Part shown: positions 1 through 32,000 of the stretch, one piece after another | Position numbering within the stretch: position 1 is the stretch's first letter | How the letters are laid out: the number at the start of each line of letters is the position of its first letter | NCBI GenBank assembly: GCA_963675515.1 | Contig: OY776328.1 | Location: 1,470,001 to 1,502,000 of the forward strand | From: Coprobacillaceae bacterium | GTDB taxonomy: Bacteria; Bacillota_I; Bacilli_A; Erysipelotrichales; Coprobacillaceae | Length of the DNA: 32,000 bases | Direction: 5' to 3' | Notes under the pieces: generated by a model | What the model was told of the DNA's origin: nothing | Seen by the model: only the letters and a program-made list of their open reading frames with translations | Database searches by the model: none | Position numbers and translations under genes: made by a program

Positions 1-669
1 GTTTTAGGTAATAAATGGAATGACATCATAAAAAGAATAGAACCAAATACAAATACCTTAGTTGTTAGCAATGCGGTCAAAATACCATCAGAAACAGCAA
101 AGTGGAATTTTGTTTCATTTCAAGTTGTATTTCTAGGTGTTCTTATCAAAAGAAAGGGCGTAGCTGATTTACTGCAGGCGATCAGTATTATTAAAAAAAA
201 TAACAATGTTGGAAATTTGAGATTTGTCATAGCGGGAACTGGAGAAGATGAATTAGAATTAAAGGAATTGGCTGTTTCCTTGGACATCAGTGAATGCGTT
301 GATTTTATTGGATGGATAGACGGTATCGAAAAAAAGGAATTATTAAAAGATAGCCAATTGATGGTTTTGCCTTCTTATAATGAAGGTTTGCCAATTGCGA
401 TTCTTGAAGCACTTAGCTATGGCTTGCCTATTATTGCATCGGATGTTGGGGATATTTCTTCAGCAGTTATTGACGGTAAAAACGGTTTTTTAATTGAGGC
501 GGGTAATTATGAAAAATTAGCAAGTAGTATAGTGAAGATTGCTATGGATCAGACAATGTTTGAAAAACAAAGCATTGTGTCTAGAAAATTGGCCACTAGT
601 AATTTTTCTGATGACAAATATCAAGATTTATTAGGATTGTGTTACCATAAATTTGGAGGGATAAATTAA
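1..669 (+). CDS. Glycosyltransferase family 1 (GT4-type), 5'-partial (continues upstream of window)
   Basis: Frame 1 is open from nt 1 (VLGNKWNDIIKRIEPN...), so the 217 start in the ORF track is an artefact of the window edge. Typical GT1 C-terminal region LPSYNEGLPIAILEALSYGLPIIASDVGDISSAVIDGKNGFL. The stop overlaps the next start (TAATG at 667-671). Confidence 0.85.
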   Translation, partial: VLGNKWNDIIKRIEPNTNTLVVSNAVKIPSETAKWNFVSFQVVFLGVLIKRKGVADLLQAISIIKKNNNVGNLRFVIAGTGEDELELKELAVSLDISECVDFIGWIDGIEKKELLKDSQLMVLPSYNEGLPIAILEALSYGLPIIASDVGDISSAVIDGKNGFLIEAGNYEKLASSIVKIAMDQTMFEKQSIVSRKLATSNFSDDKYQDLLGLCYHKFGGIN

Positions 670-1826
670 TGAAAAAAATTGGTTTAAGTGTGTGTTATGA
701 TACAAAAAACTTTGGGAGTCAACTTCAAGTATTAGCAACAGATATAAAGATAAAATCTTTAGGATTCGATACTGAGATAATTGTTTATAAAAAAAGGATT
801 TCACCTGTTTTTATATATCATTCTATACCGAGGTTATTTAATCCATATTTTATTAATGGGAAAATAACAAAAATTAAGAAAAAAAGAAAACTTTCAGCAA
901 ATCAAGATATCAAGCAGTTGATAGCAACAAGAAATGGGAGGTTTGATAAATTTGTGAATGAGACCTTCACCAATTTGTCGAAACCATACTATGGGTGGAG
1001 TGCTTTAAAAGAGGGTGCAAAATCCAATTATGATGCTTTTTTGTGCGGTAGTGACCAGCTGTGGTTGCCCAGTAATCTAGGTAGTCATTTCTATACTTTG
1101 GAATTTGCACCTGATAATAAACCTAAAATTGCTTATGCAACTAGCTTTGGGGTTGGACAAATTCCATGGTATCAAAAGGGGAAAACTAAATATTTTCTAA
1201 GTCGTTTTAGTTCACTTAGCAGTCGTGAAGTTCGCGGGTCAGAGTTAGTTAGAGAACTTGTTGGATTTGATATTCCAGTTGTATGTGACCCGACACTTTT
1301 GTTAAGTACGAGTGAGTGGGAGAAAGTAATTCCTAATAATGTTGTTATCGATGAAAAATACGTTTTTTGTTATTTTCTTGGTACTAACTCTGAGCATCGT
1401 GAATTAGCAAATGATTTGAAGAAGAAAACAGGATATAAAATTGTAACGATACCATTTTTGGATAATTTTGTTGATAGTGATCAACATTTTGGAGATTATA
1501 AACTATTCGATATTGATACATATGATTTTGTAAATCTAATTAGAAATGCGGAGTATGTACTTACAGACTCGTTCCATGGAAGCATATTTTCAATATTAAG
1601 TCATAAGAAATTCACAATTTTCAATAGATTTGAAGAGGGGAGTAAGAATTCGAGGAATTCGAGAATTGATAGTCTTTGCTCTATACTTGAGTTGAACAAT
1701 AGAAGGTTTAATTATAGCAATGAAATATTAGAGCAAATAAATGAAGATATTGATTATTGTAAAGTAGATAAATGTTTGAAAAATTTAAGGGATGAATCAA
1801 TTTCATATCTGAAGGGATCTCTATAA
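669..1826 (+). CDS. Polysaccharide pyruvyl transferase family protein (stand-alone version)
   Basis: 385 aa. CGSDQLWLP and TDSFHGSIFSI motifs are typical of the PS_pyruv_trans (CsaB/WcaK-like) family. Start overlaps the upstream stop. Confidence 0.8.
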   Translation: MKKIGLSVCYDTKNFGSQLQVLATDIKIKSLGFDTEIIVYKKRISPVFIYHSIPRLFNPYFINGKITKIKKKRKLSANQDIKQLIATRNGRFDKFVNETFTNLSKPYYGWSALKEGAKSNYDAFLCGSDQLWLPSNLGSHFYTLEFAPDNKPKIAYATSFGVGQIPWYQKGKTKYFLSRFSSLSSREVRGSELVRELVGFDIPVVCDPTLLLSTSEWEKVIPNNVVIDEKYVFCYFLGTNSEHRELANDLKKKTGYKIVTIPFLDNFVDSDQHFGDYKLFDIDTYDFVNLIRNAEYVLTDSFHGSIFSILSHKKFTIFNRFEEGSKNSRNSRIDSLCSILELNNRRFNYSNEILEQINEDIDYCKVDKCLKNLRDESISYLKGSL

Positions 1827-1860
1827 GATTGTTTATACAGTTTGTTTGAGCGGGTAAATT

Positions 1861-3087
1861 ATGATAAGTTGTGTAGAAAAGAACAAATGTTGCGGATGTA
1901 CAGCATGTGAAAGTATTTGTCCTAGGAATTGTATAAAAATGATTCCAGATGATGAGGGATTCTCATACCCGTCAGTAGATGAAACACTTTGTATTGAGTG
2001 TGGATTGTGTGAGTTAGTATGCCCAGTAACTTTAAAAAAAATGAATAAAGAACACAAAATTCGTTCTTTTGTAGTTAGAAGTGTAGATAAGAATACGGTA
2101 CTGAAAAGCACATCTGGGGGATTGTTTACACCACTAGCGAATTACTTTCTAGAAAATGAAGGAATTGTTTATGCTGCTTGTTTTGATGGTGATTTTTCTG
2201 TGGTACACAAAGCTTTGAATAAGAGCGATTTACGGGTTACCGATTTTAGTCGGTTTCGTGGGTCAAAATATGTACAAAGTTACATGGGTAGCAATTATGT
2301 GGATATTAGAAGTAATTTAGAATTAGGCTATGATGTTTGTTTTATTGGAACAACCTGCCAGGTAAGTGGACTAAAATCTTTCTTGCGTAAGGAATATGAT
2401 AACCTATTTACTGTTGATCTTGTCTGCCACGGGGTCCCATCGCCTAAGCTGTGGAAAAAATATTTAGATTATCAAAAGGAGAAATATTGTTCAGATATTG
2501 TAAACGTAAACTTTAGAAATAAAACATATGGATATCATAGTGGCACAATGAAAATTGAATTTGCTAATGGTAGAGTATATTACGGTAGTGCAAGAGTTGA
2601 TTATATGTTAAAGAGTTTTTTTATGGAGATTGCATCAAGGCCAATTTGTTATAACTGTCCATTTAAAGAGTTAGAAAGATGCAGCGATTTGACAATATAT
2701 GATTGCTGGCATCCTTCAAAGTTGGTAGCTGGGTTGAAGGATGATGATCTCGGTTATACTAATGTAATCACACAGACCGAAAAGGGATTTGATATGATAA
2801 ATAACCTGGAATTTGTCTGCGATATGTATGAGGTTGACACAGAGAGAGCAGTGGGGTTAGATGGAATAATGATAAGAAATTCAGCAGTTCCCCATCCCAA
2901 AAGGAATGAATTTTATAGAAATCTTGATAATGATACAATTGAAGAGCATATCAATAAATTTATTCCAATTTGCTGGAGTGACTATATTGTCGAAAAAGTT
3001 AAACTTCCATTATATAAACTGGGATTTATCCAATGGGTAAGAAAATTAAAAAAATTATTCAAATGCATTTTACAACATTTTAGATGA
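1861..3087 (+). CDS. 2x[4Fe-4S] ferredoxin domain fused to coenzyme F420 hydrogenase/dehydrogenase beta-subunit-like (FrhB/FdhB-like) domain
   Basis: N-terminus CCGCTACESICPRNC ... CIECGLCELVCP (two CxxCxxCxxxCP clusters), then STSGGLFTPLANYF, FIGTTCQVSGL and VDLVCHGVPS, typical of FrhB-like proteins that accompany pyruvyl transferases. Confidence 0.8.
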   Translation: MISCVEKNKCCGCTACESICPRNCIKMIPDDEGFSYPSVDETLCIECGLCELVCPVTLKKMNKEHKIRSFVVRSVDKNTVLKSTSGGLFTPLANYFLENEGIVYAACFDGDFSVVHKALNKSDLRVTDFSRFRGSKYVQSYMGSNYVDIRSNLELGYDVCFIGTTCQVSGLKSFLRKEYDNLFTVDLVCHGVPSPKLWKKYLDYQKEKYCSDIVNVNFRNKTYGYHSGTMKIEFANGRVYYGSARVDYMLKSFFMEIASRPICYNCPFKELERCSDLTIYDCWHPSKLVAGLKDDDLGYTNVITQTEKGFDMINNLEFVCDMYEVDTERAVGLDGIMIRNSAVPHPKRNEFYRNLDNDTIEEHINKFIPICWSDYIVEKVKLPLYKLGFIQWVRKLKKLFKCILQHFR

Positions 3088-3116
3088 TAGAATAGTTCTA
3101 TCATATTGTTTTGTTT
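3084..3116 (+). terminator. Weak AT-rich hairpin plus T-rich tail after the FrhB-like gene
   Basis: atgatagaa-tag-ttctatcat (perfect 9-bp stem, 3084-3104) followed by attgttttgttt. The stem has only 2 GC pairs and a 3-nt loop, so it is weak. Confidence 0.35.
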
Positions 3117-3444
3117 ATCTGATATGTGTATATTAATGGAATTTATATCGAGAAGAATTTTTCTTATAATTTGTATATTCTGAAGTTTGAATAAACTCAA
3201 AATTTACTTAATTGAGCGTCAAAAATGTTTTTCTAAATTTTGATGTGAGAAGATATCGAAATGTTTTTCGATTCCTAGATTTTGAAATAGCTAAAAATAT
3301 TGGAGATCAAATAATTAAATTCCGCATGTGTCTGGTGGCTAATTAAGAAAATTGATATGAATCTTCAAAATAATTGGCTTTTGCTTTGAATGATAGGACT
3401 GCAAATTATGTATGTACTTATCTCGATTGTTTTATAAGGAGAGG

Positions 3445-4356
3445 ATGTTTACACTGATGAATGGGCCAAATGAAAACTTAGTTACTGCTGTAATTATTAC
3501 ATACAAAAGACCTTTGCATATATTGGAACGAGCAATAAGAAGTGCCTTAAATCAAACACATTGTAATTTGGAAATAATTGTAGTTAATGATAATCCTGAT
3601 GATTTGCAGAGTGTTCGAGAAATTGGAAGTTTAATTGAATCAATGAAAGATAATCGACTTCGGTATATAGTACACGACAAAAATTTTGGTGCTTGTGTGG
3701 CTAGAAATACAGGGATAAAGGCTTCCAAAGGTGAATATGTTGCTTTACTTGACGACGATGATGAATGGTTGCCTGAAAAGATAGAGAGTCAACTACTTGG
3801 TTTTGTGTCTAATAAAGTTGGTCTAGTTTATAGCCCATTTTATAATATTTCGGATAAATTGCCAGGTGAAATTACTGTTCGGGGTACTAAATCCGGAGAT
3901 CTTTTACACGAATTATTATGGACAAATTGCCTTGGTGGTTCATCAATGACACTTATGAAACGCGATGTCTTTGATGTTTGTGGATTTTTTGATGATGAAC
4001 TGCTTTCTTCACAAGACTATGATATGTGGATAAGAATAGCGAAAAAGTATGAAATAAACTGTATAAACATTCCTCTAACTAGAAGATTTCTACTTGAGGA
4101 GTCCATTACTAAAAACTTCCAAAAACAAAAACAGGGATTTAATTTATTATCAAAAAAACATATCAATTTGTATGAAGCATTTCCTGCAGCTTATAATTAC
4201 CGTTTGAACCGAAGAGCGAATAAATGGATAGAACAAGGGCATTTTAAATCCGCTTTAGATGTATATCTTATAGCCTTGAAGATAAAACCTTTCTCAAGTT
4301 ATAATTTTTTAGAGCCTGTAAAGGGAGTGGTGAAATTTGTTATTAAAAGATATTAG
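3445..4356 (+). CDS. Glycosyltransferase family 2
   Basis: VTAVIITYKRP..., NQTHCNLEIIVVNDN and ALLDDDDEW (DxD region) are typical GT2. The ORF opens at 3412, but AAGGAGAGG at about 3435-3443 favours a start at 3445 or 3457. The start is uncertain. Confidence 0.85.
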   Translation: MFTLMNGPNENLVTAVIITYKRPLHILERAIRSALNQTHCNLEIIVVNDNPDDLQSVREIGSLIESMKDNRLRYIVHDKNFGACVARNTGIKASKGEYVALLDDDDEWLPEKIESQLLGFVSNKVGLVYSPFYNISDKLPGEITVRGTKSGDLLHELLWTNCLGGSSMTLMKRDVFDVCGFFDDELLSSQDYDMWIRIAKKYEINCINIPLTRRFLLEESITKNFQKQKQGFNLLSKKHINLYEAFPAAYNYRLNRRANKWIEQGHFKSALDVYLIALKIKPFSSYNFLEPVKGVVKFVIKRY

Positions 4357-5533
4357 TGTCGTTAAACTTAAAATTAAAAAAAGTTACATAGAGGATGCCA
4401 CAATTTGTGGGCTAATAATTGCAACATTAGCTTTTCATGATCAAACAAAATTCATGGTTTTCTTTCAAATTTCAGCATTTCTACTTGAGTTATGGAAGCA
4501 TAGGTTAAAAATTCCATTGATGATAATAATGAGAAATTATATTTTTTGGGAAATGACATTTGTTTTATTAGGTATATCTAGTTTGCTATGGGCCCCCAAC
4601 AACGATACTATTATCAGTTGTGCAGTTTCAATATTACAAGTAACGATGTGTGGTATGACGCTTATATTGTATTGTGATTCGAGGGGGAAATGGCATAAGG
4701 CCATAAATTTCATAATTGTCGCAGCACTAATTTTGATAGTACGGCTTCTGGTTGCTGTACCTATGAGTGCTTGGGGGAATGGTGAAAGAGTTGGTCAGTA
4801 TTTAGGTACTGGTAATTCTGGAGGCTATGGAAATACTGGTCTAACCTATGTTTTAAGCATCGGAGCTATTTTTGTATTGCACAAGGGTATTGATGGTAAA
4901 AATAATTTATACTCAATATTATTCGTAATAATTACGGTATTTTCTTTTCTTTCAGGGTCTAAGAAAGCAATGGTATTATTTGCGATTACTGTTTTTATGA
5001 CATCAATTTTAAATAGTAAAAACTTGCTTAATTTGTTAAAATCATTGATTATTTCCGCAATAGTAATATTATTGGGCTGGTACCTATTAACTAATAATGC
5101 TATTTTATATAACAGTATTGGTATTAGATTCGAATACTTTATCAATTTTTTTATTGGCAAAGATACTGATGCTTCTACATTGACACGTGTGGATTATATT
5201 TATTCTTCTCTTGAAATATTTAAAGAGTATCCGATTTTAGGAGTTGGCTTGGACGGATTTAGGTATTTTAATAGCCGGTTGTGTTGGGCCGAAAATAACT
5301 TTCTTGAAATACTGGCTGATTTGGGTATTATCGGGATAATTGTTTATTACTCATTTCCTATTTCAATAATGTTAAAATCATTAAAATATCGATTATTAGG
5401 AATTAAGGGATCTTCGCTTTTACTGGTATTATTAGGATGCTTGTTTTTTGTTGATATGACTATGGTTACTTATTCAAATGATTTTTTGCAAATGTATTGG
5501 GTCTTGGGATTCTTATCAATATATGTTAAGTAA
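4337..5533 (+). CDS. wzy: Polytopic membrane protein, O-antigen/EPS polymerase (Wzy/O-antigen ligase-like)
   Basis: 398 aa with about 10 or more hydrophobic segments, an extracytoplasmic-looking loop, and a position inside a Wzx/Wzy locus. TTG start 9 nt after AAGGGAG, overlapping the GT2 stop. The family call rests on architecture, not a sharp motif. Confidence 0.6.
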   Translation: MLLKDISVVKLKIKKSYIEDATICGLIIATLAFHDQTKFMVFFQISAFLLELWKHRLKIPLMIIMRNYIFWEMTFVLLGISSLLWAPNNDTIISCAVSILQVTMCGMTLILYCDSRGKWHKAINFIIVAALILIVRLLVAVPMSAWGNGERVGQYLGTGNSGGYGNTGLTYVLSIGAIFVLHKGIDGKNNLYSILFVIITVFSFLSGSKKAMVLFAITVFMTSILNSKNLLNLLKSLIISAIVILLGWYLLTNNAILYNSIGIRFEYFINFFIGKDTDASTLTRVDYIYSSLEIFKEYPILGVGLDGFRYFNSRLCWAENNFLEILADLGIIGIIVYYSFPISIMLKSLKYRLLGIKGSSLLLVLLGCLFFVDMTMVTYSNDFLQMYWVLGFLSIYVK

Positions 5534-5612
5534 CTATTATATATTGTTGATACTTTTGCTAATTTTGTTTTTTAGATTCTCATTAACCATAAGATATGGC
5601 TTGTACTAAATT

Positions 5613-6260
5613 TTGCTTCTTATTCGTAAATGCAGAGTTTTGATGGCCCAGAGCAACTCGGAAAAGTTCCTATACAGCTTATTTTATGAAGCTGACGCCT
5701 CATATATTGGTTCAGTATCTGAAGGTAAGGTTGGTAGATCCAGTGATAAGCAACCATTCCTAATCGTGCTATCAACTGATCAAGAAAACAAATATCCCAG
5801 GTTCGTAAAGTTGCGGCTAATCAAAACAGACAGCAAGAACGTCATGACCAGCAACATCAAAAAGTGCTGTGTTTTGGGCAAAGACCGTACACTAAATACC
5901 GATGGTACAAATACAACTGCAAGAGGTTAAAAAGTTGTACGCGGCAAAGACCGTACACTAAATACCGATGGTACAAATACCTGTAATGGTTTGAAAAAAC
6001 ACATAATCGTAAAGAATGAAAAAGTTGACTACAAGGAAAAGGGCCATCGATTAAAATGGATAAACATCGTCATTGGCAACATCCAGAATAACATCGTTGA
6101 AATATACCACGGAGTTCAAAAACGCGATTTGCCACTATTTTTAAACGAACAAGAATGGCGTTATAATCACAGATCTTCAGGAAACAGCATAATAGATAAA
6201 GTAAAACGATACATAAGAGAATCGACACCAGTAACCAAAAAGCAAATATCCAGCTTTTAG
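5613..6260 (+). pseudogene. IS1595-family (ISXO2-like DDE) transposase remnant, N-terminally truncated and interrupted by an in-frame stop
   Basis: Two same-frame ORF pieces (5613-5930, 5991-6260). ...DASYIGSVSEGKVGRSSDKQPFLIVLS..., ...LNTDGTNT... and ...WINIVIGNIQNNIVEIYHGVQKRDLPLFLNEQEWRYNHR resemble DDE_Tnp_IS1595. Only about 200 aa remain and the N-terminal Zn-ribbon part is missing. Confidence 0.65.
5877..5980. repeat. 38-bp perfect direct repeat (period 66 bp) inside the IS1595 remnant
   Basis: ggcaaagaccgtacactaaataccgatggtacaaatac occurs at 5877-5914 and again at 5943-5980. The 28-bp spacer carries the in-frame TAA at 5928-5930. Confidence 0.9.
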
Positions 6261-6336
6261 TTTTATCCGAACCTTATTTTGCAAGTACCTGAAGCATGTG
6301 GTCATTCAAATTAATTGTTAAAAGGAGAAATATATT

Positions 6337-8832
6337 TTGAAAAATAAGAGATATTATTTAATATTTGGAGCTCAAATGGTTAATAAAGGTGCTCAGGCTA
6401 TGCTATTTGTGACTGTCTCTGAAATTAGAAAACGTGACCCACAAGCCAAAATTATTGTATTCGTATATGATAAATGGAAGTCAGAAGAGAATCCAGACTT
6501 ATACAATTTAAAGTTTGTTCCAATTACAATGAAGCACATAATGAATTTGTCAAATACTTTGTTTTCAAATGCGTATGTGCTAGGGAAACGAGCGAAAATC
6601 AAGAAAAATTCCATCAAATTGAGAATGATAGAATATATTTTGAGAAACGCCGAAATGGCATTTGATATCAGTGGATATGCTCTATCAAACCAATGGGGGC
6701 TAAGTGCTTCATTATTTTACTTGAGTAAATTTGCTTTGTTGCAACAGTATGGCATTCCAACATACGTCATGCCACAATCTTTTGGACCATTTGATTATCA
6801 TGATAATATTAAAAATGCGATTATGCGTACATATATAAAACGATATTTAAGTTATCCTCAAATTGTTTTTGCAAGGGAAAAAGAAGGGTTTGATTGCCTT
6901 ACCAAAGAAATGGGTTTATCCAATGTAACTTTATCAAGCGATTTGGTTTTGCAAAACACAGAAATCAAAGTATCTGATATTTATAAAAATAAGATCATAT
7001 TCAAGAAAATTGAAATAGAAAATGGAAATAATGTCGCGATTATTCCAAATGCTAGTAACTATAGATATGGCGACAAAGCACAATTGTTAGCCTTATACAA
7101 AAAAATTATTAAACAATTGAATGATCTGGAAAAAAATGTATATTTGATTGCCCATTCAGCACAAGATACAGTTGTTTGTAAAGATATTATTGATTATTGT
7201 GGAAAAGAATATAAGATTCATTTTATTGAGGAAGATCTAAATTGTATTGAATATGGAATGTTTATTCGTAAATTTGACTATATCATCGCCTCGAGGTTTC
7301 ATTCTATTGTACATGCATTTAAAGAACATATTCCCTGTATTGCTTTGGGATGGGCAATTAAATACGAACAATTGCTCGGTCTATTGGATCAAGAAGGATT
7401 TAATTTTGACGTGAGGAAATTAACTAACTCTGAAGATGTTTCCAAGGCAGTTGATATTATGGAAAACACTTTTGTTAGTCAAGCCAAAGTTATTGCGAAT
7501 CGTCTTTTTGACATTCAAAAAAATTCATGTTTCAATTTCTTGGATGATGTTATTCAATCAAAAGATAGAACTTGTAATGTTTCTGGCGTTGTTGGCGATG
7601 GGTTATGTGTTAGTTGCGGTATCTGTGAGGTGGTTTGTCCCAAAAATTGCATAACTTATACCAAATTAGATGGTATCTATATGCCAAAGATTGATGAAGA
7701 TGAGTGTATTAATTGCGGTAAATGTATTAAACTTTGCCCTGGCCGAGGATTTGATTATTTAAAGCATTGGGGAGACAAAATTCCATTAGACAATAAACTA
7801 GCTGGAAATAGTTTATCTGCGTACAGTGCAAGAGCGAAGTCAGACAAAATTCTGCAAGAAAGTACAAGTGGGGGATGTGTTACTCAAATAGTTGATTATA
7901 TGCTGAAAAACAATACATTCGATGTTGCTTTTTGTGTAAAAACACACACCTATGATTCTCTTGTTCAAACAGAATTAGTAAATTCACCTGATGAGTTAAT
8001 TAATACTGCAAAGTCCAGATATCTACCAATTTCTCACAAAAACGCAATAGATTATATTATCAATAATCCCTATAAAAAAACTATTTTTATTGGTACAAGT
8101 TGCTGTGTACATGGATTGTTGAATGTTATTAATGAGTATAATCTTGATAGGAATAATTATTTGATCTTGGGGTTGTTTTGTGATAGAACACTAAGTTACA
8201 ACATTTGGGATTATTATAATAAAAGGTATTCTGATGGAAAATTGTCTTCATTGTATTTTAGGGATAAAAGCGACAAAGGTTGGCCAGGCAATGTAGTATG
8301 CGTATCAGATAGTAGAGCAATTAACTTATCTTCTAAAACAAGAACAGAAATTAAGGATTATTTTCAACTTCCTAGTTGTATGTACTGTTATGATAAATTA
8401 AATCAATTTGCTGATATTTCATTTGGAGATGATTATGCGAATCGGGATTTAGCTAAAAATACTAATGGATTAAGTAGTGTTGTTATTAGAACAGAACTTG
8501 GAAGAGATGTTTGGGAATCTGTTTCAAACTTAATTGTATCTGATGTTGAAGATTTTGATAATATTATCAGAAGTCAACATCTTCATTTAAGAGCAAATAA
8601 CCACACATATGAGTTATTACATGCTTCTGTGTTTGGCGCTAATAACGGCTTTTATGGCACTGCTCATAGCATTGATGCTGTTGTTAATTATGATAGAAAA
8701 ATGAGTATGATAAATTTAGGTTCCAAAAACAAGTGGGATGATATAATGGAAGATATTAGACGTAGAAATAAATATCTAATATTTACCCGTATTAAAAGAA
8801 AAATTGTTAAGGTAATTAGGAGATATTATTGA
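6337..8832 (+). CDS. Fusion protein: polysaccharide pyruvyl transferase domain + 2x[4Fe-4S] ferredoxin + FrhB/FdhB-like domain
   Basis: 831 aa. The N-terminal half carries SRFHSIVHAFKEHIPCIALGWAIKYEQL (pyruvyl-transferase signature). The C-terminal half carries CVSCGICEVVCPKNC ... CINCGKCIKLCPG, STSGGCVTQIVDYM and FIGTSCCVHGL, paralogous to ORF 1861-3087. TTG start 9 nt after AAAGGAG. The stop overlaps the next start (ATGA 8829-8832). Confidence 0.8.
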   Translation: MKNKRYYLIFGAQMVNKGAQAMLFVTVSEIRKRDPQAKIIVFVYDKWKSEENPDLYNLKFVPITMKHIMNLSNTLFSNAYVLGKRAKIKKNSIKLRMIEYILRNAEMAFDISGYALSNQWGLSASLFYLSKFALLQQYGIPTYVMPQSFGPFDYHDNIKNAIMRTYIKRYLSYPQIVFAREKEGFDCLTKEMGLSNVTLSSDLVLQNTEIKVSDIYKNKIIFKKIEIENGNNVAIIPNASNYRYGDKAQLLALYKKIIKQLNDLEKNVYLIAHSAQDTVVCKDIIDYCGKEYKIHFIEEDLNCIEYGMFIRKFDYIIASRFHSIVHAFKEHIPCIALGWAIKYEQLLGLLDQEGFNFDVRKLTNSEDVSKAVDIMENTFVSQAKVIANRLFDIQKNSCFNFLDDVIQSKDRTCNVSGVVGDGLCVSCGICEVVCPKNCITYTKLDGIYMPKIDEDECINCGKCIKLCPGRGFDYLKHWGDKIPLDNKLAGNSLSAYSARAKSDKILQESTSGGCVTQIVDYMLKNNTFDVAFCVKTHTYDSLVQTELVNSPDELINTAKSRYLPISHKNAIDYIINNPYKKTIFIGTSCCVHGLLNVINEYNLDRNNYLILGLFCDRTLSYNIWDYYNKRYSDGKLSSLYFRDKSDKGWPGNVVCVSDSRAINLSSKTRTEIKDYFQLPSCMYCYDKLNQFADISFGDDYANRDLAKNTNGLSSVVIRTELGRDVWESVSNLIVSDVEDFDNIIRSQHLHLRANNHTYELLHASVFGANNGFYGTAHSIDAVVNYDRKMSMINLGSKNKWDDIMEDIRRRNKYLIFTRIKRKIVKVIRRYY

Positions 8833-10352
8833 TGATTAAGTCCCGTGCGCAAAAGAGCTTTATGAATATAGGAGTAATGAGCATTTATCAAGTCGTAGTT
8901 CTGATATGCGGATTAATTACCCCGCGGTATATTTTGGCCGCATTCGGATCATCATATAATGGTATTACTGCCTCAATAGTACAATTTCTTAGTTTTATTA
9001 CAATTTTACGTGCCGGTGTTGCTGGGTCCTCGAGAGTTGCTTTATATAAAACACTGGCAAAAAACGATGGCTTTGCAACTAGTAGGATTTTAAAGTCAAC
9101 AGAAGTCTATTTGCGTAAAATAGCGTTAGGATTTTTATTATATCTAATAATCTTAGCAATATTTTATAAAACGATTTCAGGCACCATTATACCTTGGATT
9201 GAGTGTGCTTCTCTTGTAATTATAATCGGTTTTGGTACTTTTGCTCAATATTATTTTGGACTTGCATACCAAACTTTATTAGCGGCAGATCAAAAAAATT
9301 ATATTTATTATATTCAACAAATTATAGTAACAATTCTTAATACATTGGTAGCTGTCATACTAATAAGGTCAGGAGCTTCTATCCAAATTGTTAAGTTTGG
9401 CAGTGCAATTATTTTTGTTGCTAATCCAATTTTGCTAAATTTGTATGTTTCTAAACGATATAAAATTATAAAGGATTGTGAACCAGATAACTCTGCGCTT
9501 AGGCAGAAAAAAGATGTAATGGGGTTAGCTATCGCAAACATCGTACATGAAAACACGGATATTGCAATTCTTACTGTCTTTATGGATATTAAAGTAGTGT
9601 CAGTATATTCGGTTTATAATTTGGTTATAGGAGGTCTAAAAAAGGTTCTTTCTGTATTTACAACAGGCTTAGAAGCTGCTTTTGGAAATATGTTAGCTAA
9701 TAATGAAACAGGATTAATAAGACGGAACTTTGGGATATTTGAGTTAATTATATATTCATTTGTATCTGTGGTTTTTTCTTGCACGATTGTGCTAATCTTA
9801 CCTTTTGTGTCCATATACACCAAAGGGATAACTGATATAAATTATATTCATCCTCTTTATGCAATAGTAGCTGTGATTGCACAAGCTTTTTTTTGTATGC
9901 GAATACCATATATGACACTTGTACAGGCTGCTGGCCATTATAAGGAAACTAGAAATGGTTCTTTTATTGAAGCAGGACTAAACTTAACTTTATCTTTAGT
10001 ATTTGTTAAATTGTATGGGATTTTGGGAGTTGCCATAGGTACTTTAGCAGCGGATATCTTTAGAACATTGCAATATGCAAAATATTGCTGTGACCACTTG
10101 GTGGAACTGGCATATATAAGTGTTATAAAAAGATTTATTTGGACGCTTTTTAATGTTTTTACTACCGTATATTTTTATTCATTATTCAAAGTATCCGCAA
10201 TTGAGTCTTGGGATAAATGGGTATTTACAGCTGTAACAATTTTTATCTTTTCAGTCATTATTACGTTTATTTCAGCTTTGGTTTTTTATAAAGATGATTT
10301 ATTTGCTGCGAATGGGATAGTTAAAAGAACATTTAACAAAAAATATCTATAA
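8829..10352 (+). CDS. wzx: Polysaccharide/oligosaccharide flippase, MOP superfamily (Wzx-like)
   Basis: 507 aa, about 12-14 hydrophobic helices, Polysacc_synt-like organisation, translationally coupled to the upstream gene inside the polysaccharide locus. Confidence 0.7.
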   Translation: MMIKSRAQKSFMNIGVMSIYQVVVLICGLITPRYILAAFGSSYNGITASIVQFLSFITILRAGVAGSSRVALYKTLAKNDGFATSRILKSTEVYLRKIALGFLLYLIILAIFYKTISGTIIPWIECASLVIIIGFGTFAQYYFGLAYQTLLAADQKNYIYYIQQIIVTILNTLVAVILIRSGASIQIVKFGSAIIFVANPILLNLYVSKRYKIIKDCEPDNSALRQKKDVMGLAIANIVHENTDIAILTVFMDIKVVSVYSVYNLVIGGLKKVLSVFTTGLEAAFGNMLANNETGLIRRNFGIFELIIYSFVSVVFSCTIVLILPFVSIYTKGITDINYIHPLYAIVAVIAQAFFCMRIPYMTLVQAAGHYKETRNGSFIEAGLNLTLSLVFVKLYGILGVAIGTLAADIFRTLQYAKYCCDHLVELAYISVIKRFIWTLFNVFTTVYFYSLFKVSAIESWDKWVFTAVTIFIFSVIITFISALVFYKDDLFAANGIVKRTFNKKYL

Positions 10353-10457
10353 TTTTTATATTGTACTATTGTATAACGGTATCCCGTTTATTAGAATACC
10401 GTTGGTAGGTAATCCAGTTGAAATATTAAGAGGGACTGAATTATTAGGAACAAAGAA

Positions 10458-10814
10458 ATGCCTATAATGATAGGTAACAATTGCTTTATAAATCAACGGT
10501 GTATAATACGCCCACATATAATAATTGTAGATAACGTATCCATTGCCCCAATGTTAATGCTATTGTCAGACACAAATGGAATCGGTAATGAATTTAAAAG
10601 AACAGGAAAAGCCGTTTTTAAACCTATAAAAATTGGAAATGGGTGTTGGATTTGTGCAGAAACGACTATTTTAGGTGGATTGAAAATAGGAGATGGAACA
10701 ATACTCGCTGCTGGCACTTTGGTTTATAAAGATTGCGAACCGAATTCGCTTTATGCTGGAGCACCTGCTATGGAGATAAAACATTTACAATTACAGACAA
10801 AAAATTGTAATTAG
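10458..10814 (+). pseudogene. Hexapeptide-repeat (LbH) O-acetyltransferase, apparently 5'-degraded
   Basis: IGNNCFINQRCII ... KIGNGCWICAETTILGGLKIGDGTILAAGTLVYKDCEPNSLYAGAPA is a left-handed beta-helix acetyltransferase core. It is only 118 aa versus about 180 typical. Upstream frame 1 (10351-10467) reads ...VGNPVEILRGTELLGTKKCL* and may be the frameshifted N-terminal piece. Confidence 0.55.
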
Positions 10815-11116
10815 GAGGTCTTCCGATAATACAAGTGCTTTCCAGTTGATTCTTACAAATTTGTCGTTTATTTTGCGATTATAAAGAACGACATTATAAA
10901 TCGAGACTGCTTTGACACCATACTGACATATATTCAATGTTTTTCACAGACTGGTTAGTAAAACGAATGCCATTTAATTCACAAATCTCATATGATATAT
11001 CAAATATTTAGCAATGTATTTAAACGTAGCCAGCTCTAACGAGGAAAATTTCAATTAATATTATCATGGAAATTGTATTAATATGCATATAAAAATTTGG
11101 AGGGGGGAATTGAATT

Positions 11117-12043
11117 ATGAGTGCAACTTTAATTATCATGGCGGCCGGAATGGGGAGCCGCTATGGTGAAGGAATCAAACAATTGGAAAAAATGGGGCCT
11201 AACGGCGAAATCCTGATGGAGTATTCGATCTATGATGCTCTTGAGGCCGGTTTTTCCAAAGTCGTCTTCATCATCCGCAAGGATCTTGAAGCGATTGTCA
11301 AGGAAACGTTGGGAGATCGCATCGCCCAAGTAACAACAGTAGAGTATGTCTTCCAGGAGCTTAGTGATTTGCCTGAAGGGTTTGTCTTGCCTGAAGAGCG
11401 CAAGAAACCTTGGGGAACGGGACAGGCAGTACTTTGCTGCAAGGATGTGGTCAAGGAACCGTTTGTGATCATCAATGCCGATGACTACTATGGCAAGACA
11501 GCCTTCAAGCTGATCTATGACTACCTGACTCAAGAACATGAAATCAAGGCGCCTATCGACCTGTGCATGGCGGGCTTCATCCTGAAAAATACCTTGTCCG
11601 ACAACGGGGCGGTGACCAGAGGGATCTGTGTCGTCGATGAAAAAAGCAAGCTTTCAAAAGTTGTGGAAACAAAAGGGATCTACAAAAACGAAGTCGGGGA
11701 AGTCATCCACAATGACAACGGAACCGATGTGGTCGCATGTCTGGACAGCCACGTATCGATGAACATGTGGGGTGGTTATCCCGATTTTATCGCAAAATTG
11801 CATCAAGGTTTTGTCGACTTTTTAGCCGACCAAACCAAGGACGAGCTGACCGGAGAATATCTGTTGCCGATCTTTGTCGACAGCCTGATCCAGGAAAATC
11901 TGGCCCAGGTCAAACTGTTGGAAACGACCGACAAATGGTTTGGCGTTACTTATGCAGCTGACAAACAAGAAGTAATCAGCCAGTTAGGTGAGTTGATCAG
12001 CGCGGGAAAATACCCAGAAAAGCTGTGGTCTGAAAAAATATAG
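11117..12043 (+). CDS. Sugar-phosphate nucleotidyltransferase (NTP_transferase fold)
   Basis: LIIMAAGMGSRYGEGIKQLEKMGPNGEILMEYSIYDA is the G-x-G-(S/T)-R nucleotidyltransferase N-terminal signature. Strong SD GGAGGGGGG upstream. Visibly GC-richer than the upstream locus. Confidence 0.75.
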   Translation: MSATLIIMAAGMGSRYGEGIKQLEKMGPNGEILMEYSIYDALEAGFSKVVFIIRKDLEAIVKETLGDRIAQVTTVEYVFQELSDLPEGFVLPEERKKPWGTGQAVLCCKDVVKEPFVIINADDYYGKTAFKLIYDYLTQEHEIKAPIDLCMAGFILKNTLSDNGAVTRGICVVDEKSKLSKVVETKGIYKNEVGEVIHNDNGTDVVACLDSHVSMNMWGGYPDFIAKLHQGFVDFLADQTKDELTGEYLLPIFVDSLIQENLAQVKLLETTDKWFGVTYAADKQEVISQLGELISAGKYPEKLWSEKI

Positions 12044-12369
12044 AGTATTATGAATCACGGTAGATTAACCTTTATTAAAATTTTTTCACTGTTTTTGTGA
12101 TTTGCTTAACATGCGTTTAGTAATTTGAAAGAAGTTGACACTTAGGGAGAGTGGCCAATTCTAACAATTTTTAAGGTTCTATATTCAATCTGTTTTGTTT
12201 TATATATTCCTTATGAAATTGCAATGTAGTAGATTGATTATTTTTAAATTAACCGTAGTTCCCGGGTAGAGTTTCTAACCACTCTGCCTTTGCATTAGAC
12301 TGAATACGCGGAAACCCTTATATTTACTTGATTTTTTAACTTTCGAACACTTCCTTTTTATGCCAAATG

Positions 12370-12403
12370 TGGTATAATGTGGTTAGAAGATATTTCTAAC
12401 CAC
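12370..12403 (+). promoter_or_regulatory. Extended -10 promoter (TGgTATAAT) followed by a perfect palindrome of the IR core motif
   Basis: TG at 12370-12371 and TATAAT at 12373-12378. GTGGTTAGAA-gatat-TTCTAACCAC spans 12379-12403, and TTCTAACCAC is the inner core of both terminal IRs. Confidence 0.5.
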
Positions 12404-12417
12404 GAAGGGAGAAAACC

Positions 12418-13923
12418 ATGTTTATCGCTTATGATATCAAAAACGGAATTGAATATGGCAAGGTTTGCACCTCGATCCGTGAGGGAAAGAAAGTCAAGAA
12501 AACGTATACTAATCTCGGACGAGTTCTTGATAAAGAGCGCGGAATCTTTCAGAACCGGTCACTTGGTGTGTTCACCTATTCCGTTGAAAACGGCTATGGC
12601 AAATCACCTGTGGATTTTGTACCCGATTCAAACGGAGACAGAGGAAAGATGAAACTTATCCTGGACTTCGGAGACAGCTTCTTCATCAATGAATATCTGA
12701 AGCAAACAGGCTTGGATAAAGTAGTAGATGAGATCGGATACGGAAATCCGGATACCCTAAAAGCGATGCTTTCCTACTATATATTGTGTAACATGGCTAA
12801 CTGCAACGCCATTGACTGGTTCGAAGGCAACTATGCGAGAATCCTGTATCCAAAGGCAAACCTTACCAGCCAGCGGATTAGTGATTTTCTCACCGCTATC
12901 GGGGATGAATACTCGGAGCGTGAATTCTTCAAGGCATATTTGGAATTCCTGTTCAGTAAAGACAACACAATCAAGGAAACCGGGATACTGATTGACAGCA
13001 CTGGACTTCCTAACGATATCCACTTTCCCTTGACGGCCATCAGTAACCATAACGGTCATATAAGCAATGAGGTAAGGCTGATCTATGTGACCCAGCAGGA
13101 TACCGGAATGCCGATATACTTCCGTTATTGTCCAGGCAACGTCATCGATACACCCACATTGGTCAGAACCATAGCTGAGTTGAAGGAAAGTGGCGTCAAC
13201 ACTAAATTTGCCATTCTTGATGCCGGATACTATTCGGATGGTAATCTCCTGCACCTATATGAGAACAAGATATCATTCGTCACAAGACTTAAGGAAAACC
13301 TGAAGCTATACAAGCACCTGGTAAACAACCATCTCGATGGCATCCAGGATAAAGAGAATTTCGTAAGCTATAACAGCCGTTATGCCTATATCAAACGGGT
13401 TGAGTGCGAACTTGTTGAAGGTTACACCGGATATGCCTACATCGGTCTTGACCTTGATCGGAAATCGAGCGAAAGCCATAAGTTGTTCCAGAAGGCAAAA
13501 GATCAAAAACTCAGTGATGAAGACGTTTACGAGAAGATGAAAAACAAAGGAATATTCATTTTGGTCTCATCGAGACGCATAGCGAAGGATAAAATCCTGC
13601 CGCTTTACTATACCCGGCAACAGGTTGAACAAATTTTCGACATCAGCAAGAACTATGCGGATCTATTGCCCTTGCGAGTGCAAAATGAGGACACCTTCAG
13701 AGGCCACCTGTTGTTAACGTTCATCGCAACTGTGTTCTGTAAGATGGTTCAAGACAAGCTGAAGGGTACCAAAATGAATCCTCAATCCTTGTTCCTGAAC
13801 CTGCGAAACCAAAAATGCAAAGTATATGATAATGCTGTAATCACTCAAGAAGCTTTCAAGAAGGCGAATGACTGTTACAAAGCATTCGGTATTGAATGCC
13901 CGGTCAGAATACCGAAAACCTGA
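12418..13923 (+). CDS. DDE transposase, IS4 superfamily (IS1634-like N-terminus)
   Basis: 501 aa. Y-(2)-R-(3)-E-(6)-K signature in LYYTRQQVEQIFDISK. Candidate catalytic Asp residues in LIDSTGLP and ILDAGYYS. SD GAAGGGAG upstream. Confidence 0.85.
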   Translation: MFIAYDIKNGIEYGKVCTSIREGKKVKKTYTNLGRVLDKERGIFQNRSLGVFTYSVENGYGKSPVDFVPDSNGDRGKMKLILDFGDSFFINEYLKQTGLDKVVDEIGYGNPDTLKAMLSYYILCNMANCNAIDWFEGNYARILYPKANLTSQRISDFLTAIGDEYSEREFFKAYLEFLFSKDNTIKETGILIDSTGLPNDIHFPLTAISNHNGHISNEVRLIYVTQQDTGMPIYFRYCPGNVIDTPTLVRTIAELKESGVNTKFAILDAGYYSDGNLLHLYENKISFVTRLKENLKLYKHLVNNHLDGIQDKENFVSYNSRYAYIKRVECELVEGYTGYAYIGLDLDRKSSESHKLFQKAKDQKLSDEDVYEKMKNKGIFILVSSRRIAKDKILPLYYTRQQVEQIFDISKNYADLLPLRVQNEDTFRGHLLLTFIATVFCKMVQDKLKGTKMNPQSLFLNLRNQKCKVYDNAVITQEAFKKANDCYKAFGIECPVRIPKT

Positions 13924-14205
13924 TATGTGGTTAGAAAAACCACCCGGGAACTAAGGATTAATTATTGATAATGACATTATTTGTGAGTTGGAAATATTCA
14001 CCCATTGCTTGTGGCTCTGTCATGCTCAGTTAATGGTGCTATTACCTTTTTAGTATATGATTAAATGGTCAAGTTATATGTCGATTCCGGAGATGAACGA
14101 CTAAAAGAGATAGAAGATAAGGTAGAATGAGGTTTAGTGGTTATTTGTGCGATATGAAACTAACCGATTCTTAAACCATACAAACACGAAAGAGGGGGAT
14201 TTATT

Positions 14206-15375
14206 TTGAAAATTACAGTCTTTGGAACAGGATATGTAGGACTTTCATTAGGGGTATTGTTGGCTCAACATAATGAGGTTGTAGCGGTTGATATTATTGA
14301 AGAAAAGGTTTGTATGCTTAATAAAAAAGTATCACCTATCAGAGATGATGAAATTGAGGAATATCTCTCTACAAAATCTTTGAATTTTAGTGCCACATTG
14401 GATAAAAAAGTAGCACTATCAGGGGCTGACTATGTTGTTATATCAACACCGACAAATTATGATGATAATAAAAATTTCTTCGATACTTCATCAGTTGAAG
14501 ATGTCATTCAAACAGTTATCAACTACAACCCTGATTGTACAATGGTAGTAAAATCAACAGTACCGGTTGGATTTATCAAAAATATGAAAGAGAAGTACGG
14601 TATTGATAACATTATGTTTTCTCCAGAGTTCTTAAGAGAGGGAAAAGCTTTGTACGACAATCTTTACCCTTCAAGAATTGTGGTAGGAGAAATCAGTGAG
14701 AGAGCAACTATATTTGCTAACTTGCTAAAAGAAGGTGCAATCAAGAAAGATATGGACGTATTGTTCACTGACAGTACCGAAGCCGAGGCAATCAAACTAT
14801 TTGCTAATACGTATCTTGCAATGAGGGTTTCCTATTTTAATGAGTTAGATACTTACGCTGAAATTAGAGGCTTGAATACCAAACAAATTATTGAAGGGAT
14901 TGGTCTTGATCCAAGAATTGGAAACCATTACAACAACCCTTCGTTTGGATACGGCGGATACTGCCTTCCAAAAGATACAAAACAATTACTGGCCAATTAT
15001 AATAATGTTCCTCAAAACATTATTCAAGCGATTGTGGATTCTAACCGTACTAGAAAAGATCATATTGCAAACATGATAATTGAGAAAAAACCTAGGATTG
15101 TCGGAATTTATCGACTGACCATGAAAGCTGGATCTGATAATTTTCGTAAGTCAGCAATCCAGGGTATTATGAAACGGATTAAGGGCGAAGGGATTGAAGT
15201 GATTATTTATGAACCGACCCTTAATGATGAAAAATTCTTCAATTCAAGAGTTGTTCAAGATCTTGATGAGTTTAAAAGACTTTCTGATTTGGTAATTGCT
15301 AATCGAAAAGAGGAAGATCTACATGATATTGAAGATAAGATCTATACTAGAGATTTGTATAGTCGTGATAGCTAA
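14206..15375 (+). CDS. ugd: UDP-glucose 6-dehydrogenase
   Basis: [29 protein letters not shown] (Rossmann GxGxxG), [24 protein letters not shown], catalytic-Cys region [11 protein letters not shown], 389 aa. TTG start 7 nt after AGAGGGGGA. Confidence 0.9.
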
Positions 15376-15569
15376 TACATTTAAAGTAAGGAATAATAAT
15401 TAAAAAGTGGATAAATTATTCATGTTTTTGATAATCATCAAGTGCATTCATTTGGAATAATATGCCGTTCCCCCCCTGTGTTAGAATAGTTGTTCATACA
15501 TTGTTTTCCAGATAACTTATTTCCGTTGGACCAAAAGAGTCTTATATTGAACAATATGTCCGCAAGTGA

Positions 15570-16250
15570 ATGTCAATAAATTTTCTTACCAATGGGGACA
15601 TTTTAATAGTTTACCAAAGTGATGGTGATGCGGACCGTTGCATTGCTGTAGACGAGTTCGGTCGGGTTGTCGATGGTGACAGCATTCTTTATGTATGCGG
15701 CAAGTATGCAAAAAGCCATGGTGAATTGGAGAACGACACTGTCGTGACGACAATCATGTCCAACCTGGGACTTTACAAGGCATTTGATGAACTGGATATC
15801 AAATATGAAAAAACCGCTGTAGGGGACAAATACGTCAATGAAAACATGGTAAACAACGGCCATGTCCTGGGCGGGGAACAATCGGGGCATATCATCTTTT
15901 CCAAGCATGCCACAACCGGTGATGGAATATTGACATCATTGAAGGTGATGGAAGCGATTATCGAATCGAAGAAGACATTGGCTCAGCTGACGGAAAACCT
16001 GGTTATCTATCCGCAGTTGATGAAAAACGTAAGGGTAAAAGACAAAAAGGCCGCGCAGGAACATCCAGCCGTGCAGGCGATCATCGCTGAAGTTGCCGAT
16101 GAATTGGGCAACAATGGTCGGGTCCTGGTCCGGGAATCGGGAACCGAACCGGTCATCAGGGTCATGGTCGAAGCGGCAACTGACAAGCTGTGTGAAAACC
16201 ATGTCAACAATATCGTACAAGTGATCAATCAATCGGGAGTGGCAATCTAG
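15570..16250 (+). pseudogene. glmM: Phosphoglucosamine mutase, C-terminal half only (5'-truncated)
   Basis: Recognisable from DGDADRCIAVDEFGRVVDGD (metal-binding loop, about nt 15618 onward) through GGEQSGHIIF and RESGTEPVIRVMVEA. The full protein is about 450 aa. Upstream sequence is AT-rich and unrelated, and the listed ATG is fortuitous. Confidence 0.8.
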
Positions 16251-16260
16251 CCACTCCTTT
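16236..16260 (+). terminator. Hairpin overlapping the glmM stop codon, short T tract
   Basis: ggagtggc-aatcta-gccactcc (perfect 8-bp stem, 16236-16257), followed only by TTT and then an A run. Confidence 0.4.
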
Positions 16261-16270
16261 AAAAAACTGT

Positions 16271-16299
16271 TTGAAAAATATCGCATTTTAGGTTAATAT
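16271..16299 (+). promoter_or_regulatory. Sigma-70-type promoter of the hxs operon
   Basis: TTGAAA (16271-16276), 17-nt spacer, TAATAT (16294-16299), about 70 nt upstream of the SD GAGGGGGA and the TTG start at 16371. Confidence 0.55.
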
Positions 16300-16487
16300 T
16301 GTAATTATTTGTACGTTTTAAATGATTTGGAATATTAAAATACAGTAATGGTTAATTGAGGGGGATTATTTTGGAGAAAGAATATAAATTCAACCGGGAA
16401 ATGTATTCCCGGGAGTCACTAATCAAGGCTGCGTACAATTTCATTGATGATTACTATATCGGGCTGGATATGGATGAAGCTTACTAT

Positions 16488-17854
16488 GATAGTGTAAAAT
16501 ATTTTGTGTAAATAGGATTTCAACTTTTAAGTAGAAAAAAGGGTGCAACCCTTGTAAAATTAGTTCGACGAAAACAATTTACGAGAGGATTACACCCATG
16601 AACTATTTTACAACAACTTTACTTAGAAGTCTAATATCAAATGATAATAATCTGCCAGCTTTTGAGCAAGTAGTCTCAGAACTTTTCCGGAGCGAATTGG
16701 AGAATGCCATCAACGATATTTTGAAGTCCGAACTTACCGTTTTTCTTGATTATGAGAAATATGACCGATCTGAGAATTCGAATTCAAGAAATGGCTATTA
16801 CAACCGCGATTACAACACTAAATATGGTGTGTTGAACCTGCGCATACCACGTGACCGTCAAGGGGACTTTGATTCACCGCTGGTCCCTAAATATCAGCGA
16901 AACGATCTAGCTACCACCAACACTGTCATCGATCTATTTAATTCAGGGATGACCAACAGCGACATTGTAAAAACTGTTGAATCAATCTACGGCAAGAAAT
17001 ACTCCAGACAGACAGTTTCCAATATTACTAAGGAAATAGTTGCCCATGTTGAAGCCTTTAAAAATCGCCCGTTAAACAAGCAATACGCAGTTGTTTATAC
17101 CGACGCTACAGTTATTCCTTTGCGGCGCGATACCGTGTCTAAAGAGGCGGTTCATATCGCTATAGGAGTGACTCTAGAGGGAACAAAGGAAATACTAGGA
17201 TATTCAATTGCGCCAACCGAATCCGCAACAACATGGCGGGAACTGTTTGAAGAGTTCAAAACACGCGGTTTGGAAGCGGTTGCGTTATTCTGTACTGACG
17301 GGCTAACCGGTGTTGAGAACGCCATTGAAGACACTTTTCCGATGGCCAAAATCCAACGTTGCCTGGTGCATGTTTCAAGAAACATTACAGCCAAAGCAAG
17401 AGTGAAAGACCGTAGTGAGATTGCACAGGATTTTAAGCGAGTTTACAATTGCGAAACTGAAAAAGCGGCGAGTGAAGAGCTTAAGGAGTTCATCACCAAA
17501 TGGGGGCAAAAATACCCAAAAGTGGCAAAATCACTTGAAGAGAATTCAAATCTATTCACTTTCTATTTGTTCCCTGAATCGGTACGCAAGAGCATATATA
17601 CAACAAACCTGATCGAAGGTTTCAATAAACAGCTCAAGCGGAAAATCAAGGCTAAAGAACAATTCCCAAATGAGGAAGCTGTGGAGAAATACATCGTTTC
17701 GCAATTTGAACAATATAACCAAAAATTCATGAACCATACCCATAAGGGATTCAAAGGAATATCTTACGAACGTTGGTTCCTGCTAGAAGAAGAATAACCA
17801 AGATGATCAGTAAGAACTAATTTTACAAATTTACACAAAAATATTGACACTACC
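16488..17854 (+). mobile_element. IS256-family insertion sequence (1367 bp) with 8-bp target duplication
   Basis: Left end GATAGTGTAAAATATTTTGTGTAAA versus the reverse complement of the right end GGTAGTGTCAATATTTTTGTGTAAA. CTTACTAT occurs at 16480-16487 and 17855-17862. Confidence 0.9.
16598..17797 (+). CDS. IS256-family (mutator-type) transposase
   Basis: 399 aa. NSRNGYYNRDYNTKYGVLNLRIPRDRQGDFDSPLVPKYQR, VVYTDATVIP, FCTDGLTGVENAI and IQRCLVHVSRN are hallmark Transposase_mut motifs. Confidence 0.95.
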   Translation: MNYFTTTLLRSLISNDNNLPAFEQVVSELFRSELENAINDILKSELTVFLDYEKYDRSENSNSRNGYYNRDYNTKYGVLNLRIPRDRQGDFDSPLVPKYQRNDLATTNTVIDLFNSGMTNSDIVKTVESIYGKKYSRQTVSNITKEIVAHVEAFKNRPLNKQYAVVYTDATVIPLRRDTVSKEAVHIAIGVTLEGTKEILGYSIAPTESATTWRELFEEFKTRGLEAVALFCTDGLTGVENAIEDTFPMAKIQRCLVHVSRNITAKARVKDRSEIAQDFKRVYNCETEKAASEELKEFITKWGQKYPKVAKSLEENSNLFTFYLFPESVRKSIYTTNLIEGFNKQLKRKIKAKEQFPNEEAVEKYIVSQFEQYNQKFMNHTHKGFKGISYERWFLLEEE

Positions 17855-18091
17855 CTTACTATCTTGTGAAGATTGTTCCTAAAGACATTGCCAACGCTGG
17901 ATTGGATGCCGAGACATTCAAAAATGAAATCCTGATCCAGGAAACCCGGGCAGTGGTGGCTAAGCGTACGGGCAATTTGCGGGAAATGATCTATTCTCGA
18001 TCATTGGCTTCGACAATAGTTTCAGGGACCACACCTGAAGCGGGTGTCCAATGCCAAATGAATGCGCAAGACATCCTGGTGGACTGGTTTG

Positions 18092-18316
18092 ATGAAAATG
18101 AATAACAGAATGGATCTGCATCGGGACTTGTTCAGTGACAAGTTGATCTCACAAGCAATCGAAGACTATGCCCTTTTGGTGGACATCACCGTCGAGCATC
18201 GGGGCAATGATGACTACGCTAGGCTGTTATTCGATAATCCCAAATATGAACTGGCTTTGACAATGGCCGAGTTTCGCAATTACCTGATTGGATTGGTGCG
18301 CCAGGATGAATATTGA
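18092..18316 (+). CDS. Second, shorter HxsD-like small protein
   Basis: MKMNNRMDLHRDLFSDKLISQAIEDYALLVDITVE...ALTMAEFRNYLIGLVRQ has the same layout as the first gene (SLIKAAYNFIDDYYIGLDM ... ETFKNEILIQETR). The start is uncertain (18092, 18098 or 18110) and overlaps the upstream stop. Confidence 0.5.
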   Translation: MKMNNRMDLHRDLFSDKLISQAIEDYALLVDITVEHRGNDDYARLLFDNPKYELALTMAEFRNYLIGLVRQDEY

Positions 18317-19325
18317 TATCATATCCCTGTTAATGACCACTGCGTTTTCTTTGACCTGCGCCTTGATGGACTTGAAAGACGGCATTGTCAGGAATGCTGT
18401 CTTCAAGTATCTTGGGATTACTTTGGCGATGGTCAACCTGATGTTGGTCTATCTGAGTGTTGGGCCCGATTGGAAACGTTATGGGCTGTTCCTGGCGGTT
18501 GGAGTCATTATCTCGCTTATATTGTTCTACACGCATATCTGGGCCGGGGCGGATTGCAAGTTCTATGCGATAGTTGTTTTGTTGTTGCCTTGGCCCGTGG
18601 TCGTAGGCCAGGTATATGGCTTAAGCAATATTGTCGTCATTGTGATCCTGGCATTCTTGTATGGATATATGTACATATTGGGCGAGTCAATCTGGCAGTA
18701 CGCCAATAACAGGAAAGACCTGTTGGTTTGGCAAACTGTCAAATCGGATTTTGGCCACTATTTTAAGACGTATTTCTTGATTGTCCTGGCAAATGAAGTT
18801 ATCAATTCGCTGACTTCACTGTTTTTCCAGGTGACGATAAGCAATATCCTGCTGGTTGTTATCGATTATGCTCTTGTTGTTTGGGCGAACAAGTGGCGCT
18901 TGCTTGAAAACAAAATGATCGTGGCGACAATCATTATTGGCAACATTGCAATGCAGCTTTCGGGACTGATAAGCATATTGACCTTAATCAATCTCATGAT
19001 CTGGGCTGTGGTGATCTTGGCTCTGGTACTCAAGAATTTTGCAAGAAGTTTCAACTATAGGCAAATCGACCTTGGCGCTTTGGAAAAAGGGATGATCCTT
19101 TCAACCATGTCTTCAATCCAACTGGCAAGAAAAAGGTACTCGCGCTTCAAGAAGATTTCCGATGAATCATTGAACTCCCGTCTTGATGAACAGGACATTT
19201 TAGTTTTGCACCAGCTGGCATCTTCTTTAAAAACGCCTCAGGAGGTCTGTATTGTCAAGAAAATACCGTTCATCCTTTTCATTTATCTTGGCATCGCTTC
19301 TATCCTGATCATGGGGGCACTTTAA
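18306..19325 (+). CDS. Peptidase A24 (prepilin/preflagellin peptidase)-like polytopic membrane protein with a large internal or C-terminal expansion
   Basis: Candidate catalytic Asp motifs ALMDLKDGIVRN and IWAGADCKFYAIV (GxGDxK-like). C-terminal KKIPFILFIYLG resembles the IPFGP motif. About 339 aa versus about 160-250 for minimal A24 enzymes. The ATG at 18306 overlaps the upstream stop. Confidence 0.6.
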   Translation: MNIDIISLLMTTAFSLTCALMDLKDGIVRNAVFKYLGITLAMVNLMLVYLSVGPDWKRYGLFLAVGVIISLILFYTHIWAGADCKFYAIVVLLLPWPVVVGQVYGLSNIVVIVILAFLYGYMYILGESIWQYANNRKDLLVWQTVKSDFGHYFKTYFLIVLANEVINSLTSLFFQVTISNILLVVIDYALVVWANKWRLLENKMIVATIIIGNIAMQLSGLISILTLINLMIWAVVILALVLKNFARSFNYRQIDLGALEKGMILSTMSSIQLARKRYSRFKKISDESLNSRLDEQDILVLHQLASSLKTPQEVCIVKKIPFILFIYLGIASILIMGAL

Positions 19326-19326
19326 G

Positions 19327-20427
19327 ATGCTAAAAGTAAGTAATTATTTATATGGTACCCGGATGGCTTCGGTGGCCAAAAGCGAAGCGGTATTGAAGCG
19401 AATGATCGATTTGAATTATGATGTGTGCTATGTGGAGCGATCAAGTCTATGTTTTTATCCTGATGGCCTGAGGGTTCCGCTTGTTGATGATGAATATGAT
19501 GCGTTCCATGATCTTCCCGACTACAGCATCCTGGAATTCCGGGAAGGCAGGGCATATCTAAGCCATGATGCGAGTTCGCTCGACAACGCGATCTTCATAA
19601 CCAATCGGTGCAATTCCAACTGCATCATGTGTCCCACAAGCAATCATGTGCGTCGGCAAAGCGAGATTGCCGACATTGCCAATTTGCTCAAGTTGTGCCA
19701 CCAGATTCCCAGTGATGCTGCCCATCTGACGATCACCGGGGGCGAGCCTTTCCTATTGAAAGATGACCTTTTTGTCCTGCTGCAATACCTCAAGATCCAT
19801 AAGGGCAATATTGAATATCTCCTGCTGAGTAATGGTCGGGCTTTGGGGGATTACAATTATTTCACGAGATTCAAGGCCACTGTTCCGGAACATCTGCTGA
19901 TTGGCATCCCGTTGCACGGTTATGATGCAGCGACCCATGATCGTATAACCCGCAGCTCGGGCAGCATCAACCAGACTTATCAGGGTCTGAAATACCTGGC
20001 TTCGACTTGCATCAAGGTGGAATTGCGGATAGTAGTCAGTCGATTGAACATCGATTATATCGATGCCATCGCCAATCTGGTAATCAGGGAATTGGCTCAT
20101 GTCCAGGTCGTAACCTTCATCGGTTTGGAAATGCTGGGGAATGCCCGTCTAAACTTCGACCAGGTCTGGGTTGATTACCGCAGCTCCTTTGAAGCAATCA
20201 CAGGAGCCATCGACAACTTGATCGCTTCAGGCATCAATGTCGTTATCTACAATTATCCCTTGTGTTGCGTCCCGGAAAAGTATTGGTCGATTTGCCATCG
20301 CAGCATTTCGCCCGAGAAGGTGCGCCACTTGGATGAATGTCTCACATGCACTAAAAAGGACTACTGCGGAGGGATGTTTATGGGAACCTACAGACTGATG
20401 GAAGGAAAGGTAAAGGCAATAAGATGA
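19327..20427 (+). CDS. hxsC: Radical SAM protein, HxsC-type maturase
   Basis: ITNRCNSNCIMCP (CxxxCxxC), ITGGEPF, and a C-terminal Cys cluster CCVPEKYWSIC...CLTCTKKDYCGG. There is a 95-aa N-terminal extension before the cluster. The start lies 1 nt after the upstream stop. The C-versus-B assignment follows gene order and size, from memory. Confidence 0.75.
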   Translation: MLKVSNYLYGTRMASVAKSEAVLKRMIDLNYDVCYVERSSLCFYPDGLRVPLVDDEYDAFHDLPDYSILEFREGRAYLSHDASSLDNAIFITNRCNSNCIMCPTSNHVRRQSEIADIANLLKLCHQIPSDAAHLTITGGEPFLLKDDLFVLLQYLKIHKGNIEYLLLSNGRALGDYNYFTRFKATVPEHLLIGIPLHGYDAATHDRITRSSGSINQTYQGLKYLASTCIKVELRIVVSRLNIDYIDAIANLVIRELAHVQVVTFIGLEMLGNARLNFDQVWVDYRSSFEAITGAIDNLIASGINVVIYNYPLCCVPEKYWSICHRSISPEKVRHLDECLTCTKKDYCGGMFMGTYRLMEGKVKAIR

Positions 20428-21809
20428 TCGCACCATTCAATTTCAAGCAATTTGGCAACAAGATAATCATGACCAATGACCTGGGCCGTTATATGTTTGT
20501 CGAAAAGAAAGAATTCCAGGACTTGCTAAATGACAGGATGGATACCGGATCACAGTTGTACCGGGAACTTGAAGACAACTTCTTCGTATTCAACAGCTCC
20601 ATGGAGTATTTTGTGGAACGGATGAAACCCGAGCTGCGGACTGCCAAGAGCTATCTGTTTACAGCCACCAGCCTCCATATCTTTGTAGTCACCAACTACT
20701 GCAACTCCAATTGCGTCTATTGCCAGGCCAACAGCAATTGTTCCAATTCCAAGAAGGTTATGGACAGGGACATCGCCCGCAAGGCCGTTGACTTCGCCCT
20801 GCAGTCGCCTCAAAAACAGCTTACCTTTGAATTCCAGGGTGGGGAACCCTTAAGCAATTTCCCCATCATCAAGGAGATAGTGGAATATGCTTCCTCAAGG
20901 AAAAAAGACAAAGTCATCGCTTATACGATAGTATCCAACTTGTCGCTGCTCAATCAGGAGATGGTTGATTTTTTCAAGGAACATTGCATCTCGATTTCCA
21001 CCTCCCTGGACGGTCAGGCGGAGCTTCACAATCAAAACCGTCCCCTGGCTAACGGTGATGATTCTTTCGCCATCCAGAAAATGGCAATGGCCAGGCTCAA
21101 AGCCAACAAGATCGGTTATGGGGCCATCCAGACAACGACCCGGACAAGTCTTAAGTATGCCCGGGAGATAGTCGACCAGTATCTGGAGTTTGGTCTTTCC
21201 AATCTGTTTGTCCGGCCACTCACCCCGCTTGGCTGTGCTGCTTCAAGCTGGGATGATATCGGTTATACCGTTAAAGAATTCATTGATTTTTACAAGGACA
21301 CCATGCTGTATATTTTAAAATTGAATCAGCAGGGGACAATCATCAAGGAAGGACATGCCAGCATATTCCTGCAAAAGATAATCAACGGCTACGGTGTCAA
21401 CTACATGGAACTTCGTTCCCCTTGTGGGGCGGGTATCGGGCAGTTGGCATATTATTATGACGGCAACATCTTCACCTGCGATGAGGGCAGGATGCTCCAT
21501 GAAATGCATGACAGTTCGTTCAAGTTGGGAAATGTGGCGGATATGGATTATGACAGTCTGATGAATTCGAAATTATGCAAGACAGTCTGCAAGCACAGCA
21601 TCATCGAAAGCATTCCCAAATGCGCTGATTGTGTCTATATGCCATATTGCGGCACTTGCCCGGTAGTCAATTATGCCCTGGAGGGCGATATTATCCCCAA
21701 GTCGGTTGCCAATTACCGTTGCGAACTGTATGGCGGGATGCTCGAGACGATATTCGAACTGATCCAAAACGAAGACTACCTGAACATATTCAAGGAATGG
21801 GTGAAATGA
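20424..21809 (+). CDS. hxsB: Radical SAM/SPASM-domain protein, HxsB-type maturase
   Basis: VTNYCNSNCVYCQA, FQGGEPL, and a SPASM-like C-terminus (SPCGAG...DGNIFTC ... CADCVYMPYCGTCPV). ATGA overlap with hxsC at 20424-20427. Confidence 0.8.
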   Translation: MIAPFNFKQFGNKIIMTNDLGRYMFVEKKEFQDLLNDRMDTGSQLYRELEDNFFVFNSSMEYFVERMKPELRTAKSYLFTATSLHIFVVTNYCNSNCVYCQANSNCSNSKKVMDRDIARKAVDFALQSPQKQLTFEFQGGEPLSNFPIIKEIVEYASSRKKDKVIAYTIVSNLSLLNQEMVDFFKEHCISISTSLDGQAELHNQNRPLANGDDSFAIQKMAMARLKANKIGYGAIQTTTRTSLKYAREIVDQYLEFGLSNLFVRPLTPLGCAASSWDDIGYTVKEFIDFYKDTMLYILKLNQQGTIIKEGHASIFLQKIINGYGVNYMELRSPCGAGIGQLAYYYDGNIFTCDEGRMLHEMHDSSFKLGNVADMDYDSLMNSKLCKTVCKHSIIESIPKCADCVYMPYCGTCPVVNYALEGDIIPKSVANYRCELYGGMLETIFELIQNEDYLNIFKEWVK

Positions 21810-22744
21810 TGAACAAGATAAAAAAGATATTATCAAAAAAACTGTTAATAATTACTGTAATATTGTTTTCATTTGCCGGCATCGCAGTTGCGTATGGCGA
21901 AGACGAGTATGGCATCATCGAGAATTTCGACCTCTACCGGGAAAACTACGAGACTGGCCAACTCGAGACGGTGAATGGTATCTATTATGGCTCTATTGCC
22001 GAATTGAAGAGCGTTTCACATAGTGGCGAGTTTACCTTTGATGTGGGCGACAGCTATTCCGGCGAGTGGGACAATAAAACAATCGAAGGCTGGGGGACAT
22101 ACTCGTATGAAACCTTGGGTAGCTACACTGGTTATTTTGAAAACAATCTTCGAAGCGGCGAGGGTACCTTCAAATGGAGTGACGGGGGTGAGTATGTCGG
22201 CTACTGGGAGCTCGATAGATTATCCGGTACGGGGACTTACACTGCTCCCGAAAACTATGTCTTGAAGGGAACATTCAGTGGAAATAAATTTATCGCGGGA
22301 ACTGTCAAGACAACAATCGATGACACAGCCTATACTTATTATCTGGAAGACGGTACTTTTATCAATGCGATCGACATTGACTACTCCAACGGAAGCAATT
22401 ATCATGGCGACTATAAAGACGGTAAAATAAACGGTACGGGCATCATGAATTACAGCAACGGTGACCAATATAGTGGCCAATTCGGTTCCGGTCTGCGTGC
22501 AGTGATCGGAACGTACACCTGGAAAAACGGAGCCACGTACTCAGGAGATTGGAGCAACGACAAGATGAACGGCAAAGGCGTCTATACCTATCCCACAAAT
22601 GCCGCCGGAAAGTCGGTGTCTGGCAACTTCGTCAACAACAATATTACCGGAAGCAGCACTTACATCGACGATGATGGAAAAAAATTCGAAGTAATCTGGA
22701 GTAATGGCGTTTGCAAGCAGGTGAAAGGAGCAACCAATGATTGA
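21806..22744 (+). CDS. Secreted or anchored MORN-repeat protein
   Basis: Sec-type N-terminus MMNKIKKILSKKLLIITVILFSFAGIAVA/YG. At least 6 MORN-like units (YSGEWDNKTIEGWGTYSY, YTGYFENNLRSGEGTFKW, YVGYWELDRLSGTGTYT, YHGDYKDGKINGTGIMNY, YSGQFGSGLRAVIGTYTW, YSGDWSNDKMNGKGVYTY). ATGA overlap with hxsB at 21806-21809. The ORF-track start at 21629 is an upstream read-through. Confidence 0.85.
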   Translation: MMNKIKKILSKKLLIITVILFSFAGIAVAYGEDEYGIIENFDLYRENYETGQLETVNGIYYGSIAELKSVSHSGEFTFDVGDSYSGEWDNKTIEGWGTYSYETLGSYTGYFENNLRSGEGTFKWSDGGEYVGYWELDRLSGTGTYTAPENYVLKGTFSGNKFIAGTVKTTIDDTAYTYYLEDGTFINAIDIDYSNGSNYHGDYKDGKINGTGIMNYSNGDQYSGQFGSGLRAVIGTYTWKNGATYSGDWSNDKMNGKGVYTYPTNAAGKSVSGNFVNNNITGSSTYIDDDGKKFEVIWSNGVCKQVKGATND

Positions 22745-23273
22745 TAATTTTCCAACCATAAAAAAATCAATTGAGGATTTGATCAACGATGAAGAGGGTA
22801 ATATCCCAAGAGGCAAACTGATTACCATCGGTTCGACCCTGATGCTCATGGGGATGATCATGGGAATTGATGTCTATGCGACCCACGGTTCGCATAAGTC
22901 GCACTCGTCCCATTCATCTACCTCATATGTAAGATCGCATTCATCTACCTCATATGTAAGATCGCATTCATCGCACGGATCCCACACGTCACATGCTTCG
23001 CATGCAAGCAGCCAGACATCGGATGCTAGTACCCATGCGTCTCATTCCAATACTCACTCATCAGCACCGGCTCATGTAAATTCTAATACTACCCCAACCC
23101 ATATAAGCAATGCCGGTGGAAGTGTACCAGGGACCAGTGAGATCCCTGCACTTCAAACTCCGGTTCCTGATAATTTCGGTACGAATATACCAAACATTTC
23201 AACAGCGGTATCGTTCGAATTGGAAGTGGGGAAAACAATTGTTCCGGATTTCAAATTGGATAATGGCAAGTAA
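22737..23273 (+). CDS. hxsA: His-Xaa-Ser repeat protein (HxsA-type putative substrate)
   Basis: THGSHKSHSSHSSTSYVRSHSSTSYVRSHSSHGSHTSHASHAS...THASHSNTHSS contains about 12 H-x-S triplets. There is no Cys in the whole 178 aa. A hydrophilic 27-aa N-terminus precedes one hydrophobic segment. There is an 8-nt overlap with the MORN gene. Confidence 0.85.
   Translation: MIDNFPTIKKSIEDLINDEEGNIPRGKLITIGSTLMLMGMIMGIDVYATHGSHKSHSSHSSTSYVRSHSSTSYVRSHSSHGSHTSHASHASSQTSDASTHASHSNTHSSAPAHVNSNTTPTHISNAGGSVPGTSEIPALQTPVPDNFGTNIPNISTAVSFELEVGKTIVPDFKLDNGK
22911..22972 (+). repeat. Perfect 27-bp tandem duplication (2.3 copies) inside hxsA
   Basis: cattcatctacctcatatgtaagatcg occurs at 22911-22937 and 22938-22964, then cattcatc. 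It encodes HSSTSYVRS twice. Confidence 0.95.
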
Positions 23274-23558
23274 TCAAATAAGGATCGGCTACAAAATAGC
23301 ATCAAAGTTTATCCCTGAATCCAGCGCGATAATTGTGATTGGCAGCGCCTAAAAAAAGGGTTTTTAGAGCTGTTTACGGATATATATGTTTATCGTACGC
23401 ACCGATATTGAAGCGGTAAATGATTGTCCCATGGTTAAAACTGGTTTGGTAATAGGAATATTATGTTGGGGCATCAATAATATGTATTTCTGATATACAC
23501 TTTGGAGTATTTAGCAAGATAAAAAAGATCTACAGTTATAGTTAAAAAAGTATATATA

Positions 23559-23567
23559 TGTTATAAT
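23559..23567 (+). promoter_or_regulatory. Extended -10 promoter (TGtTATAAT) in the AT-rich spacer
   Basis: TG at 23559-23560 and TATAAT at 23562-23567. The -35 is weak (TAGTTA at 17-nt spacing). Confidence 0.4.
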
Positions 23568-23660
23568 ATTGATTATATTTATTGATTATCCTACGAAGTG
23601 TAATACAAGATTACTTTGTATGAATAAGATAAGAAGGGGAGATTGTTATCGTGCTCAATG

Positions 23661-23699
23661 GAGTCAACTTAAGAAATTCCTTAAGTCGGCTCTTTTTTT
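23661..23699 (+). terminator. Rho-independent terminator
   Basis: gagtcaacttaag-aaattc-cttaagtcggctc forms a 13-bp stem with one mismatch and one G-U pair, followed by 7 T (23693-23699). Confidence 0.7.
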
Positions 23700-23942
23700 G
23701 ATGTTTTTGACAACTGTTCGATATTTGATTTGAATTTGTAGTTAAGATTATAAGTAATATTTGCTGATATTTAGCCATTATAGTGATATAATGTAGTTAA
23801 GAAAAGAGGCGATATTGTAGCTAGTCACATTATTTGGACACCGGTTCTTCAAATTATTTGAAGCTGATTTGTATCTTATTTTAGATGTTCTTCGAATTAT
23901 TTGGTGGGGATATTCGCTTTATTTGAATAATGATGTTTATGA

Positions 23943-23970
23943 AAAATAATCGCCGCTAGGCGATTATTTT
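23943..23970 (-). terminator. Perfect 12-bp hairpin overlapping the stop codon of the last transposon gene (potentially bidirectional)
   Basis: aaaataatcgcc-gcta-ggcgattatttt. A/T tracts flank it on both sides, and the minus-strand TAG stop lies in the loop. Confidence 0.55.
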
Positions 23971-24264
23971 CTTTTCCCATAATATCTTGATTGCTTGAGA
24001 GATCGCCTCGCTGGTAATCTGATCAGTTTCCCTTAACAGGTTGGAGCGATTCCAAAACACATCGTTGAAATACGACAATTCCAATCCTATTTTCATTAAC
24101 GGAACGCAAATCCAGTTTGTCAGTCTTGATTTCCCAATCAGTACGTTTACATGATTCCCATTGTATTTCAATGAAAACTCACACTGGCTATCGGTGATAC
24201 TGATTAACTCAAGATTATTCTGCCAGACAATTCCATCATATTCGCATTTAAATGAGATCATCAT
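23956..24264 (-). CDS. Hypothetical protein (102 aa), last gene of the transposon operon
   Basis: 4-nt overlap with the ATPase gene stop. No recognisable motif. Confidence 0.45.
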   Translation of the reverse strand: MMISFKCEYDGIVWQNNLELISITDSQCEFSLKYNGNHVNVLIGKSRLTNWICVPLMKIGLELSYFNDVFWNRSNLLRETDQITSEAISQAIKILWEKKIIA

Positions 24265-25064
24265 ATATTGACCTCGTTAATTGTCTGCAGCGCAATATCG
24301 CTATCGATAACTTCGACACCTTTTATTGCACCGATAAACATCGCCCGGTCACATATCCTGTCGATTTCTCGGCACACACCGTTGGCGCCATTGATTATTG
24401 CTTCCAATGCGTTGTTGTCGAATACTTCCTGGATTGTCTTGGCCAGGAGCAACTTGTCCTTGATGTATGCATGTCCTTCCAGCTTATCTAATTGACCGAT
24501 ACTGTAGTTGACAATGATTCTTTGCGTTAATGAGTCATGAGCCCCAAACCGTAAATGTCGAATTATCGAAGGTAGACCAACCATCAAAATTACCGCATGG
24601 TTCTTGGAATCCATATCGAAGTTAAATATCATCTTTAAATCATTGAGTATCGCCGTACTCATATGGTTACACTCATCAAAGATGAATACCGGAGTGATCC
24701 GCTTTTCATAAACCAATTGGTAAATGGCGGTCTGGATATCCTTGAACAAGTCGTTTTTCCGATATCGAGGAATCAAATCAAGGGAATCCGCTAGTTGCAT
24801 ATAGAACTCCTTGACCGATAAAGTCGACATGGACAGGTAAATTATCTTGTAAGTGACCTTGGGCAGGTTGCTTACGTAGTTCCTGATCATGGTTGTCTTG
24901 CCACGTCCTGGTTCCCCAAGAATCATCCCGAATCCCTTTATTTCAAACAAACTGTCGAGCCTTATTTTCAGCTCTTTGTATTCCTTCGTTTCGATAAAAT
25001 TATTCTTATTGTTTTTAATGAATGGGTTGAACTCTAACCCATATCTGGTCCAGTATTTTTCCAT
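24261..25064 (-). CDS. AAA+ ATPase, TniB/ExeA/Tn552-p271-like transposition helper
   Basis: YWTRYGLEFNPF (ExeA-like N-terminus), Walker A GEPGRGKTT, Walker B PVFIFDECNHM. 267 aa, abutting the transposase gene with no gap. Confidence 0.85.
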   Translation of the reverse strand: MEKYWTRYGLEFNPFIKNNKNNFIETKEYKELKIRLDSLFEIKGFGMILGEPGRGKTTMIRNYVSNLPKVTYKIIYLSMSTLSVKEFYMQLADSLDLIPRYRKNDLFKDIQTAIYQLVYEKRITPVFIFDECNHMSTAILNDLKMIFNFDMDSKNHAVILMVGLPSIIRHLRFGAHDSLTQRIIVNYSIGQLDKLEGHAYIKDKLLLAKTIQEVFDNNALEAIINGANGVCREIDRICDRAMFIGAIKGVEVIDSDIALQTINEVNI

Positions 25065-26312
25065 CTAATCTTCTCCTGCGCATAACTTTGGTTTCACTCT
25101 AACTGCTGTTGCATTCGCATGTTTATCCAATAATTTGATTGGTTCTAATTCTCCTGTGTGTTTATTAACTACATAAACCTGGGACAAATCTGGAGCATAT
25201 CTAAAAACATGGCGCTCATTTGAATATATGTACTCAATTTCGTATTCTTTGTTTTCAATCTTGACCACCGAATCCACACTGACCTTTCTTTCCACTTCAA
25301 ACAGGAAGGTGTTATCGATGGACTCGTCGTTCAATCGCTTGATCAGGTTGCTTTCATGATAGAACCTTTCGCTAGGGGTCAAGCCATTCAGTGAAGAATG
25401 GACCCTTGTATTGTATTTGTGAATAAATTTGTTTAGATCGGTATTCAATTTCTCTAAATCATTGGTATAGTCAATCACATTTAATTGAGCAAAAAACTGT
25501 TTTTTTACAGTTGAGAAAAAGCGCTCAATCTTCGCCTTTCCAGTTGGTTCGAACGCTTTACAATAGCTAATTGTAGAATTTATTCTTGCGGCAGTCATCT
25601 GAATCTGGGAACTCTTATAGTTCGAACCATTATCAAACCGGAACATTTCTGGGACACCATACTTGGTAACTGCGCTTTTCATGGCATCCATTAGATTCAC
25701 CGTATTATCATTAAGATATATCCCCATATGGACTATCATTCTTGAAGCATCGTCAATCAAGGCAATCATATATGTCCGGCGCTTTTTACCGTTGATGTAA
25801 ATATATGGCCCAACTGAACTGTCGCCAGCCCACATCGAATTGATATGGCGGGCTTCATAACGCCTCATGTCCTTCTTGTTTGAAATACGCAGCTCAGCTT
25901 TGATTTCATTAACACAACGGTTGACTGTCGATAGGGAAACATCAGTCTTCTTTATTAATCCATCTTCAATCAGTTTTTCATAGATTACAGTTGCCGGCAA
26001 CCTAGGATAGGTTGTCTTATAGTGCTTTATGACCTCAATGACGTCGTCATCGAGTCTTCGCGATCTCCCGGCATCACTTCTCCCTTGTGGAATCAGGCCA
26101 TCAAATCCTTTAGTCTCATAAGCCTTGATCCATCTTCGGATGGTTGTATCGGACACGGTGAAATCACTACTGTCAAAATCCTTATAAATCTTTTTGGTTG
26201 CCTGCTCGATAGCCTGGGATTTTGTCCAAGATTGATCATAATTTCCGGTTATTATGTCATGAATTATCCTATGGCGCAATAAAGTAACAAATTCCTGTTC
26301 TTTTCTATTCAT
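25065..26312 (-). CDS. DDE transposase (rve/Mu-transposase-like; TnsB/TniA/Tn552-p480 class)
   Basis: Triad context WAGDSS, FDNGSNY and GKAKIERFF, with an N-terminal HTH region. The ORF opens at 26354, but GGGAGG plus 6 nt favours the ATG at 26312 (MNRKEQEF). Confidence 0.85.
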   Translation of the reverse strand: MNRKEQEFVTLLRHRIIHDIITGNYDQSWTKSQAIEQATKKIYKDFDSSDFTVSDTTIRRWIKAYETKGFDGLIPQGRSDAGRSRRLDDDVIEVIKHYKTTYPRLPATVIYEKLIEDGLIKKTDVSLSTVNRCVNEIKAELRISNKKDMRRYEARHINSMWAGDSSVGPYIYINGKKRRTYMIALIDDASRMIVHMGIYLNDNTVNLMDAMKSAVTKYGVPEMFRFDNGSNYKSSQIQMTAARINSTISYCKAFEPTGKAKIERFFSTVKKQFFAQLNVIDYTNDLEKLNTDLNKFIHKYNTRVHSSLNGLTPSERFYHESNLIKRLNDESIDNTFLFEVERKVSVDSVVKIENKEYEIEYIYSNERHVFRYAPDLSQVYVVNKHTGELEPIKLLDKHANATAVRVKPKLCAGED

Positions 26313-26360
26313 ATTGTTCCTCCCATCAGTACTATATAGGAGTTGATTGAACAAGTTAAC

Positions 26361-26915
26361 TTAGGCTATGTGGTTGAAGGTATATAGGATATTTGGGGTC
26401 ATTTTTACCTGCATGAACTGCACCAAATAATTTGAAAAACAGGAAATCACCAGGGTATTGAGATTACCCAAAGAGATGCGAAAAGTATTTAACCTCTCTT
26501 GCCAATGGTTTCGATATCTAAGTATGACATTATAAATCTCGCATTCACAAATCTCAGGATGACAATCAAGAATTAGTTTCAGACCGTTTTTACTACTTTG
26601 CTTTCTAATTATTTCAACCTGAACAGCCAATGGGATACTGGTATATGGAACGAGGTCGGAAAGTAAAATGGCATGGGTAACCCCACAATCCTTACATTTC
26701 AAGCGCATTATCCGCAACCTAAAAATTCCAAAAGGTAGCTTGACCTTTCGGAAGTAATAGCCATGAATGATGTGATTGCCGCCGCATGAGTTGACACAAC
26801 CGATGGAGTAACGGTTAATATCATTTACAGCTGCATCGTAAAAATCCTGTAGCTTTGATTCAGAATCGATTTCGAGTAATTTACTCTTGATTTTATCATT
26901 GTGATAAGTTATCAT
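26361..26915 (-). CDS. Cys-rich (putative zinc-binding) protein, first gene of the transposon operon
   Basis: 184 aa. GCVNSCGGNH ... KCKDCGVTH gives a CxxxC...CxxC arrangement. Family not recognised with certainty. Confidence 0.5.
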   Translation of the reverse strand: MITYHNDKIKSKLLEIDSESKLQDFYDAAVNDINRYSIGCVNSCGGNHIIHGYYFRKVKLPFGIFRLRIMRLKCKDCGVTHAILLSDLVPYTSIPLAVQVEIIRKQSSKNGLKLILDCHPEICECEIYNVILRYRNHWQERLNTFRISLGNLNTLVISCFSNYLVQFMQVKMTPNILYTFNHIA

Positions 26916-27008
26916 AATTTTGTTTTATGGGGAATGAGAGAAGCTACTTGGCGGTGGGGTCTCTCATTTTTCTTTCTATGGAATATTTATCAACAAGATA
27001 TCAAAAAA

Positions 27009-27067
27009 AGAGGTCGGGTTCAACTAATTTGAAGAAAAAACATTCAAATTAGTTGGCAACGGCCTCT
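27009..27067. repeat. Long imperfect inverted repeat at the transposon right end
   Basis: agaggtcgggttcaactaatttgaa (27009-27033), 9-nt spacer, ttcaaattagttggcaacggcctct (27043-27067). The arms contain the subterminal repeat motif in opposite orientations. An A7 run lies just upstream. Confidence 0.8.
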
Positions 27068-27128
27068 ATTTAATTTGCACAAAAACCTAGAAATATTTAC
27101 CATATAAATCGACTAGCTACACGATATT

Positions 27129-28799
27129 ATGTTTGTCAGAGCTGTTAAGAACAATAAAGGTAAAGATAATACCTATTTTTGTGCACTTGTTGAGTCTTAT
27201 CGTGAAAATGGTGTATCTAAACACCGCGTTCTTATTAATTTCGGTCTTGTAGACGGAGAAAGTGTTCCTTTCCTCAAAGCGGCTTTCGCTAAAAAGAAAC
27301 CAAGGTTGGTATACGATGATGAATAATGTAGTTAAGACTAATAAGATGACAGATTTCTTCAATTCTTTCGCGGATGTCTTGTCTTCTGACATCACTCGTA
27401 ATTTATCTAGGAACTTTAGTTCTAATTTTACTCGCAATCGGACTATGACTTTCAGGGATGTAATTCTCTACTTTGTTTTTAGAAATTCTAAGGACACTAA
27501 CACGGACTTGACCAAGTATTTCTGCTCCACTGACCGCTTGGAAAAAAGGATCACCAAGCAAGCTCTTAACGTCGATATCAAAAAACTCAATCCATCAGTA
27601 TTCAGATATTTATTCAAAGAGTTTGCCAAGGAGTTCTATCAAACAAGCTGCCTAAGACATATAAAGGGTATACGCTTTTAGCTGAAGATGGGACCTTTCT
27701 AGAAATTCCCTATAGCATCCACAATATTTATAACTTCGGCTTTTGGAAAAACCAGTACGTCAAAGATATTTTCGATGTTAAGAAAGTTCTGTCCAAATCA
27801 GCTGGACTATATGACGTCACCAACGGCATCTTTTTGGATTTCATGATGAGACCTGCCCCTTACTCAGAAATTCCACTTGCCTTCCAACACCTTTATAGTT
27901 GTGGGGATCTGTTGGCTGGCAAGAAAGTGATTTATCTTGCTGATCGCTACTATGGCTCAGTCGAGCTTATCAGTCATCTTGAGCACTTAGGATTTGATTA
28001 TTGCATCCGTGCCAAATCCAACTTCTTTAAAAAGCAAGTCAGTGAAATGACTTCAAATGATGAGTGGATCGAGGTAGATGTTGACAGGCTATGGCGGAAA
28101 AGATTCCGGTTCTCTGATGAAGCCCGTAAAATCAGAGAAGATAACCCCAAAGTGAAGATAAGAGTCGTAAAATTTACTTATGCATACAGTAATAAATTCG
28201 GGGAGTCCATTGAATCAGATATAACATACTTTACCAGTTTGTCAAAAGAAGAGTTCAGCCACGAGGATATCATCGAGCTCTATTCAAAGCGTTGGAATAT
28301 TGAGGTGGCATATAAAACGCTAAAAACCGATATGGAACTGGAACGACACGTTAGCGAATCCGACACCGTATCCCAATGCTGCATCTATGGCAAAATCGTG
28401 CTTTACAATATCTTGGGAGTGATCAGGAAAGAAATCGACAGGTATCTTAGCAGGCACCCGGGCAAGCACCGCCGCCGGCCTAATCGTGAAGAAACCTCCG
28501 ATAAAAATGATGAAGATAATATCCAGTACCAGGTCAACATCAAACAACTACATAATCTGCTGATGGAGAACAACCTGCTGTATCCGTTTTACAGTCATAA
28601 GAAAACACTGATGCGAAAAAGGATTAAGCAAATAGTTGCCGTAGCCCAAACAATAAAAGTGCCCGTCCGCAAGAACAGGCACAGTCAACGTTGGGGCAGA
28701 GTAGTTCCTAGTGGATTCTACTACCGATTCTCGCTTGATGGGCGAAACTATCCAAAAATTCAAACCATCAAAGGCGTCATGAGAACAGTTGCCCCGTAG
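27129..28799 (+). pseudogene. IS1634/IS4-family transposase, frameshifted
   Basis: N-terminus MFVRAVKNNKGKDNTYFCALVESYRENGVSKHRVLINFG is IS1634-like. The pieces lie in frames 3/1/3. The frame break at about 27655-27681 falls inside YKGYTLLAEDGTFLEIP (first catalytic D). Other motifs are YLADRYYGS (second D) and YSKRWNIEVAYKTLK (Y-2-R-3-E-6-K). Confidence 0.75.
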
Positions 28800-29075
28800 T
28801 CAAGAATACACTATCATTATAACATGAATATCGCAATTTTAAAAAAACGCTAAAATTCTATGGGGGATTATGCGCTTTTTTTCATGTGAAGATTTAAACT
28901 AAACTTGAATTAAGCGTCAGAGATTTATATTTAAGCTGCATATAGATATAAAAAGAGCCAACTAGGAAAAAGGTCCTAAAGTTGACTCCATTGGGGGAGT
29001 GGATAGGTTACAATAAATTAGACAAGATTATAAGGACATGATAAAATCTTGTTAAATTTGTGGAGGATATTCAAA

Positions 29076-29369
29076 ATGACAAAACGCAGACCTAAACGTA
29101 CTTACACCGATGAATTCAGAATCAAAATGGTTCAACTTTACAACAATGGGAAACCCAGAGCGGAAATAATCCGTGAATACGATTTGACAGCTTCAGCGTT
29201 CAATAAATGGGTTAAACGCTTCAATGACACGGGTTCGTTTACTGAAGCCGACAATCGATCAGATCATGACAAGGCGCTTATCAAGCTCCAAAAAGAAAAC
29301 GAACGACTGAAGATGGAAAATGATATTTTAAAGCAAGCGGCGCTGATAATGGGACGAAAAGACAAGTAA
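29076..29369 (+). CDS. IS3-family transposase OrfA (HTH)
   Basis: MTKRRPKRTYTDEFRIKMVQLYNNGKPRAEIIREYDL..., with a leucine-zipper-like C-terminus LQKENERLKMENDILKQA. GGAGG lies 9 nt upstream of the ATG at 29076. Confidence 0.85.
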   Translation: MTKRRPKRTYTDEFRIKMVQLYNNGKPRAEIIREYDLTASAFNKWVKRFNDTGSFTEADNRSDHDKALIKLQKENERLKMENDILKQAALIMGRKDK

Positions 29370-29404
29370 TCTTTGCAAATCAACACAAATACTCTATCAG
29401 CGCT

Positions 29405-30184
29405 ATGTGCAAAGTCTTGAAAATCTCTCGGGCAACTCTCTACTACAAACCCAAAGGGCGTAAAGTGGATTCGAAGCTTGAAGATGAAGTAATAAAATCA
29501 TTCAAAAACAGCAAGAAGAATTATGGAACACGCAAGATAAAAGATGACCTGGATGATTTGAACATGGTTGCCAGCAGAAGAAAAATTGCTCAAATCATGG
29601 ACAAATACGGCTTGATCAGTAAATACACCATCAAGCAAAGACCAAAGCATTATGGCAAAGTAAATAATGACGATATTGAAAATCTGATCAATAGAAAATT
29701 CCAAGCAGAGCGGCCAATGCAATATTTAACCAGCGACTTGACCTACATCAAGGTGGCTGGAAAATGGAACTATATTTGTCTGATAATAGATTTATACAAT
29801 CGTGAAATCGTTGGTAAATCTAGTGGTCAAAACAAAGACGCCAACTTGGTTATTAAGGCATTAAACGATATAAAAAGTGATTTAAGTGATGTCGAAGTAT
29901 TTCATTCAGACCGAGGCTCAGAGTTCAAAAACGAGATGATTGATAGGATATTGGCATTGAATGGAATCAAGAGATCGTTGAGTGCAAAAGGTAAACCGAT
30001 TGATAACGCAGTATCAGAATCAATGTACAAAATACTCAAAACAGAATTCGCATTCAATCGACAATTCCGCAGTATCGACGAATTGTCATTGGAACTGTAT
30101 GATTATGTCAACTGGTTCAACAACAAAAGGAAGCATGGGAGCCTTAATTACAAAACACCCGTACAATACAGGTTGTCCTTATAA
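29405..30184 (+). CDS. IS3-family transposase OrfB (rve DDE domain), expressed by -1 frameshift from OrfA
   Basis: OrfB lies in the -1 frame relative to OrfA and is open from 29324, giving a 46-nt overlap window. Motifs: YLTSDLTYI, FHSDRGSEF, DNAVSESMYKILKTE and NNKRKHGSLNYKTP. Confidence 0.85.
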   Translation: MCKVLKISRATLYYKPKGRKVDSKLEDEVIKSFKNSKKNYGTRKIKDDLDDLNMVASRRKIAQIMDKYGLISKYTIKQRPKHYGKVNNDDIENLINRKFQAERPMQYLTSDLTYIKVAGKWNYICLIIDLYNREIVGKSSGQNKDANLVIKALNDIKSDLSDVEVFHSDRGSEFKNEMIDRILALNGIKRSLSAKGKPIDNAVSESMYKILKTEFAFNRQFRSIDELSLELYDYVNWFNNKRKHGSLNYKTPVQYRLSL

Positions 30185-30213
30185 AAATTGTCTAAAAAAG
30201 TGTTGACTTTCCA

Positions 30214-30774
30214 ATGTTTGTATCTGCATTTCGAGATCTACATGCACTGGAAAGGATCTCAAAGAAATCGGACTTACAAAGTGCTATTAGAGGTTGTGGT
30301 AGTATAACAAATATTGAAACATTTTGGGAAACGAACCTTAATAAATTTATCGCCGAATACACTGATTGTATTAAATACGTTCTTGATGCTAACACGGATG
30401 AAGAACATGGGGGTACTCTCGGTGAAATCTCTTTAACCTATTATAAGTATAATCTTAGCAAAGATAATCCTGCCGAAATCATTTGCATAGATCAACCAGA
30501 AGACAATATATCAAACAATCGAATAAATAATAAGTTAATGAAATATTTCAATATGTTAAGAAAAGATAAACAAATATTTATTGTTACTCATAATCCGTTG
30601 TTAATTGTAAATTTGGATGTTGATAATGTTATTAGGGTCGATTTGAAAAATTCCAAATTATCATGTGTTTATGGTTGCCTAGAGGATGAGGTAAGTAAAA
30701 CACTTGAATACGTTGCTGAAAAAATGGATGGTGGAAGAGAGTCAGTTGAAAGGAGATATAAACTATATGGATAA
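30214..30774 (+). pseudogene. C-terminal fragment of an ABC/SMC-like (AAA_15/21-type) ATPase, truncated by the IS3 element
   Basis: Walker B/D-loop IICIDQPEDNIS and QIFIVTHNPLLI (His switch). No Walker A is present, and the ORF starts exactly at the IS3 right end. Confidence 0.6.
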
Positions 30775-31078
30775 AGAGATAATAATGCAATTGGATGAGA
30801 CTGAGAAAATCCATATTCATTGCGAGGGGAGAAAAATAGATATCAATGATAATACTATTTCTGCACAGGAGATTTATGAGTTGTTAGATTATCAAAGTGG
30901 TAATTCATATTCCATTACTACTGAAGTAATTGGGAAACGAGTTGATGTTTTCAACCCCATTAAGGTAATGTTCGATCAAATTGTTAGTGACATCAACAAG
31001 TTAAAAAATGTTTCTGATCAAGTTCAAGCCGACCTTGAAGAATTGGGTGAAGTTGATATTGAAATGCTCCAAGGGTAA
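30767..31078 (+). CDS. Hypothetical small acidic protein, translationally coupled to the ATPase remnant
   Basis: The ATG at 30767 lies 11 nt after AAAGGAG and overlaps the ATPase stop by 8 nt. About 103 aa with no recognised motif. Confidence 0.45.
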   Translation: MDKEIIMQLDETEKIHIHCEGRKIDINDNTISAQEIYELLDYQSGNSYSITTEVIGKRVDVFNPIKVMFDQIVSDINKLKNVSDQVQADLEELGEVDIEMLQG

Positions 31079-31272
31079 ATCGATAGTTAAGTCGCATGCT
31101 CAAGAACAAATATGCAACAAGGAAGTATATGATTTTATGACAGTTTTCTTCAAGTGATCTCAAGTTATTGATATGATATATTTTGAACCGTATTAGTTTA
31201 CATCAAACAATCATTTTCACTATCTGAGGCATCCTGTTACTAAATCTCCAGTAAAGGCTATGGTTAAAGAAA

Positions 31273-31989
31273 CTATCTCTTCTTGATGAAGTGCGCCTGG
31301 TAGCTGTTGGAGTCAAACATGACGATGGTCTTTTCCAGAGGAATCCCATCGGTTGAATAGGTGATGTGGGTCACTTCAACGATTGGGGTGTTGGCATCGA
31401 TATTGAGGTTTGCTTGGACTTTCTTGTCAGGCATAATGGCGTGGACTATCTGACGGCTATAGTCGATAACATATCCTTTTTTCTCTTCGATGTATTTGAT
31501 CTTTGAGTCCATCAGATCGACGATGGTGAAGTCAGGGAAGTATGCTATGGGCATATAGCCTTTTTCAAGGCAGTATGGGAAGTCATCACCATAAAGAACT
31601 CTTTCGTAATATAATACCATAGCATTGTCTTCAAGGGCTAATTCATCGATTAACGGTGGTTTAGCCTCTATTAGTTTGAACTCGATTATTTTGTTGCTGC
31701 TCTTCTTGTTCAACAGGCGCATTTCCTCGGAAAAGGAGATGATCTTCGATGACCGGTCGAGGATGGCATCCTTATGCGAATAGATTACGTGGGTACCACT
31801 ACCACGTATTTTTTTTACGTAATTTTTGGCAACCAGGATATCAATGGCCTGGCGGACAGTCACCCGGGATACATTGAAATATGATCCCAGTTTCGCTTCA
31901 GTTGGCAAAATGTCGCCTTTTTGATACTTTCCATTTTCGATGTCATTCATCAGTTTCTGGGCAATCGTTTTATACAAGGCTTCTTCCAT
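31273..31989 (-). CDS. GntR-family transcriptional regulator, HutC subfamily (winged HTH + UTRA effector domain)
   Basis: LPTEAKLGSYFNVSRVTVRQAIDILVAKNYVKKIRGSGTHV is the GntR wHTH. The size (238 aa) and C-terminal layout fit UTRA. GGAG lies 6 nt upstream of the ATG on the minus strand. Confidence 0.9.
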   Translation of the reverse strand: MEEALYKTIAQKLMNDIENGKYQKGDILPTEAKLGSYFNVSRVTVRQAIDILVAKNYVKKIRGSGTHVIYSHKDAILDRSSKIISFSEEMRLLNKKSSNKIIEFKLIEAKPPLIDELALEDNAMVLYYERVLYGDDFPYCLEKGYMPIAYFPDFTIVDLMDSKIKYIEEKKGYVIDYSRQIVHAIMPDKKVQANLNIDANTPIVEVTHITYSTDGIPLEKTIVMFDSNSYQAHFIKKR

Positions 31990-32000
31990 TGTTGTTCTCC

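Follow-up and report, generated by a model that had tools for sequence, protein, structure and literature searches.

Positions 16271-23273 of the window, the 32,000-nucleotide stretch of DNA from a Coprobacillaceae bacterium that we analysed, appear to hold a subtype of the HXS system that comprises seven genes and is specific to Firmicutes; we call it HxsA3-type. We read this copy as horizontally acquired and recently inactivated, or at the least uncoupled from its promoter, by an IS256-family insertion in hxsD. This reading, to which we give a probability of about 60%, includes a proposed mechanism in which a His-Xaa-Ser (HxS) repeat protein would be matured, processed, anchored and used to block phage DNA. 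The genes are arranged in the order hxsD - hxsD_rel - A24 peptidase - hxsC - hxsB - MORN - hxsA3 (table 1), and the GC content is 45% at the HXS copy, compared with 32% in the genome. An ORF check found the seven genes and the insertion sequence (IS) where a preliminary description of this DNA had placed them, with the same ATGA overlaps (20424-20427 and 21806-21809), 8-nt overlap (22737-22744), 1-nt gap (19326) and overlap at 18306-18316. The window copy adjoins an exopolysaccharide locus, not defence genes.

HXS protects E. coli against phages by blocking DNA entry (Li et al., Nat Commun 2026; PMC13128918). In E. coli, a radical SAM (rSAM)-dependent +8 Da modification on SHRSS and N-terminal processing of HxsA were reported, an HxsC-HxsD complex was demonstrated and HxsD was found to be essential, while the HxsA-processing protease was left unidentified (PMC13128918). 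The statement in the preliminary description that no chemistry, product or phenotype was known is thus outdated. It had also taken D-C-B-A as the canonical cassette order; the canonical order is D-B-C-A, found in 99.6% of the systems surveyed (PMC13128918) and in a Klebsiella plasmid example.

Family calls were made with NCBIfam and Pfam profiles by comparing bit scores with the model cut-off or gathering score. HxsB, HxsC, HxsA3 and HxsD_rel scored above their NCBIfam cut-offs, as did HxsD after removal of the IS in silico, which bears out the identification of an Hxs twin radical-SAM operon. The cysteine and GGEP motifs quoted for the two maturases are present in the HxsC and HxsB translations, as is a C-terminal CADCVYMPYCGTC in HxsB, whose next-best NCBIfam matches were the PapB, CcpM and SCIFF maturases. 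HxsA3 was described as a Cys-free protein with about 12 HxS triplets, and a residue count gave no Cys and 13 triplets; the canonical HxsA model was absent from its NCBIfam matches at E<=0.01. HxsA3 (NF038309) and HxsD_rel (NF038315) are already named by NCBIfam. Of the three partners regarded as non-canonical, the duplicated HxsD is therefore already modelled, whereas the A24 and MORN proteins had no NCBIfam match, and we found no literature on either as a partner of HXS.

Table 1. Features of the HxsA3-type locus, in positions of the window. Scores are in bits, given against the model cut-off or gathering score where there is one.
Feature	Position	Strand	Basis
Promoter-like site TTGAAA-17-TAATAT, upstream of hxsD	16271-16299	+	Sequence read
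hxsD 5' fragment, codons 1-39	16371-16487	+	TIGR03976 profile positions 1-35, 26.1 bits
IS256-family insertion sequence within hxsD (transposase 16598-17797)	16488-17854	+	NF033543, 387 bits
hxsD 3' fragment	17863-18105	+	TIGR03976 profile positions 52-87, 25.9 bits
hxsD_rel, short HxsD paralogue	18092-18316	+	NF038315, 47.2 vs 41
A24-family (GxGD) aspartyl membrane peptidase, Hxs-linked subfamily, 339 aa	18306-19325	+	PF01478, 23.6 (gathering score 26.5)
hxsC, radical SAM maturase	19327-20427	+	TIGR03977 equivalog, 286.3 vs 267.9 (narrow margin); CNSNCIMC
hxsB, radical SAM/SPASM maturase	20424-21809	+	TIGR03978 equivalog, 526.7 vs 370, full profile length; CNSNCVYC
MORN-repeat protein, N-terminal signal peptide or signal anchor, 312 aa	21806-22744	+	PF02493, 80.2 vs 22.5, 4 stretches
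hxsA3, His-Xaa-Ser repeat precursor or effector, 178 aa	22737-23273	+	NF038309, 96.3 vs 65

The IS256-family element that splits hxsD has inverted repeats at 16490-16513 and 17829-17852 and is flanked by a perfect 8-bp target duplication, CTTACTAT, at 16480-16487 and 17855-17862. The 2.88-Mb contig carries this transposase in several copies or fragments. The listed ORF that contains the 5' part of hxsD (16356-16511) continues into IS sequence; the gene most likely starts at a TTG at 16371, preceded by the ribosome-binding site GAGGGGGA. Neither fragment qualifies as an intact HxsD, each scoring about 26 bits against the TIGR03976 cut-off of 50. However, the protein rebuilt in silico after deletion of the IS and one of the two repeats (119 aa) scored 63.3 bits against the same cut-off, and was 51% identical to the intact HxsD of a related locus (L010), gap-free across the insertion junction. 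Because the rebuilt ancestral gene scores at this level, we consider the locus an HXS member by descent whose present copy is disrupted. Since HxsD is essential in E. coli, the window copy probably does not work in its present state, and the operon may be silent or non-functional.

The insertion also cuts the promoter and the 5' end of hxsD off from the remaining genes, a point missed by the earlier view that all of them appear co-translated. The TTGAAA-17-TAATAT promoter is present as described, but it matches the consensus at 9/12 positions and is one of 29 promoter-like sites in the region, where 17 are expected by chance, and is therefore weak evidence alone. Further downstream, the hxsD_rel reading frame is open from 18062; its start is probably the ATG at 18092 or 18098 (74 or 72 aa), overlapping the hxsD stop, rather than 18062. 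Related loci carry a gene of 65-72 aa at this position.

Synteny was assessed from three independent anchors, the A24 protein, HxsB and HxsA3. The order D - D_rel - A24 - C - B - (MORN) - A3 is common to the window and all related loci. An A24 gene was present in 16/16 HxsA3 metagenome loci with an intact upstream part, all in the order D - D_rel - A24 - C - B, and all seven A24 homologues looked up, including the most distant members (down to 23% identity), lay inside Hxs loci. Look-ups anchored on HxsB returned the full set in a Lachnospiraceae MAG and a contig-truncated copy in an Acutalibacter MAG, and three further loci reached through HxsA3 each had all seven genes. The MORN gene lay between hxsB and hxsA3 in 18 of the 24 loci in which this junction was visible (about 75%). 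That the A24 and MORN genes are local passengers which chance to sit in one operon might be argued from their lack of NCBIfam matches and from a published survey in which over 99.8% of the HXS systems consist of four genes (PMC13128918). That survey, however, is 99.7% Pseudomonadota (PMC13128918), and the fixed position of A24 in the HxsA3 loci, the confinement of its homologues to Hxs loci and the frequency of MORN refute a chance association, to which we give almost no credence. All three, the peptidase, MORN and the duplicated HxsD, are thus genuine conserved partners, as the preliminary description had supposed.

The window locus departs from the four-gene D-B-C-A organization, and its own gene order marks a distinct subtype, of which C before B is a feature. 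Like the E. coli and Klebsiella systems, HxsA3-type loci pair an rSAM/SPASM HxsB with a radical SAM HxsC and a small HxsD, encode an exported protein whose repeat region begins with (A/G)HRSHSSH, and are compact, horizontally mobile and often near defence genes or IS elements. In contrast to these four-gene systems, the HxsA3-type has seven genes, adding an HxsD paralogue, a dedicated A24 peptidase and usually a MORN envelope protein. A peptidoglycan-binding domain is absent from HxsA3, whose conserved leader precedes a hydrophobic segment; HxsA instead carries a plain Sec signal peptide with a pro-region behind it. HxsA3-type systems occur in Clostridia and Bacilli, whose cells lack a periplasm.

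For the A24 protein, 10 transmembrane (TM) helices are predicted, along with a 73-residue insert on the cytoplasmic side that is conserved among homologues. Its PF01478 score is slightly under the gathering score, and 19/30 clusters of its homologues have a precomputed match to this model; no methyltransferase domain was matched in Pfam. The residues D22 and D83, the latter in an AG[AG]DCK motif, are invariant in 25 homologues, and both Asp motifs are present in 143/143 full-length representatives of the subfamily (<=50% identity). The family profile reaches archaeal FlaK-type (A24B) peptidases with E values of 1e-15 to 4e-11 in 5.8 billion sequences. FlaK (3s0x) was the sole PDB match (E 0.1), with the Asp motifs aligning to its two catalytic-type motifs, QD...IE and GGGD; a Foldseek search of the PDB found nothing significant. 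Given the invariant Asp motifs, the reach of the profile to FlaK-type peptidases at 1e-15 and the alignment of both motifs with FlaK, the protein is probably catalytic. The Hxs-linked family comprises 428 representatives at E<=1e-30, and the best 150 of these 428 are nearly all about 330-350 aa long.

Peptidases of family A24 (PilD, ComC, TadV; FlaK, 3S0X) are likewise polytopic, with two catalytic Asp residues of which the second lies in a GxGD-type motif (here AGGDCK). By the positive-inside rule, both Asp and the insert of the Hxs-linked protein are predicted to face the cytoplasm, and in its presumed substrate a short leader in the cytoplasm precedes an N-in TM helix. The Hxs-linked protein differs from them in having a further C-terminal half, which adds about five TM helices, and in the conserved insert (KKGMILS...SRL...IVKKIPF). 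The presumed substrate also departs from a class III signal peptide: HxsA3 has neither Gly at -1 before the helix nor Glu at +5, although an invariant Gly lies about 7 residues ahead of the TM helix. No pilus, flagellum, archaellum or competence genes were found near the Hxs loci looked up.

Across 121 cluster representatives, HxsA3 has an acidic leader (LIEDEEGNIP), a TM segment, a (V/A)FA | (G/A)HRSHSSH junction and the repeats, and among the proteins encoded in every locus it alone has a cytoplasmic leader ahead of an N-in TM segment. This leader, the TM segment and the signal-peptidase-like site, together with the wall anchors in loci that lack MORN, are consistent with the surface or export-linked fate first suggested for the protein. 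The conserved leader motif (FP.IKK..., EEG.I) is shared by the Hxs precursors of four environmental loci (L009, L045, L047 and L048) with no A24 gene nearby, and for this reason more likely serves recognition by the maturases than cleavage by A24.

The MORN-repeat protein resembles other members of PF02493 in its four scored stretches (80 bits in total) but differs in being extracytoplasmic, signal-anchored and dedicated to the Hxs operon. We know of no function for extracytoplasmic signal-anchored bacterial MORN proteins. Its homologues have an N-terminal basic stretch and then a TM segment, and one is fused to SLH (wall-binding) and Big_2 domains. In every locus without MORN, the HxsA3 protein has a C-terminal anchor or additional domain of its own: a TM segment and basic tail in L019, L020 and L026/27, a choline-binding-type repeat in L032, and a repeat domain of unidentified type in L035 and L057. 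About 30 HxsA3 proteins next to MORN have a Pro/Thr-rich tail only. The HxsA3 of a further locus, L046, carries dockerin domains; the MORN status of this locus is not visible. This complementary distribution, seen in about six loci without MORN, some of them related to one another, suggests that MORN may act as a scaffold or anchor.

As its sequence shows, pre-HxsA3 has an acidic cytoplasmic leader, one N-in TM segment and then the HxS repeats. We propose that HxsB and HxsC, aided by HxsD and HxsD_rel, would recognize the leader and modify an HxS repeat in the cytoplasm, by analogy with the E. coli system. The A24 peptidase would cut off the leader ahead of the TM segment, in the manner of prepilin and preflagellin peptidases, after which cleavage at the signal-peptidase-I-like (V/A)FA site before the first repeat may free the repeat domain outside. 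A membrane- or wall-anchored MORN protein would then hold anchor-less HxsA3 in the envelope, a tether that would stand in for the peptidoglycan-binding domain of proteobacterial HxsA. Finally, judging from homology and defence-island neighbours, the mature envelope-bound array would block phage DNA entry. We tentatively suggest that the A24 protease could be the missing HXS leader-processing enzyme and that Gram-positive HXS could be a wall-tethered, rSAM-modified HxS array, held by MORN, that stops phage DNA without a periplasm. On the same idea, HxsA of E. coli could be processed by housekeeping prepilin peptidases (GspO, PppA/HofD), which would then be the host factor missing from that system.

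It is also conceivable, if rather doubtful, that the A24-like protein does not process HxsA3, and instead acts on a host protein or the MORN anchor, clears leftover signal peptide in the manner of signal peptide peptidase, or docks the maturase complex through its conserved insert, which has no known function. HxsA3 lacks a canonical prepilin cleavage motif, its predicted signal-peptidase-I site could release it without any A24 step, and Hxs types without A24 share the leader architecture. Against this, the invariance of the Asp pair across 143 diverged representatives argues for catalysis. GxGD proteases of the A24 and signal-peptide-peptidase type require an N-in TM topology, which HxsA3 alone has among the universally co-encoded proteins, and MORN, missing from about a quarter of loci, is not an obligate substrate.

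The phage-defence role would be carried over, across the Gram-negative/Gram-positive divide, from E. coli-type HxsB and HxsC that are 23-27% identical to those of the window (about 27% for HxsB). Alternatively, the product might be a modified His/Ser-rich surface protein with another use, such as Zn/Ni capture or buffering or cell-wall physiology. HxsA3 is indeed His-rich and is auto-annotated as 'zinc transporter 7' in some sources, but such metal-transporter names are composition artefacts. The exopolysaccharide neighbourhood of the window copy and the envelope-stress-type XpaC-TelA-TelA-rhomboid genes downstream in one clade also speak for another use; several HxsA3-type loci, however, adjoin defence systems, namely Shango SngABC (L005), PDC-S20 and HEC-02 (L051), and AbiO/Nhi, SoFic and a type I restriction enzyme (L055). 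The only HXS studied experimentally is a defence system (PMC13128918). Moreover, the distribution of the HxsA3-type is patchy and decayed copies are frequent (IS256 interrupts the window copy and IS21 the hxsB of L057; hxsC is split in L012, and hxsA3 is truncated in L007), and patchiness, horizontal transfer and frequent inactivation suit defence cargo, making a non-defence use unlikely. Still less probable is an envelope barrier against other incoming DNA, by conjugation entry exclusion or against transformation, rather than against phages specifically. Plasmids and other mobile elements lay outside the tests of the E. coli authors (PMC13128918), and conjugation-type neighbours do occur, with a T4SS coupling protein at L001 and sortase, CHAP and an NS_2 nuclease at L004, but the defence-island neighbours are anti-phage systems.

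The locus can also be compared with rSAM/SPASM RiPP cassettes, such as ranthipeptide PapB and sactipeptide systems with PCAT-type exporters. Here the product is a low-complexity repeat protein of about 130 residues rather than a small peptide, and the protease is an A24 intramembrane enzyme rather than C39/PCAT, with no ABC exporter encoded. The two share the logic of a leader-bearing precursor, rSAM/SPASM maturases and export-coupled leader removal.

We identified the genes of the window operon by ORF listing and profile searches, which bore out the gene list of the preliminary description, all on the plus strand. The gene overlaps that it reported were right as given, according to the ORFs and a sequence check. 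HxsA3 was indeed free of cysteine (0 Cys), and we counted 13 His-Xaa-Ser triplets where about 12 had been proposed; the promoter hexamers were present as well, as a weak consensus match only. No intrinsic terminator was found 3' of hxsA3, and megablast gave no plasmid match to the operon. A PADLOC (2023) scan, which has no HXS models, returned only generic viperin-like radical-SAM similarity.

Features of the window, with profile model and score where available
Feature	Position	Strand	Model or remark
Exopolysaccharide locus	669–10352		also GT2 glycosyltransferase and Wzy-like polymerase
Polysaccharide pyruvyl transferase	669–1826
FrhB/FdhB-like Fe-S protein	1861–3087		separate gene
Second polysaccharide pyruvyl transferase	6337–8832		831 aa, fused to FrhB/FdhB-like domain
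IS-dense region	11000–14000
DDE_Tnp_1 transposase	12418–13923
Truncated phosphoglucosamine/phosphoglucomutase gene	15570–16250		226 aa, domains III–IV only
Promoter hexamers	16271–16299
hxsD 5' fragment	16371–16487	+	TIGR03976, ~26 bits
Direct repeat, first copy	16480–16487
IS256 terminal inverted repeat	16490–16513
IS256-family transposase	16598–17797	+	NF033543, 387 bits
IS256 terminal inverted repeat	17829–17852
Direct repeat, second copy	17855–17862
hxsD 3' fragment	17863–18105	+	TIGR03976, ~26 bits
Short HxsD paralogue	end 18316	+	NF038315 'HxsD_rel', 47.2 (cut-off 41)
339-aa polytopic membrane protein (A24-like)	18306–19325	+	PF01478 Peptidase_A24, 23.6 bits (gathering score 26.5)
hxsC	19327–20427	+	TIGR03977, 286.3 (cut-off 267.9)
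hxsB	20424–21809	+	TIGR03978, 526.7 (cut-off 370)
MORN-repeat protein, N-terminal signal sequence	21806–22744	+	PF02493, 80.2 bits
hxsA3	22737–23273	+	NF038309 'HxsA3', 96.3 (cut-off 65)
IS-dense region	24261–30184
IS21-like istA/istB pair	24261–26354	-	DUF6431 and DUF6618 genes alongside
Partial DDE transposase	27834–28799
IS3-type integrase	29405–30184

The interpretation first given to this operon was right in substance. Its novelty premise, that Hxs is a computational definition only, is outdated: a 2026 study reports experiments on a four-gene E. coli HXS system, which protected against 110 of 113 coliphages through a block of DNA entry (PMC13128918). In that system HxsC binds HxsD, HxsA is reported to undergo a +8 Da modification, one beyond the reach of assays in the mutants, and mature HxsA is periplasmic, held by a peptidoglycan-binding domain (PMC13128918). 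The authors left the HxsA-processing protease unidentified, raising possible 'additional host factors', and left the export route of modified HxsA open (PMC13128918). Their survey was 99.7% Pseudomonadota, with four genes in more than 99.8% of systems and the order D-B-C-A in 99.6%, and the words peptidase, protease, MORN, Firmicutes and Gram-positive do not occur in the text (PMC13128918). A Klebsiella plasmid example had the canonical D-B-C-A four-gene layout; its HxsA begins with a plain Sec signal peptide and a pro-region, which precede AGHRSHSSHRSHSSHRSS, and its C-terminal region is PG-binding-like. HxsA3 and HxsD_rel are already recognised by NCBIfam, and a search of the literature library at hand found HxsA3, HxsD-like and related model names in no paper. 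What is new here is a Firmicutes subtype of seven genes, with a dedicated A24-type protease as a universal and a candidate MORN anchor as a frequent component.

That the A24 and MORN genes are genuine operon partners was upheld from three independent anchors (A24, HxsB and HxsA3). Sequence searches with the A24-like protein revealed a small coherent family of ~340-aa proteins, and HxsD-(small ORF)-A24-radical SAM-radical SAM was found in all seven context look-ups that gave DNA, the three most distant full-length members included. Exact look-ups of the window A24-like protein and of the Lachnoclostridium homologue gave no record. At 50% identity and E≤1e-30 the subfamily had 428 representatives; the best 150 of these were nearly all ~330–350 aa long and matched over near full length. 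An HxsB search of GTDB genomes, among whose representatives the window's genome is not, gave only three loci: a Lachnospiraceae MAG with all seven genes, an Acutalibacter MAG whose Hxs copy is cut by the contig end, and an Omnitrophota locus of another Hxs type without A24. With HxsA3 as anchor we obtained 39 metagenome loci, whose genes were assigned with HMMs derived from the window operon and related loci. The order D-D_rel-A24-C-B was present in 16/16 loci with the upstream part on the contig, and of the 24 in which the hxsB–hxsA3 junction is visible, 18 had a MORN gene there; three further HxsA3 look-ups contained the full seven-gene set. A few orders were permuted (e.g. A3-D-D_rel-A24 in locus L044), with A24 still there wherever the contig shows that part. 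HxsA3 formed at least 848 clusters at 90% identity, some of which carry the NCBI name HxsA3, in Oscillospiraceae, Lachnospiraceae and Bacilli MAGs. We put the probability of a syntenic seven-gene Firmicutes subtype at about 0.9. These loci show that HXS, reported before almost exclusively from Pseudomonadota (PMC13128918), has a large Gram-positive branch, which comes with a candidate processing protease and a candidate envelope anchor of its own.

We conclude that the A24-like protein very probably works as an aspartyl membrane protease of the A24 type and forms part of a distinct, Hxs-dedicated subfamily. Residues invariant in 25 homologues include D22 (SDxKxGIIxN) as well as D83 and K85 (AGGDCK, GxGD-like), and both Asp motifs were present in 143/143 full-length representatives (50% identity or less). 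Family members scored at least 201 bits with the family profile, followed by archaeal FlaK-type A24 peptidases (E 1e-15 to 4e-11). FlaK was also the sole PDB sequence match (3S0X, E 0.1); in the alignment D22 falls on the QD motif, which holds FlaK's first catalytic Asp, and AGGD on FlaK GGGD. The AF2 model contains about ten TM helices (pLDDT 78.5), and Foldseek gave no significant match in the PDB, FlaK having the highest probability. By the formal Pfam criterion the window copy is a marginal member. Positive-inside loop charges place both Asp residues in the cytoplasm, together with a conserved 73-residue insert (residues 249–321). This insert has a mean of 11 Lys/Arg, contains conserved Y251, KGMIL 261–265, E287, R292 and IVKKIPF 316–322, and had no Pfam or PDB sequence match.

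A24 peptidases act on substrates in which a cytoplasmic leader precedes an N-in helix. Since HxsA3 is the only universally co-encoded protein with these features, we propose it as the A24 substrate, and give even odds to its being processed by this enzyme. Across 121 representatives, conservation of the HxsA3 N-terminus far exceeded that of an ordinary signal peptide, with the consensus (M)D.LFP.(F/I).K.IE.LIED(E/Q)EG-NIPG(K/N)K-LL.LGTM...LGS....D(V/A)FA-(G/A)HRSHSSH: an acidic leader of ~25 residues is followed by two basic residues and a single hydrophobic helix, then by a (V/A)-F-A site of signal-peptidase-I-like type and at once by the repeats. HxsA3 has neither the Gly at -1 nor the Glu at +5 that are canonical for prepilins. 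The leader motif (FP.IKK...EEG.I) and the TM-segment Gly also occur in Hxs types without A24. Because precursors of A24-less environmental loci share it, the leader motif is more likely a maturase recognition element, and an A24-specific cleavage motif sought in HxsA3 could not be assigned from sequence, the conserved leader and TM Gly being common to both kinds of system. A cut between EEG and N as a demonstrable A24 site was rejected on the same ground. Loss of the acidic leader might unmask an otherwise normal Sec signal peptide (KK-hydrophobic-AFA), with export following modification, an attractive if unproven order of events. With this subtype, the question of HxsA-type processing and positioning is offered a testable answer, with the two Asp residues as targets for point mutants and the HxsA3-type operon as a self-contained system for reconstitution.

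Environmental metagenomes, together with an Omnitrophota MAG, contained other Hxs-like types (loci L009, L045, L047 and L048). They encode several extra radical SAM proteins, no A24 or MORN protein, and precursors with Cys-containing HxS/HGS repeats behind the same FP.lKK...EEG.I leader.

MORN homologues have an N-terminal basic stretch, then one TM helix and the MORN repeats beyond, which puts the repeats outside the cytoplasm. At one distant locus the MORN protein combines a cleavable signal peptide with SLH wall-binding and Big_2 domains. HxsA3 bears its own C-terminal module in every locus where hxsB and hxsA3 abut (L019, L020, L026/27, L032 and L035), and also in L057. The modules in MORN-less loci are of three kinds, namely a polybasic tail behind a TM helix, a repeat of the choline-binding type (25 bits, narrowly below the gathering score) and a different repeat domain, while ~30 HxsA3 proteins encoded downstream of a MORN gene have a Pro/Thr-rich tail only. 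This complementary pattern, from a MORN-less sample that is small and partly related, suggests that MORN serves as the envelope tether of HxsA3; we regard the anchor role as an open bet, with equal chances either way. MORN would then do the job that the PG-binding domain of proteobacterial HxsA performs in cis. The HxsA3 tail motif correlates with the MORN length class, a real correlation confounded by phylogeny and therefore left out of the argument. If true, the proposed A24 and MORN roles would be the first function for a distinct A24 subfamily and for bacterial extracytoplasmic MORN proteins. Locus L046, where MORN status is not visible, has two tandem hxsA3 genes (2810–4345), each with a C-terminal type I dockerin above the gathering score, which implies attachment of HxsA3 to a cohesin-bearing (cellulosome-like) surface scaffold.

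IS256 inserted into the window hxsD cleanly and recently. Inverted repeats of 24 nt lie at its termini, and on both sides of it is the 8-bp direct repeat CTTACTAT, in two perfect copies. In-silico removal of IS256 and one repeat copy restored a single 119-codon frame scoring 63.3 bits with the HxsD model (cut-off 50), and when aligned with intact HxsD from the closest relative it had no gap at the junction. The remaining Hxs genes have the same lengths as their homologues. Several copies of the transposase were found on the 2.88-Mb contig that carries the window, and the IS256 cluster hints at an Erysipelotrichaceae-like host. As HxsD is essential in E. coli HXS (PMC13128918) and the element lies between the promoter and the downstream genes, the window copy is probably non-functional or at least deregulated. 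Given this disruption, it is of value for pointing to the family and not as a system that works. The operon has 45–46% GC against ~32% in the surrounding genome region, and is flanked on one side by an exopolysaccharide locus, where glmM is truncated, and on the other by a further IS cluster, which fits horizontal acquisition. The truncated mutase gene, directly upstream of the Hxs promoter region, marks a rearrangement boundary. GC in the IS-dense surroundings is mosaic (32% to 45%).

By analogy, a defence function of the HxsA3-type system appears somewhat more probable than not. The anti-phage reading comes mainly from homology to E. coli HXS, with genomic context as independent support. A complete Shango system lies upstream in locus L005 (SngA, SngB and SngC at 286, 636 and 788 bits), PDC-S20 and HEC-02 downstream in L051, and SoFic, AbiO/Nhi and a type I restriction subunit downstream in L055; no defence genes were found beside the window copy. 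Frequent decay fits this reading too: besides IS256 in the window hxsD, we found IS21 in hxsB of L057 (10953–14439, Butyrivibrio-like contig), a split hxsC in L012 (4128–5230), and in L007 (3893–4045, Acutalibacter MAG) an hxsA3 truncated directly after the EEGN motif. In Gram-positive hosts a barrier to DNA entry would have to act without a periplasm, which makes its mechanism a question in its own right.

No synteny was found between the window and the flanks of its closest relative (L010), nor any XpaC/TelA remnants in the window. These genes belong to an envelope-stress-type module that is absent from the short-MORN clade. In the long-MORN clade (~450 aa), XpaC (Halogen_Hydrol) lies directly 3' of hxsA3 on the same strand, followed in most loci by TelA-TelA and often then a rhomboid protease (L001 10556–13790; L003, L004, L017, L018, L022, L024, L025, L033 and L049; XpaC only in L051).

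Follow-up and report, generated by a model that had tools for sequence, protein, structure and literature searches.

An IS256-family element interrupting hxsD in a seven-gene His-Xaa-Ser locus of a Coprobacillaceae bacterium

In E. coli, hxsD is essential for anti-phage defence by the HXS system (Li et al. 2026, Nat Commun, PMC13128918). In the 32-kb window analysed here (the whole stretch of 32,000 nucleotides), the two parts of an hxsD gene lie on either side of an insertion sequence. This raises the question of how and when the gene came to be split, and what the split would mean for the locus that it heads. The reading argued for below is that an active IS256-family element would have transposed into hxsD, duplicating its 8-bp target CTTACTAT and inactivating the hxs system, that this insertion is young, and that it is revertible in principle; the evidence makes this reading highly probable. 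As a type of event, disruption of hxsD by an insertion sequence is an ordinary, routine mutation.

The element and its target-site duplication

The features at the insertion site, numbered from the first letter of the window, are as follows.

16358..16364, + strand: GAGGGGG, the Shine-Dalgarno sequence of hxsD; 6 nt separate it from the TTG start
16371..16487, + strand: hxsD 5' fragment, codons 1-39; 26.5 bits against TIGR03976, positions 1-35
16480..16487, no strand assigned: left copy of the 8-bp target-site duplication CTTACTAT
16488..17854, + strand: IS256-family insertion sequence; bounds set by the duplication and by copies L005, L006 and L007
16488..16513, + strand: left terminal inverted repeat GATAGTGTAAAATATTTTGTGTAAAT
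16598..17797, + strand: intact transposase gene (399 aa), co-oriented with the hxs operon
17829..17854, + strand: right terminal inverted repeat ATTTACACAAAAATATTGACACTACC, with an outward-facing TTGACA at 17844-17849 inside it
17855..17862, no strand assigned: right copy of the 8-bp target-site duplication CTTACTAT
17863..18105, + strand: hxsD 3' fragment, codons 40-119 and stop; 26.5 bits against TIGR03976, positions 44-87

Inspection of the sequence gives an element of 1367 bp (16488-17854, + strand) that starts with GATAGTGT and ends with GACACTACC, and copies in other assemblies align over precisely 16488-17854. Its single ORF encodes the transposase, which scores 387 bits against NF033543 (cut-off 150 bits; profile positions 2-337 of 338) and 386 bits against PF00872, the Mutator/IS256 DDE type (profile positions 18-377 of 379). 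The inverted repeats are imperfect, with 83% complementarity over 24 nt (16490-16513 against 17829-17852), and measure 26 nt when counted from the tips. The type of transposase, the compact size with one ORF (~1.2-1.5 kb being expected), the inverted repeats (~24-40 nt expected) and the 8-bp duplication (8-9 bp expected) all agree with what defines the IS256 family, and support placing the element there.

Comparison with known elements points the same way. IS256 itself (Staphylococcus/Enterococcus, Tn4001) likewise has one Mutator-type DDE transposase of ~400 aa in an element of ~1.3-1.4 kb, imperfect inverted repeats of ~26 nt, an 8-bp target duplication and an outward -35-like TTGACA in its right end, and it too inactivates operon genes by insertion, such as icaC. 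The two are nevertheless different elements: the closest annotated plasmid-borne relatives, represented by the E. faecium IS256-family transposase WP_002288791, are ~60% identical to the present transposase in protein, and a megablast search of the element DNA against the plasmid collection gave no match. The termini GATAG..TAAAATAT.TTGTGTAAA and TTGAC.CTACC are common to the present element and the IS256-family element of E. faecium DO, the left end GATAGTGTAAAATATTTTGTGTAAAT being of the same type as the E. faecium end GGATAGCATAAAATATCTTGTGTAAA. Members of the IS256 family transpose by a copy-out/paste-in route via a circular intermediate.

The octamer CTTACTAT abuts the element on both sides as a perfect repeat and occurs nowhere else on either strand of the 32-kb window; the chance of an 8-mer match at two fixed positions is ~4^-8, or 1.5e-5. 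When the element and one copy of the repeat are removed, 16371-16487 and 17863-18105 join to give 360 nt, that is 119 codons and a stop, and the protein reads in frame across the junction, from ...GLDMDEAYY into LVKIVPKD.... The empty site thus reconstructed reads ...GAAGCTTACTATCTTGTGAAG... and is 1375 bp shorter than the occupied site, with the insertion point at codon 39/40 of hxsD. The earlier note had placed the octamer at 16480-16487 and 17855-17862, seen IS256-type ends and stated that deletion of 16488-17862 restores the frame. Each of these statements was borne out, that on the ends by the inverted repeats and by the match to the E. faecium termini.

Insertion sequences are classic sources of misassembly, and the repeat might have been misplaced, with hxsD intact in the real chromosome. 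The three copies in other assemblies show no target duplications, as chimeric joins would give; these lie on MAG or metagenome contigs, where chimerism at repeats is possible, and the 8-bp duplication rule is therefore verified only at the hxsD site. A misplaced repeat would not, however, yield a perfect 8-bp duplication at the termini of the element with the two halves of the gene in register, and the length of the source contig (2.88 Mb) suggests a finished chromosome. We regard an assembly artefact as extremely unlikely.

The interrupted gene and its locus

Against TIGR03976, the reconstructed 119-aa protein reaches 63.3 bits, with an alignment that covers positions 1-87 of 90 and spans the junction. 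The curated equivalog cut-off of this HxsD model (TIGR03976 / PF27806) is 50 bits, and each half of the gene alone falls below it. Four intact relatives (P0001, P0002, P0003 and P0005), with 50-83% identity, align with no gap across the junction. At the DNA level, the related locus L001 is 80% identical and runs collinear with the reconstruction across the insertion site, and the equivalent of the octamer is single-copy in the relatives. These alignments support the identification of the interrupted gene as hxsD, the family proposed in the earlier note, and what related genomes carry at the empty site is an unbroken hxsD in the same gene order and not unrelated sequence. The same note had credited the gene with its own Shine-Dalgarno sequence and TTG start and had seen no extra lesions. 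Both observations proved correct: GAGGGGG and the TTG at 16371 are conserved in three related loci (L001-L003), and neither half contains a stop or frameshift.

HxsD proteins have conserved motifs of the LYW and LLNDYxLRE types. Residues 58-68 of the present protein, FKNEILIQETR, are invariant or nearly so among the five relatives, with a likeness to LLNDYxLRE that is seen by eye only. The stretch AAYNFIDDYY (residues 19-28) lies at the expected place of the N-terminal motif and is a candidate for it. The predicted model of HxsD has a pLDDT of 82-90 over residues 1-70, and the junction falls inside a predicted beta-strand (residues 38-45). A Foldseek search of this model against the PDB returned nothing with E < 0.05 or a TM-score > 0.32, and therefore gave no structural clue to HxsD function.

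The gene hxsD heads a locus of seven genes for His-Xaa-Ser (hxs) radical-SAM peptide maturation, in which the other hxs genes are intact.

18095..18316, + strand: hxsD-like gene, 73 aa; 47.9 bits against NF038315 HxsD_rel (cut-off 41); present in L001-L003
18306..19325, + strand: polytopic membrane protein; weak similarity to prepilin peptidase (A24), with 23.6 bits against PF01478, below the gathering score of 26.5
19327..20427, + strand: hxsC radical SAM maturase, intact; 286.3 bits against TIGR03977 (cut-off 267.9)
20424..21809, + strand: hxsB radical SAM/SPASM maturase, intact; 526.7 bits against TIGR03978 (cut-off 370)
21806..22744, + strand: MORN-repeat protein; 79.9 bits against PF02493 over four stretches
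22737..23273, + strand: hxsA3, His-Xaa-Ser repeat protein; 96.3 bits against NF038309 HisXaaSer_A3 (cut-off 65)

All four families, HxsA, HxsB, HxsC and HxsD, were detected, hxsD in its interrupted form and the hxsC, hxsB and hxsA3 models above their cut-offs within 5 kb downstream of it. The order D, D-like, membrane protein, C, B, MORN protein, A3 is the same in L002, and the gene order is shared by L001-L003 with hxsD unbroken. The start of the hxsD-like gene overlaps the hxsD stop. The reading frame of the membrane protein is open from 18288, and its relatives start at the ATG at 18306; D28 and a GADCK motif are invariant in four loci. The MORN protein has an N-terminal hydrophobic segment and an approximate start, an ATG overlapping the hxsB stop. 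In HxsA3, which is presumed to be the substrate or effector of the locus, the HxS repeats come after a hydrophobic segment, and Pfam gave no domain at E <= 0.01. Neither an Rfam scan nor a tRNA scan of the window produced a hit.

The locus shares with the E. coli HXS system HxsD, HxsC, HxsB and a His-Xaa-Ser repeat protein, each of which here passes a curated NCBIfam model, but it differs from the E. coli order hxsD-hxsB-hxsC-hxsA. The order D-B-C-A is found in 99.6% of described HXS systems, and Pseudomonadota hold 99.7% of these systems (Li et al., PMC13128918). In further contrast to E. coli, the repeat protein is an HxsA3-type protein that carries a hydrophobic anchor and in which no peptidoglycan-binding domain was detected, and the host is probably a Gram-positive member of the Bacillota, which would therefore have no periplasm. 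The variant belongs to the very little characterised non-proteobacterial hxs loci.

Age of the insertion and mobility of the element

The insertion had been described as recent in the earlier note. The dN/dS of the split hxsD against L001 is 0.145. Its intact neighbours give 0.16-0.19, and the comparison of L001 with L002, both intact, gives 0.107. Simulation puts a bound on the age of the insertion at roughly < 0.08 neutral substitutions per site, and at 5% neutral divergence it leaves a probability of ~16% that the ORF is still open and the duplication still perfect. The lesion-free halves and a dN/dS like that of the neighbours favour recency, but the age is bounded loosely and several percent of neutral divergence are tolerated. 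The word recent thus holds loosely, for an insertion that is young relative to the divergence of species. Its timing is not anchored, because no same-species empty site was found among the genomes or metagenomes searched. The protein database contained, at an identity of at least 90%, only the present genome's own hxsD fragment, and when JGI metagenomes were scanned for proteins related to the reconstructed HxsD, none of the 134 pattern matches was confirmed.

Additional evidence on timing came from the other copies of the element. Two of them (L005 and L006), in an Erysipelotrichaceae MAG, are 91-92% identical to the present copy. The third (L007) is 99.85% identical, differing at 2 of 1367 nt, and encodes an identical transposase protein; it lies at an unrelated site, from which it follows that the element moved recently. 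A search with the 30-nt left end against GTDB species-representative genomes matched only the Erysipelotrichaceae MAG, and a literature search on PRJEB18470, with the sample that holds the near-identical copy, found no paper.

Several features of the locus would also fit an old, fixed insertion, in which hxsD is dispensable by virtue of the HxsD-like gene and the element is tolerated or even useful, for example for downstream transcription. A second HxsD-family gene (NF038315) lies directly downstream, HxsD is missing from a few described HXS systems (Li et al., PMC13128918), and the lesion-free state limits the age only loosely. Moreover, the element is co-oriented with the operon, its right end carries the outward TTGACA, and no terminator is predicted for the element. 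However, neither hxsD nor the hxsD-like gene is missing from any of the three related loci, both are under purifying selection there (dN/dS ~0.15), and a BLASTP comparison of the HxsD and HxsD-like proteins gave no alignment. The dissimilarity of the two proteins and their retention in all relatives argue against redundancy. The split gene shows no elevated dN/dS, the TTGACA is not followed by a properly spaced -10 hexamer, and a promoter scan of the right end of the element called no site. Finally, the near-identical copy at another site points to current mobility and not to a fossil. An old, fixed insertion is quite improbable on this evidence.

Predicted consequences for the hxs system

Because the element sits in the middle of hxsD, we infer a loss of function, and hxsD is very probably knocked out naturally in this strain. 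The ORF of the 5' fragment continues for 7 codons into the element (DSVKYFV) to a stop at 16511, so that a peptide of 46 aa would result. The 3' fragment has neither a ribosome-binding site nor the N-terminal strand-helix-strand part of the fold. In E. coli, deletion of hxsD and mutation of its motifs abolish both HxsA processing and defence, HxsD binds HxsC in a complex shown for the E. coli proteins only, and the system acts by blocking phage DNA entry (PMC13128918). By analogy, the HxsC and HxsB maturases would be unable to process HxsA3 in the absence of HxsD, and the hxs system would therefore be off. The predicted loss of defence is extrapolated from a proteobacterial four-gene system with another gene order and another HxsA type, and the extra HxsD-like gene could conceivably compensate for the loss of hxsD. 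A PADLOC scan of the locus proteins (version 2.0.0, which contains no HXS system model) gave only generic radical-SAM similarity to viperins, and for this reason has no bearing on a defence function.

The genes downstream of the insertion may still be transcribed by read-through from the element, since the transposase gene is co-oriented with them and no terminator is predicted at the end of the element. A hybrid promoter based on the outward TTGACA was rejected because neither a fitting -10 hexamer nor a scan site is present; the hexamers 16-18 nt downstream (GTGAAG, TGAAGA and GAAGAT) match TATAAT at no more than 3/6 positions.

The closest parallel for reversion is the ica operon of S. epidermidis, where an IS256-type insertion likewise lies in a non-essential accessory gene, is flanked by an 8-bp duplication and can revert through precise excision between the repeats. 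Here, by contrast, the inserted state is the only one seen, nothing points to alternation, and the insertion concerns another gene in another organism. Precise excision of IS256 with restoration of gene function has been documented, according to papers that cite the original studies (Ziebuhr 1999; Hennig & Ziebuhr 2008). In S. epidermidis, precise excision is reported to be orders of magnitude rarer than insertion, and its role as a switch has been questioned (PMC13640169). Rare, transposase-independent precise excision between the 8-bp repeats could thus restore hxsD in principle. The earlier note's view of the mutation as revertible is sustained to that extent, by analogy with S. epidermidis only, where excision is rare.

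A stronger proposal is that the insertion forms a reversible on/off switch, with phase variation of hxs mediated by the element, as was once proposed for IS256 in ica. While the perfect 8-bp repeats are a substrate for precise excision, and excision of the documented kind restores function, its rarity relative to insertion and the doubts about a switch in ica weigh against this proposal, and the locus gives no sign of repeated use of the site or of a mixed population. Phase variation of this kind has very little probability. A young insertion, revertible in principle, remains the preferred reading.

It is also unlikely, taken as a whole, that the locus is an uncharacterised Gram-positive seven-gene version of HXS and the strain a revertible hxsD-null in which rare excision under phage pressure switches the system on. 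If true, this would show whether the Gram-positive variant is a barrier to phage entry, and whether the missing protease for trimming the His-Xaa-Ser protein is the membrane protein, which resembles A24-type aspartyl peptidases.

With hxsD linked to phage defence by experiment (PMC13128918), a concrete phenotype can be predicted for the knockout. The lesion in hxsD is clean, single and potentially revertible, and the variant locus around it is otherwise intact, which makes the strain a natural experiment. In the public annotation, the 3' fragment is a 79-aa CDS that starts at the GTG at 17866 (P0004, 99% identical), and is treated as an ordinary protein and not as part of a pseudogene.

An IS256-family element within hxsD

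An insertion divides hxsD into two halves. Features of the split gene, all on the + strand, are:

16371-16487, +, 5' part of hxsD
16488-17854, IS256-family element (the IS), 1367 bp
16598-17797, +, transposase ORF, 399 aa, the sole long ORF of the IS
17863-18105, +, 3' part of hxsD

The octamer CTTACTAT occurs at 16480-16487 and 17855-17862, directly flanking the IS, and a search of both strands of the window found no third occurrence. Joining the hxsD parts gives 360 nt in a single frame, 119 codons plus a stop, with GLDMDEAYY running into LVKIVPKD; neither half contains a stop codon or frameshift. The octamer, coordinates and reading frame in the earlier note were thus all correct. The reconstructed protein scores 63.3 bits against the TIGR03976 equivalog (cut-off 50), with profile positions 1-87 covered and the junction included, while the fragments scored singly reach 26.5 bits each (positions 1-35 for the 5' fragment, 44-87 for the 3' fragment). 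After reconstruction, the gene is an hxsD by this measure.

Four uninterrupted relatives (83, 70, 66 and 50% identity) emerged when 5.8 billion protein clusters were searched, and all of them align without a gap through residues 39/40. At the DNA level, a relative's contig, L001 (~80% identical), is collinear across the reconstructed junction, whereas its alignment to the actual window is interrupted at the IS boundaries. The relatives carry an unbroken hxsD rather than unrelated sequence at the empty site, with a single equivalent of the octamer (CTCATTAT in L001). The Shine-Dalgarno sequence and TTG start are kept in 4 of 4 loci, which supports the start proposed for a 119-aa HxsD-like ORF in the earlier note. 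The same search returned P0004, a 79-aa protein (99% identity), which is the source genome's own annotated 3' fragment. In the public annotation, on a 2.88-Mb NCBI contig, 17866-18105 (+), from a GTG, is entered like any other 79-aa protein; it has an HxsD Pfam match and is not marked as belonging to a disrupted gene.

The ends of the IS, GATAGTGT on the left and GACACTACC on the right, form an imperfect inverted repeat of 24 nt with 83% complementarity according to a repeat finder, or 26 nt if counted from the tips. Allowing up to three mismatches, a search with the 26-mer of the left end gave one hit in the window and none in shuffled sequence. The transposase scores 387 bits against the IS256-family model NF033543 (cut-off 150) and matches Pfam Transposase_mut across almost the whole profile. 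The nearest annotated transposases in a plasmid collection are Enterococcus faecium IS256-family proteins (~60% identity), and the E. faecium DO element ends in similar sequences of this type (GGATAGCATAAAATATCTTGTGTAAA and TTGACGCTACCC). Together with the 8-bp duplication, these data place the IS in the IS256 family on every feature that could be tested, as first suggested from its ends.

Independent copies in other assemblies fix the boundaries of the IS. Two contigs of an Erysipelotrichaceae metagenome-assembled genome (MAG) carry copies spanning exactly 16488-17854 (L005 6336-7701 and L006 3016-4382; 91-92% identical), and a third contig of that MAG ends within a copy. A metagenome contig in ENA (L007 128-1494) carries a copy at an unrelated insertion site that differs at 2 of 1367 nt, one change being synonymous and the other outside the ORF; the encoded transposase is identical. 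None of these three full-length copies (0/3) was found to be flanked by 8-bp direct repeats, which may reflect chimeric joins where repeats were assembled, or copies recombining with one another; little weight is placed on this since all three sit on MAG or metagenome contigs. The IS is a distinct, apparently functional and lately mobile element. It is a new member of a known family, and the hxsD event is an ordinary insertional knockout. Both the observation and the interpretation in the earlier note were right.

Probable consequences for the hxs locus

The hxs (His-Xaa-Ser radical-SAM) locus spans 16371-23273 (+) and comprises seven genes: hxsD, an hxsD-like gene, a membrane protein gene, hxsC, hxsB, a MORN-repeat protein gene and hxsA3. 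Its sole lesion is that in hxsD.

Full-length ORFs of the hxs locus with profile matches
HxsD-like gene, NF038315, 47.9 bits (cut-off 41)
hxsC, TIGR03977, 286.3 bits (cut-off 267.9)
hxsB, TIGR03978, 526.7 bits (cut-off 370)
hxsA3, NF038309, 96.3 bits (cut-off 65)

The relatives share the order hxsD, 74-aa hxsD-like gene, ~340-aa membrane protein, hxsC, hxsB, and the relative's contig L002 matches the seven-gene layout up to its end. Li et al. reported that 99.6% of HXS anti-phage systems are ordered D-B-C-A and that 99.7% occur in Pseudomonadota (PMC13128918). The locus in the window differs in gene order and in its repeat protein, HxsA3, which has no recognisable peptidoglycan-binding domain, and the relatives of the IS point to the Erysipelotrichaceae (Bacillota). 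As a whole, it is not a canonical HXS system; an anti-phage role for this variant is a hypothesis.

The membrane protein is polytopic and lies between the hxsD genes and hxsC:

18306-19325, +, polytopic membrane protein
L001 756-1610, L002 925-1944 and L003 687-1274, its counterparts in relatives

No NCBIfam model covers it, and its match to prepilin peptidase (A24) is sub-threshold (23.6 bits, gathering score 26.5). Two aspartate motifs, MDLKDGIV(R/K)N and WAGADCKFY, are invariant in 4 of 4 loci, and the membrane protein may act as a protease dedicated to the His-Xaa-Ser protein. We know of no N-terminal processing enzyme for the E. coli His-Xaa-Ser protein.

In the AlphaFold2 model of reconstructed HxsD (mean pLDDT 73.9; 82-90 over residues 1-70), strand 3-8 and helix 14-22 are followed by strands 28-34 and 38-45 and helices 55-75, 78-93 and 107-117. 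With the junction in the middle of a structural element, the third strand, the insertion breaks up the fold itself rather than an interdomain boundary. The 5' fragment would encode 39 HxsD residues followed by 7 from the IS, and the GTG of the 3' fragment, at 17866, has no purine-rich ribosome-binding site upstream. In E. coli, where HxsD forms a complex with HxsC, both HxsA processing and phage defence are lost when hxsD is deleted or when either of two motifs, the N-terminal LYW or LLNDYxLRE, is mutated (PMC13128918). By analogy, the split should switch off the hxs system in the source strain. Compensation by the HxsD-like gene is unlikely because BLASTP detected no pairwise similarity between the two proteins and all relatives keep both genes under purifying selection. 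Recent work on hxsD function, and the unusual, uncharacterised layout of the disabled locus, add modest interest to the insertion.

Genes downstream may still be transcribed, since the transposase gene is co-oriented with the operon and the stretch from its stop codon to the IS end has no predicted terminator. The ATG of the hxsD-like gene overlaps the hxsD stop codon, and translational coupling between the two may therefore be lost. The right inverted repeat contains an outward-facing TTGACA (17844-17849, +), where the E. faecium relative (L008 ~1628-1633) reads TTGACG. IS256-type ends are known to be able to give rise to hybrid promoters (PMC9330008), and the outward hexamer fits this. No suitably spaced -10 hexamer follows TTGACA, and a hybrid promoter at this end was rejected.

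Age and possible reversibility of the insertion

The dN/dS of split hxsD against L001 is 0.145 (5' half 0.088, 3' half 0.178), compared with 0.16-0.19 for intact neighbouring genes and 0.107 between two intact relatives; relaxed constraint is not detectable at this scale of divergence (dS ~0.65). In a simulation of neutral substitution, the probability of retaining both an open ORF and a perfect duplication pair was 0.48 at 2%, 0.16 at 5% and 0.06 at 8% divergence. For the claim of a recent insertion, with which the absence of lesions and the unraised dN/dS are consistent, the support thus goes no further than an age well under ~0.08 substitutions per site. The L007 copy, at 99.85% identity, shows recent activity of the IS and gives no date for the hxsD insertion itself. 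A protein cluster search and a JGI metagenome scan found no same-species empty site.

IS256 is documented to excise precisely and independently of transposase, with restoration of the target (Hennig & Ziebuhr 2008, as cited in later papers); the frequency is reported to lie orders of magnitude below that of insertion (PMC13640169). By analogy, the perfect 8-bp repeats at hxsD would in principle allow precise excision.

Mobile DNA around the locus

The hxs locus lies between a cluster of surface-polysaccharide genes and a stretch rich in mobile elements. Among these elements are one of the IS1634 family, a module of transposase plus ATPase, and two more transposase genes present as fragments. 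Features of these surroundings are:

about 12250-13955, +, IS1634-family insertion sequence (transposase 12418-13923, 501 aa, 126.8 bits, cut-off 100)
15570-16250, +, glmM 3' fragment, truncated at its 5' end, directly upstream of hxsD
24261-26915, -, three-gene module right of hxsA3 (rve-type transposase with HTH domains, 429 aa; AAA_22 ATPase, 267 aa; DUF6431 protein, 184 aa)
27834-28799 and 29405-30184, +, DDE_Tnp_1 and IS3-type OrfB integrase-core transposase genes

The IS1634-family element, with inverted ends ...GTAGTTCCCGGGTAGAGTTTCTAACCAC and GTGGTTAGAAAAACCACCCGGGAACTAAGG, is intergenic between a nucleotidyltransferase gene and ugd. The three-gene module resembles TniA/TniB or IS21-like transposition modules, and the DDE_Tnp_1 protein matches only the C-terminal part of its profile (positions 76-200). 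Against the 442-position phosphoglucosamine mutase model, the glmM fragment aligns to positions 237-441 with 267 bits, short of the 447 cut-off; the N-terminal half, with its catalytic serine, is missing. Directly upstream lie 195 bp of AT-rich, non-coding DNA (15376-15569). L001 and L002 likewise have the glmM 3' end ahead of hxsD, which makes their adjacency an ancestral state and the truncation an event of its own. The window holds at least five different mobile elements. Repeated reshaping of the region by mobile DNA is clear, and the IS in hxsD is in line with this pattern.

Upstream of an 831-aa pyruvyl-transferase/FrhB-like gene, a 200-bp stretch (6112-6310, +) is 77% identical to L006 2679-2874, which adjoins the IS copy in the Erysipelotrichaceae MAG; the shared stretch could be intergenic or a small mobile sequence.

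Follow-up and report, generated by a model that had tools for sequence, protein, structure and literature searches.

The gene at positions 18306-19325 of the 32,000 nucleotide stretch analyzed here (the window) encodes a membrane protein that is probably an active aspartyl peptidase of the A24 (prepilin/preflagellin peptidase, GxGD-type) superfamily, in which it belongs to a distinct subfamily of ~340 aa. Comparison of related loci indicates that this peptidase is a fixed, dedicated component of the 'type 3' HXS cassettes of Bacillota, and because it is a fixed part of the cassette it is the best candidate for trimming the exported His-Ser-repeat effector. Judged from sequence comparisons, the chances are about evenly balanced that it is a dedicated GxGD protease that cuts the leader/signal-anchor of the effector HxsA3 at the cytoplasmic face. 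No link between A24 peptidases and HXS was found in the searchable literature.

Classical HXS is an anti-phage system with the gene order HxsD-HxsB-HxsC-HxsA that blocks the entry of phage DNA (Li et al., Nat Commun 2026, PMC13128918). Its HxsA needs both a radical-SAM-dependent modification and an essential, non-canonical N-terminal cleavage for which the protease is unexplained; the mechanism of cleavage and export was left open, and additional host factors are suspected (PMC13128918). The classical systems are 99.7% from Pseudomonadota, comprise the four genes D-B-C-A and have no reported protease gene (PMC13128918). Phage defence and the block of DNA entry have been demonstrated for this E. 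coli-type system alone (PMC13128918).

The HXS cassette and its conservation among Bacillota

The cassette occupies the following positions of the window.

16374..16487, + strand: hxsD 5' fragment, N-terminal ~38 codons (phmmer match to HxsD of locus L001, E 3e-11)
16488..17854, + strand: IS256-family insertion sequence, 1367 bp, inside hxsD (transposase, terminal repeats, target duplication)
17855..18105, + strand: hxsD 3' fragment (TIGR03976 positions 52-87 of 90 only)
18092..18316, + strand: hxsD_rel, small HxsD-like protein, start placed by comparison with homologues (NF038315, 47.2 bits, cutoff 41)
18306..19325, + strand: A24-type (GxGD-like) membrane aspartyl peptidase (A24L), 339 aa (Pfam, alignment, AF2, positive-inside pattern)
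19327..20427, + strand: hxsC, radical SAM maturase (TIGR03977, 286.3 bits, cutoff 267.9)
20424..21809, + strand: hxsB, radical SAM/SPASM maturase (TIGR03978, 526.7 bits, cutoff 370)
21806..22744, + strand: MORN-repeat protein anchored in the membrane by one N-terminal segment (Pfam MORN, E 2e-23); start predicted at an ATGA, where it would overlap the stop of hxsB
22737..23273, + strand: hxsA3, His-Xaa-Ser repeat effector precursor (NF038309, 96.3 bits, cutoff 65)

As in classical HXS, HxsB, HxsC, HxsD (once rejoined) and a His-Xaa-Ser effector with an N-terminal export signal pass the NCBIfam cutoffs. The cassette differs from the classical one in its gene order (D-D_rel-peptidase-C-B-MORN-A3), in its Bacillota hosts and in its HxsA3-type effector, whose hydrophobic segment is preceded by a conserved leader of ~25 aa. 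This seven-gene variant, which encodes two HxsD-like proteins and a membrane protein of the MORN type, is without a model in current defence-system catalogues, including PADLOC, which returned only generic viperin-like matches to the radical SAM enzymes. Pilus, Tad, flagellin and pilin-like genes are absent from the window, the first three of which the sequence-only reading had likewise found to be missing.

The window contains no intact HxsD. The insertion sequence carries an IS256 transposase at 16598-17797 (387 bits on NF033543), ends in imperfect terminal inverted repeats of ~26 bp and is flanked by an 8-bp target duplication, CTTACTAT, at 16480-16487 and 17855-17862. When the element is removed in silico the two hxsD fragments are in frame and form a 117-aa ORF that scores 63.3 bits against TIGR03976 (cutoff 50); only this rejoined ORF passes the model. 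Since the IS256 element splits hxsD, the cassette is probably inactive in this genome.

The order hxsD–hxsD_rel–A24L–hxsC–hxsB–(MORN)–hxsA3 is conserved in 47/47 genome loci. A survey of co-occurrence across Hxs loci, which the sequence-only reading had proposed as a check, linked the peptidase and the cassette in both directions. All 55 GTDB species loci found by way of the peptidase lie in an Hxs cassette, and every one of the 47 loci that extend from hxsD to hxsB has both the peptidase and HxsC. Among the loci are candidate intact cassettes from Eubacterium ramulus ATCC 29099 (L016), Blautia luti (L028), Anaerostipes (L031, L038) and Mitsuokella multacida DSM 20544 (L046). Metagenome loci were seeded independently with the HxsA3 N-terminus, and 24 of these 27 have the peptidase, in this same arrangement; the three that do not are of the HxsA4 type and are missing HxsC as well. 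In total, strict synteny extends over more than 70 independent loci from several Bacillota families. The immediate neighbours of the peptidase gene in related loci are Hxs-type genes only, as annotated by phmmer and HMM matches; by the same annotation hxsD_rel lies directly upstream in most of them. On the other side, in most loci the hxsC start is at most 6 nt away from the peptidase stop or overlaps it (in the window hxsC starts 2 nt past the peptidase stop), which suggests co-translation. In one locus (L071) the peptidase gene is directly upstream of hxsA3. The MORN gene is found in 43/47 genome cassettes and 16/25 metagenome cassettes, and relatives of the cassette often run on into XpaC-TelA-TelA. 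The Bacillota version of HXS is widespread, with no fewer than ~430 clusters at 50% identity; the strong matches to the peptidase (E≤1e-30) comprise 427 representative clusters.

A distinct subfamily of A24-type peptidases

The peptidase has the features that were first noticed from its sequence, namely the motifs MDLKDGIVRN (residues 21-30, with D22) and WAGADCKF (residues 79-86, with D83) and a C-terminal IPF (residues 320-322). Its assignment as A24-like with two catalytic Asp candidates was borne out. Residues 11-124 match PF01478 (Peptidase_A24) over 101 of the 104 profile positions with E=7.1e-5, although the score of 23.6 bits falls just short of the gathering score of 26.5. Among the homologues, which align with the window protein from end to end, 23/26 match PF01478 at E≤0.01 (best E 8.9e-10), and 7 of 10 that were scanned individually score above 26.5 bits, at 29.6-38.6 (P0017 being the highest, with 38.6). 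One homologue carries the NCBI name 'prepilin peptidase'. The sole sequence match in the PDB is FlaK (3s0x), whose catalytic positions are aligned with D22 and the GGD motif. Other searches were less informative. None of the structural matches by Foldseek was significant; the highest probability among them was that of FlaK, which ranked 10th (E 2.9, TM 0.50 on target). Alignment of the family with E. coli GspO by hhalign matched the first Asp motif alone, at low probability. NCBIfam has no model that matches the peptidase (seven members tested), and tblastn against plasmids gave no match.

Across 76 distinct full-length homologues, a set derived from the loci that extends down to ~20% identity, the residues D22, N30, D83, K85, P95, E287 and P321 never vary, and R292 is near-invariant. 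The invariance of D22, D83, N30, K85 and P95 is the pattern expected of an active enzyme rather than of a scaffold. The second Asp motif of the family is A-G-G-D-C-K and that of the window protein A-G-A-D-C-K, neither being the canonical GxGD. The residue at -3 of the second Asp is Ala instead of Gly, and this A80 is invariant in a 26-sequence alignment, while Ala at -1 is confined to the window protein among the 76 sequences. An archaeal variant, 'GxHyD', with Ala at -1 of the Asp is known and common (PMC4307647).

The protein is organized as an A24 core (TM1-5, with D22 and D83), four extra TM helices at ~141-249, a cytoplasmic domain of 70 aa at ~250-320 and a terminal KKIPF helix at 322-338. 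The size expansion between the second Asp motif and the IPF helix, which had appeared unusual when the window was read by itself, is a trait of the whole subfamily: relatives are ~340 aa long (322-352 aa apart from two fragments, in the best 150 of 427 clusters) and have in common the core, the extra TM helices, the domain and the KKIPF helix. An AF2 model (pLDDT 78) has about 10 TM helices and a small alpha/beta domain at 250-320. The positive-inside pattern of the 76 sequences places the loops 23-31, 131-152, 195-204 and 248-320 in the cytoplasm; the K+R content is 2.4-12 in the loops by D22 and after TM5, TM7 and TM9, and ≤0.8 elsewhere. Thus the topology prediction, which together with the A24 profile search had been suggested as a check, puts the Asp-side loops in the cytoplasm. 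The active-site residues are predicted to lie at the cytoplasmic membrane face, which is also the side on which A24 enzymes have their aspartates (PMC4985597, PMC4307647). Searched alone, the cytoplasmic domain gave no significant match (best PDB E 0.25, to Spt6; all Pfam E-values >0.006), and it appears to be a previously unrecognised addition to the A24 family with no detectable homologue.

The HxsA3 N-terminus and possible roles of the peptidase

HxsA3 of the window consists of an acidic leader of 26 aa, a hydrophobic segment of 17 aa, the site VYA|T and the HxS repeats. The sequence-only reading described a hydrophilic leader ending in IPRG and followed by a hydrophobic stretch, which is correct except that the leader has 26 and not 27 residues. 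It further likened this N-terminus to a class III signal in which Gly occupies -1, and this idea did not survive comparison with relatives. At the proposed -1 position 90 HxsA3 sequences have N (50), S (22), K (11) and G (only 5), and the FlaFind class III motif with a hydrophobic 14-mer (basic residue at -2, Gly or Ala at -1, hydrophobic stretch immediately after) is present in 2/92 N-termini; on these grounds the class III signal, in the form proposed, was rejected. What is conserved is the ~25-aa cytoplasmic leader followed by a single N-in hydrophobic segment, in which a helix-breaking Gly is near-invariant (88/90) and accompanied by Ser/Thr. In 84/91 sequences the first His is directly preceded by a conserved SPase-I-like V/A-x-A site. 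The leader motif 'FPxIKK..EEG' and the in-segment Gly are also found in HxsA4-type proteins from peptidase-free loci, so the motif is not specific to the peptidase; 'EEG|N' as a peptidase-specific site was dropped, since these HxsA4 proteins keep 'SEEG'.

Of the cassette proteins detected in all complete cassettes, HxsA3 alone has a single N-in hydrophobic segment after a conserved cytoplasmic leader. The strict two-way synteny and the apparent dedication of the peptidase to the cassette make HxsA3 the most plausible substrate. The earlier suggestion that HxsA is the substrate of a leader peptidase dedicated to the modified protein thus retains its basis in the cassette and loses the class III argument. 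In the scheme that follows, the statements on topology and conservation have tool results behind them; that HxsA3 is cut, and in which order, is our inference. HxsA3 would be synthesised with its conserved ~25-aa cytoplasmic leader followed by the N-in hydrophobic segment. The leader would be bound by HxsB, HxsC and the two HxsD-like proteins, and the HxS repeats modified in the cytoplasm. The peptidase, with both Asp residues and its basic 70-aa domain predicted to be cytoplasmic, would then cut the leader/signal-anchor on the inner surface of the membrane or close to it and so couple maturation to export; the HxS-repeat part would probably be freed outside by signal peptidase I at the AxA-like site. 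A more specific version of this proposal is tentative, and we would put it somewhat below even: the subfamily as a whole would be the HxsA3 leader protease, the first GxGD enzyme of the prepilin-peptidase type recruited for a radical-SAM-modified anti-phage effector, with the novel domain reading the non-class-III leader and gating export after modification.

Several observations count against cleavage of the HxsA3 leader by the peptidase. Besides the rarity of the class III signal, the conserved SPase-I-type site could explain the N-terminal processing of HxsA3 without the peptidase, which is the scenario that the sequence-only reading had itself named as a refutation. Neither the leader motif nor the in-segment Gly is restricted to loci that have the peptidase. 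The motif is AGGD or AGAD rather than GxGD, with Ala at -1 in the window protein, which moreover scores below the Pfam gathering threshold and has no significant Foldseek match. Finally, the peptidase is lost together with HxsC in HxsA4-type loci, and its functional partner could be HxsC and not HxsA.

The same N-terminal features can be accommodated by a role like that of signal peptide peptidase (SPP). SPP cleaves the type II-oriented remnants of signal peptides that signal peptidase leaves behind, and the substrates of SPP-type GxGD proteases are oriented N-in. Here SPase I would free the HxS domain at AxA and the peptidase would then cleave the type II-oriented remnant of ~48 aa, by which the leader (with bound HxsB/C/D) would be released or the remnant merely cleared from the membrane. 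The (-3,-1) site in 84/91 sequences, the Gly and Ser/Thr inside the hydrophobic segment, the N-in orientation and the absence of a class III motif all fit such a role. However, the in-segment Gly recurs in HxsA4 proteins without the peptidase, A24 enzymes cut at the cytoplasmic membrane surface and not deep in the bilayer, and bacteria already have general proteases that clear signal peptides, which puts the need for a dedicated one in question. We regard this role as unlikely. A non-proteolytic role, in which the A24 fold is a scaffold that tethers HxsC (and HxsB/HxsD) to the membrane or aids export, would account for a gene that almost always adjoins or overlaps hxsC and is missing exactly where HxsC is missing, for four extra TM helices and a conserved domain (E287, R292) unrelated to known A24 parts, and for the departure from GxGD; the invariance of both Asp, N30, K85 and P95 in 76 sequences down to ~20% identity makes it quite improbable.

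Another substrate, either a host protein or the cassette's own type II membrane protein with MORN repeats, is more improbable still. The MORN protein starts with a short basic tail, has one hydrophobic anchor after it and is encoded in most cassettes, but its gene was undetected in 4/47 genome and 9/25 metagenome cassettes that have the peptidase, hxsB and hxsA3 are directly adjacent in several MORN-free loci, and the N-termini of the MORN proteins have no conserved motif. As an obligatory substrate it was rejected on account of these absences, and the window offers no pilin-like genes in its place. An ordinary type IV prepilin peptidase, serving pili, competence or T2SS and located beside the Hxs genes by chance, would agree with the one NCBI-named homologue and with the Pfam match; in view of the strict synteny (>70 loci), the distinct ~340-aa architecture and the window without pilus genes, it has a negligible probability, and the synteny survey effectively refutes it.

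The peptidase is a concrete, mutable candidate for the N-terminal processing step of HXS effectors. If it does cut the HxsA3 leader, the type of enzyme behind this essential step would be identified, and the A24 family would reach beyond pilin-like substrates to one without a class III signal. This would also raise the question whether host A24 peptidases serve the four-gene proteobacterial HXS too.

Comparison with known membrane proteases

The peptidase resembles the archaeal preflagellin/prepilin peptidases FlaK/PibD (MEROPS A24B; PDB 3S0X), which likewise have one Asp at the cytoplasmic end of TM1 and another in a G-G/A-D motif where a later helix begins, lack an N-terminal methyltransferase domain and carry a solvent-exposed domain beside the helical bundle. 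The bundle of FlaK comprises six TM helices and its solvent-exposed domain is four-stranded (PMC4985597), whereas the peptidase has about 10 TM helices, an A-G-G/A-D motif without Gly at -3 and a 70-aa cytoplasmic domain without detectable similarity. Its candidate substrate has no class III motif, and its gene is associated with a radical-SAM anti-phage cassette and not with genes for an archaellum or pilus.

With PilD, GspO, ComC and TadV/CpaA (A24A, PF01478) the peptidase shares the Pfam family and the predicted cytoplasm-facing active site, and its first Asp motif, D-x5-I-x-N/D, aligns weakly with 'IDFRTQLLPD' of GspO. It differs from these enzymes in having no methyltransferase or Zn-binding N-domain, in its four extra TM helices and cytoplasmic insert, and in the absence of pilin, pseudopilin or secretion genes nearby. 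HxsA3, for its part, has a long acidic leader without Gly at -1 or Glu at +5. The resemblance to SPP/presenilin (A22) is mechanistic only: two-Asp chemistry of the GxGD type would be common to both, and the layout of SPP substrates is matched by the hydrophobic segment and AxA site of HxsA3, while the A22 families gave no sequence match to the peptidase.

A membrane-embedded protease encoded beside a radical-SAM maturase has a parallel in EpeP, an intramembrane M50 metalloprotease of the epipeptide operon of B. subtilis (radical SAM EpeE) that is thought to cleave and export the modified product (PMC10885120). The two have no sequence relationship, the peptidase being of the aspartyl GxGD type and not a zinc metalloprotease, and the product here is a repeat protein of ~150 aa instead of a small peptide.

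The Hxs cassette and its host

The peptidase is encoded by an intact ORF of 339 codons, set among His-Xaa-Ser (Hxs) genes that are closely packed or overlapping and all lie on the + strand:

18092-18316, +, HxsD-like small gene (NF038315)
18306-19325, +, peptidase (Peptidase_A24, E 7.1e-5)
3' of the peptidase, +, HxsC (TIGR03977)
3' of HxsC, +, HxsB (TIGR03978)
3' of HxsB, +, MORN-repeat protein (MORN repeats)
3' of the MORN gene, +, HxsA3-type His-Xaa-Ser repeat protein (NF038309)

The remainder of the window holds polysaccharide-biosynthesis genes and five transposase/IS genes; the sequence-only reading had noted the absence of pilus, Tad and flagellin genes from the window, and its annotation bears this out. 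The nearest named relatives of one flanking housekeeping-type gene are from Thomasclavelia ramosa and allied Erysipelotrichales, which makes the host a monoderm member of the Bacillota. The cassette has ~45-46% GC against a background of ~32% and lies in an IS-rich island (window 11000-31000), which suggests horizontal acquisition. The elements of this island are:

12418-13923, IS1634
16488-17854, IS256, within hxsD
24261-26354, minus strand, IS21-like istA/istB
27834-28799, DDE_Tnp_1 transposase
29405-30184, IS3-like integrase

The hxsD gene (16374-18105) is split by the 1367-bp IS256-family element, bounded by terminal inverted repeats of ~26 bp and flanked by a perfect target duplication of 8 bp (CTTACTAT); the insertion looks recent. 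Once the element is excised in silico, an HxsD of 117 aa is regained, which scores above the TIGR03976 cutoff (63.3 bits, cutoff 50). Since HxsD is essential in the classical system (PMC13128918) and the insertion lies between the likely promoter and the downstream cassette genes, the window cassette is probably inactive, though its peptidase gene is intact. Just 5' of the hxsD start, a 226-aa phosphoglucomutase/phosphoglucosamine-mutase ORF (15570-16250) with domains III-IV only is apparently a truncated gene remnant.

Family, catalytic residues and topology

The peptidase belongs to A24 at the family level. Pfam Peptidase_A24 matches residues 11-124 of the window protein over nearly the full model (E 7.1e-5), with a score of 23.6 bits that falls below the gathering score of 26.5, and no NCBIfam model matches it. 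Searched against 5.8 billion proteins, it has 30 full-length relatives, which range from 313 to 348 aa; 23 of 26 match PF01478 at E≤0.01 (best E 8.9e-10), and 7 of 10 scanned singly pass its gathering score. Among 1.84 billion cluster representatives the peptidase profile gave 427 matches at E≤1e-30, the best 150 of which are full-length proteins of 322-352 aa, except for two fragments. The size expansion pointed out earlier in the window protein is thus real and family-wide.

The motifs quoted in the earlier reading, MDLKDGIVRN (D22), WAGADCKF (D83) and a C-terminal IPF (as KKIPF), are all present. Genomic loci supplied 76 distinct full-length sequences, and D22, N30, D83, K85, P95, E287 and P321 are 100% invariant among them, so that both catalytic Asp residues are kept in 76/76. 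Whereas the textbook A24 motif is G-x-G-D, this family has A-G-G-D, with A-G-A-D in the window protein and its two closest relatives, the homologues P0002 (76% identity) and P0003 (60% identity). Residue 82, directly before the second catalytic Asp, is Gly in 75 of the 76 sequences and Ala in the window protein; Ala at this position is a common functional variant in archaea (PMC4307647). The only solved structure found by sequence was the archaeal preflagellin peptidase FlaK (3S0X; E 0.1), whose catalytic positions align with D22 and the G-G-D motif; a second, non-significant stretch pairs its last helix with the KKIPF helix. We infer that the peptidase is a catalytically active enzyme.

In an AF2 model (pLDDT 78, pTM 0.65) about ten TM helices are seen, and residues 250-320 form a small alpha/beta domain. 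K+R counts over the 76 sequences obey the positive-inside rule, which would place both termini outside the cell and both Asp residues, together with the 70-aa domain, towards the cytoplasm, which is the side at which A24 enzymes are known to cleave (PMC4985597, PMC4307647). Helix layout and topology together predict an A24 core (TM1-5) that is followed by four additional TM helices, the 70-aa domain in the cytoplasm and, at the end, a conserved helix. Searches of Pfam and PDB with the 70-aa domain gave no relative.

Synteny of the type-3 cassette

A profile scan of one genome per GTDB species yielded 55 peptidase loci, mostly from Lachnospiraceae, Oscillospiraceae, Acutalibacteraceae and Ruminococcaceae, and also from Floccifex, Mitsuokella and one spirochaete MAG. 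As annotated with phmmer and HMMs, they maintain the order hxsD–hxsD_rel–peptidase–hxsC–hxsB–(MORN)–hxsA3 wherever the contig permits, and all 47 loci spanning hxsD to hxsB contain both the peptidase and HxsC. The gene order is identical in five loci from an exact-protein look-up. In an independent metagenome scan that started from the HxsA3 N-terminus, 27 loci cover the stretch from hxsD to hxsB, and 24 of them have the peptidase; the other three also lack HxsC, and their effector is of another subtype that passes the HxsA4 model. In most loci the peptidase stop overlaps the hxsC start or lies ≤6 nt from it, and rearranged cassettes retain the peptidase, which in locus L071 is directly upstream of hxsA3. 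The proposed pairing with a radical-SAM system is thus real in both scan directions, and this strict cassette membership excludes a chance neighbour.

The classical four-gene HxsD-B-C-A system, 99.7% of it in Pseudomonadota, stops phage DNA entry (Li et al., Nat Commun 2026, PMC13128918). Its HxsA undergoes modification (+8 Da in an SHRSS motif), N-terminal cleavage and export; the cleavage, which differs from ordinary removal of a signal peptide, needs HxsB, HxsC and HxsD, and no protease is named for it (PMC13128918). That paper mentions neither a peptidase nor Gram-positive variants, no description of the pairing turned up in full-text searches on HxsA3 or on prepilin peptidases with radical-SAM/RiPP systems, and a review from 2023 lists no aspartyl or A24 enzymes among RiPP leader proteases. 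The closest precedent in that review is EpeP, an intramembrane M50 metalloprotease of a radical-SAM epipeptide operon. Neither the enlarged A24 subfamily nor a Bacillota HXS variant of seven genes that encodes a membrane protease of its own was found in the searchable literature or curated family libraries. For the processing of HXS effectors the peptidase is a candidate that can be tested directly.

Several features of the related loci can be recorded here. Type-3 cassettes (window 18092-18316 and all related loci) have two HxsD-like genes, HxsD (~120 aa) and HxsD_rel (~70 aa), whereas the classical system has a single HxsD, which binds HxsC; the second protein may serve HxsB or the peptidase. 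HxsA4-type loci (L113-L116, L110, L112) read hxsD–hxsD_rel–hxsB–hxsA4, lacking hxsC and the peptidase in between, and have a basic leader (KKFPQIKKNIKAFLTSEEGKITKK); HxsA4 bears a large extra C-terminal domain behind a Cys-containing linker, and a second radical SAM gene lies downstream in L116. An XpaC–TelA–TelA(–rhomboid) module is often downstream in the five exact-protein loci, which are also often flanked by conjugation or defence-like genes. XpaC (Halogen_Hydrol)–TelA–TelA, sometimes with a rhomboid protease, follows hxsA3 in L001-L004, L018, L023, L032, L074 and L083, and is missing from the window. Precomputed Pfam matches place TerB_N/TerB_C, a BrxC/BrxD-like ATPase and a helicase beside the L005 cassette (50-5990), and a T4SS coupling protein and a metallo-beta-lactamase-fold protein beside that of L001 (769-4333); an ATPase-like ORF and partner ORF upstream in L071 (1982-4160) are defence-like by eye only. 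Such neighbours fit defence island or ICE cargo.

HxsA3 as candidate substrate

Among 90 distinct HxsA3 N-termini the leader is strongly conserved (F-P-x-I-K-K-S-I-E-D-F-x-x-[DE]-E-E-G-N-I-[PT]-R-[NS]-K). It is followed by a hydrophobic segment of ~17 residues, in which a Gly-Ser/Thr is near-invariant, then by [DE]-[VA]-[FY]-A and at once the first H-x-S repeats. While A24 membership, the invariant Asp residues and the cassette partnership partly uphold the earlier proposal of a dedicated leader peptidase, its class III-like signal with Gly at −1 does not survive: of the 90 sequences 50 have Asn at that position, 22 Ser, 11 Lys and only 5 Gly, and the pattern of FlaFind, a class III signal motif tool, together with a hydrophobic stretch occurs in only 2/92.

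HxsA3 is nonetheless the favoured candidate substrate. Of the proteins found in all complete cassettes, it alone has a single hydrophobic segment in N-in orientation. Its cytoplasmic leader would be offered to the active site, which faces the cytoplasm, and has an overall acidic composition, whereas the additional cytoplasmic domain in the peptidase has a basic one. A different substrate is a lesser rival; the MORN protein is missing from several cassettes and its N-terminus has no conserved motif. From association and topology we infer that the peptidase would cut the HxsA3 leader/signal-anchor close to or at the cytoplasmic face of the membrane, once HxsA3 has been modified by the radical-SAM enzymes, and would thereby couple maturation to export, the outer cut probably being made by signal peptidase I (SPase I).

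The main rival is a clean-up, like that by signal peptide peptidase, of the remnant left by SPase I. The SPase I (−3,−1) rule is satisfied in 84/91 HxsA3, so that cleavage at VYA|T, which the earlier reading had named as refuting its proposal, is fully possible. HxsA4 proteins from loci without the peptidase share the leader motif and the intramembrane Gly; HxsB/HxsD recognition, rather than a protease, is probably what conserves both. A scaffolding or export role together with HxsC, the gene with which the peptidase is both kept and lost, is a lesser rival, to be set beside the invariant D22 and D83.

By eye, the ends of some HxsA3 homologues (L071 5367-6044, L093 7989-8684) resemble cell-wall-binding (W/Y/G-rich) or dockerin (DxNxDGxxDxxD) repeats. 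Such ends would be a counterpart to the peptidoglycan-binding domain in proteobacterial HxsA and are consistent with an extracytoplasmic effector.

Follow-up and report, generated by a model that had tools for sequence, protein, structure and literature searches.

A HxsA3-family His-Xaa-Ser repeat protein and its seven-gene Bacillota cassette, interrupted in hxsD by an IS256-family element

The gene at 22737–23273 on the forward strand of the window, i.e. the whole stretch of 32,000 nucleotides that was analysed, encodes a His-Xaa-Ser (HxS) repeat protein, HxsA3. Probably it serves a His-Xaa-Ser cassette of the Bacillota type ('type 3') as its substrate, made on the ribosome, and presumably as its effector; we put the probability of this explanation as a whole at about 0.7. 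Judged by sequence, hxsA3 belongs to a family that already has a name and is no new kind of gene; current annotation pipelines would name it automatically, and at the family level there is nothing new.

Identity of hxsA3

The hxsA3 gene encodes 178 amino acids plus a stop codon and begins with an ATG that overlaps the 3' end of the preceding gene, with AGGAG 8 nt upstream. In a profile search the protein matched the NCBIfam model for HxsA3, NF038309, at 96.3 bits against a cut-off of 65 (E 6.9e-28), with residues 4–80 aligned to profile positions 1–79 of 81. This match, together with the hxsB and hxsC genes directly upstream, bears out the initial annotation, which had proposed a HxsA-type substrate. 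The window protein has the same N-terminal domain, HxS array and HxsB/HxsC neighbourhood as the NF038309 family, but it is alone among 120 homologs in carrying two S-T-S-Y-x-R units, and its motif reads SYVRSH where the commonest form in the family is SYHRSH.

Altogether 560 homologs were found. The N-terminal domain occurs in 166 representatives (50% clustering), and at least five HxS triplets are present in 79 of the 85 full-length proteins that carry it. The name HxsA3, which NF038309 defines bioinformatically, has already been given to homologs in Eubacterium sp., Anaeromicropila herbilytica and Oscillospiraceae. Compared with its closest relative (92% nucleotide identity), hxsA3 has a dN/dS of 0.11, which argues that this is a real gene; it is under purifying selection. 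Diversifying selection on the extracellular parts was considered and rejected as an overall signal, the dN/dS values being 0.11–0.14. The GC content is low (37.5%), and the relatives are gut or rumen Clostridia.

The cassette and its insertion sequence

The operon runs in the order hxsD, hxsD-like, A24-like peptidase, hxsC, hxsB, MORN protein and hxsA3, and its genes are tightly packed, with overlaps of 4–14 nt or gaps of 1 nt between consecutive genes. Both radical SAM maturases are encoded on the forward strand, HxsC at 19327–20427 (TIGR03977, 286.3 bits against 267.9) and the radical SAM/SPASM protein HxsB at 20424–21809 (TIGR03978, 526.7 bits against 370). Their motifs are intact: CNSNCIMC at residue 95 and a C-terminal CLTCTKKDYC in HxsC, CNSNCVYC at residue 93 and CADCVYMPYC at residue 400 in HxsB. 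The Pfam Radical_SAM domain was matched in HxsB, while SPASM fell below its gathering score (20.4 against 21.5 bits). The hxsD-like gene (18092–18316, forward strand) encodes 74 amino acids from an ATG at 18092 and matches NF038315, HxsD_rel, at 47.2 bits against 41; a gene for 70–74 amino acids occupies the same position in loci L045–L050.

The third gene (18306–19325, forward strand) encodes a polytopic membrane protein that appears to be a relative of the A24 prepilin/preflagellin-type aspartyl peptidases. The window protein scores 23.6 bits against PF01478, below the gathering score of 26.5, and 25 of 29 cassette homologs match that model (best E 2.2e-8). In the family alignment D28, D89 and K91 are invariant (numbering from a TTG at 18288), and a PDB search gave FlaK (3S0X) as the sole match, weak (E 0.076) and aligned over both Asp motifs. 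Like PilD, FlaK and PibD, this would be a dedicated A24-like membrane protein with D...GxGD-type motifs (D28, and A-G-A-D89-C-K in the window, where the family consensus is wAGGDCKL), but it carries an extra C-terminal soluble segment and differs from them in an unusual soluble insert of about 70 residues before the last helix. An AF2 model was set aside, having been built from 6 usable homologs with a pLDDT of 52.5.

Between hxsB and hxsA3, at 21806–22744 on the forward strand, lies the gene for a MORN-repeat protein of 312 amino acids (Pfam MORN, 81.2 bits; dN/dS 0.14), predicted to be secreted or membrane-anchored and bearing the N-terminal signal-like segment MMNKIKKILSKKLLIITVILFSFAGIAVA / YG. 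Among 39 species-representative Bacillota loci, the A24-like gene is found in 33, hxsC in 35, hxsB in 37 and the MORN gene, placed as in the window, in 29, and all of these genes share one strand; L049 and L050 have the same seven genes in permuted order. Across these loci the comparison shows a conserved seven-gene type-3 module. Around the cassette in L046–L048 are Gabija-like AAA_15/OLD-TOPRIM and UvrD genes, an integrase, Mob and ISL3, a setting of defence and mobile-element genes that counts as indirect context for an antiphage role. A promoter and terminator scan of 16200–23600 was uninformative.

The first gene of the operon is not intact in the window: hxsD is interrupted at codon 39 by an IS256-family element of 1367 bp (16488–17854, forward strand), recognised by its terminal inverted repeats, its transposase (ORF 16598–17797; NF033543, 387 bits against a cut-off of 150) and an 8-bp target site duplication, CTTACTAT, at 16480–16487 and 17855–17862. 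The 5' part of hxsD, codons 1–39 with a TTG start, lies at 16371–16487 on the forward strand, where tblastn with the full-length HxsD of L003, L004 and L006 gave matches from 16371 or 16380 to 16487; the relative L045, which represents the empty site lacking the element, is colinear with this part. The 3' part follows at 17863–18105, also on the forward strand. When 16371–16487 is joined in silico to 17863–18105, the two parts are in frame and give a 119-residue HxsD that matches TIGR03976 at 63.3 bits against a cut-off of 50, over profile positions 1–87 of 90, whereas the 3' fragment alone reaches 25.9 bits. The rejoined frame indicates that hxsD was a true TIGR03976 member before the insertion. 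The alternative that ORF 17866–18105 is a deletion-truncated hxsD was ruled out, the missing 5' part being intact just upstream of the element. The split hxsD is a feature absent from the initial annotation. Since the IS256 element splits hxsD, the cassette is probably disabled in the present strain, switched off or transcriptionally uncoupled, and HxsA3 may not be matured in it at all; functional studies would do better with another strain, or with this one after removal of the element.

Relation to the proteobacterial HXS system

The four-gene HXS system of E. coli (hxsD-hxsB-hxsC-hxsA) was described by Li et al. (Nat Commun 2026, PMC13128918) as an antiphage system. They found that E. coli HxsA undergoes an N-terminal cleavage and acquires +8 Da on Ser/His of an SHRSS motif, both in dependence on HxsB, HxsC and HxsD, and they report an extracytoplasmic location, DNA binding and a block of phage DNA entry. 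These authors could name neither a protease for the trimming of HxsA nor the chemistry behind the +8 Da, and their survey placed 99.7% of HXS systems in Pseudomonadota, with the gene order D-B-C-A (PMC13128918).

The window cassette resembles the E. coli and Klebsiella systems in its HxsB and HxsC radical SAM pair, its HxsD, and an HxS-repeat protein that lacks Cys and has a hydrophobic export signal at its N-terminus; HxsB of the window is 27% identical to that of Klebsiella. There are also several differences. The window protein gave no match at E <= 0.01 to TIGR03979, the model for type-1 HxsA (cut-off 121.65 bits), to which Klebsiella HxsA, as a control, scored 163.3 bits. E. coli HxsA has a C-terminal peptidoglycan (PG)-binding domain and five Arg-rich repeats and is basic (pI 9.6), whereas HxsA3 lacks a PG-binding domain, has 13 triplets as against five and few Arg residues, would be about neutral at pH 7 in its mature form, and carries a conserved acidic segment of 27 residues before the hydrophobic one. 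At the level of the locus, there are seven genes with the order C-B rather than four with the order B-C, the three extra genes encoding the HxsD-like protein, the A24-like peptidase and the MORN protein, and the host is a Gram-positive-type member of the Bacillota without a classical periplasm. A PADLOC scan (PADLOC-DB 2.0.0 of 2023, which predates the HXS paper and includes no model of this system) returned nothing for HxsA3 and only generic viperin-like radical-SAM matches for HxsB and HxsC, so it adds no defence annotation of its own.

The His-Xaa-Ser array and its duplication

The array occupies residues 49–124 (22881–23108, forward strand), with 13 HxS triplets at residues 50, 53, 56, 59, 68, 77, 80, 83, 86, 89, 100, 107 and 122, of which those in residues 50–91 form a dense core while the others are scattered up to residue 124. 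The protein contains 15 His, 33 Ser and no Cys. The calculated net charge of the array is +2.7 at pH 7 and +13.3 at pH 5.5. An acidic, Pro-rich C-terminal tail follows (residues 125–178, 23109–23270, forward strand; pI 4.3), which is partly conserved in the alignment (AGGS.PGT.EIP....P..N.F), P142 and P170 being at least 90% conserved. A Pfam search of HxsA3 found no domain, wall-binding or other.

Homologs are of 150–240 amino acids with a conserved tail; across the family there are 7–20 HxS triplets, with many repeats of period 9, 18 or 27, and Cys is absent from 114 of the 120 homologs as well as from the type-1 HxsA of Klebsiella. In its radical SAM plus SPASM architecture HxsB resembles the enzymes of the thioether systems (sactipeptides, ranthipeptides/SCIFF and QhpD), and it gave sub-threshold matches to PapB, CcpM and SCIFF maturases, but in those systems the substrate has Cys; thioether formation is excluded here because HxsA3 has none. 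Assignment of HxsB as a PapB, SCIFF or CcpM maturase was rejected for the same lack of Cys in the substrate and for scores far below the cut-offs.

Within the array, TRF detected a perfect tandem duplication of a 27-bp unit, encoding HSSTSYVRS twice (residues 59–67 and 68–76; 22911–22972, forward strand). Positions 22911–22937 are identical to 22938–22964 and are followed by 8 nt of a third copy, so that the periodicity extends to 22972 (period 27, 2.3 copies, 100% match, score 124). The unit corresponds to exactly three HxS-type triplets, HSS-TSY-VRS, and the duplication therefore keeps the three-residue register. At period 27 the array has 35 matches in an unbroken row, a length reached in none of 5000 codon shuffles of the array (maximum 17) and in none of 5000 shuffles of its 9-nt units (maximum 26). 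What is doubled is the family-conserved S-T-S-Y-x-R motif; every other homolog with this motif has a single copy, and between the one unit in the closest relative and the identical pair in the window 5 of 27 nt are different. Among the homologs compared, the duplication is thus specific to the lineage, and it probably arose by replication slippage or unequal recombination.

That the duplication is shared with no homolog might also be expected of an assembly or sequencing artefact. We consider it highly improbable that it is anything but a true allele. The repeated stretch of 62 nt is shorter than any current read, so that collapse or expansion in assembly cannot have created it; it preserves both the reading frame and the register of the triplets, the source contig is of 2.88 Mb, and perfect short duplications occur in relatives too, e.g. 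18 bp x 2.4 in L011. The corresponding parts of the initial annotation hold up: the Cys-free HxS array, the perfect duplication at 22911–22964 and its recent origin, and the variability of array length (7–20 triplets in the family). Its argument that the enzymes act on His or Ser rather than Cys agrees with the modification of SHRSS in E. coli (PMC13128918).

The N-terminus and its processing

Hydropathy and conservation reveal a tripartite N-terminus, consisting of an acidic segment of 27 residues, a hydrophobic segment of 20 residues and an AxA site one residue before the array. The acidic segment (residues 1–27, 22737–22817, forward strand) is a putative leader or recognition sequence with the conserved pattern FP.IKKSI.DLI.DEEGNIPR.K, in which F5, P6, K10, D18, E19, E20, G21, I23 and K27 are either invariant or conserved to 90% or more; among 236 sequences, G21 (of DEEG) is kept in 97% and K27 in 92%. 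The hydrophobic segment (22818–22880, forward strand) ends at an AxA-type site, V46-Y47-A48/T49. In 236 N-termini this predicted signal peptidase (SPase) I site has Ala at -1 in 94% and A, V, I, T or S at -3 in 95%, and the spacing from K27 to the first His is fixed at 22 residues in 92%. With R25/K27, the 20-residue hydrophobic segment and V46-Y47-A48/T49, the sequence has what a Sec-type signal calls for, although an acidic n-region of 27 residues is atypical for one. Of the two processing sites proposed earlier, VYA/T is upheld as a conserved AxA site, but the mature protein would not start exactly at the first HxS triplet, since T49 precedes the first His. The other, a class III-like site at RG/K, finds no backing in the family, where only 19% of relatives have Gly at position 26.

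A reading based on this second site deserves consideration, namely that HxsA3 is a pilin-like class III substrate, cut at R25-G26/K27 or after G21 (DEEG/N) by the A24-like peptidase, with its array displayed on the membrane. In such a case the cut would be made on the cytoplasmic face, the hydrophobic segment would stay as an N-terminal anchor and the array would not be released. In its favour are the presence in 33 of 39 cassettes of an A24-like gene that encodes both catalytic Asp motifs, the strong conservation of G21, the resemblance of the window's R-G/K and hydrophobic stretch to archaeal class III sites, and the N-terminal cleavage in E. coli, which differs from ordinary signal-peptide removal (PMC13128918). 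HxsA3 does share with class III signals a run of charged residues followed by a hydrophobic helix, but a search of the 236 N-termini for the class III signature found no conserved Gly (or Ala/Ser) that follows a basic residue and adjoins the hydrophobic segment. At position 26, 46 sequences have Gly and 25 have Lys, Ser (79) and Asn (70) being commoner; the conserved G21 is preceded by Glu-Glu instead of a basic residue and lies six residues ahead of the hydrophobic segment. A Glu at +5 is also absent, the leader is both long and acidic, the helix is followed by a canonical SPase I site, and the A24 match in the window is under the Pfam threshold. In strength of conservation the AxA site, with its fixed distance to the first His, equals G21, which argues that a cut at A48 matters. 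We regard the pilin-like interpretation as unlikely.

Proposed function and significance

In the explanation we favour, HxsA3 as substrate and presumed effector of the cassette, HxsC and HxsB, aided by HxsD and the HxsD-like protein, would recognise the N-terminal segment of HxsA3 in the cytoplasm and covalently modify His or Ser residues of the Cys-free array, the conserved motif S-T-S-Y-[HVI]-R-[SNDTG]-H being a candidate site. Modified HxsA3 would then be inserted or exported N-in/C-out and its N-terminus removed at A48/T49, either by signal peptidase I or by the A24-like peptidase from the cytoplasmic side. Outside the membrane, the His-rich array would carry little net charge at pH 7 but become strongly cationic under about pH 6, and would possibly be tethered by the co-encoded secreted MORN protein, and it may interfere with an envelope step of phage infection, e.g. 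DNA entry. This scheme follows the analogy with the E. coli HXS system (PMC13128918); what the A24-like and MORN proteins do in it, and where HxsA3 is modified and cut, are inferences.

The initial annotation also noted that the His-rich composition might favour metal binding, which as a property of HxsA3 is a guess from composition. On a fuller version of this idea, HxsA3 would be a His-rich metal-binding surface protein or a metallophore-like RiPP precursor, unrelated to phage defence. Its 15 His residues are spaced every third residue, one homolog (P0091) carries the database name 'zinc transporter 7' by compositional similarity to His-rich metal loops, and Hxs was first filed as a peptide-modification system, according to the passage of PMC9062424 that cites Haft and Basu. 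The name 'zinc transporter', however, is an artefact of composition and not evidence; the cassettes of the loci examined have no conserved gene for metal transport, regulation or uptake, the protein, with its 150–240 residues and conserved tail, is no short peptide, and the sole functional data for any Hxs system concern phage. A metal-related function is accordingly rated as improbable.

A more far-reaching proposal, which is possible but which we hold only tentatively and think rather less likely than its alternatives taken together, is that type-3 Hxs cassettes constitute a distinct Gram-positive HXS envelope defence, with leader removal by the A24-like peptidase, a MORN tether, a pH-switchable poly-His surface and modification at S-T-S-Y-[HVI]-R-x-H. 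If this is true, the A24-family peptidase would be a candidate for the N-terminal processing activity of HXS, tethering would fall to the secreted MORN protein in place of the peptidoglycan-binding domain, and S-T-S-Y-[HVI]-R-x-H would be the site of radical SAM modification, doubled by the duplication in this strain. The HXS systems studied so far are the four-gene proteobacterial ones only; the Bacillota cassettes additionally encode a conserved A24-like peptidase, a MORN protein and a second paralog of HxsD, together with a longer Cys-free array and one outstandingly conserved non-HxS motif, and may thereby offer handles on processing, on the modification site and on how a 'periplasmic' gatekeeper could act in a Gram-positive envelope.

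Family assignment and protein architecture

The gene hxsA3 is a further member of the known and named HxsA3 family. Its open reading frame at 22737-23273 (+) is present as the initial annotation had described it, with 178 codons and an ATG start; AGGAG is found ahead of the start, and the gene before it runs 8 nt into hxsA3. The product is indeed Cys-free (0 Cys, 15 His, 33 Ser), contains 13 His-Xaa-Ser (HxS) triplets within residues 50-124 and matches, over residues 4-80, the NCBIfam model NF038309 ‘His-Xaa-Ser repeat protein HxsA3’ with 96.3 bits (cut-off 65); there was no Pfam match. Compared with the closest relative, locus L001 on a metagenome contig (92% DNA identity), dN/dS is 0.11 for hxsA3, indicating that the gene has evolved under purifying selection, 0.14 for the neighbouring MORN-repeat gene and 0.02 for the 3' end of hxsB.

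A protein search returned 560 homologs of HxsA3; judging by the source names, homologs and loci come mostly from Clostridia of gut and rumen and from other Bacillota, and NCBI already names several of the proteins HxsA3. Using the N-terminal 51 residues as query, 166 cluster representatives were retrieved out of 1.84 billion proteins, the match sitting at the protein's own N-terminus in all except two outliers, and at least five HxS triplets were present in 79 of the 85 newly retrieved representatives sized 120-500 aa. The family plan was derived from an alignment of 33 homologs and from motif counts over 236 distinct N-termini. An acidic N-terminal segment with the consensus FP.IKKSI.DLI.DEEGNIPR.K (G21 in 97% and K27 in 92% of these N-termini) is followed by a hydrophobic segment of constant length, K27 to the first His being 22 residues in 92%, and by an AxA-type site (Ala at -1 in 94%; A, V, I, T or S at -3 in 95%), one residue after which the array begins. 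Among 120 homologs, the array comprises 7 to 20 HxS triplets, Cys is absent from 114, and the non-HxS motif S-[TS]-S-Y-x-R, most commonly in the form STSYHRSH, is found once in 69, not at all in 50 and twice in the window protein only. The C-terminal tail is Pro-rich, acidic and partly conserved. At two related loci, L017 (1494-1880) and L035 (8001-8630), His-Xaa-Thr arrays (HRTHYTHRTH... and HRTHSTHRTHS..., respectively) replace the His-Xaa-Ser array behind the HxsA3 N-terminal domain.

Duplication within the array

The perfect 27-bp tandem repeat noted initially was recovered by Tandem Repeats Finder at 22911-22972 (unit CATTCATCTACCTCATATGTAAGATCG, 2.3 copies, 100% match, score 124), and it is the highest-scoring perfect repeat among the hxsA3 genes examined. 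Each unit codes for HSS-TSY-VRS, exactly three triplets, so that the three-residue register of the array is preserved by the duplication. Chance does not account for it, since the longest perfect periodic run, 35 as observed, was 17 when the array was shuffled by codons and 26 when it was shuffled by 9-nt units (5000 times each). An assembly artefact is also very unlikely, because the repeated stretch, at 62 nt, is below read length. In the L001 gene the unit occurs only once, with 5 of its 27 positions different from the two identical copies of the window; the duplication is therefore younger than the split of the two lineages, in keeping with the recent origin first proposed for it. Variability in array length had likewise been anticipated, and is seen both in the range of triplet numbers across the family and in in-frame blocks of the array that differ between close relatives in the alignment. 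Family-wide, hxsA3 genes are rich in imperfect repeats with periods of 9, 18, 27 and 36, and there are a few short perfect repeats among the relatives, e.g. 18 bp x 2.4 in locus L011; together with the block differences, these repeats argue that slippage or unequal recombination is ongoing in the family.

Processing sites and the A24-like protein

Two cut sites, VYA/T and RG/K, had been put forward for HxsA3. The observation of the array itself stands and its interpretation stands in part, with conservation favouring VYA/T (-1 Ala, 94%) and speaking against RG/K, where Gly occupies position 26 in only 19%. VYA/T is the best candidate site for release of the array, a prediction strongly supported by its conservation in the family.

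A live alternative is that the precursor could be cut on the cytoplasmic face, e.g. after the near-invariant G21, instead of or besides VYA/T. In its favour, the cassette includes, as a conserved component (33 of 39 loci), a polytopic membrane protein (18306-19325 (+)) that gives a weak Peptidase_A24 match (23.6 bits against 26.5) and possesses, here and in loci L003-L040, the pair of Asp motifs that is catalytic in prepilin-type peptidases of family A24. Across 29 homologs of this A24-like protein, D28, N36, D89, K91 and P101 show no variation (positions count from the TTG at 18288; minus 6 if counted from the ATG at 18306), D89 lies within wAGGDCKL, a GxGD-type signature, and PF01478 is matched by 25. 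A PDB search gave the preflagellin peptidase FlaK as the sole match, with both Asp motifs aligned at a weak E-value of 0.076. Ahead of its last helix, the A24-like protein carries an additional soluble segment that is conserved (GMILS...SRV.GLP..S.EDL.SRLT.EE..SI.RW), and there is no NCBIfam model for the protein; its AF2 model was too poor to inform the choice of cut site.

Cassette genes and synteny

The genes upstream of hxsA3 all lie on the same strand and overlap or are 1 nt apart. An ORF at 17866-18105 (+), which matches HxsD (TIGR03976) over the C-terminal part only, is followed by hxsD-like (18092-18316 (+); NF038315, 47.2 bits against 41), the A24-like gene, hxsC (19327-20427 (+); TIGR03977, 286.3 bits against 267.9), hxsB (20424-21809 (+); TIGR03978, 526.7 bits against 370) and, between hxsB and hxsA3, a gene for a MORN-repeat protein (21806-22744 (+)) with a Pfam MORN match, a signal-like N-terminus and no NCBIfam model. 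HxsB and HxsC both retain the CxxxCxxC and C-terminal Cys motifs.

The module recurs in most of 39 loci found by scanning one genome per species. Searched by tblastn with the window's seven proteins, these loci gave matches to HxsB in 37, HxsC in 35, the A24-like protein in 33, the MORN protein in 29, HxsD in 21 and HxsD-like in 18, the last two counts being probably too low as these proteins are short and divergent. The window's gene order is kept in 36 of the 38 loci having more than one match, and independent gene calls on metagenome contigs gave a matching picture by Pfam (HxsD, weak Peptidase_A24, two Radical_SAM and MORN). In one lineage (L049/L050), all seven genes are present in a permuted order (MORN, hxsA3, hxsD, hxsD-like, A24-like, hxsC, hxsB), as expected for a functional module. 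The MORN gene abuts hxsA3 on its upstream side in 25 of 29 loci, and in the other four (L009, L013, L025 and L026) a 0.4-kb gap follows it.

Divergence from L001 over window positions 21560-23273 is uneven, viz. 99% protein identity and dS 0.27 for the hxsB 3' end, 78% and 0.87 for the MORN gene and 92% and 0.44 for hxsA3. This threefold spread in synonymous divergence between hxsB and the MORN gene suggests recombination inside the cassette and hints at a mosaic ancestry of its extracellular part.

Comparison with the proteobacterial HXS system

The His-Xaa-Ser system was first defined bioinformatically by Haft and Basu (cited in PMC9062424), and its function is now published, in Proteobacteria. 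In 2026 the four-gene HXS system of E. coli was shown to defend broadly against phages by preventing the entry of their DNA; its effector, HxsA, is periplasmic and combines a signal peptide with five HxS repeats and a peptidoglycan-binding domain (PMC13128918). The non-canonical N-terminal cleavage needs HxsB, HxsC and HxsD, all three, a +8 Da modification was located on SHRSS in the last of the repeats, and the authors suggest that incoming DNA is engaged electrostatically; 99.7% of such systems are in Pseudomonadota, with the gene order D-B-C-A (PMC13128918). An HxsA encoded on a Klebsiella plasmid matches TIGR03979 with 163 bits; it is Cys-free, and its mature part is basic (pI 9.6).

HxsB, HxsC and HxsD family members are common to the window and this type, as is an HxS protein that lacks Cys and bears an export signal. 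Unlike the E. coli and Klebsiella proteins, HxsA3 does not match TIGR03979; it also lacks the wall-binding domain of E. coli HxsA, carries a long, conserved acidic pre-segment and is encoded with three additional conserved genes. By calculation, the mature part of HxsA3 carries almost no net charge at pH 7 (-0.3) and turns strongly cationic only at acidic pH (+10.6 at pH 5.5). HxsA3 is therefore a variant of the type that experiments have defined in E. coli and does not itself belong to it. The MORN protein may fulfil the function that the peptidoglycan-binding domain has in proteobacterial HxsA.

Disruption of hxsD and genomic neighbourhood

The hxsD gene of the window is split by an IS256-family element of 1367 bp (16488-17854 (+)), which has terminal inverted repeats and a transposase scoring 387 bits on NF033543, lies between two identical copies of its 8-bp target site, CTTACTAT, and separates the first 39 codons (16371-16487 (+)) from the 3' part (17863-18105 (+)). 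When rejoined, the halves give a 119-aa protein with 63.3 bits on TIGR03976 (cut-off 50). The empty site is seen in the related locus L045, where the glmM 3' end is followed by an intact 126-aa hxsD, hxsD-like, A24-like, hxsC and hxsB. The insertion is a recent one, as indicated by its clean target duplication and by downstream reading frames that are intact. Since both cleavage and defence in E. coli require HxsD and, within it, the N-terminal LYW motif (PMC13128918), the split cassette has probably lost either its activity or the link to its promoter.

The cassette region is IS-dense and adjoins polysaccharide-biosynthesis genes. It includes an IS1634-type transposase element (12418-13923), a transposase whose best match, IS481, stays below cut-off and an AAA ATPase gene (24261-26354), these two spanning 24261-26915 (-) together with a 184-aa ORF, an IS4-type fragment (27834-28799) and IS3 orfA/orfB (29049-30184). 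At 15570-16250 there is only the C-terminal half of glmM (TIGR01455 positions 237-441 of 442; 267 bits against a cut-off of 447), and glmM and hxsD are neighbours in both the window and L045. In a Eubacterium relative (L046-L048, ~16170-20520), mobile-element genes (Mob_Pre, ISL3, integrase, TnpV) surround the cassette, and a Gabija-like pair (AAA_15/OLD-TOPRIM and UvrD helicase) and another AAA_15/AAA_21 protein lie at a distance of 5.6 kb, a single example that is compatible with a defence-island location.

In the literature searched, the accessory genes of the Bacillota cassette, A24-like and MORN, are not described, and their conservation is one of the points of interest here, each of them modest, alongside the disruption of hxsD by IS256 and the fresh, in-register duplication of the most conserved motif of the HxsA3 family.

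Follow-up and report, generated by a model that had tools for sequence, protein, structure and literature searches.

A probable transposase-ATPase transposition pair in an apparently intact, cargo-free 3.3-kb transposon inserted upstream of an IS4-family transposase gene

Results

Ends and gene content of the element

The element occupies positions 23816-27121 (3306 bp) of the window, i.e. the whole 32-kb stretch of DNA that was analysed. Its limits are set by an 11-bp terminal inverted repeat, TGTAGCTAGTC at 23816-23826 and the exact reverse complement at 27111-27121, so that the tips read TGTAG...CTACA. Even with one mismatch allowed, these two are the only matches to TGTAGCTAGTC in the window (0.15 expected), and 18 of 22 bases are matched when the repeat is extended. 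A perfect 6-bp duplication, CGATAT, abuts both ends. The repeat and its flanks thus bear out the original prediction of a separate transposon whose ends are exact and whose target was duplicated over 6 bp; the span it gave, 23810-27127, included both duplication copies and is shortened here for that reason.

The four genes, encoding a DUF6431 protein, a DDE (rve) transposase, an AAA_22 ATPase and a DUF6618 protein, are co-oriented on the minus strand and correspond to the four ORFs described earlier (184, 415, 267 and 102 aa). No ORF beyond these four was found in the element, there is no cargo, and Pfam and NCBIfam searches of the four proteins revealed no resolvase, TnsA, TniQ or resistance-gene domain, in agreement with the earlier statement that a resolvase and a resistance gene are lacking. 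The window copy is apparently an intact, compact, cargo-free transposon.

Table 1. Features of the element and of its insertion site. Positions are those of the window.
Feature	Position	Strand	Basis
Promoter-like site and Shine-Dalgarno (AAAGAGG) of the interrupted gene	23764..23809	+	sequence
Target-site duplication copy 1, CGATAT	23810..23815	.	sequence; identical to 27122-27127
Downstream end ('RE'): terminal TGTAGCTAGTC and four directly repeated TTCAAATTATTTGR-like sites	23816..23955	-	sequence, alignment
Operon terminator hairpin in RE	23944-23972		folding; -15.9 kcal/mol, z -5.95
DUF6618 protein, 102 aa	23956-24264	-	Pfam PF20323, 31.6 bits
AAA+ helper ATPase, 267 aa (AAA_22 / ExeA-GspA-like)	24261-25064	-	Pfam AAA_22, 68.5 bits
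DDE transposase, 415 aa from ATG	25065-26312	-	Pfam rve, HTH_32, rve_3
DUF6431 Cys-rich protein, 184 aa, first operon gene	26361-26915	-	Pfam PF20020, 30.1 bits
Upstream end ('LE'): terminal TGTAGCTAGTC, diverged second site, inverted site pair	26916..27121	-	sequence
5'-UTR hairpin in LE	about 26934-26968		-10.6 kcal/mol, z -4.79
Promoter-like TTGATA/AAAAAT in LE, inside of the palindrome hairpin	26993-26966		
Target-site duplication copy 2, CGATAT	27122..27127	.	sequence
Interrupted IS4-family transposase gene, three ORFs in frames 0, +1, 0 (65, 139, 321 aa)	27129..28799	+	

The target site

When the element and one CGATAT copy were excised in silico, AAAGAGGCGATATTATG was restored, as had been predicted. 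A promoter-like CTGATA-17-TATAAT lies upstream of the restored site (23764-23792), and the insertion now parts this promoter-like site and the Shine-Dalgarno sequence from the ATG at 27129. The target had been called IS1634-like. It is instead an IS4-family (DDE_Tnp_1) pseudogene: NCBIfam IS4_1 and Pfam DDE_Tnp_1 match the 139-aa and 321-aa ORFs, and the 65-aa ORF that had received the label matches no family model. The transposase gene that was hit was already decaying, and the insertion point lies after its ribosome-binding site and before its start codon. The surroundings are a group of decayed IS elements, and an empty target site was not found.

The transposase and the ATPase

Profile searches matched rve, AAA_22, DUF6431 and DUF6618 in the four proteins and Mu-transpos_C in homologues of the transposase. 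The transposase consists of N-terminal HTH domains, an rve core with D164, D227 and E263, all invariant in an alignment of 24 sequences, and a C-terminal beta-barrel region. Its family profile found TnsB (7svw) as the best solved match, at 9e-13 and spanning core and barrel, and IstA (8q4d) at 1e-8, beta-barrel included. The ATPase carries Walker A (GEPGRGKTT) and Walker B (IFDE) motifs whose residues are invariant, and its best PDB match, a weak one, is MuB (8xvb). The score with the TniB model (PF05621) was 20.2 bits, below the cutoff of 22.4, and Pfam gave no IstB_IS21 match. Among viral families the A and B proteins of Mu-like phages were the best matches, PHROG 310 for the transposase (173 bits) and PHROG 296, 'DNA transposition protein', for the ATPase (72.8 bits). 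Profile and PHROG matches, together with the match to p480 of Tn552, uphold the assignment of the pair to the Mu/Tn552/Tn7/IS21 class. In the narrower label given at first, "Tn552/Tn7/Mu-class", kinship to Mu and Tn552 stands, but an IS481 model scores equally well and, because TnsA is absent, Tn7 stands furthest away among the three.

The best NCBIfam match of the transposase is this IS481 equivalog (171.6 bits, residues 63-331), and in PGAP annotation the homologues of Geobacillus and Tn6049 bear the name 'IS481 family transposase'. The element could on this basis be an IS481-family insertion sequence with the ATPase and the two small ORFs as passengers, moving by copy-out/paste-in in the style of IS3/IS481 through a circular or tandem-junction intermediate, with the ATPase as a non-essential enhancer. 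TGT ends and 6-bp duplications, both seen here, are also features of IS481-type elements (PMC6794481). The score is nevertheless under the curated cutoff of 224, and the transposase has about 80 additional residues at its C-terminus; these match up with the TnsB and IstA beta-barrel, and it is in this region that homologues match Mu-transpos_C. All full copies that were examined, in a range from Clostridia to Streptomyces and Burkholderia, contain the ATPase, its gene usually overlapping or coupled to that of the transposase, as expected of an obligate partner. The duplications do not follow NCTAGN, and four genes in 3.3 kb contrast with the single-gene insertion sequences of 1-1.5 kb in the IS481 family. 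This reading is considered unlikely, and a transposase working with an AAA+ partner is preferred.

Arrays of repeated sites in the two ends

Both ends hold asymmetric arrays of a conserved 13-14-bp site. With up to two mismatches, TTCRAATTATTTG matches at 22 places in the window, where 7.8 are expected, and none of 100 shuffles reached this count; 11 of the matches, including all three exact ones, are inside the element. At RE, sites like TTCAAATTATTTGR start at about 23824, 23848, 23891 and 23913. In an alignment with three relatives (L014, L020, L009) these four sites are conserved and the spacers diverged, and the LE architecture is likewise conserved in L020 and L009. Such retention of position despite diverged spacers agrees with the earlier proposal of multiple, putative transposase-binding repeats in both arms; the sites are real, although the coordinates first given for them were off by 2-4 bases.

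The palindrome of the right arm (27005-27071; 29-nt arms, 79% complementary) is formed by an inverted pair of sites, as had been noted. It is also a strong inward-facing terminator hairpin, followed on the gene strand by U7 (-23.8 kcal/mol, z -7.07).

The two small proteins

The two small ORFs had been put forward together as target-selection or regulatory candidates. They are not equivalent: DUF6431 is part of the core that different phyla conserve, and DUF6618 is an accessory specific to its clade. The DUF6431 gene is found upstream of the transposase gene in Clostridia, Bacilli, Streptomyces and Burkholderia. In its product a helical region comes after a zinc-ribbon-like C-x2-C...H...C-x2-C region, and C40, H51, G52, R56, R71, C74, C77, T80, L84, P90 and W138 are invariant. 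Weak HTH matches were obtained in DUF6431 homologues, as was a weak match to the N-terminus of the ISH6 transposase. Since the AF2 model is of moderate confidence (pLDDT 69.8) and a search with it gave no structural neighbour in the PDB, a role in DNA binding is suggested from the Cys/His conservation and these weak matches. The most probable function of DUF6431 in the transposition machine is that of a third, DNA-binding subunit or of a regulator.

The start of DUF6618 overlaps the stop codon of the ATPase gene (ATGA). The family comprises only 88 clusters at 50% identity. Its AF2 model (pLDDT 96.9), a 6-stranded sheet with 2 helices, had no significant neighbour in PDB or BFVD. DUF6618 is absent from the Clostridium butyricum and Geobacillus copies, which multiplied nonetheless.

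Copies and relatives at other sites

Copies with the same ends and different flanks were found in one 2.6-Mb genome, where six full four-gene copies (L020-L025) with TGTAGCTAG termini occupy different sites; the duplication is 6 bp in five of them and 5 bp in the sixth, so that the 6-bp duplication recurs in relatives. Relatives about 69% identical are present at two other sites, and an Erysipelotrichaceae MAG has a truncated remnant that shares the 22-nt tip. The three-gene version is present six times in one C. butyricum genome, with 6-7-bp duplications where these could be read, and in a copy on a Sporosarcina plasmid the inverted repeat is TGTAACCGAGCAC and the duplication 7 bp. The copies in these relatives show that elements of this kind are mobile. 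As the four-gene element is found elsewhere without an IS4-like neighbour, that IS does not include the 3.3 kb as an integral component.

Seven insertions are well defined in the four-gene subfamily; five of these are in or beside transposable elements (IS4-like, IS3, IS66, group II intron) and one is in a conjugative element. This distribution would be expected if DUF6431, or DUF6618, were a TniQ/TnsD-like selector steering the element into mobile DNA, as the Tn5053 family hunts res sites, and the zinc-ribbon-like and helical make-up of DUF6431 and its conservation with the transposase/ATPase pair across phyla are in line with such a role. Purifying selection alone would, however, yield the same enrichment. 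Apart from AT-richness, no motif is common to the seven target sequences, neither small protein has a Pfam TniQ match or a structural neighbour, and copies without DUF6618 have multiplied, as described above. A dedicated target selector is therefore regarded as quite unlikely, and for DUF6431 the role of DNA-binding subunit or regulator is favoured.

Discussion

The results are best accounted for by a Mu/IS481-type DDE transposase which, with an AAA+ (AAA_22) target-DNA ATPase, drives an apparently intact, cargo-free transposon; we put the probability of this reading at roughly 85%. The observations behind it are the TGT...ACA ends, the 6-bp staggered insertion, the relatives present in several copies at unrelated sites, the site arrays and the intact DDE and Walker motifs. 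That the window copy is a dead relic, its perfect ends and duplication merely marking a recent and final insertion, is improbable: no second copy of the exact element was found in the 32-kb window and no identical proteins in public data, and the surroundings are decayed, but none of the four ORFs is shortened relative to its homologues, the catalytic and Walker residues are intact, and termini and duplication are perfect.

For a functional transposon driven by this pair, the steps beyond the insertion footprint may be pictured by analogy. The HTH domains of the transposase would bind the repeated TTCAAATTATTTG sites and pair the two ends. The ATP-bound ATPase would coat or bend the target DNA and then, in the manner of MuB, IstB and TnsC, recruit the transposase and activate it by way of the C-terminal beta-barrel; such a role of the beta-barrel is described for IstA-IstB (PMC11208146). 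The 3'-OH ends would then attack the target 6 bp apart. Since a TnsA-like 5' nuclease and a resolvase are both lacking, a branched intermediate of Mu/Tn552 style would be the most likely product, finished by host replication or repair, and cointegrates, if any, would be resolved by host homologous recombination. The pathway may be replicative and Mu-like, although the IS481 model scores equally and the IS481-type route is thought to be copy-out/paste-in.

The hairpin and U-run just inside the upstream end could stop read-through from outside, and the transposase sites beside the promoter would permit autoregulation. DUF6618, probably coupled translationally to the ATPase, may be a dispensable modulator confined to its clade.

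Comparison with known systems

The element shares with the Tn7 and Tn5053 families an AAA+ adaptor, asymmetric multi-site ends and a TnsB-like transposase core. Membership of the Tn7-like group was rejected, as only that core is shared, TnsA and TniQ/TnsD are missing and the duplication is 6 bp and not 5; for Tn5053/Tn402 the subthreshold TniB score, the lack of TniQ and resolvase and the same difference in duplication led to rejection. IS21 elements are also compact (2-3 kb), with a transposase, a helper AAA+ ATPase, multi-site ends and 4-8-bp duplications. They have two genes as against three or four here, the ATPase of the element falls outside the IstB/DnaC type, and the NCBIfam IS21 transposase model gave 66.5 bits, below its cutoff of 160, so IS21 membership was rejected too. 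Mu has TG...CA ends with several sites in both, like the element, but makes 5-bp duplications, has much larger MuA and MuB proteins and lacks a DUF6431 gene; a transposable phage was rejected in that the A/B-like genes stand in a 3.3-kb element without genes beyond the four described.

Tn552 of Staphylococcus aureus is nearer. Its p480 has the same HTH_32-rve layout, with Mu-transpos_C (26% identity, E 1e-22), its helper ATPase is also AAA_22, and its ends are multi-site. Target duplications of Tn552 are 6-7 bp. The Tn552 ATPase went undetected by tblastn with the window ATPase. Tn552 differs in having a resolvase (BinL), a res site and bla cargo, where the element has no serine resolvase, and in lacking DUF6431 and DUF6618 genes.

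The closest named relative is Tn6049, from Cupriavidus metallidurans CH34 (12 copies) and also P. aeruginosa pHS87a. It is 3.5 kb long, against 3.3 kb here. Its layout, examined on pMOL30 (L035 28152-31668), has four co-oriented genes in like order. The first encodes a Cys-rich product of about 180 aa; genes for the rve transposase, for an ATPase with AAA_22 ('GspA/ExeA-like') and for a small hypothetical protein follow, and cargo and resolvase are likewise missing. The ends read TGTGCG...GCACA, and duplications of 6, 6, 5, 4 and 0 bp in five copies are more variable than here. The kinship is distant: in BLASTP the transposase is 23% identical over residues 33-406 (E 2e-22) and the ATPase 26% (E 3e-12), the transposase has 479 aa compared with 415, and the host phylum differs. 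The 181-aa Cys-rich protein showed no Pfam DUF6431 or BLASTP match, an hhalign probability of 6% and a DUF6431 HMM score below that of shuffled controls; only a similar Cys pattern and the gene position are shared, and the last ORF is not DUF6618. No mechanistic study of Tn6049 was found in the searchable literature.

The element's own family is made up of unnamed DUF6431/DDE/AAA cassettes of the same gene order in Clostridia, Bacilli, Actinomycetota and Burkholderiales. The DUF6431-transposase (~415 aa)-AAA_22 (~267 aa) cassette has inverted repeats and 6-7-bp duplications and is multi-copy in relatives. Transposase identity is about 50% in C. butyricum and 30-38% on C. tagluense, Geobacillus and Sporosarcina plasmids; ends are TGT or TAT, and most members have no DUF6618 or an unrelated small ORF in its place. 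Annotations are generic, and neither a name nor an ISfinder-style description of the cassette family was found. The suggestion of an undescribed minimal family does not wholly hold all the same, given that Tn6049, which agrees in layout, size and TGT ends and whose transposase and ATPase are homologous, was already named in 2009-2010. The family is very widespread yet almost unstudied; a 2026 preprint notes the cassette, repeated 15 times in Clostridium sp. JS66, and there its copies mediated a deletion.

Boundaries and gene content of the element

The element is bounded by a terminal inverted repeat, TGTAGCTAGTC, which is exact at its outer part and extends to 18 identical bases out of 22. 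Even with up to one mismatch allowed, TGTAGCTAGTC has 2 matches in the 32-kb window (0.15 expected by chance). CGATAT directly flanks both ends, so the element proper is 23816-27121 (3306 bp). The exact ends and 6-bp duplication of the original prediction are read in the sequence and the element is real; the span proposed for it, 23810-27127, takes in both CGATAT copies.

The four predicted ORFs fill the element and share the minus strand. The ATPase start comes immediately after the transposase stop, and the start of the last gene shares bases with the ATPase stop. The repeated end motif is enriched as predicted: at up to two mismatches, TTCRAATTATTTG has 22 matches in the window against 7.8 expected (reached by 0 of 100 shuffles), and 11 of these, including all three exact ones, are inside the element.

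Coordinates of the element, its surroundings and the features compared with it (window positions unless a contig segment is named)
Feature	Position	Strand	Description
Terminal inverted repeat TGTAGCTAGTC	23816-23826		
Exact reverse complement of TGTAGCTAGTC	27111-27121		
CGATAT copies	23810-23815; 27122-27127		
DUF6618 ORF	23956-24264	minus	102 aa
ATPase ORF	24261-25064	minus	267 aa
Transposase ORF	25065-26312	minus	415 aa counted from ATG
DUF6431 ORF	26361-26915	minus	184 aa
Internal exact copy of end motif TTCAAATTATTTG	26424-26436	minus	~110 bp upstream of transposase start
5'-leader hairpin of DUF6431 gene	~26934-26968	minus	AAUGAGAGA...UCUCUCAUU, -10.6 kcal/mol, z -4.8
5'-leader hairpin, relative L009	~893-927		
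Exact copies of 11-mer TGTAGTTAAGA	23737-23747; 23792-23802; 27327-27337	plus	
461-aa ORF	20424-21809		
IS3-family element	29049-30184		OrfA 106 aa, OrfB 259 aa (243 bits, IS3 model)
Second copy, ctg13481l segment L021	1060-3562		inverted, DUF6431 end lost
ORF of Sporosarcina pSporoP37 (L027)	2833-3366		177 aa
Hybrid ORF of pN315 (L033)	13288-14046		
Tn6049 on pMOL30 (L035)	28152-31668		four proteins
Tn6049 protein 1			181 aa, Cys-rich, annotated 'transposase'
Tn6049 protein 2			479 aa, annotated 'IS481 family transposase'
Tn6049 protein 3			277 aa, AAA_22 ATPase
Tn6049 protein 4			71 aa, hypothetical

Transposase and ATPase

Profile searches, which the original prediction had proposed, were carried out on the four proteins. 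With Pfam, the transposase matched rve, HTH_32/HTH_29 and rve_3, and the ATPase matched AAA_22, the TniB model being just under threshold. The 184-aa and 102-aa proteins were assigned to DUF6431 and DUF6618 respectively, and no resolvase, TnsA or TniQ was found among the four proteins by Pfam. The top NCBIfam match of the transposase was IS481 (171.6 bits; the cutoff is 224), while the ATPase resembled ExeA-like ATPases over its full length. Among phage families, the transposase resembled PHROG 310 (transposase, 173 bits) and the ATPase PHROG 296 (DNA transposition protein, 72.8 bits).

A profile of 24 sequences of the transposase family matched TnsB of a type V-K CAST at 9e-13, over the catalytic core and the following beta-barrel region, and IstA of IS21 at 1e-8. 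Several homologues also showed Mu-transpos_C matches. [quoted passage not shown]

Target gene and neighbourhood

The insertion was predicted to separate the SD from the ATG of another transposase gene, and AAAGAGG and ATG were read directly on its two sides. A promoter-like site upstream supports the predicted gene start as a real one. Downstream of the insertion, ORFs of 65, 139 and 321 aa follow one another in frames 0, +1 and 0, consistent with one gene of ~556 codons carrying two frameshifts; the 139-aa and 321-aa ORFs belong to the IS4 family (DDE_Tnp_1). The 65-aa ORF matched no family in NCBIfam and Pfam even at E 10, so the label 'IS1634-like' has no support. No match was obtained for the empty site (exact 23-mer across the restored junction, metagenome contigs) or for the uninterrupted target (exact-protein look-ups of the 65-aa and 321-aa ORFs; tblastn of the 65-aa ORF against plasmids).

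The 11-mer TGTAGTTAAGA has three exact copies, and 5 matches at up to one mismatch against 0.84 expected. Two copies are upstream of the insertion and the third is at the boundary between the 65-aa ORF and its successor; the copies at 23788 and 27324 have 15 bases in common (ATAATGTAGTTAAGA). The repeats may belong to the ends or subterminal regions of the IS4-like element, or they may point to a further nested rearrangement. Beyond the IS4-like pseudogene lies an IS3-family element, which brings the cluster at 23.3-30.2 kb to at least three distinct mobile elements. The 461-aa ORF upstream of this cluster has the look of a radical-SAM/SPASM maturase, judged by Cys motifs only. GC content is ~46% over 18-23 kb against ~32% over 1-11 kb.

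Relatives at other sites

A search for further copies, also proposed originally, showed the same ends and duplication with different flanks. In ctg13481l of ENA ERZ21878193 (a complete contig, 2.6-Mb genome), six full four-gene copies and one truncated copy were found. All have the termini TGTAGCTAGCCA...GACTAGCTACA and lie at unrelated sites, with target-site duplications (TSDs) of 6 bp in five of the six and 5 bp in the other. A truncated remnant in an Erysipelotrichaceae MAG, 83% identical, shares the 22-nt tip and is flanked by other DNA, and elements ~69% identical occupy two further sites. Clostridium butyricum GCA_013149575.1 carries six copies of a three-gene version without DUF6618, with TSDs of 6 bp (7 bp in one copy), and the Sporosarcina plasmid copy has the inverted repeat TGTAACCGAGCAC and a 7-bp TSD. 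Since relatives at other sites have the same ends and TSDs, neither view at odds with the original prediction holds: the IS4-like element does not include the 3.3 kb, and ends and duplication are retained in other copies. The question of mobility is settled by the relatives.

Exact-protein look-ups with the transposase and the ATPase found no other copy of the window element itself, and blastn of its DNA against plasmids gave no match. A degenerate end-pattern search returned one truncated remnant in GTDB genomes; five metagenome-contig matches to the pattern were treated as chance, as none of the five aligned with the element by blastn.

In segment L021 of ctg13481l, the second, inverted copy lies ~1.3 kb from a full copy. 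Within the four-gene subfamily, five of seven well-defined insertions (the window and L020-L025, the ctg13481l copies) are in or adjoin other mobile elements (IS4-like, IS3, IS66, group II intron), and one of the seven is in a conjugative element. The simplest explanation for these seven sites is that selection favours harmless places. In C. butyricum, two inverted copies (L001/L002; JABFUH010000001.1, ~0.42 and ~1.07 Mb) have swapped 6-bp flanks, ATTGAC...CGTTAT in one and CGTTAT...ATTGAC in the other. This is the footprint of a ~650-kb inversion by inter-copy recombination or intramolecular replicative transposition.

End architecture and putative regulatory structures

The window element was aligned with three relatives for comparison of the downstream end. 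This end carries a terminal site and three more direct copies of a ~13-bp site, ~9, 31, 73 and 96 nt from the tip, in the window near 23824, 23848, 23891 and 23913; their positions are kept across the relatives and the spacers between them have diverged. At the upstream end there are, besides the terminal site, a second site that has diverged and two sites in inverted orientation, which form the palindrome at 27005-27071. Such asymmetric multi-site ends fit the Mu/Tn7/Tn552/IS21 pattern.

On the gene strand, the inverted pair forms a hairpin (-23.8 kcal/mol, z -7), and seven U residues come after it. Hairpin and U run constitute a terminator that faces inwards and would protect the operon against transcription entering from outside; the palindrome may have a double role, as binding site and terminator. 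Downstream of it are promoter-like TTGATA/AAAAAT and then a conserved 5'-UTR hairpin. A simple terminator scanner had missed the hairpins, which came to light on folding. The leader hairpin recurs in L009, a relative with ~69% identical DNA, with an identical stem and a different loop. The internal copy of TTCAAATTATTTG is perfectly kept in L020 and L009 (element position 688), where the DNA is only ~69% identical. As the same bases code for the conserved FSNYL of DUF6431, either coding constraint or an internal transposase-binding/regulatory site could be the explanation.

The two small proteins

The gene for the DUF6431 protein precedes the transposase gene in C. butyricum, C. tagluense, Geobacillus, Sporosarcina, Streptomyces and Burkholderia, and DUF6431 is, on this comparison of gene orders, a core gene of the element family. 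In Sporosarcina pSporoP37, an ORF with the DUF6431 Cys/His pattern, missed by public annotation, lies upstream of the transposase. The pattern is invariant (C40, H51, C74, C77), as are G52, R56, R71, T80, L84, P90 and W138. Weak HTH matches were seen in many homologues. The N-terminus of ISH6 transposases is also matched, weakly. The AF2 model is moderately confident (pLDDT 69.8); Foldseek against PDB gave nothing at E < 0.05, and the sequence profile against PDB gave no solved relative, TniQ being absent from the matches.

DUF6618 forms only 88 clusters at 50% identity among 1.8 billion representatives and is limited to one clade. It is missing from the C. butyricum and Geobacillus copies, and in Sporosarcina, Burkholderia and Tn6049 its position is occupied by small ORFs unrelated to it. 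The small ORFs 3' of the ATPase in Sporosarcina, Burkholderia and Streptomyces were considered as DUF6618 homologues and rejected on comparison. The DUF6618 model, a six-stranded sheet with two helices, is very confident (pLDDT 96.9), and Foldseek against PDB and BFVD gave nothing at E < 0.05.

Proposed mechanism

The sequences show TGT...ACA ends, a 6-bp stagger, multi-site ends, intact catalytic and ATP-binding residues and relatives spread in multiple copies. By analogy with Mu, IS21 and Tn7 (PMC11208146), the transposase would pair the two ends, and the ATPase would capture the target and activate the transposase through the beta-barrel. As neither a TnsA 5'-strand nuclease nor a resolvase is encoded, a branched Mu/Tn552-type intermediate, completed by host replication or repair, is the most likely route. 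An IS481/IS3-like copy-out/paste-in route is a live alternative. The swapped flanks in C. butyricum could stem from replicative inversion or from homologous recombination at a later time, and are thus not decisive for the route.

The conserved DUF6431 partner is the interesting part of the finding. A tentative proposal, to which we give a probability of roughly 0.3, is that the transposase, the AAA_22 ATPase and DUF6431 as an obligatory third subunit make up a distinct and very abundant machine between IS481 and Mu/Tn552/Tn7. DUF6431 would then act unlike any characterised accessory protein, for example in end recognition in trans or in licensing the ATPase-transposase hand-off, replacing TniQ, TnsA or resolvase; on this view, the place taken by DUF6618 or by unrelated small ORFs would hold interchangeable modulators of targeting or immunity.

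Relation to known systems

In terms of annotation, the window shows a routine case, a mobile element that has inserted into a second one. The principal model systems for target choice and transposase switching combine a DDE transposase with an AAA+ ATPase (Mu, Tn7/CAST, IS21); these transposons also underlie programmable insertion tools. The present family is as compact as IS21, ranges from Clostridia to Streptomyces and Burkholderia, and often has many copies per genome. The window element, an intact-looking Firmicute member with clean ends, would suit the start of a reconstituted system.

More than 3000 transposase homologues were found; the best 120 are all ~414 aa and all names are generic. 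No family description was found in literature on DUF6618, on ExeA with transposase or on IS481 with ATPase. Tn6049 of Cupriavidus metallidurans was compared with the element as a candidate relative. Tn6049 is 3.5 kb long and present in 12 copies, each with an ATPase gene named gspA (Janssen et al. 2010, PMC2864759). DUF6431 is mentioned in two papers, one of them a 2026 preprint that describes Clostridium sp. JS66 with 15 copies of a DUF6431/DDE/AAA cassette, two of which bracket a deletion; with this deletion and gene disruption by Tn6049 in Cupriavidus, the family reshapes genomes.

Tn552 p480 is 26% identical to the window transposase (E 1e-22), and the Tn552 ATPase is AAA_22 like that of the window, although tblastn with the window ATPase did not retrieve it. 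In pN315, the ORF after Tn552 p480, annotated only 'recombinase family protein', is a hybrid of an AAA_22 N-terminus (p271 start) and a serine resolvase C-terminus, probably a recombination product within Tn552.

Tn6049 has the ends TGTGCGTGAGCA/TGCTTATGCACA, and its TSDs in five copies are 6, 6, 5, 4 and 0 bp; a 4-bp repeat has been reported (PMC4739549). Its transposase is 23% identical to that of the window over nearly the full length (E 2e-22) and its ATPase 26% identical (E 3e-12), but its first ORF, considered as a DUF6431 homologue, has no detectable DUF6431 similarity. Tn6049 is thus the closest named element, of the same design, and a distant sister in a different subfamily. The original interpretation was largely right and overstated the novelty, as the Tn6049-like kind was already known. 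The element is a new, distant Firmicute member of this known, uncharacterised kind, the Tn6049-like transposons of the Mu/IS481 class that have a helper ATPase.
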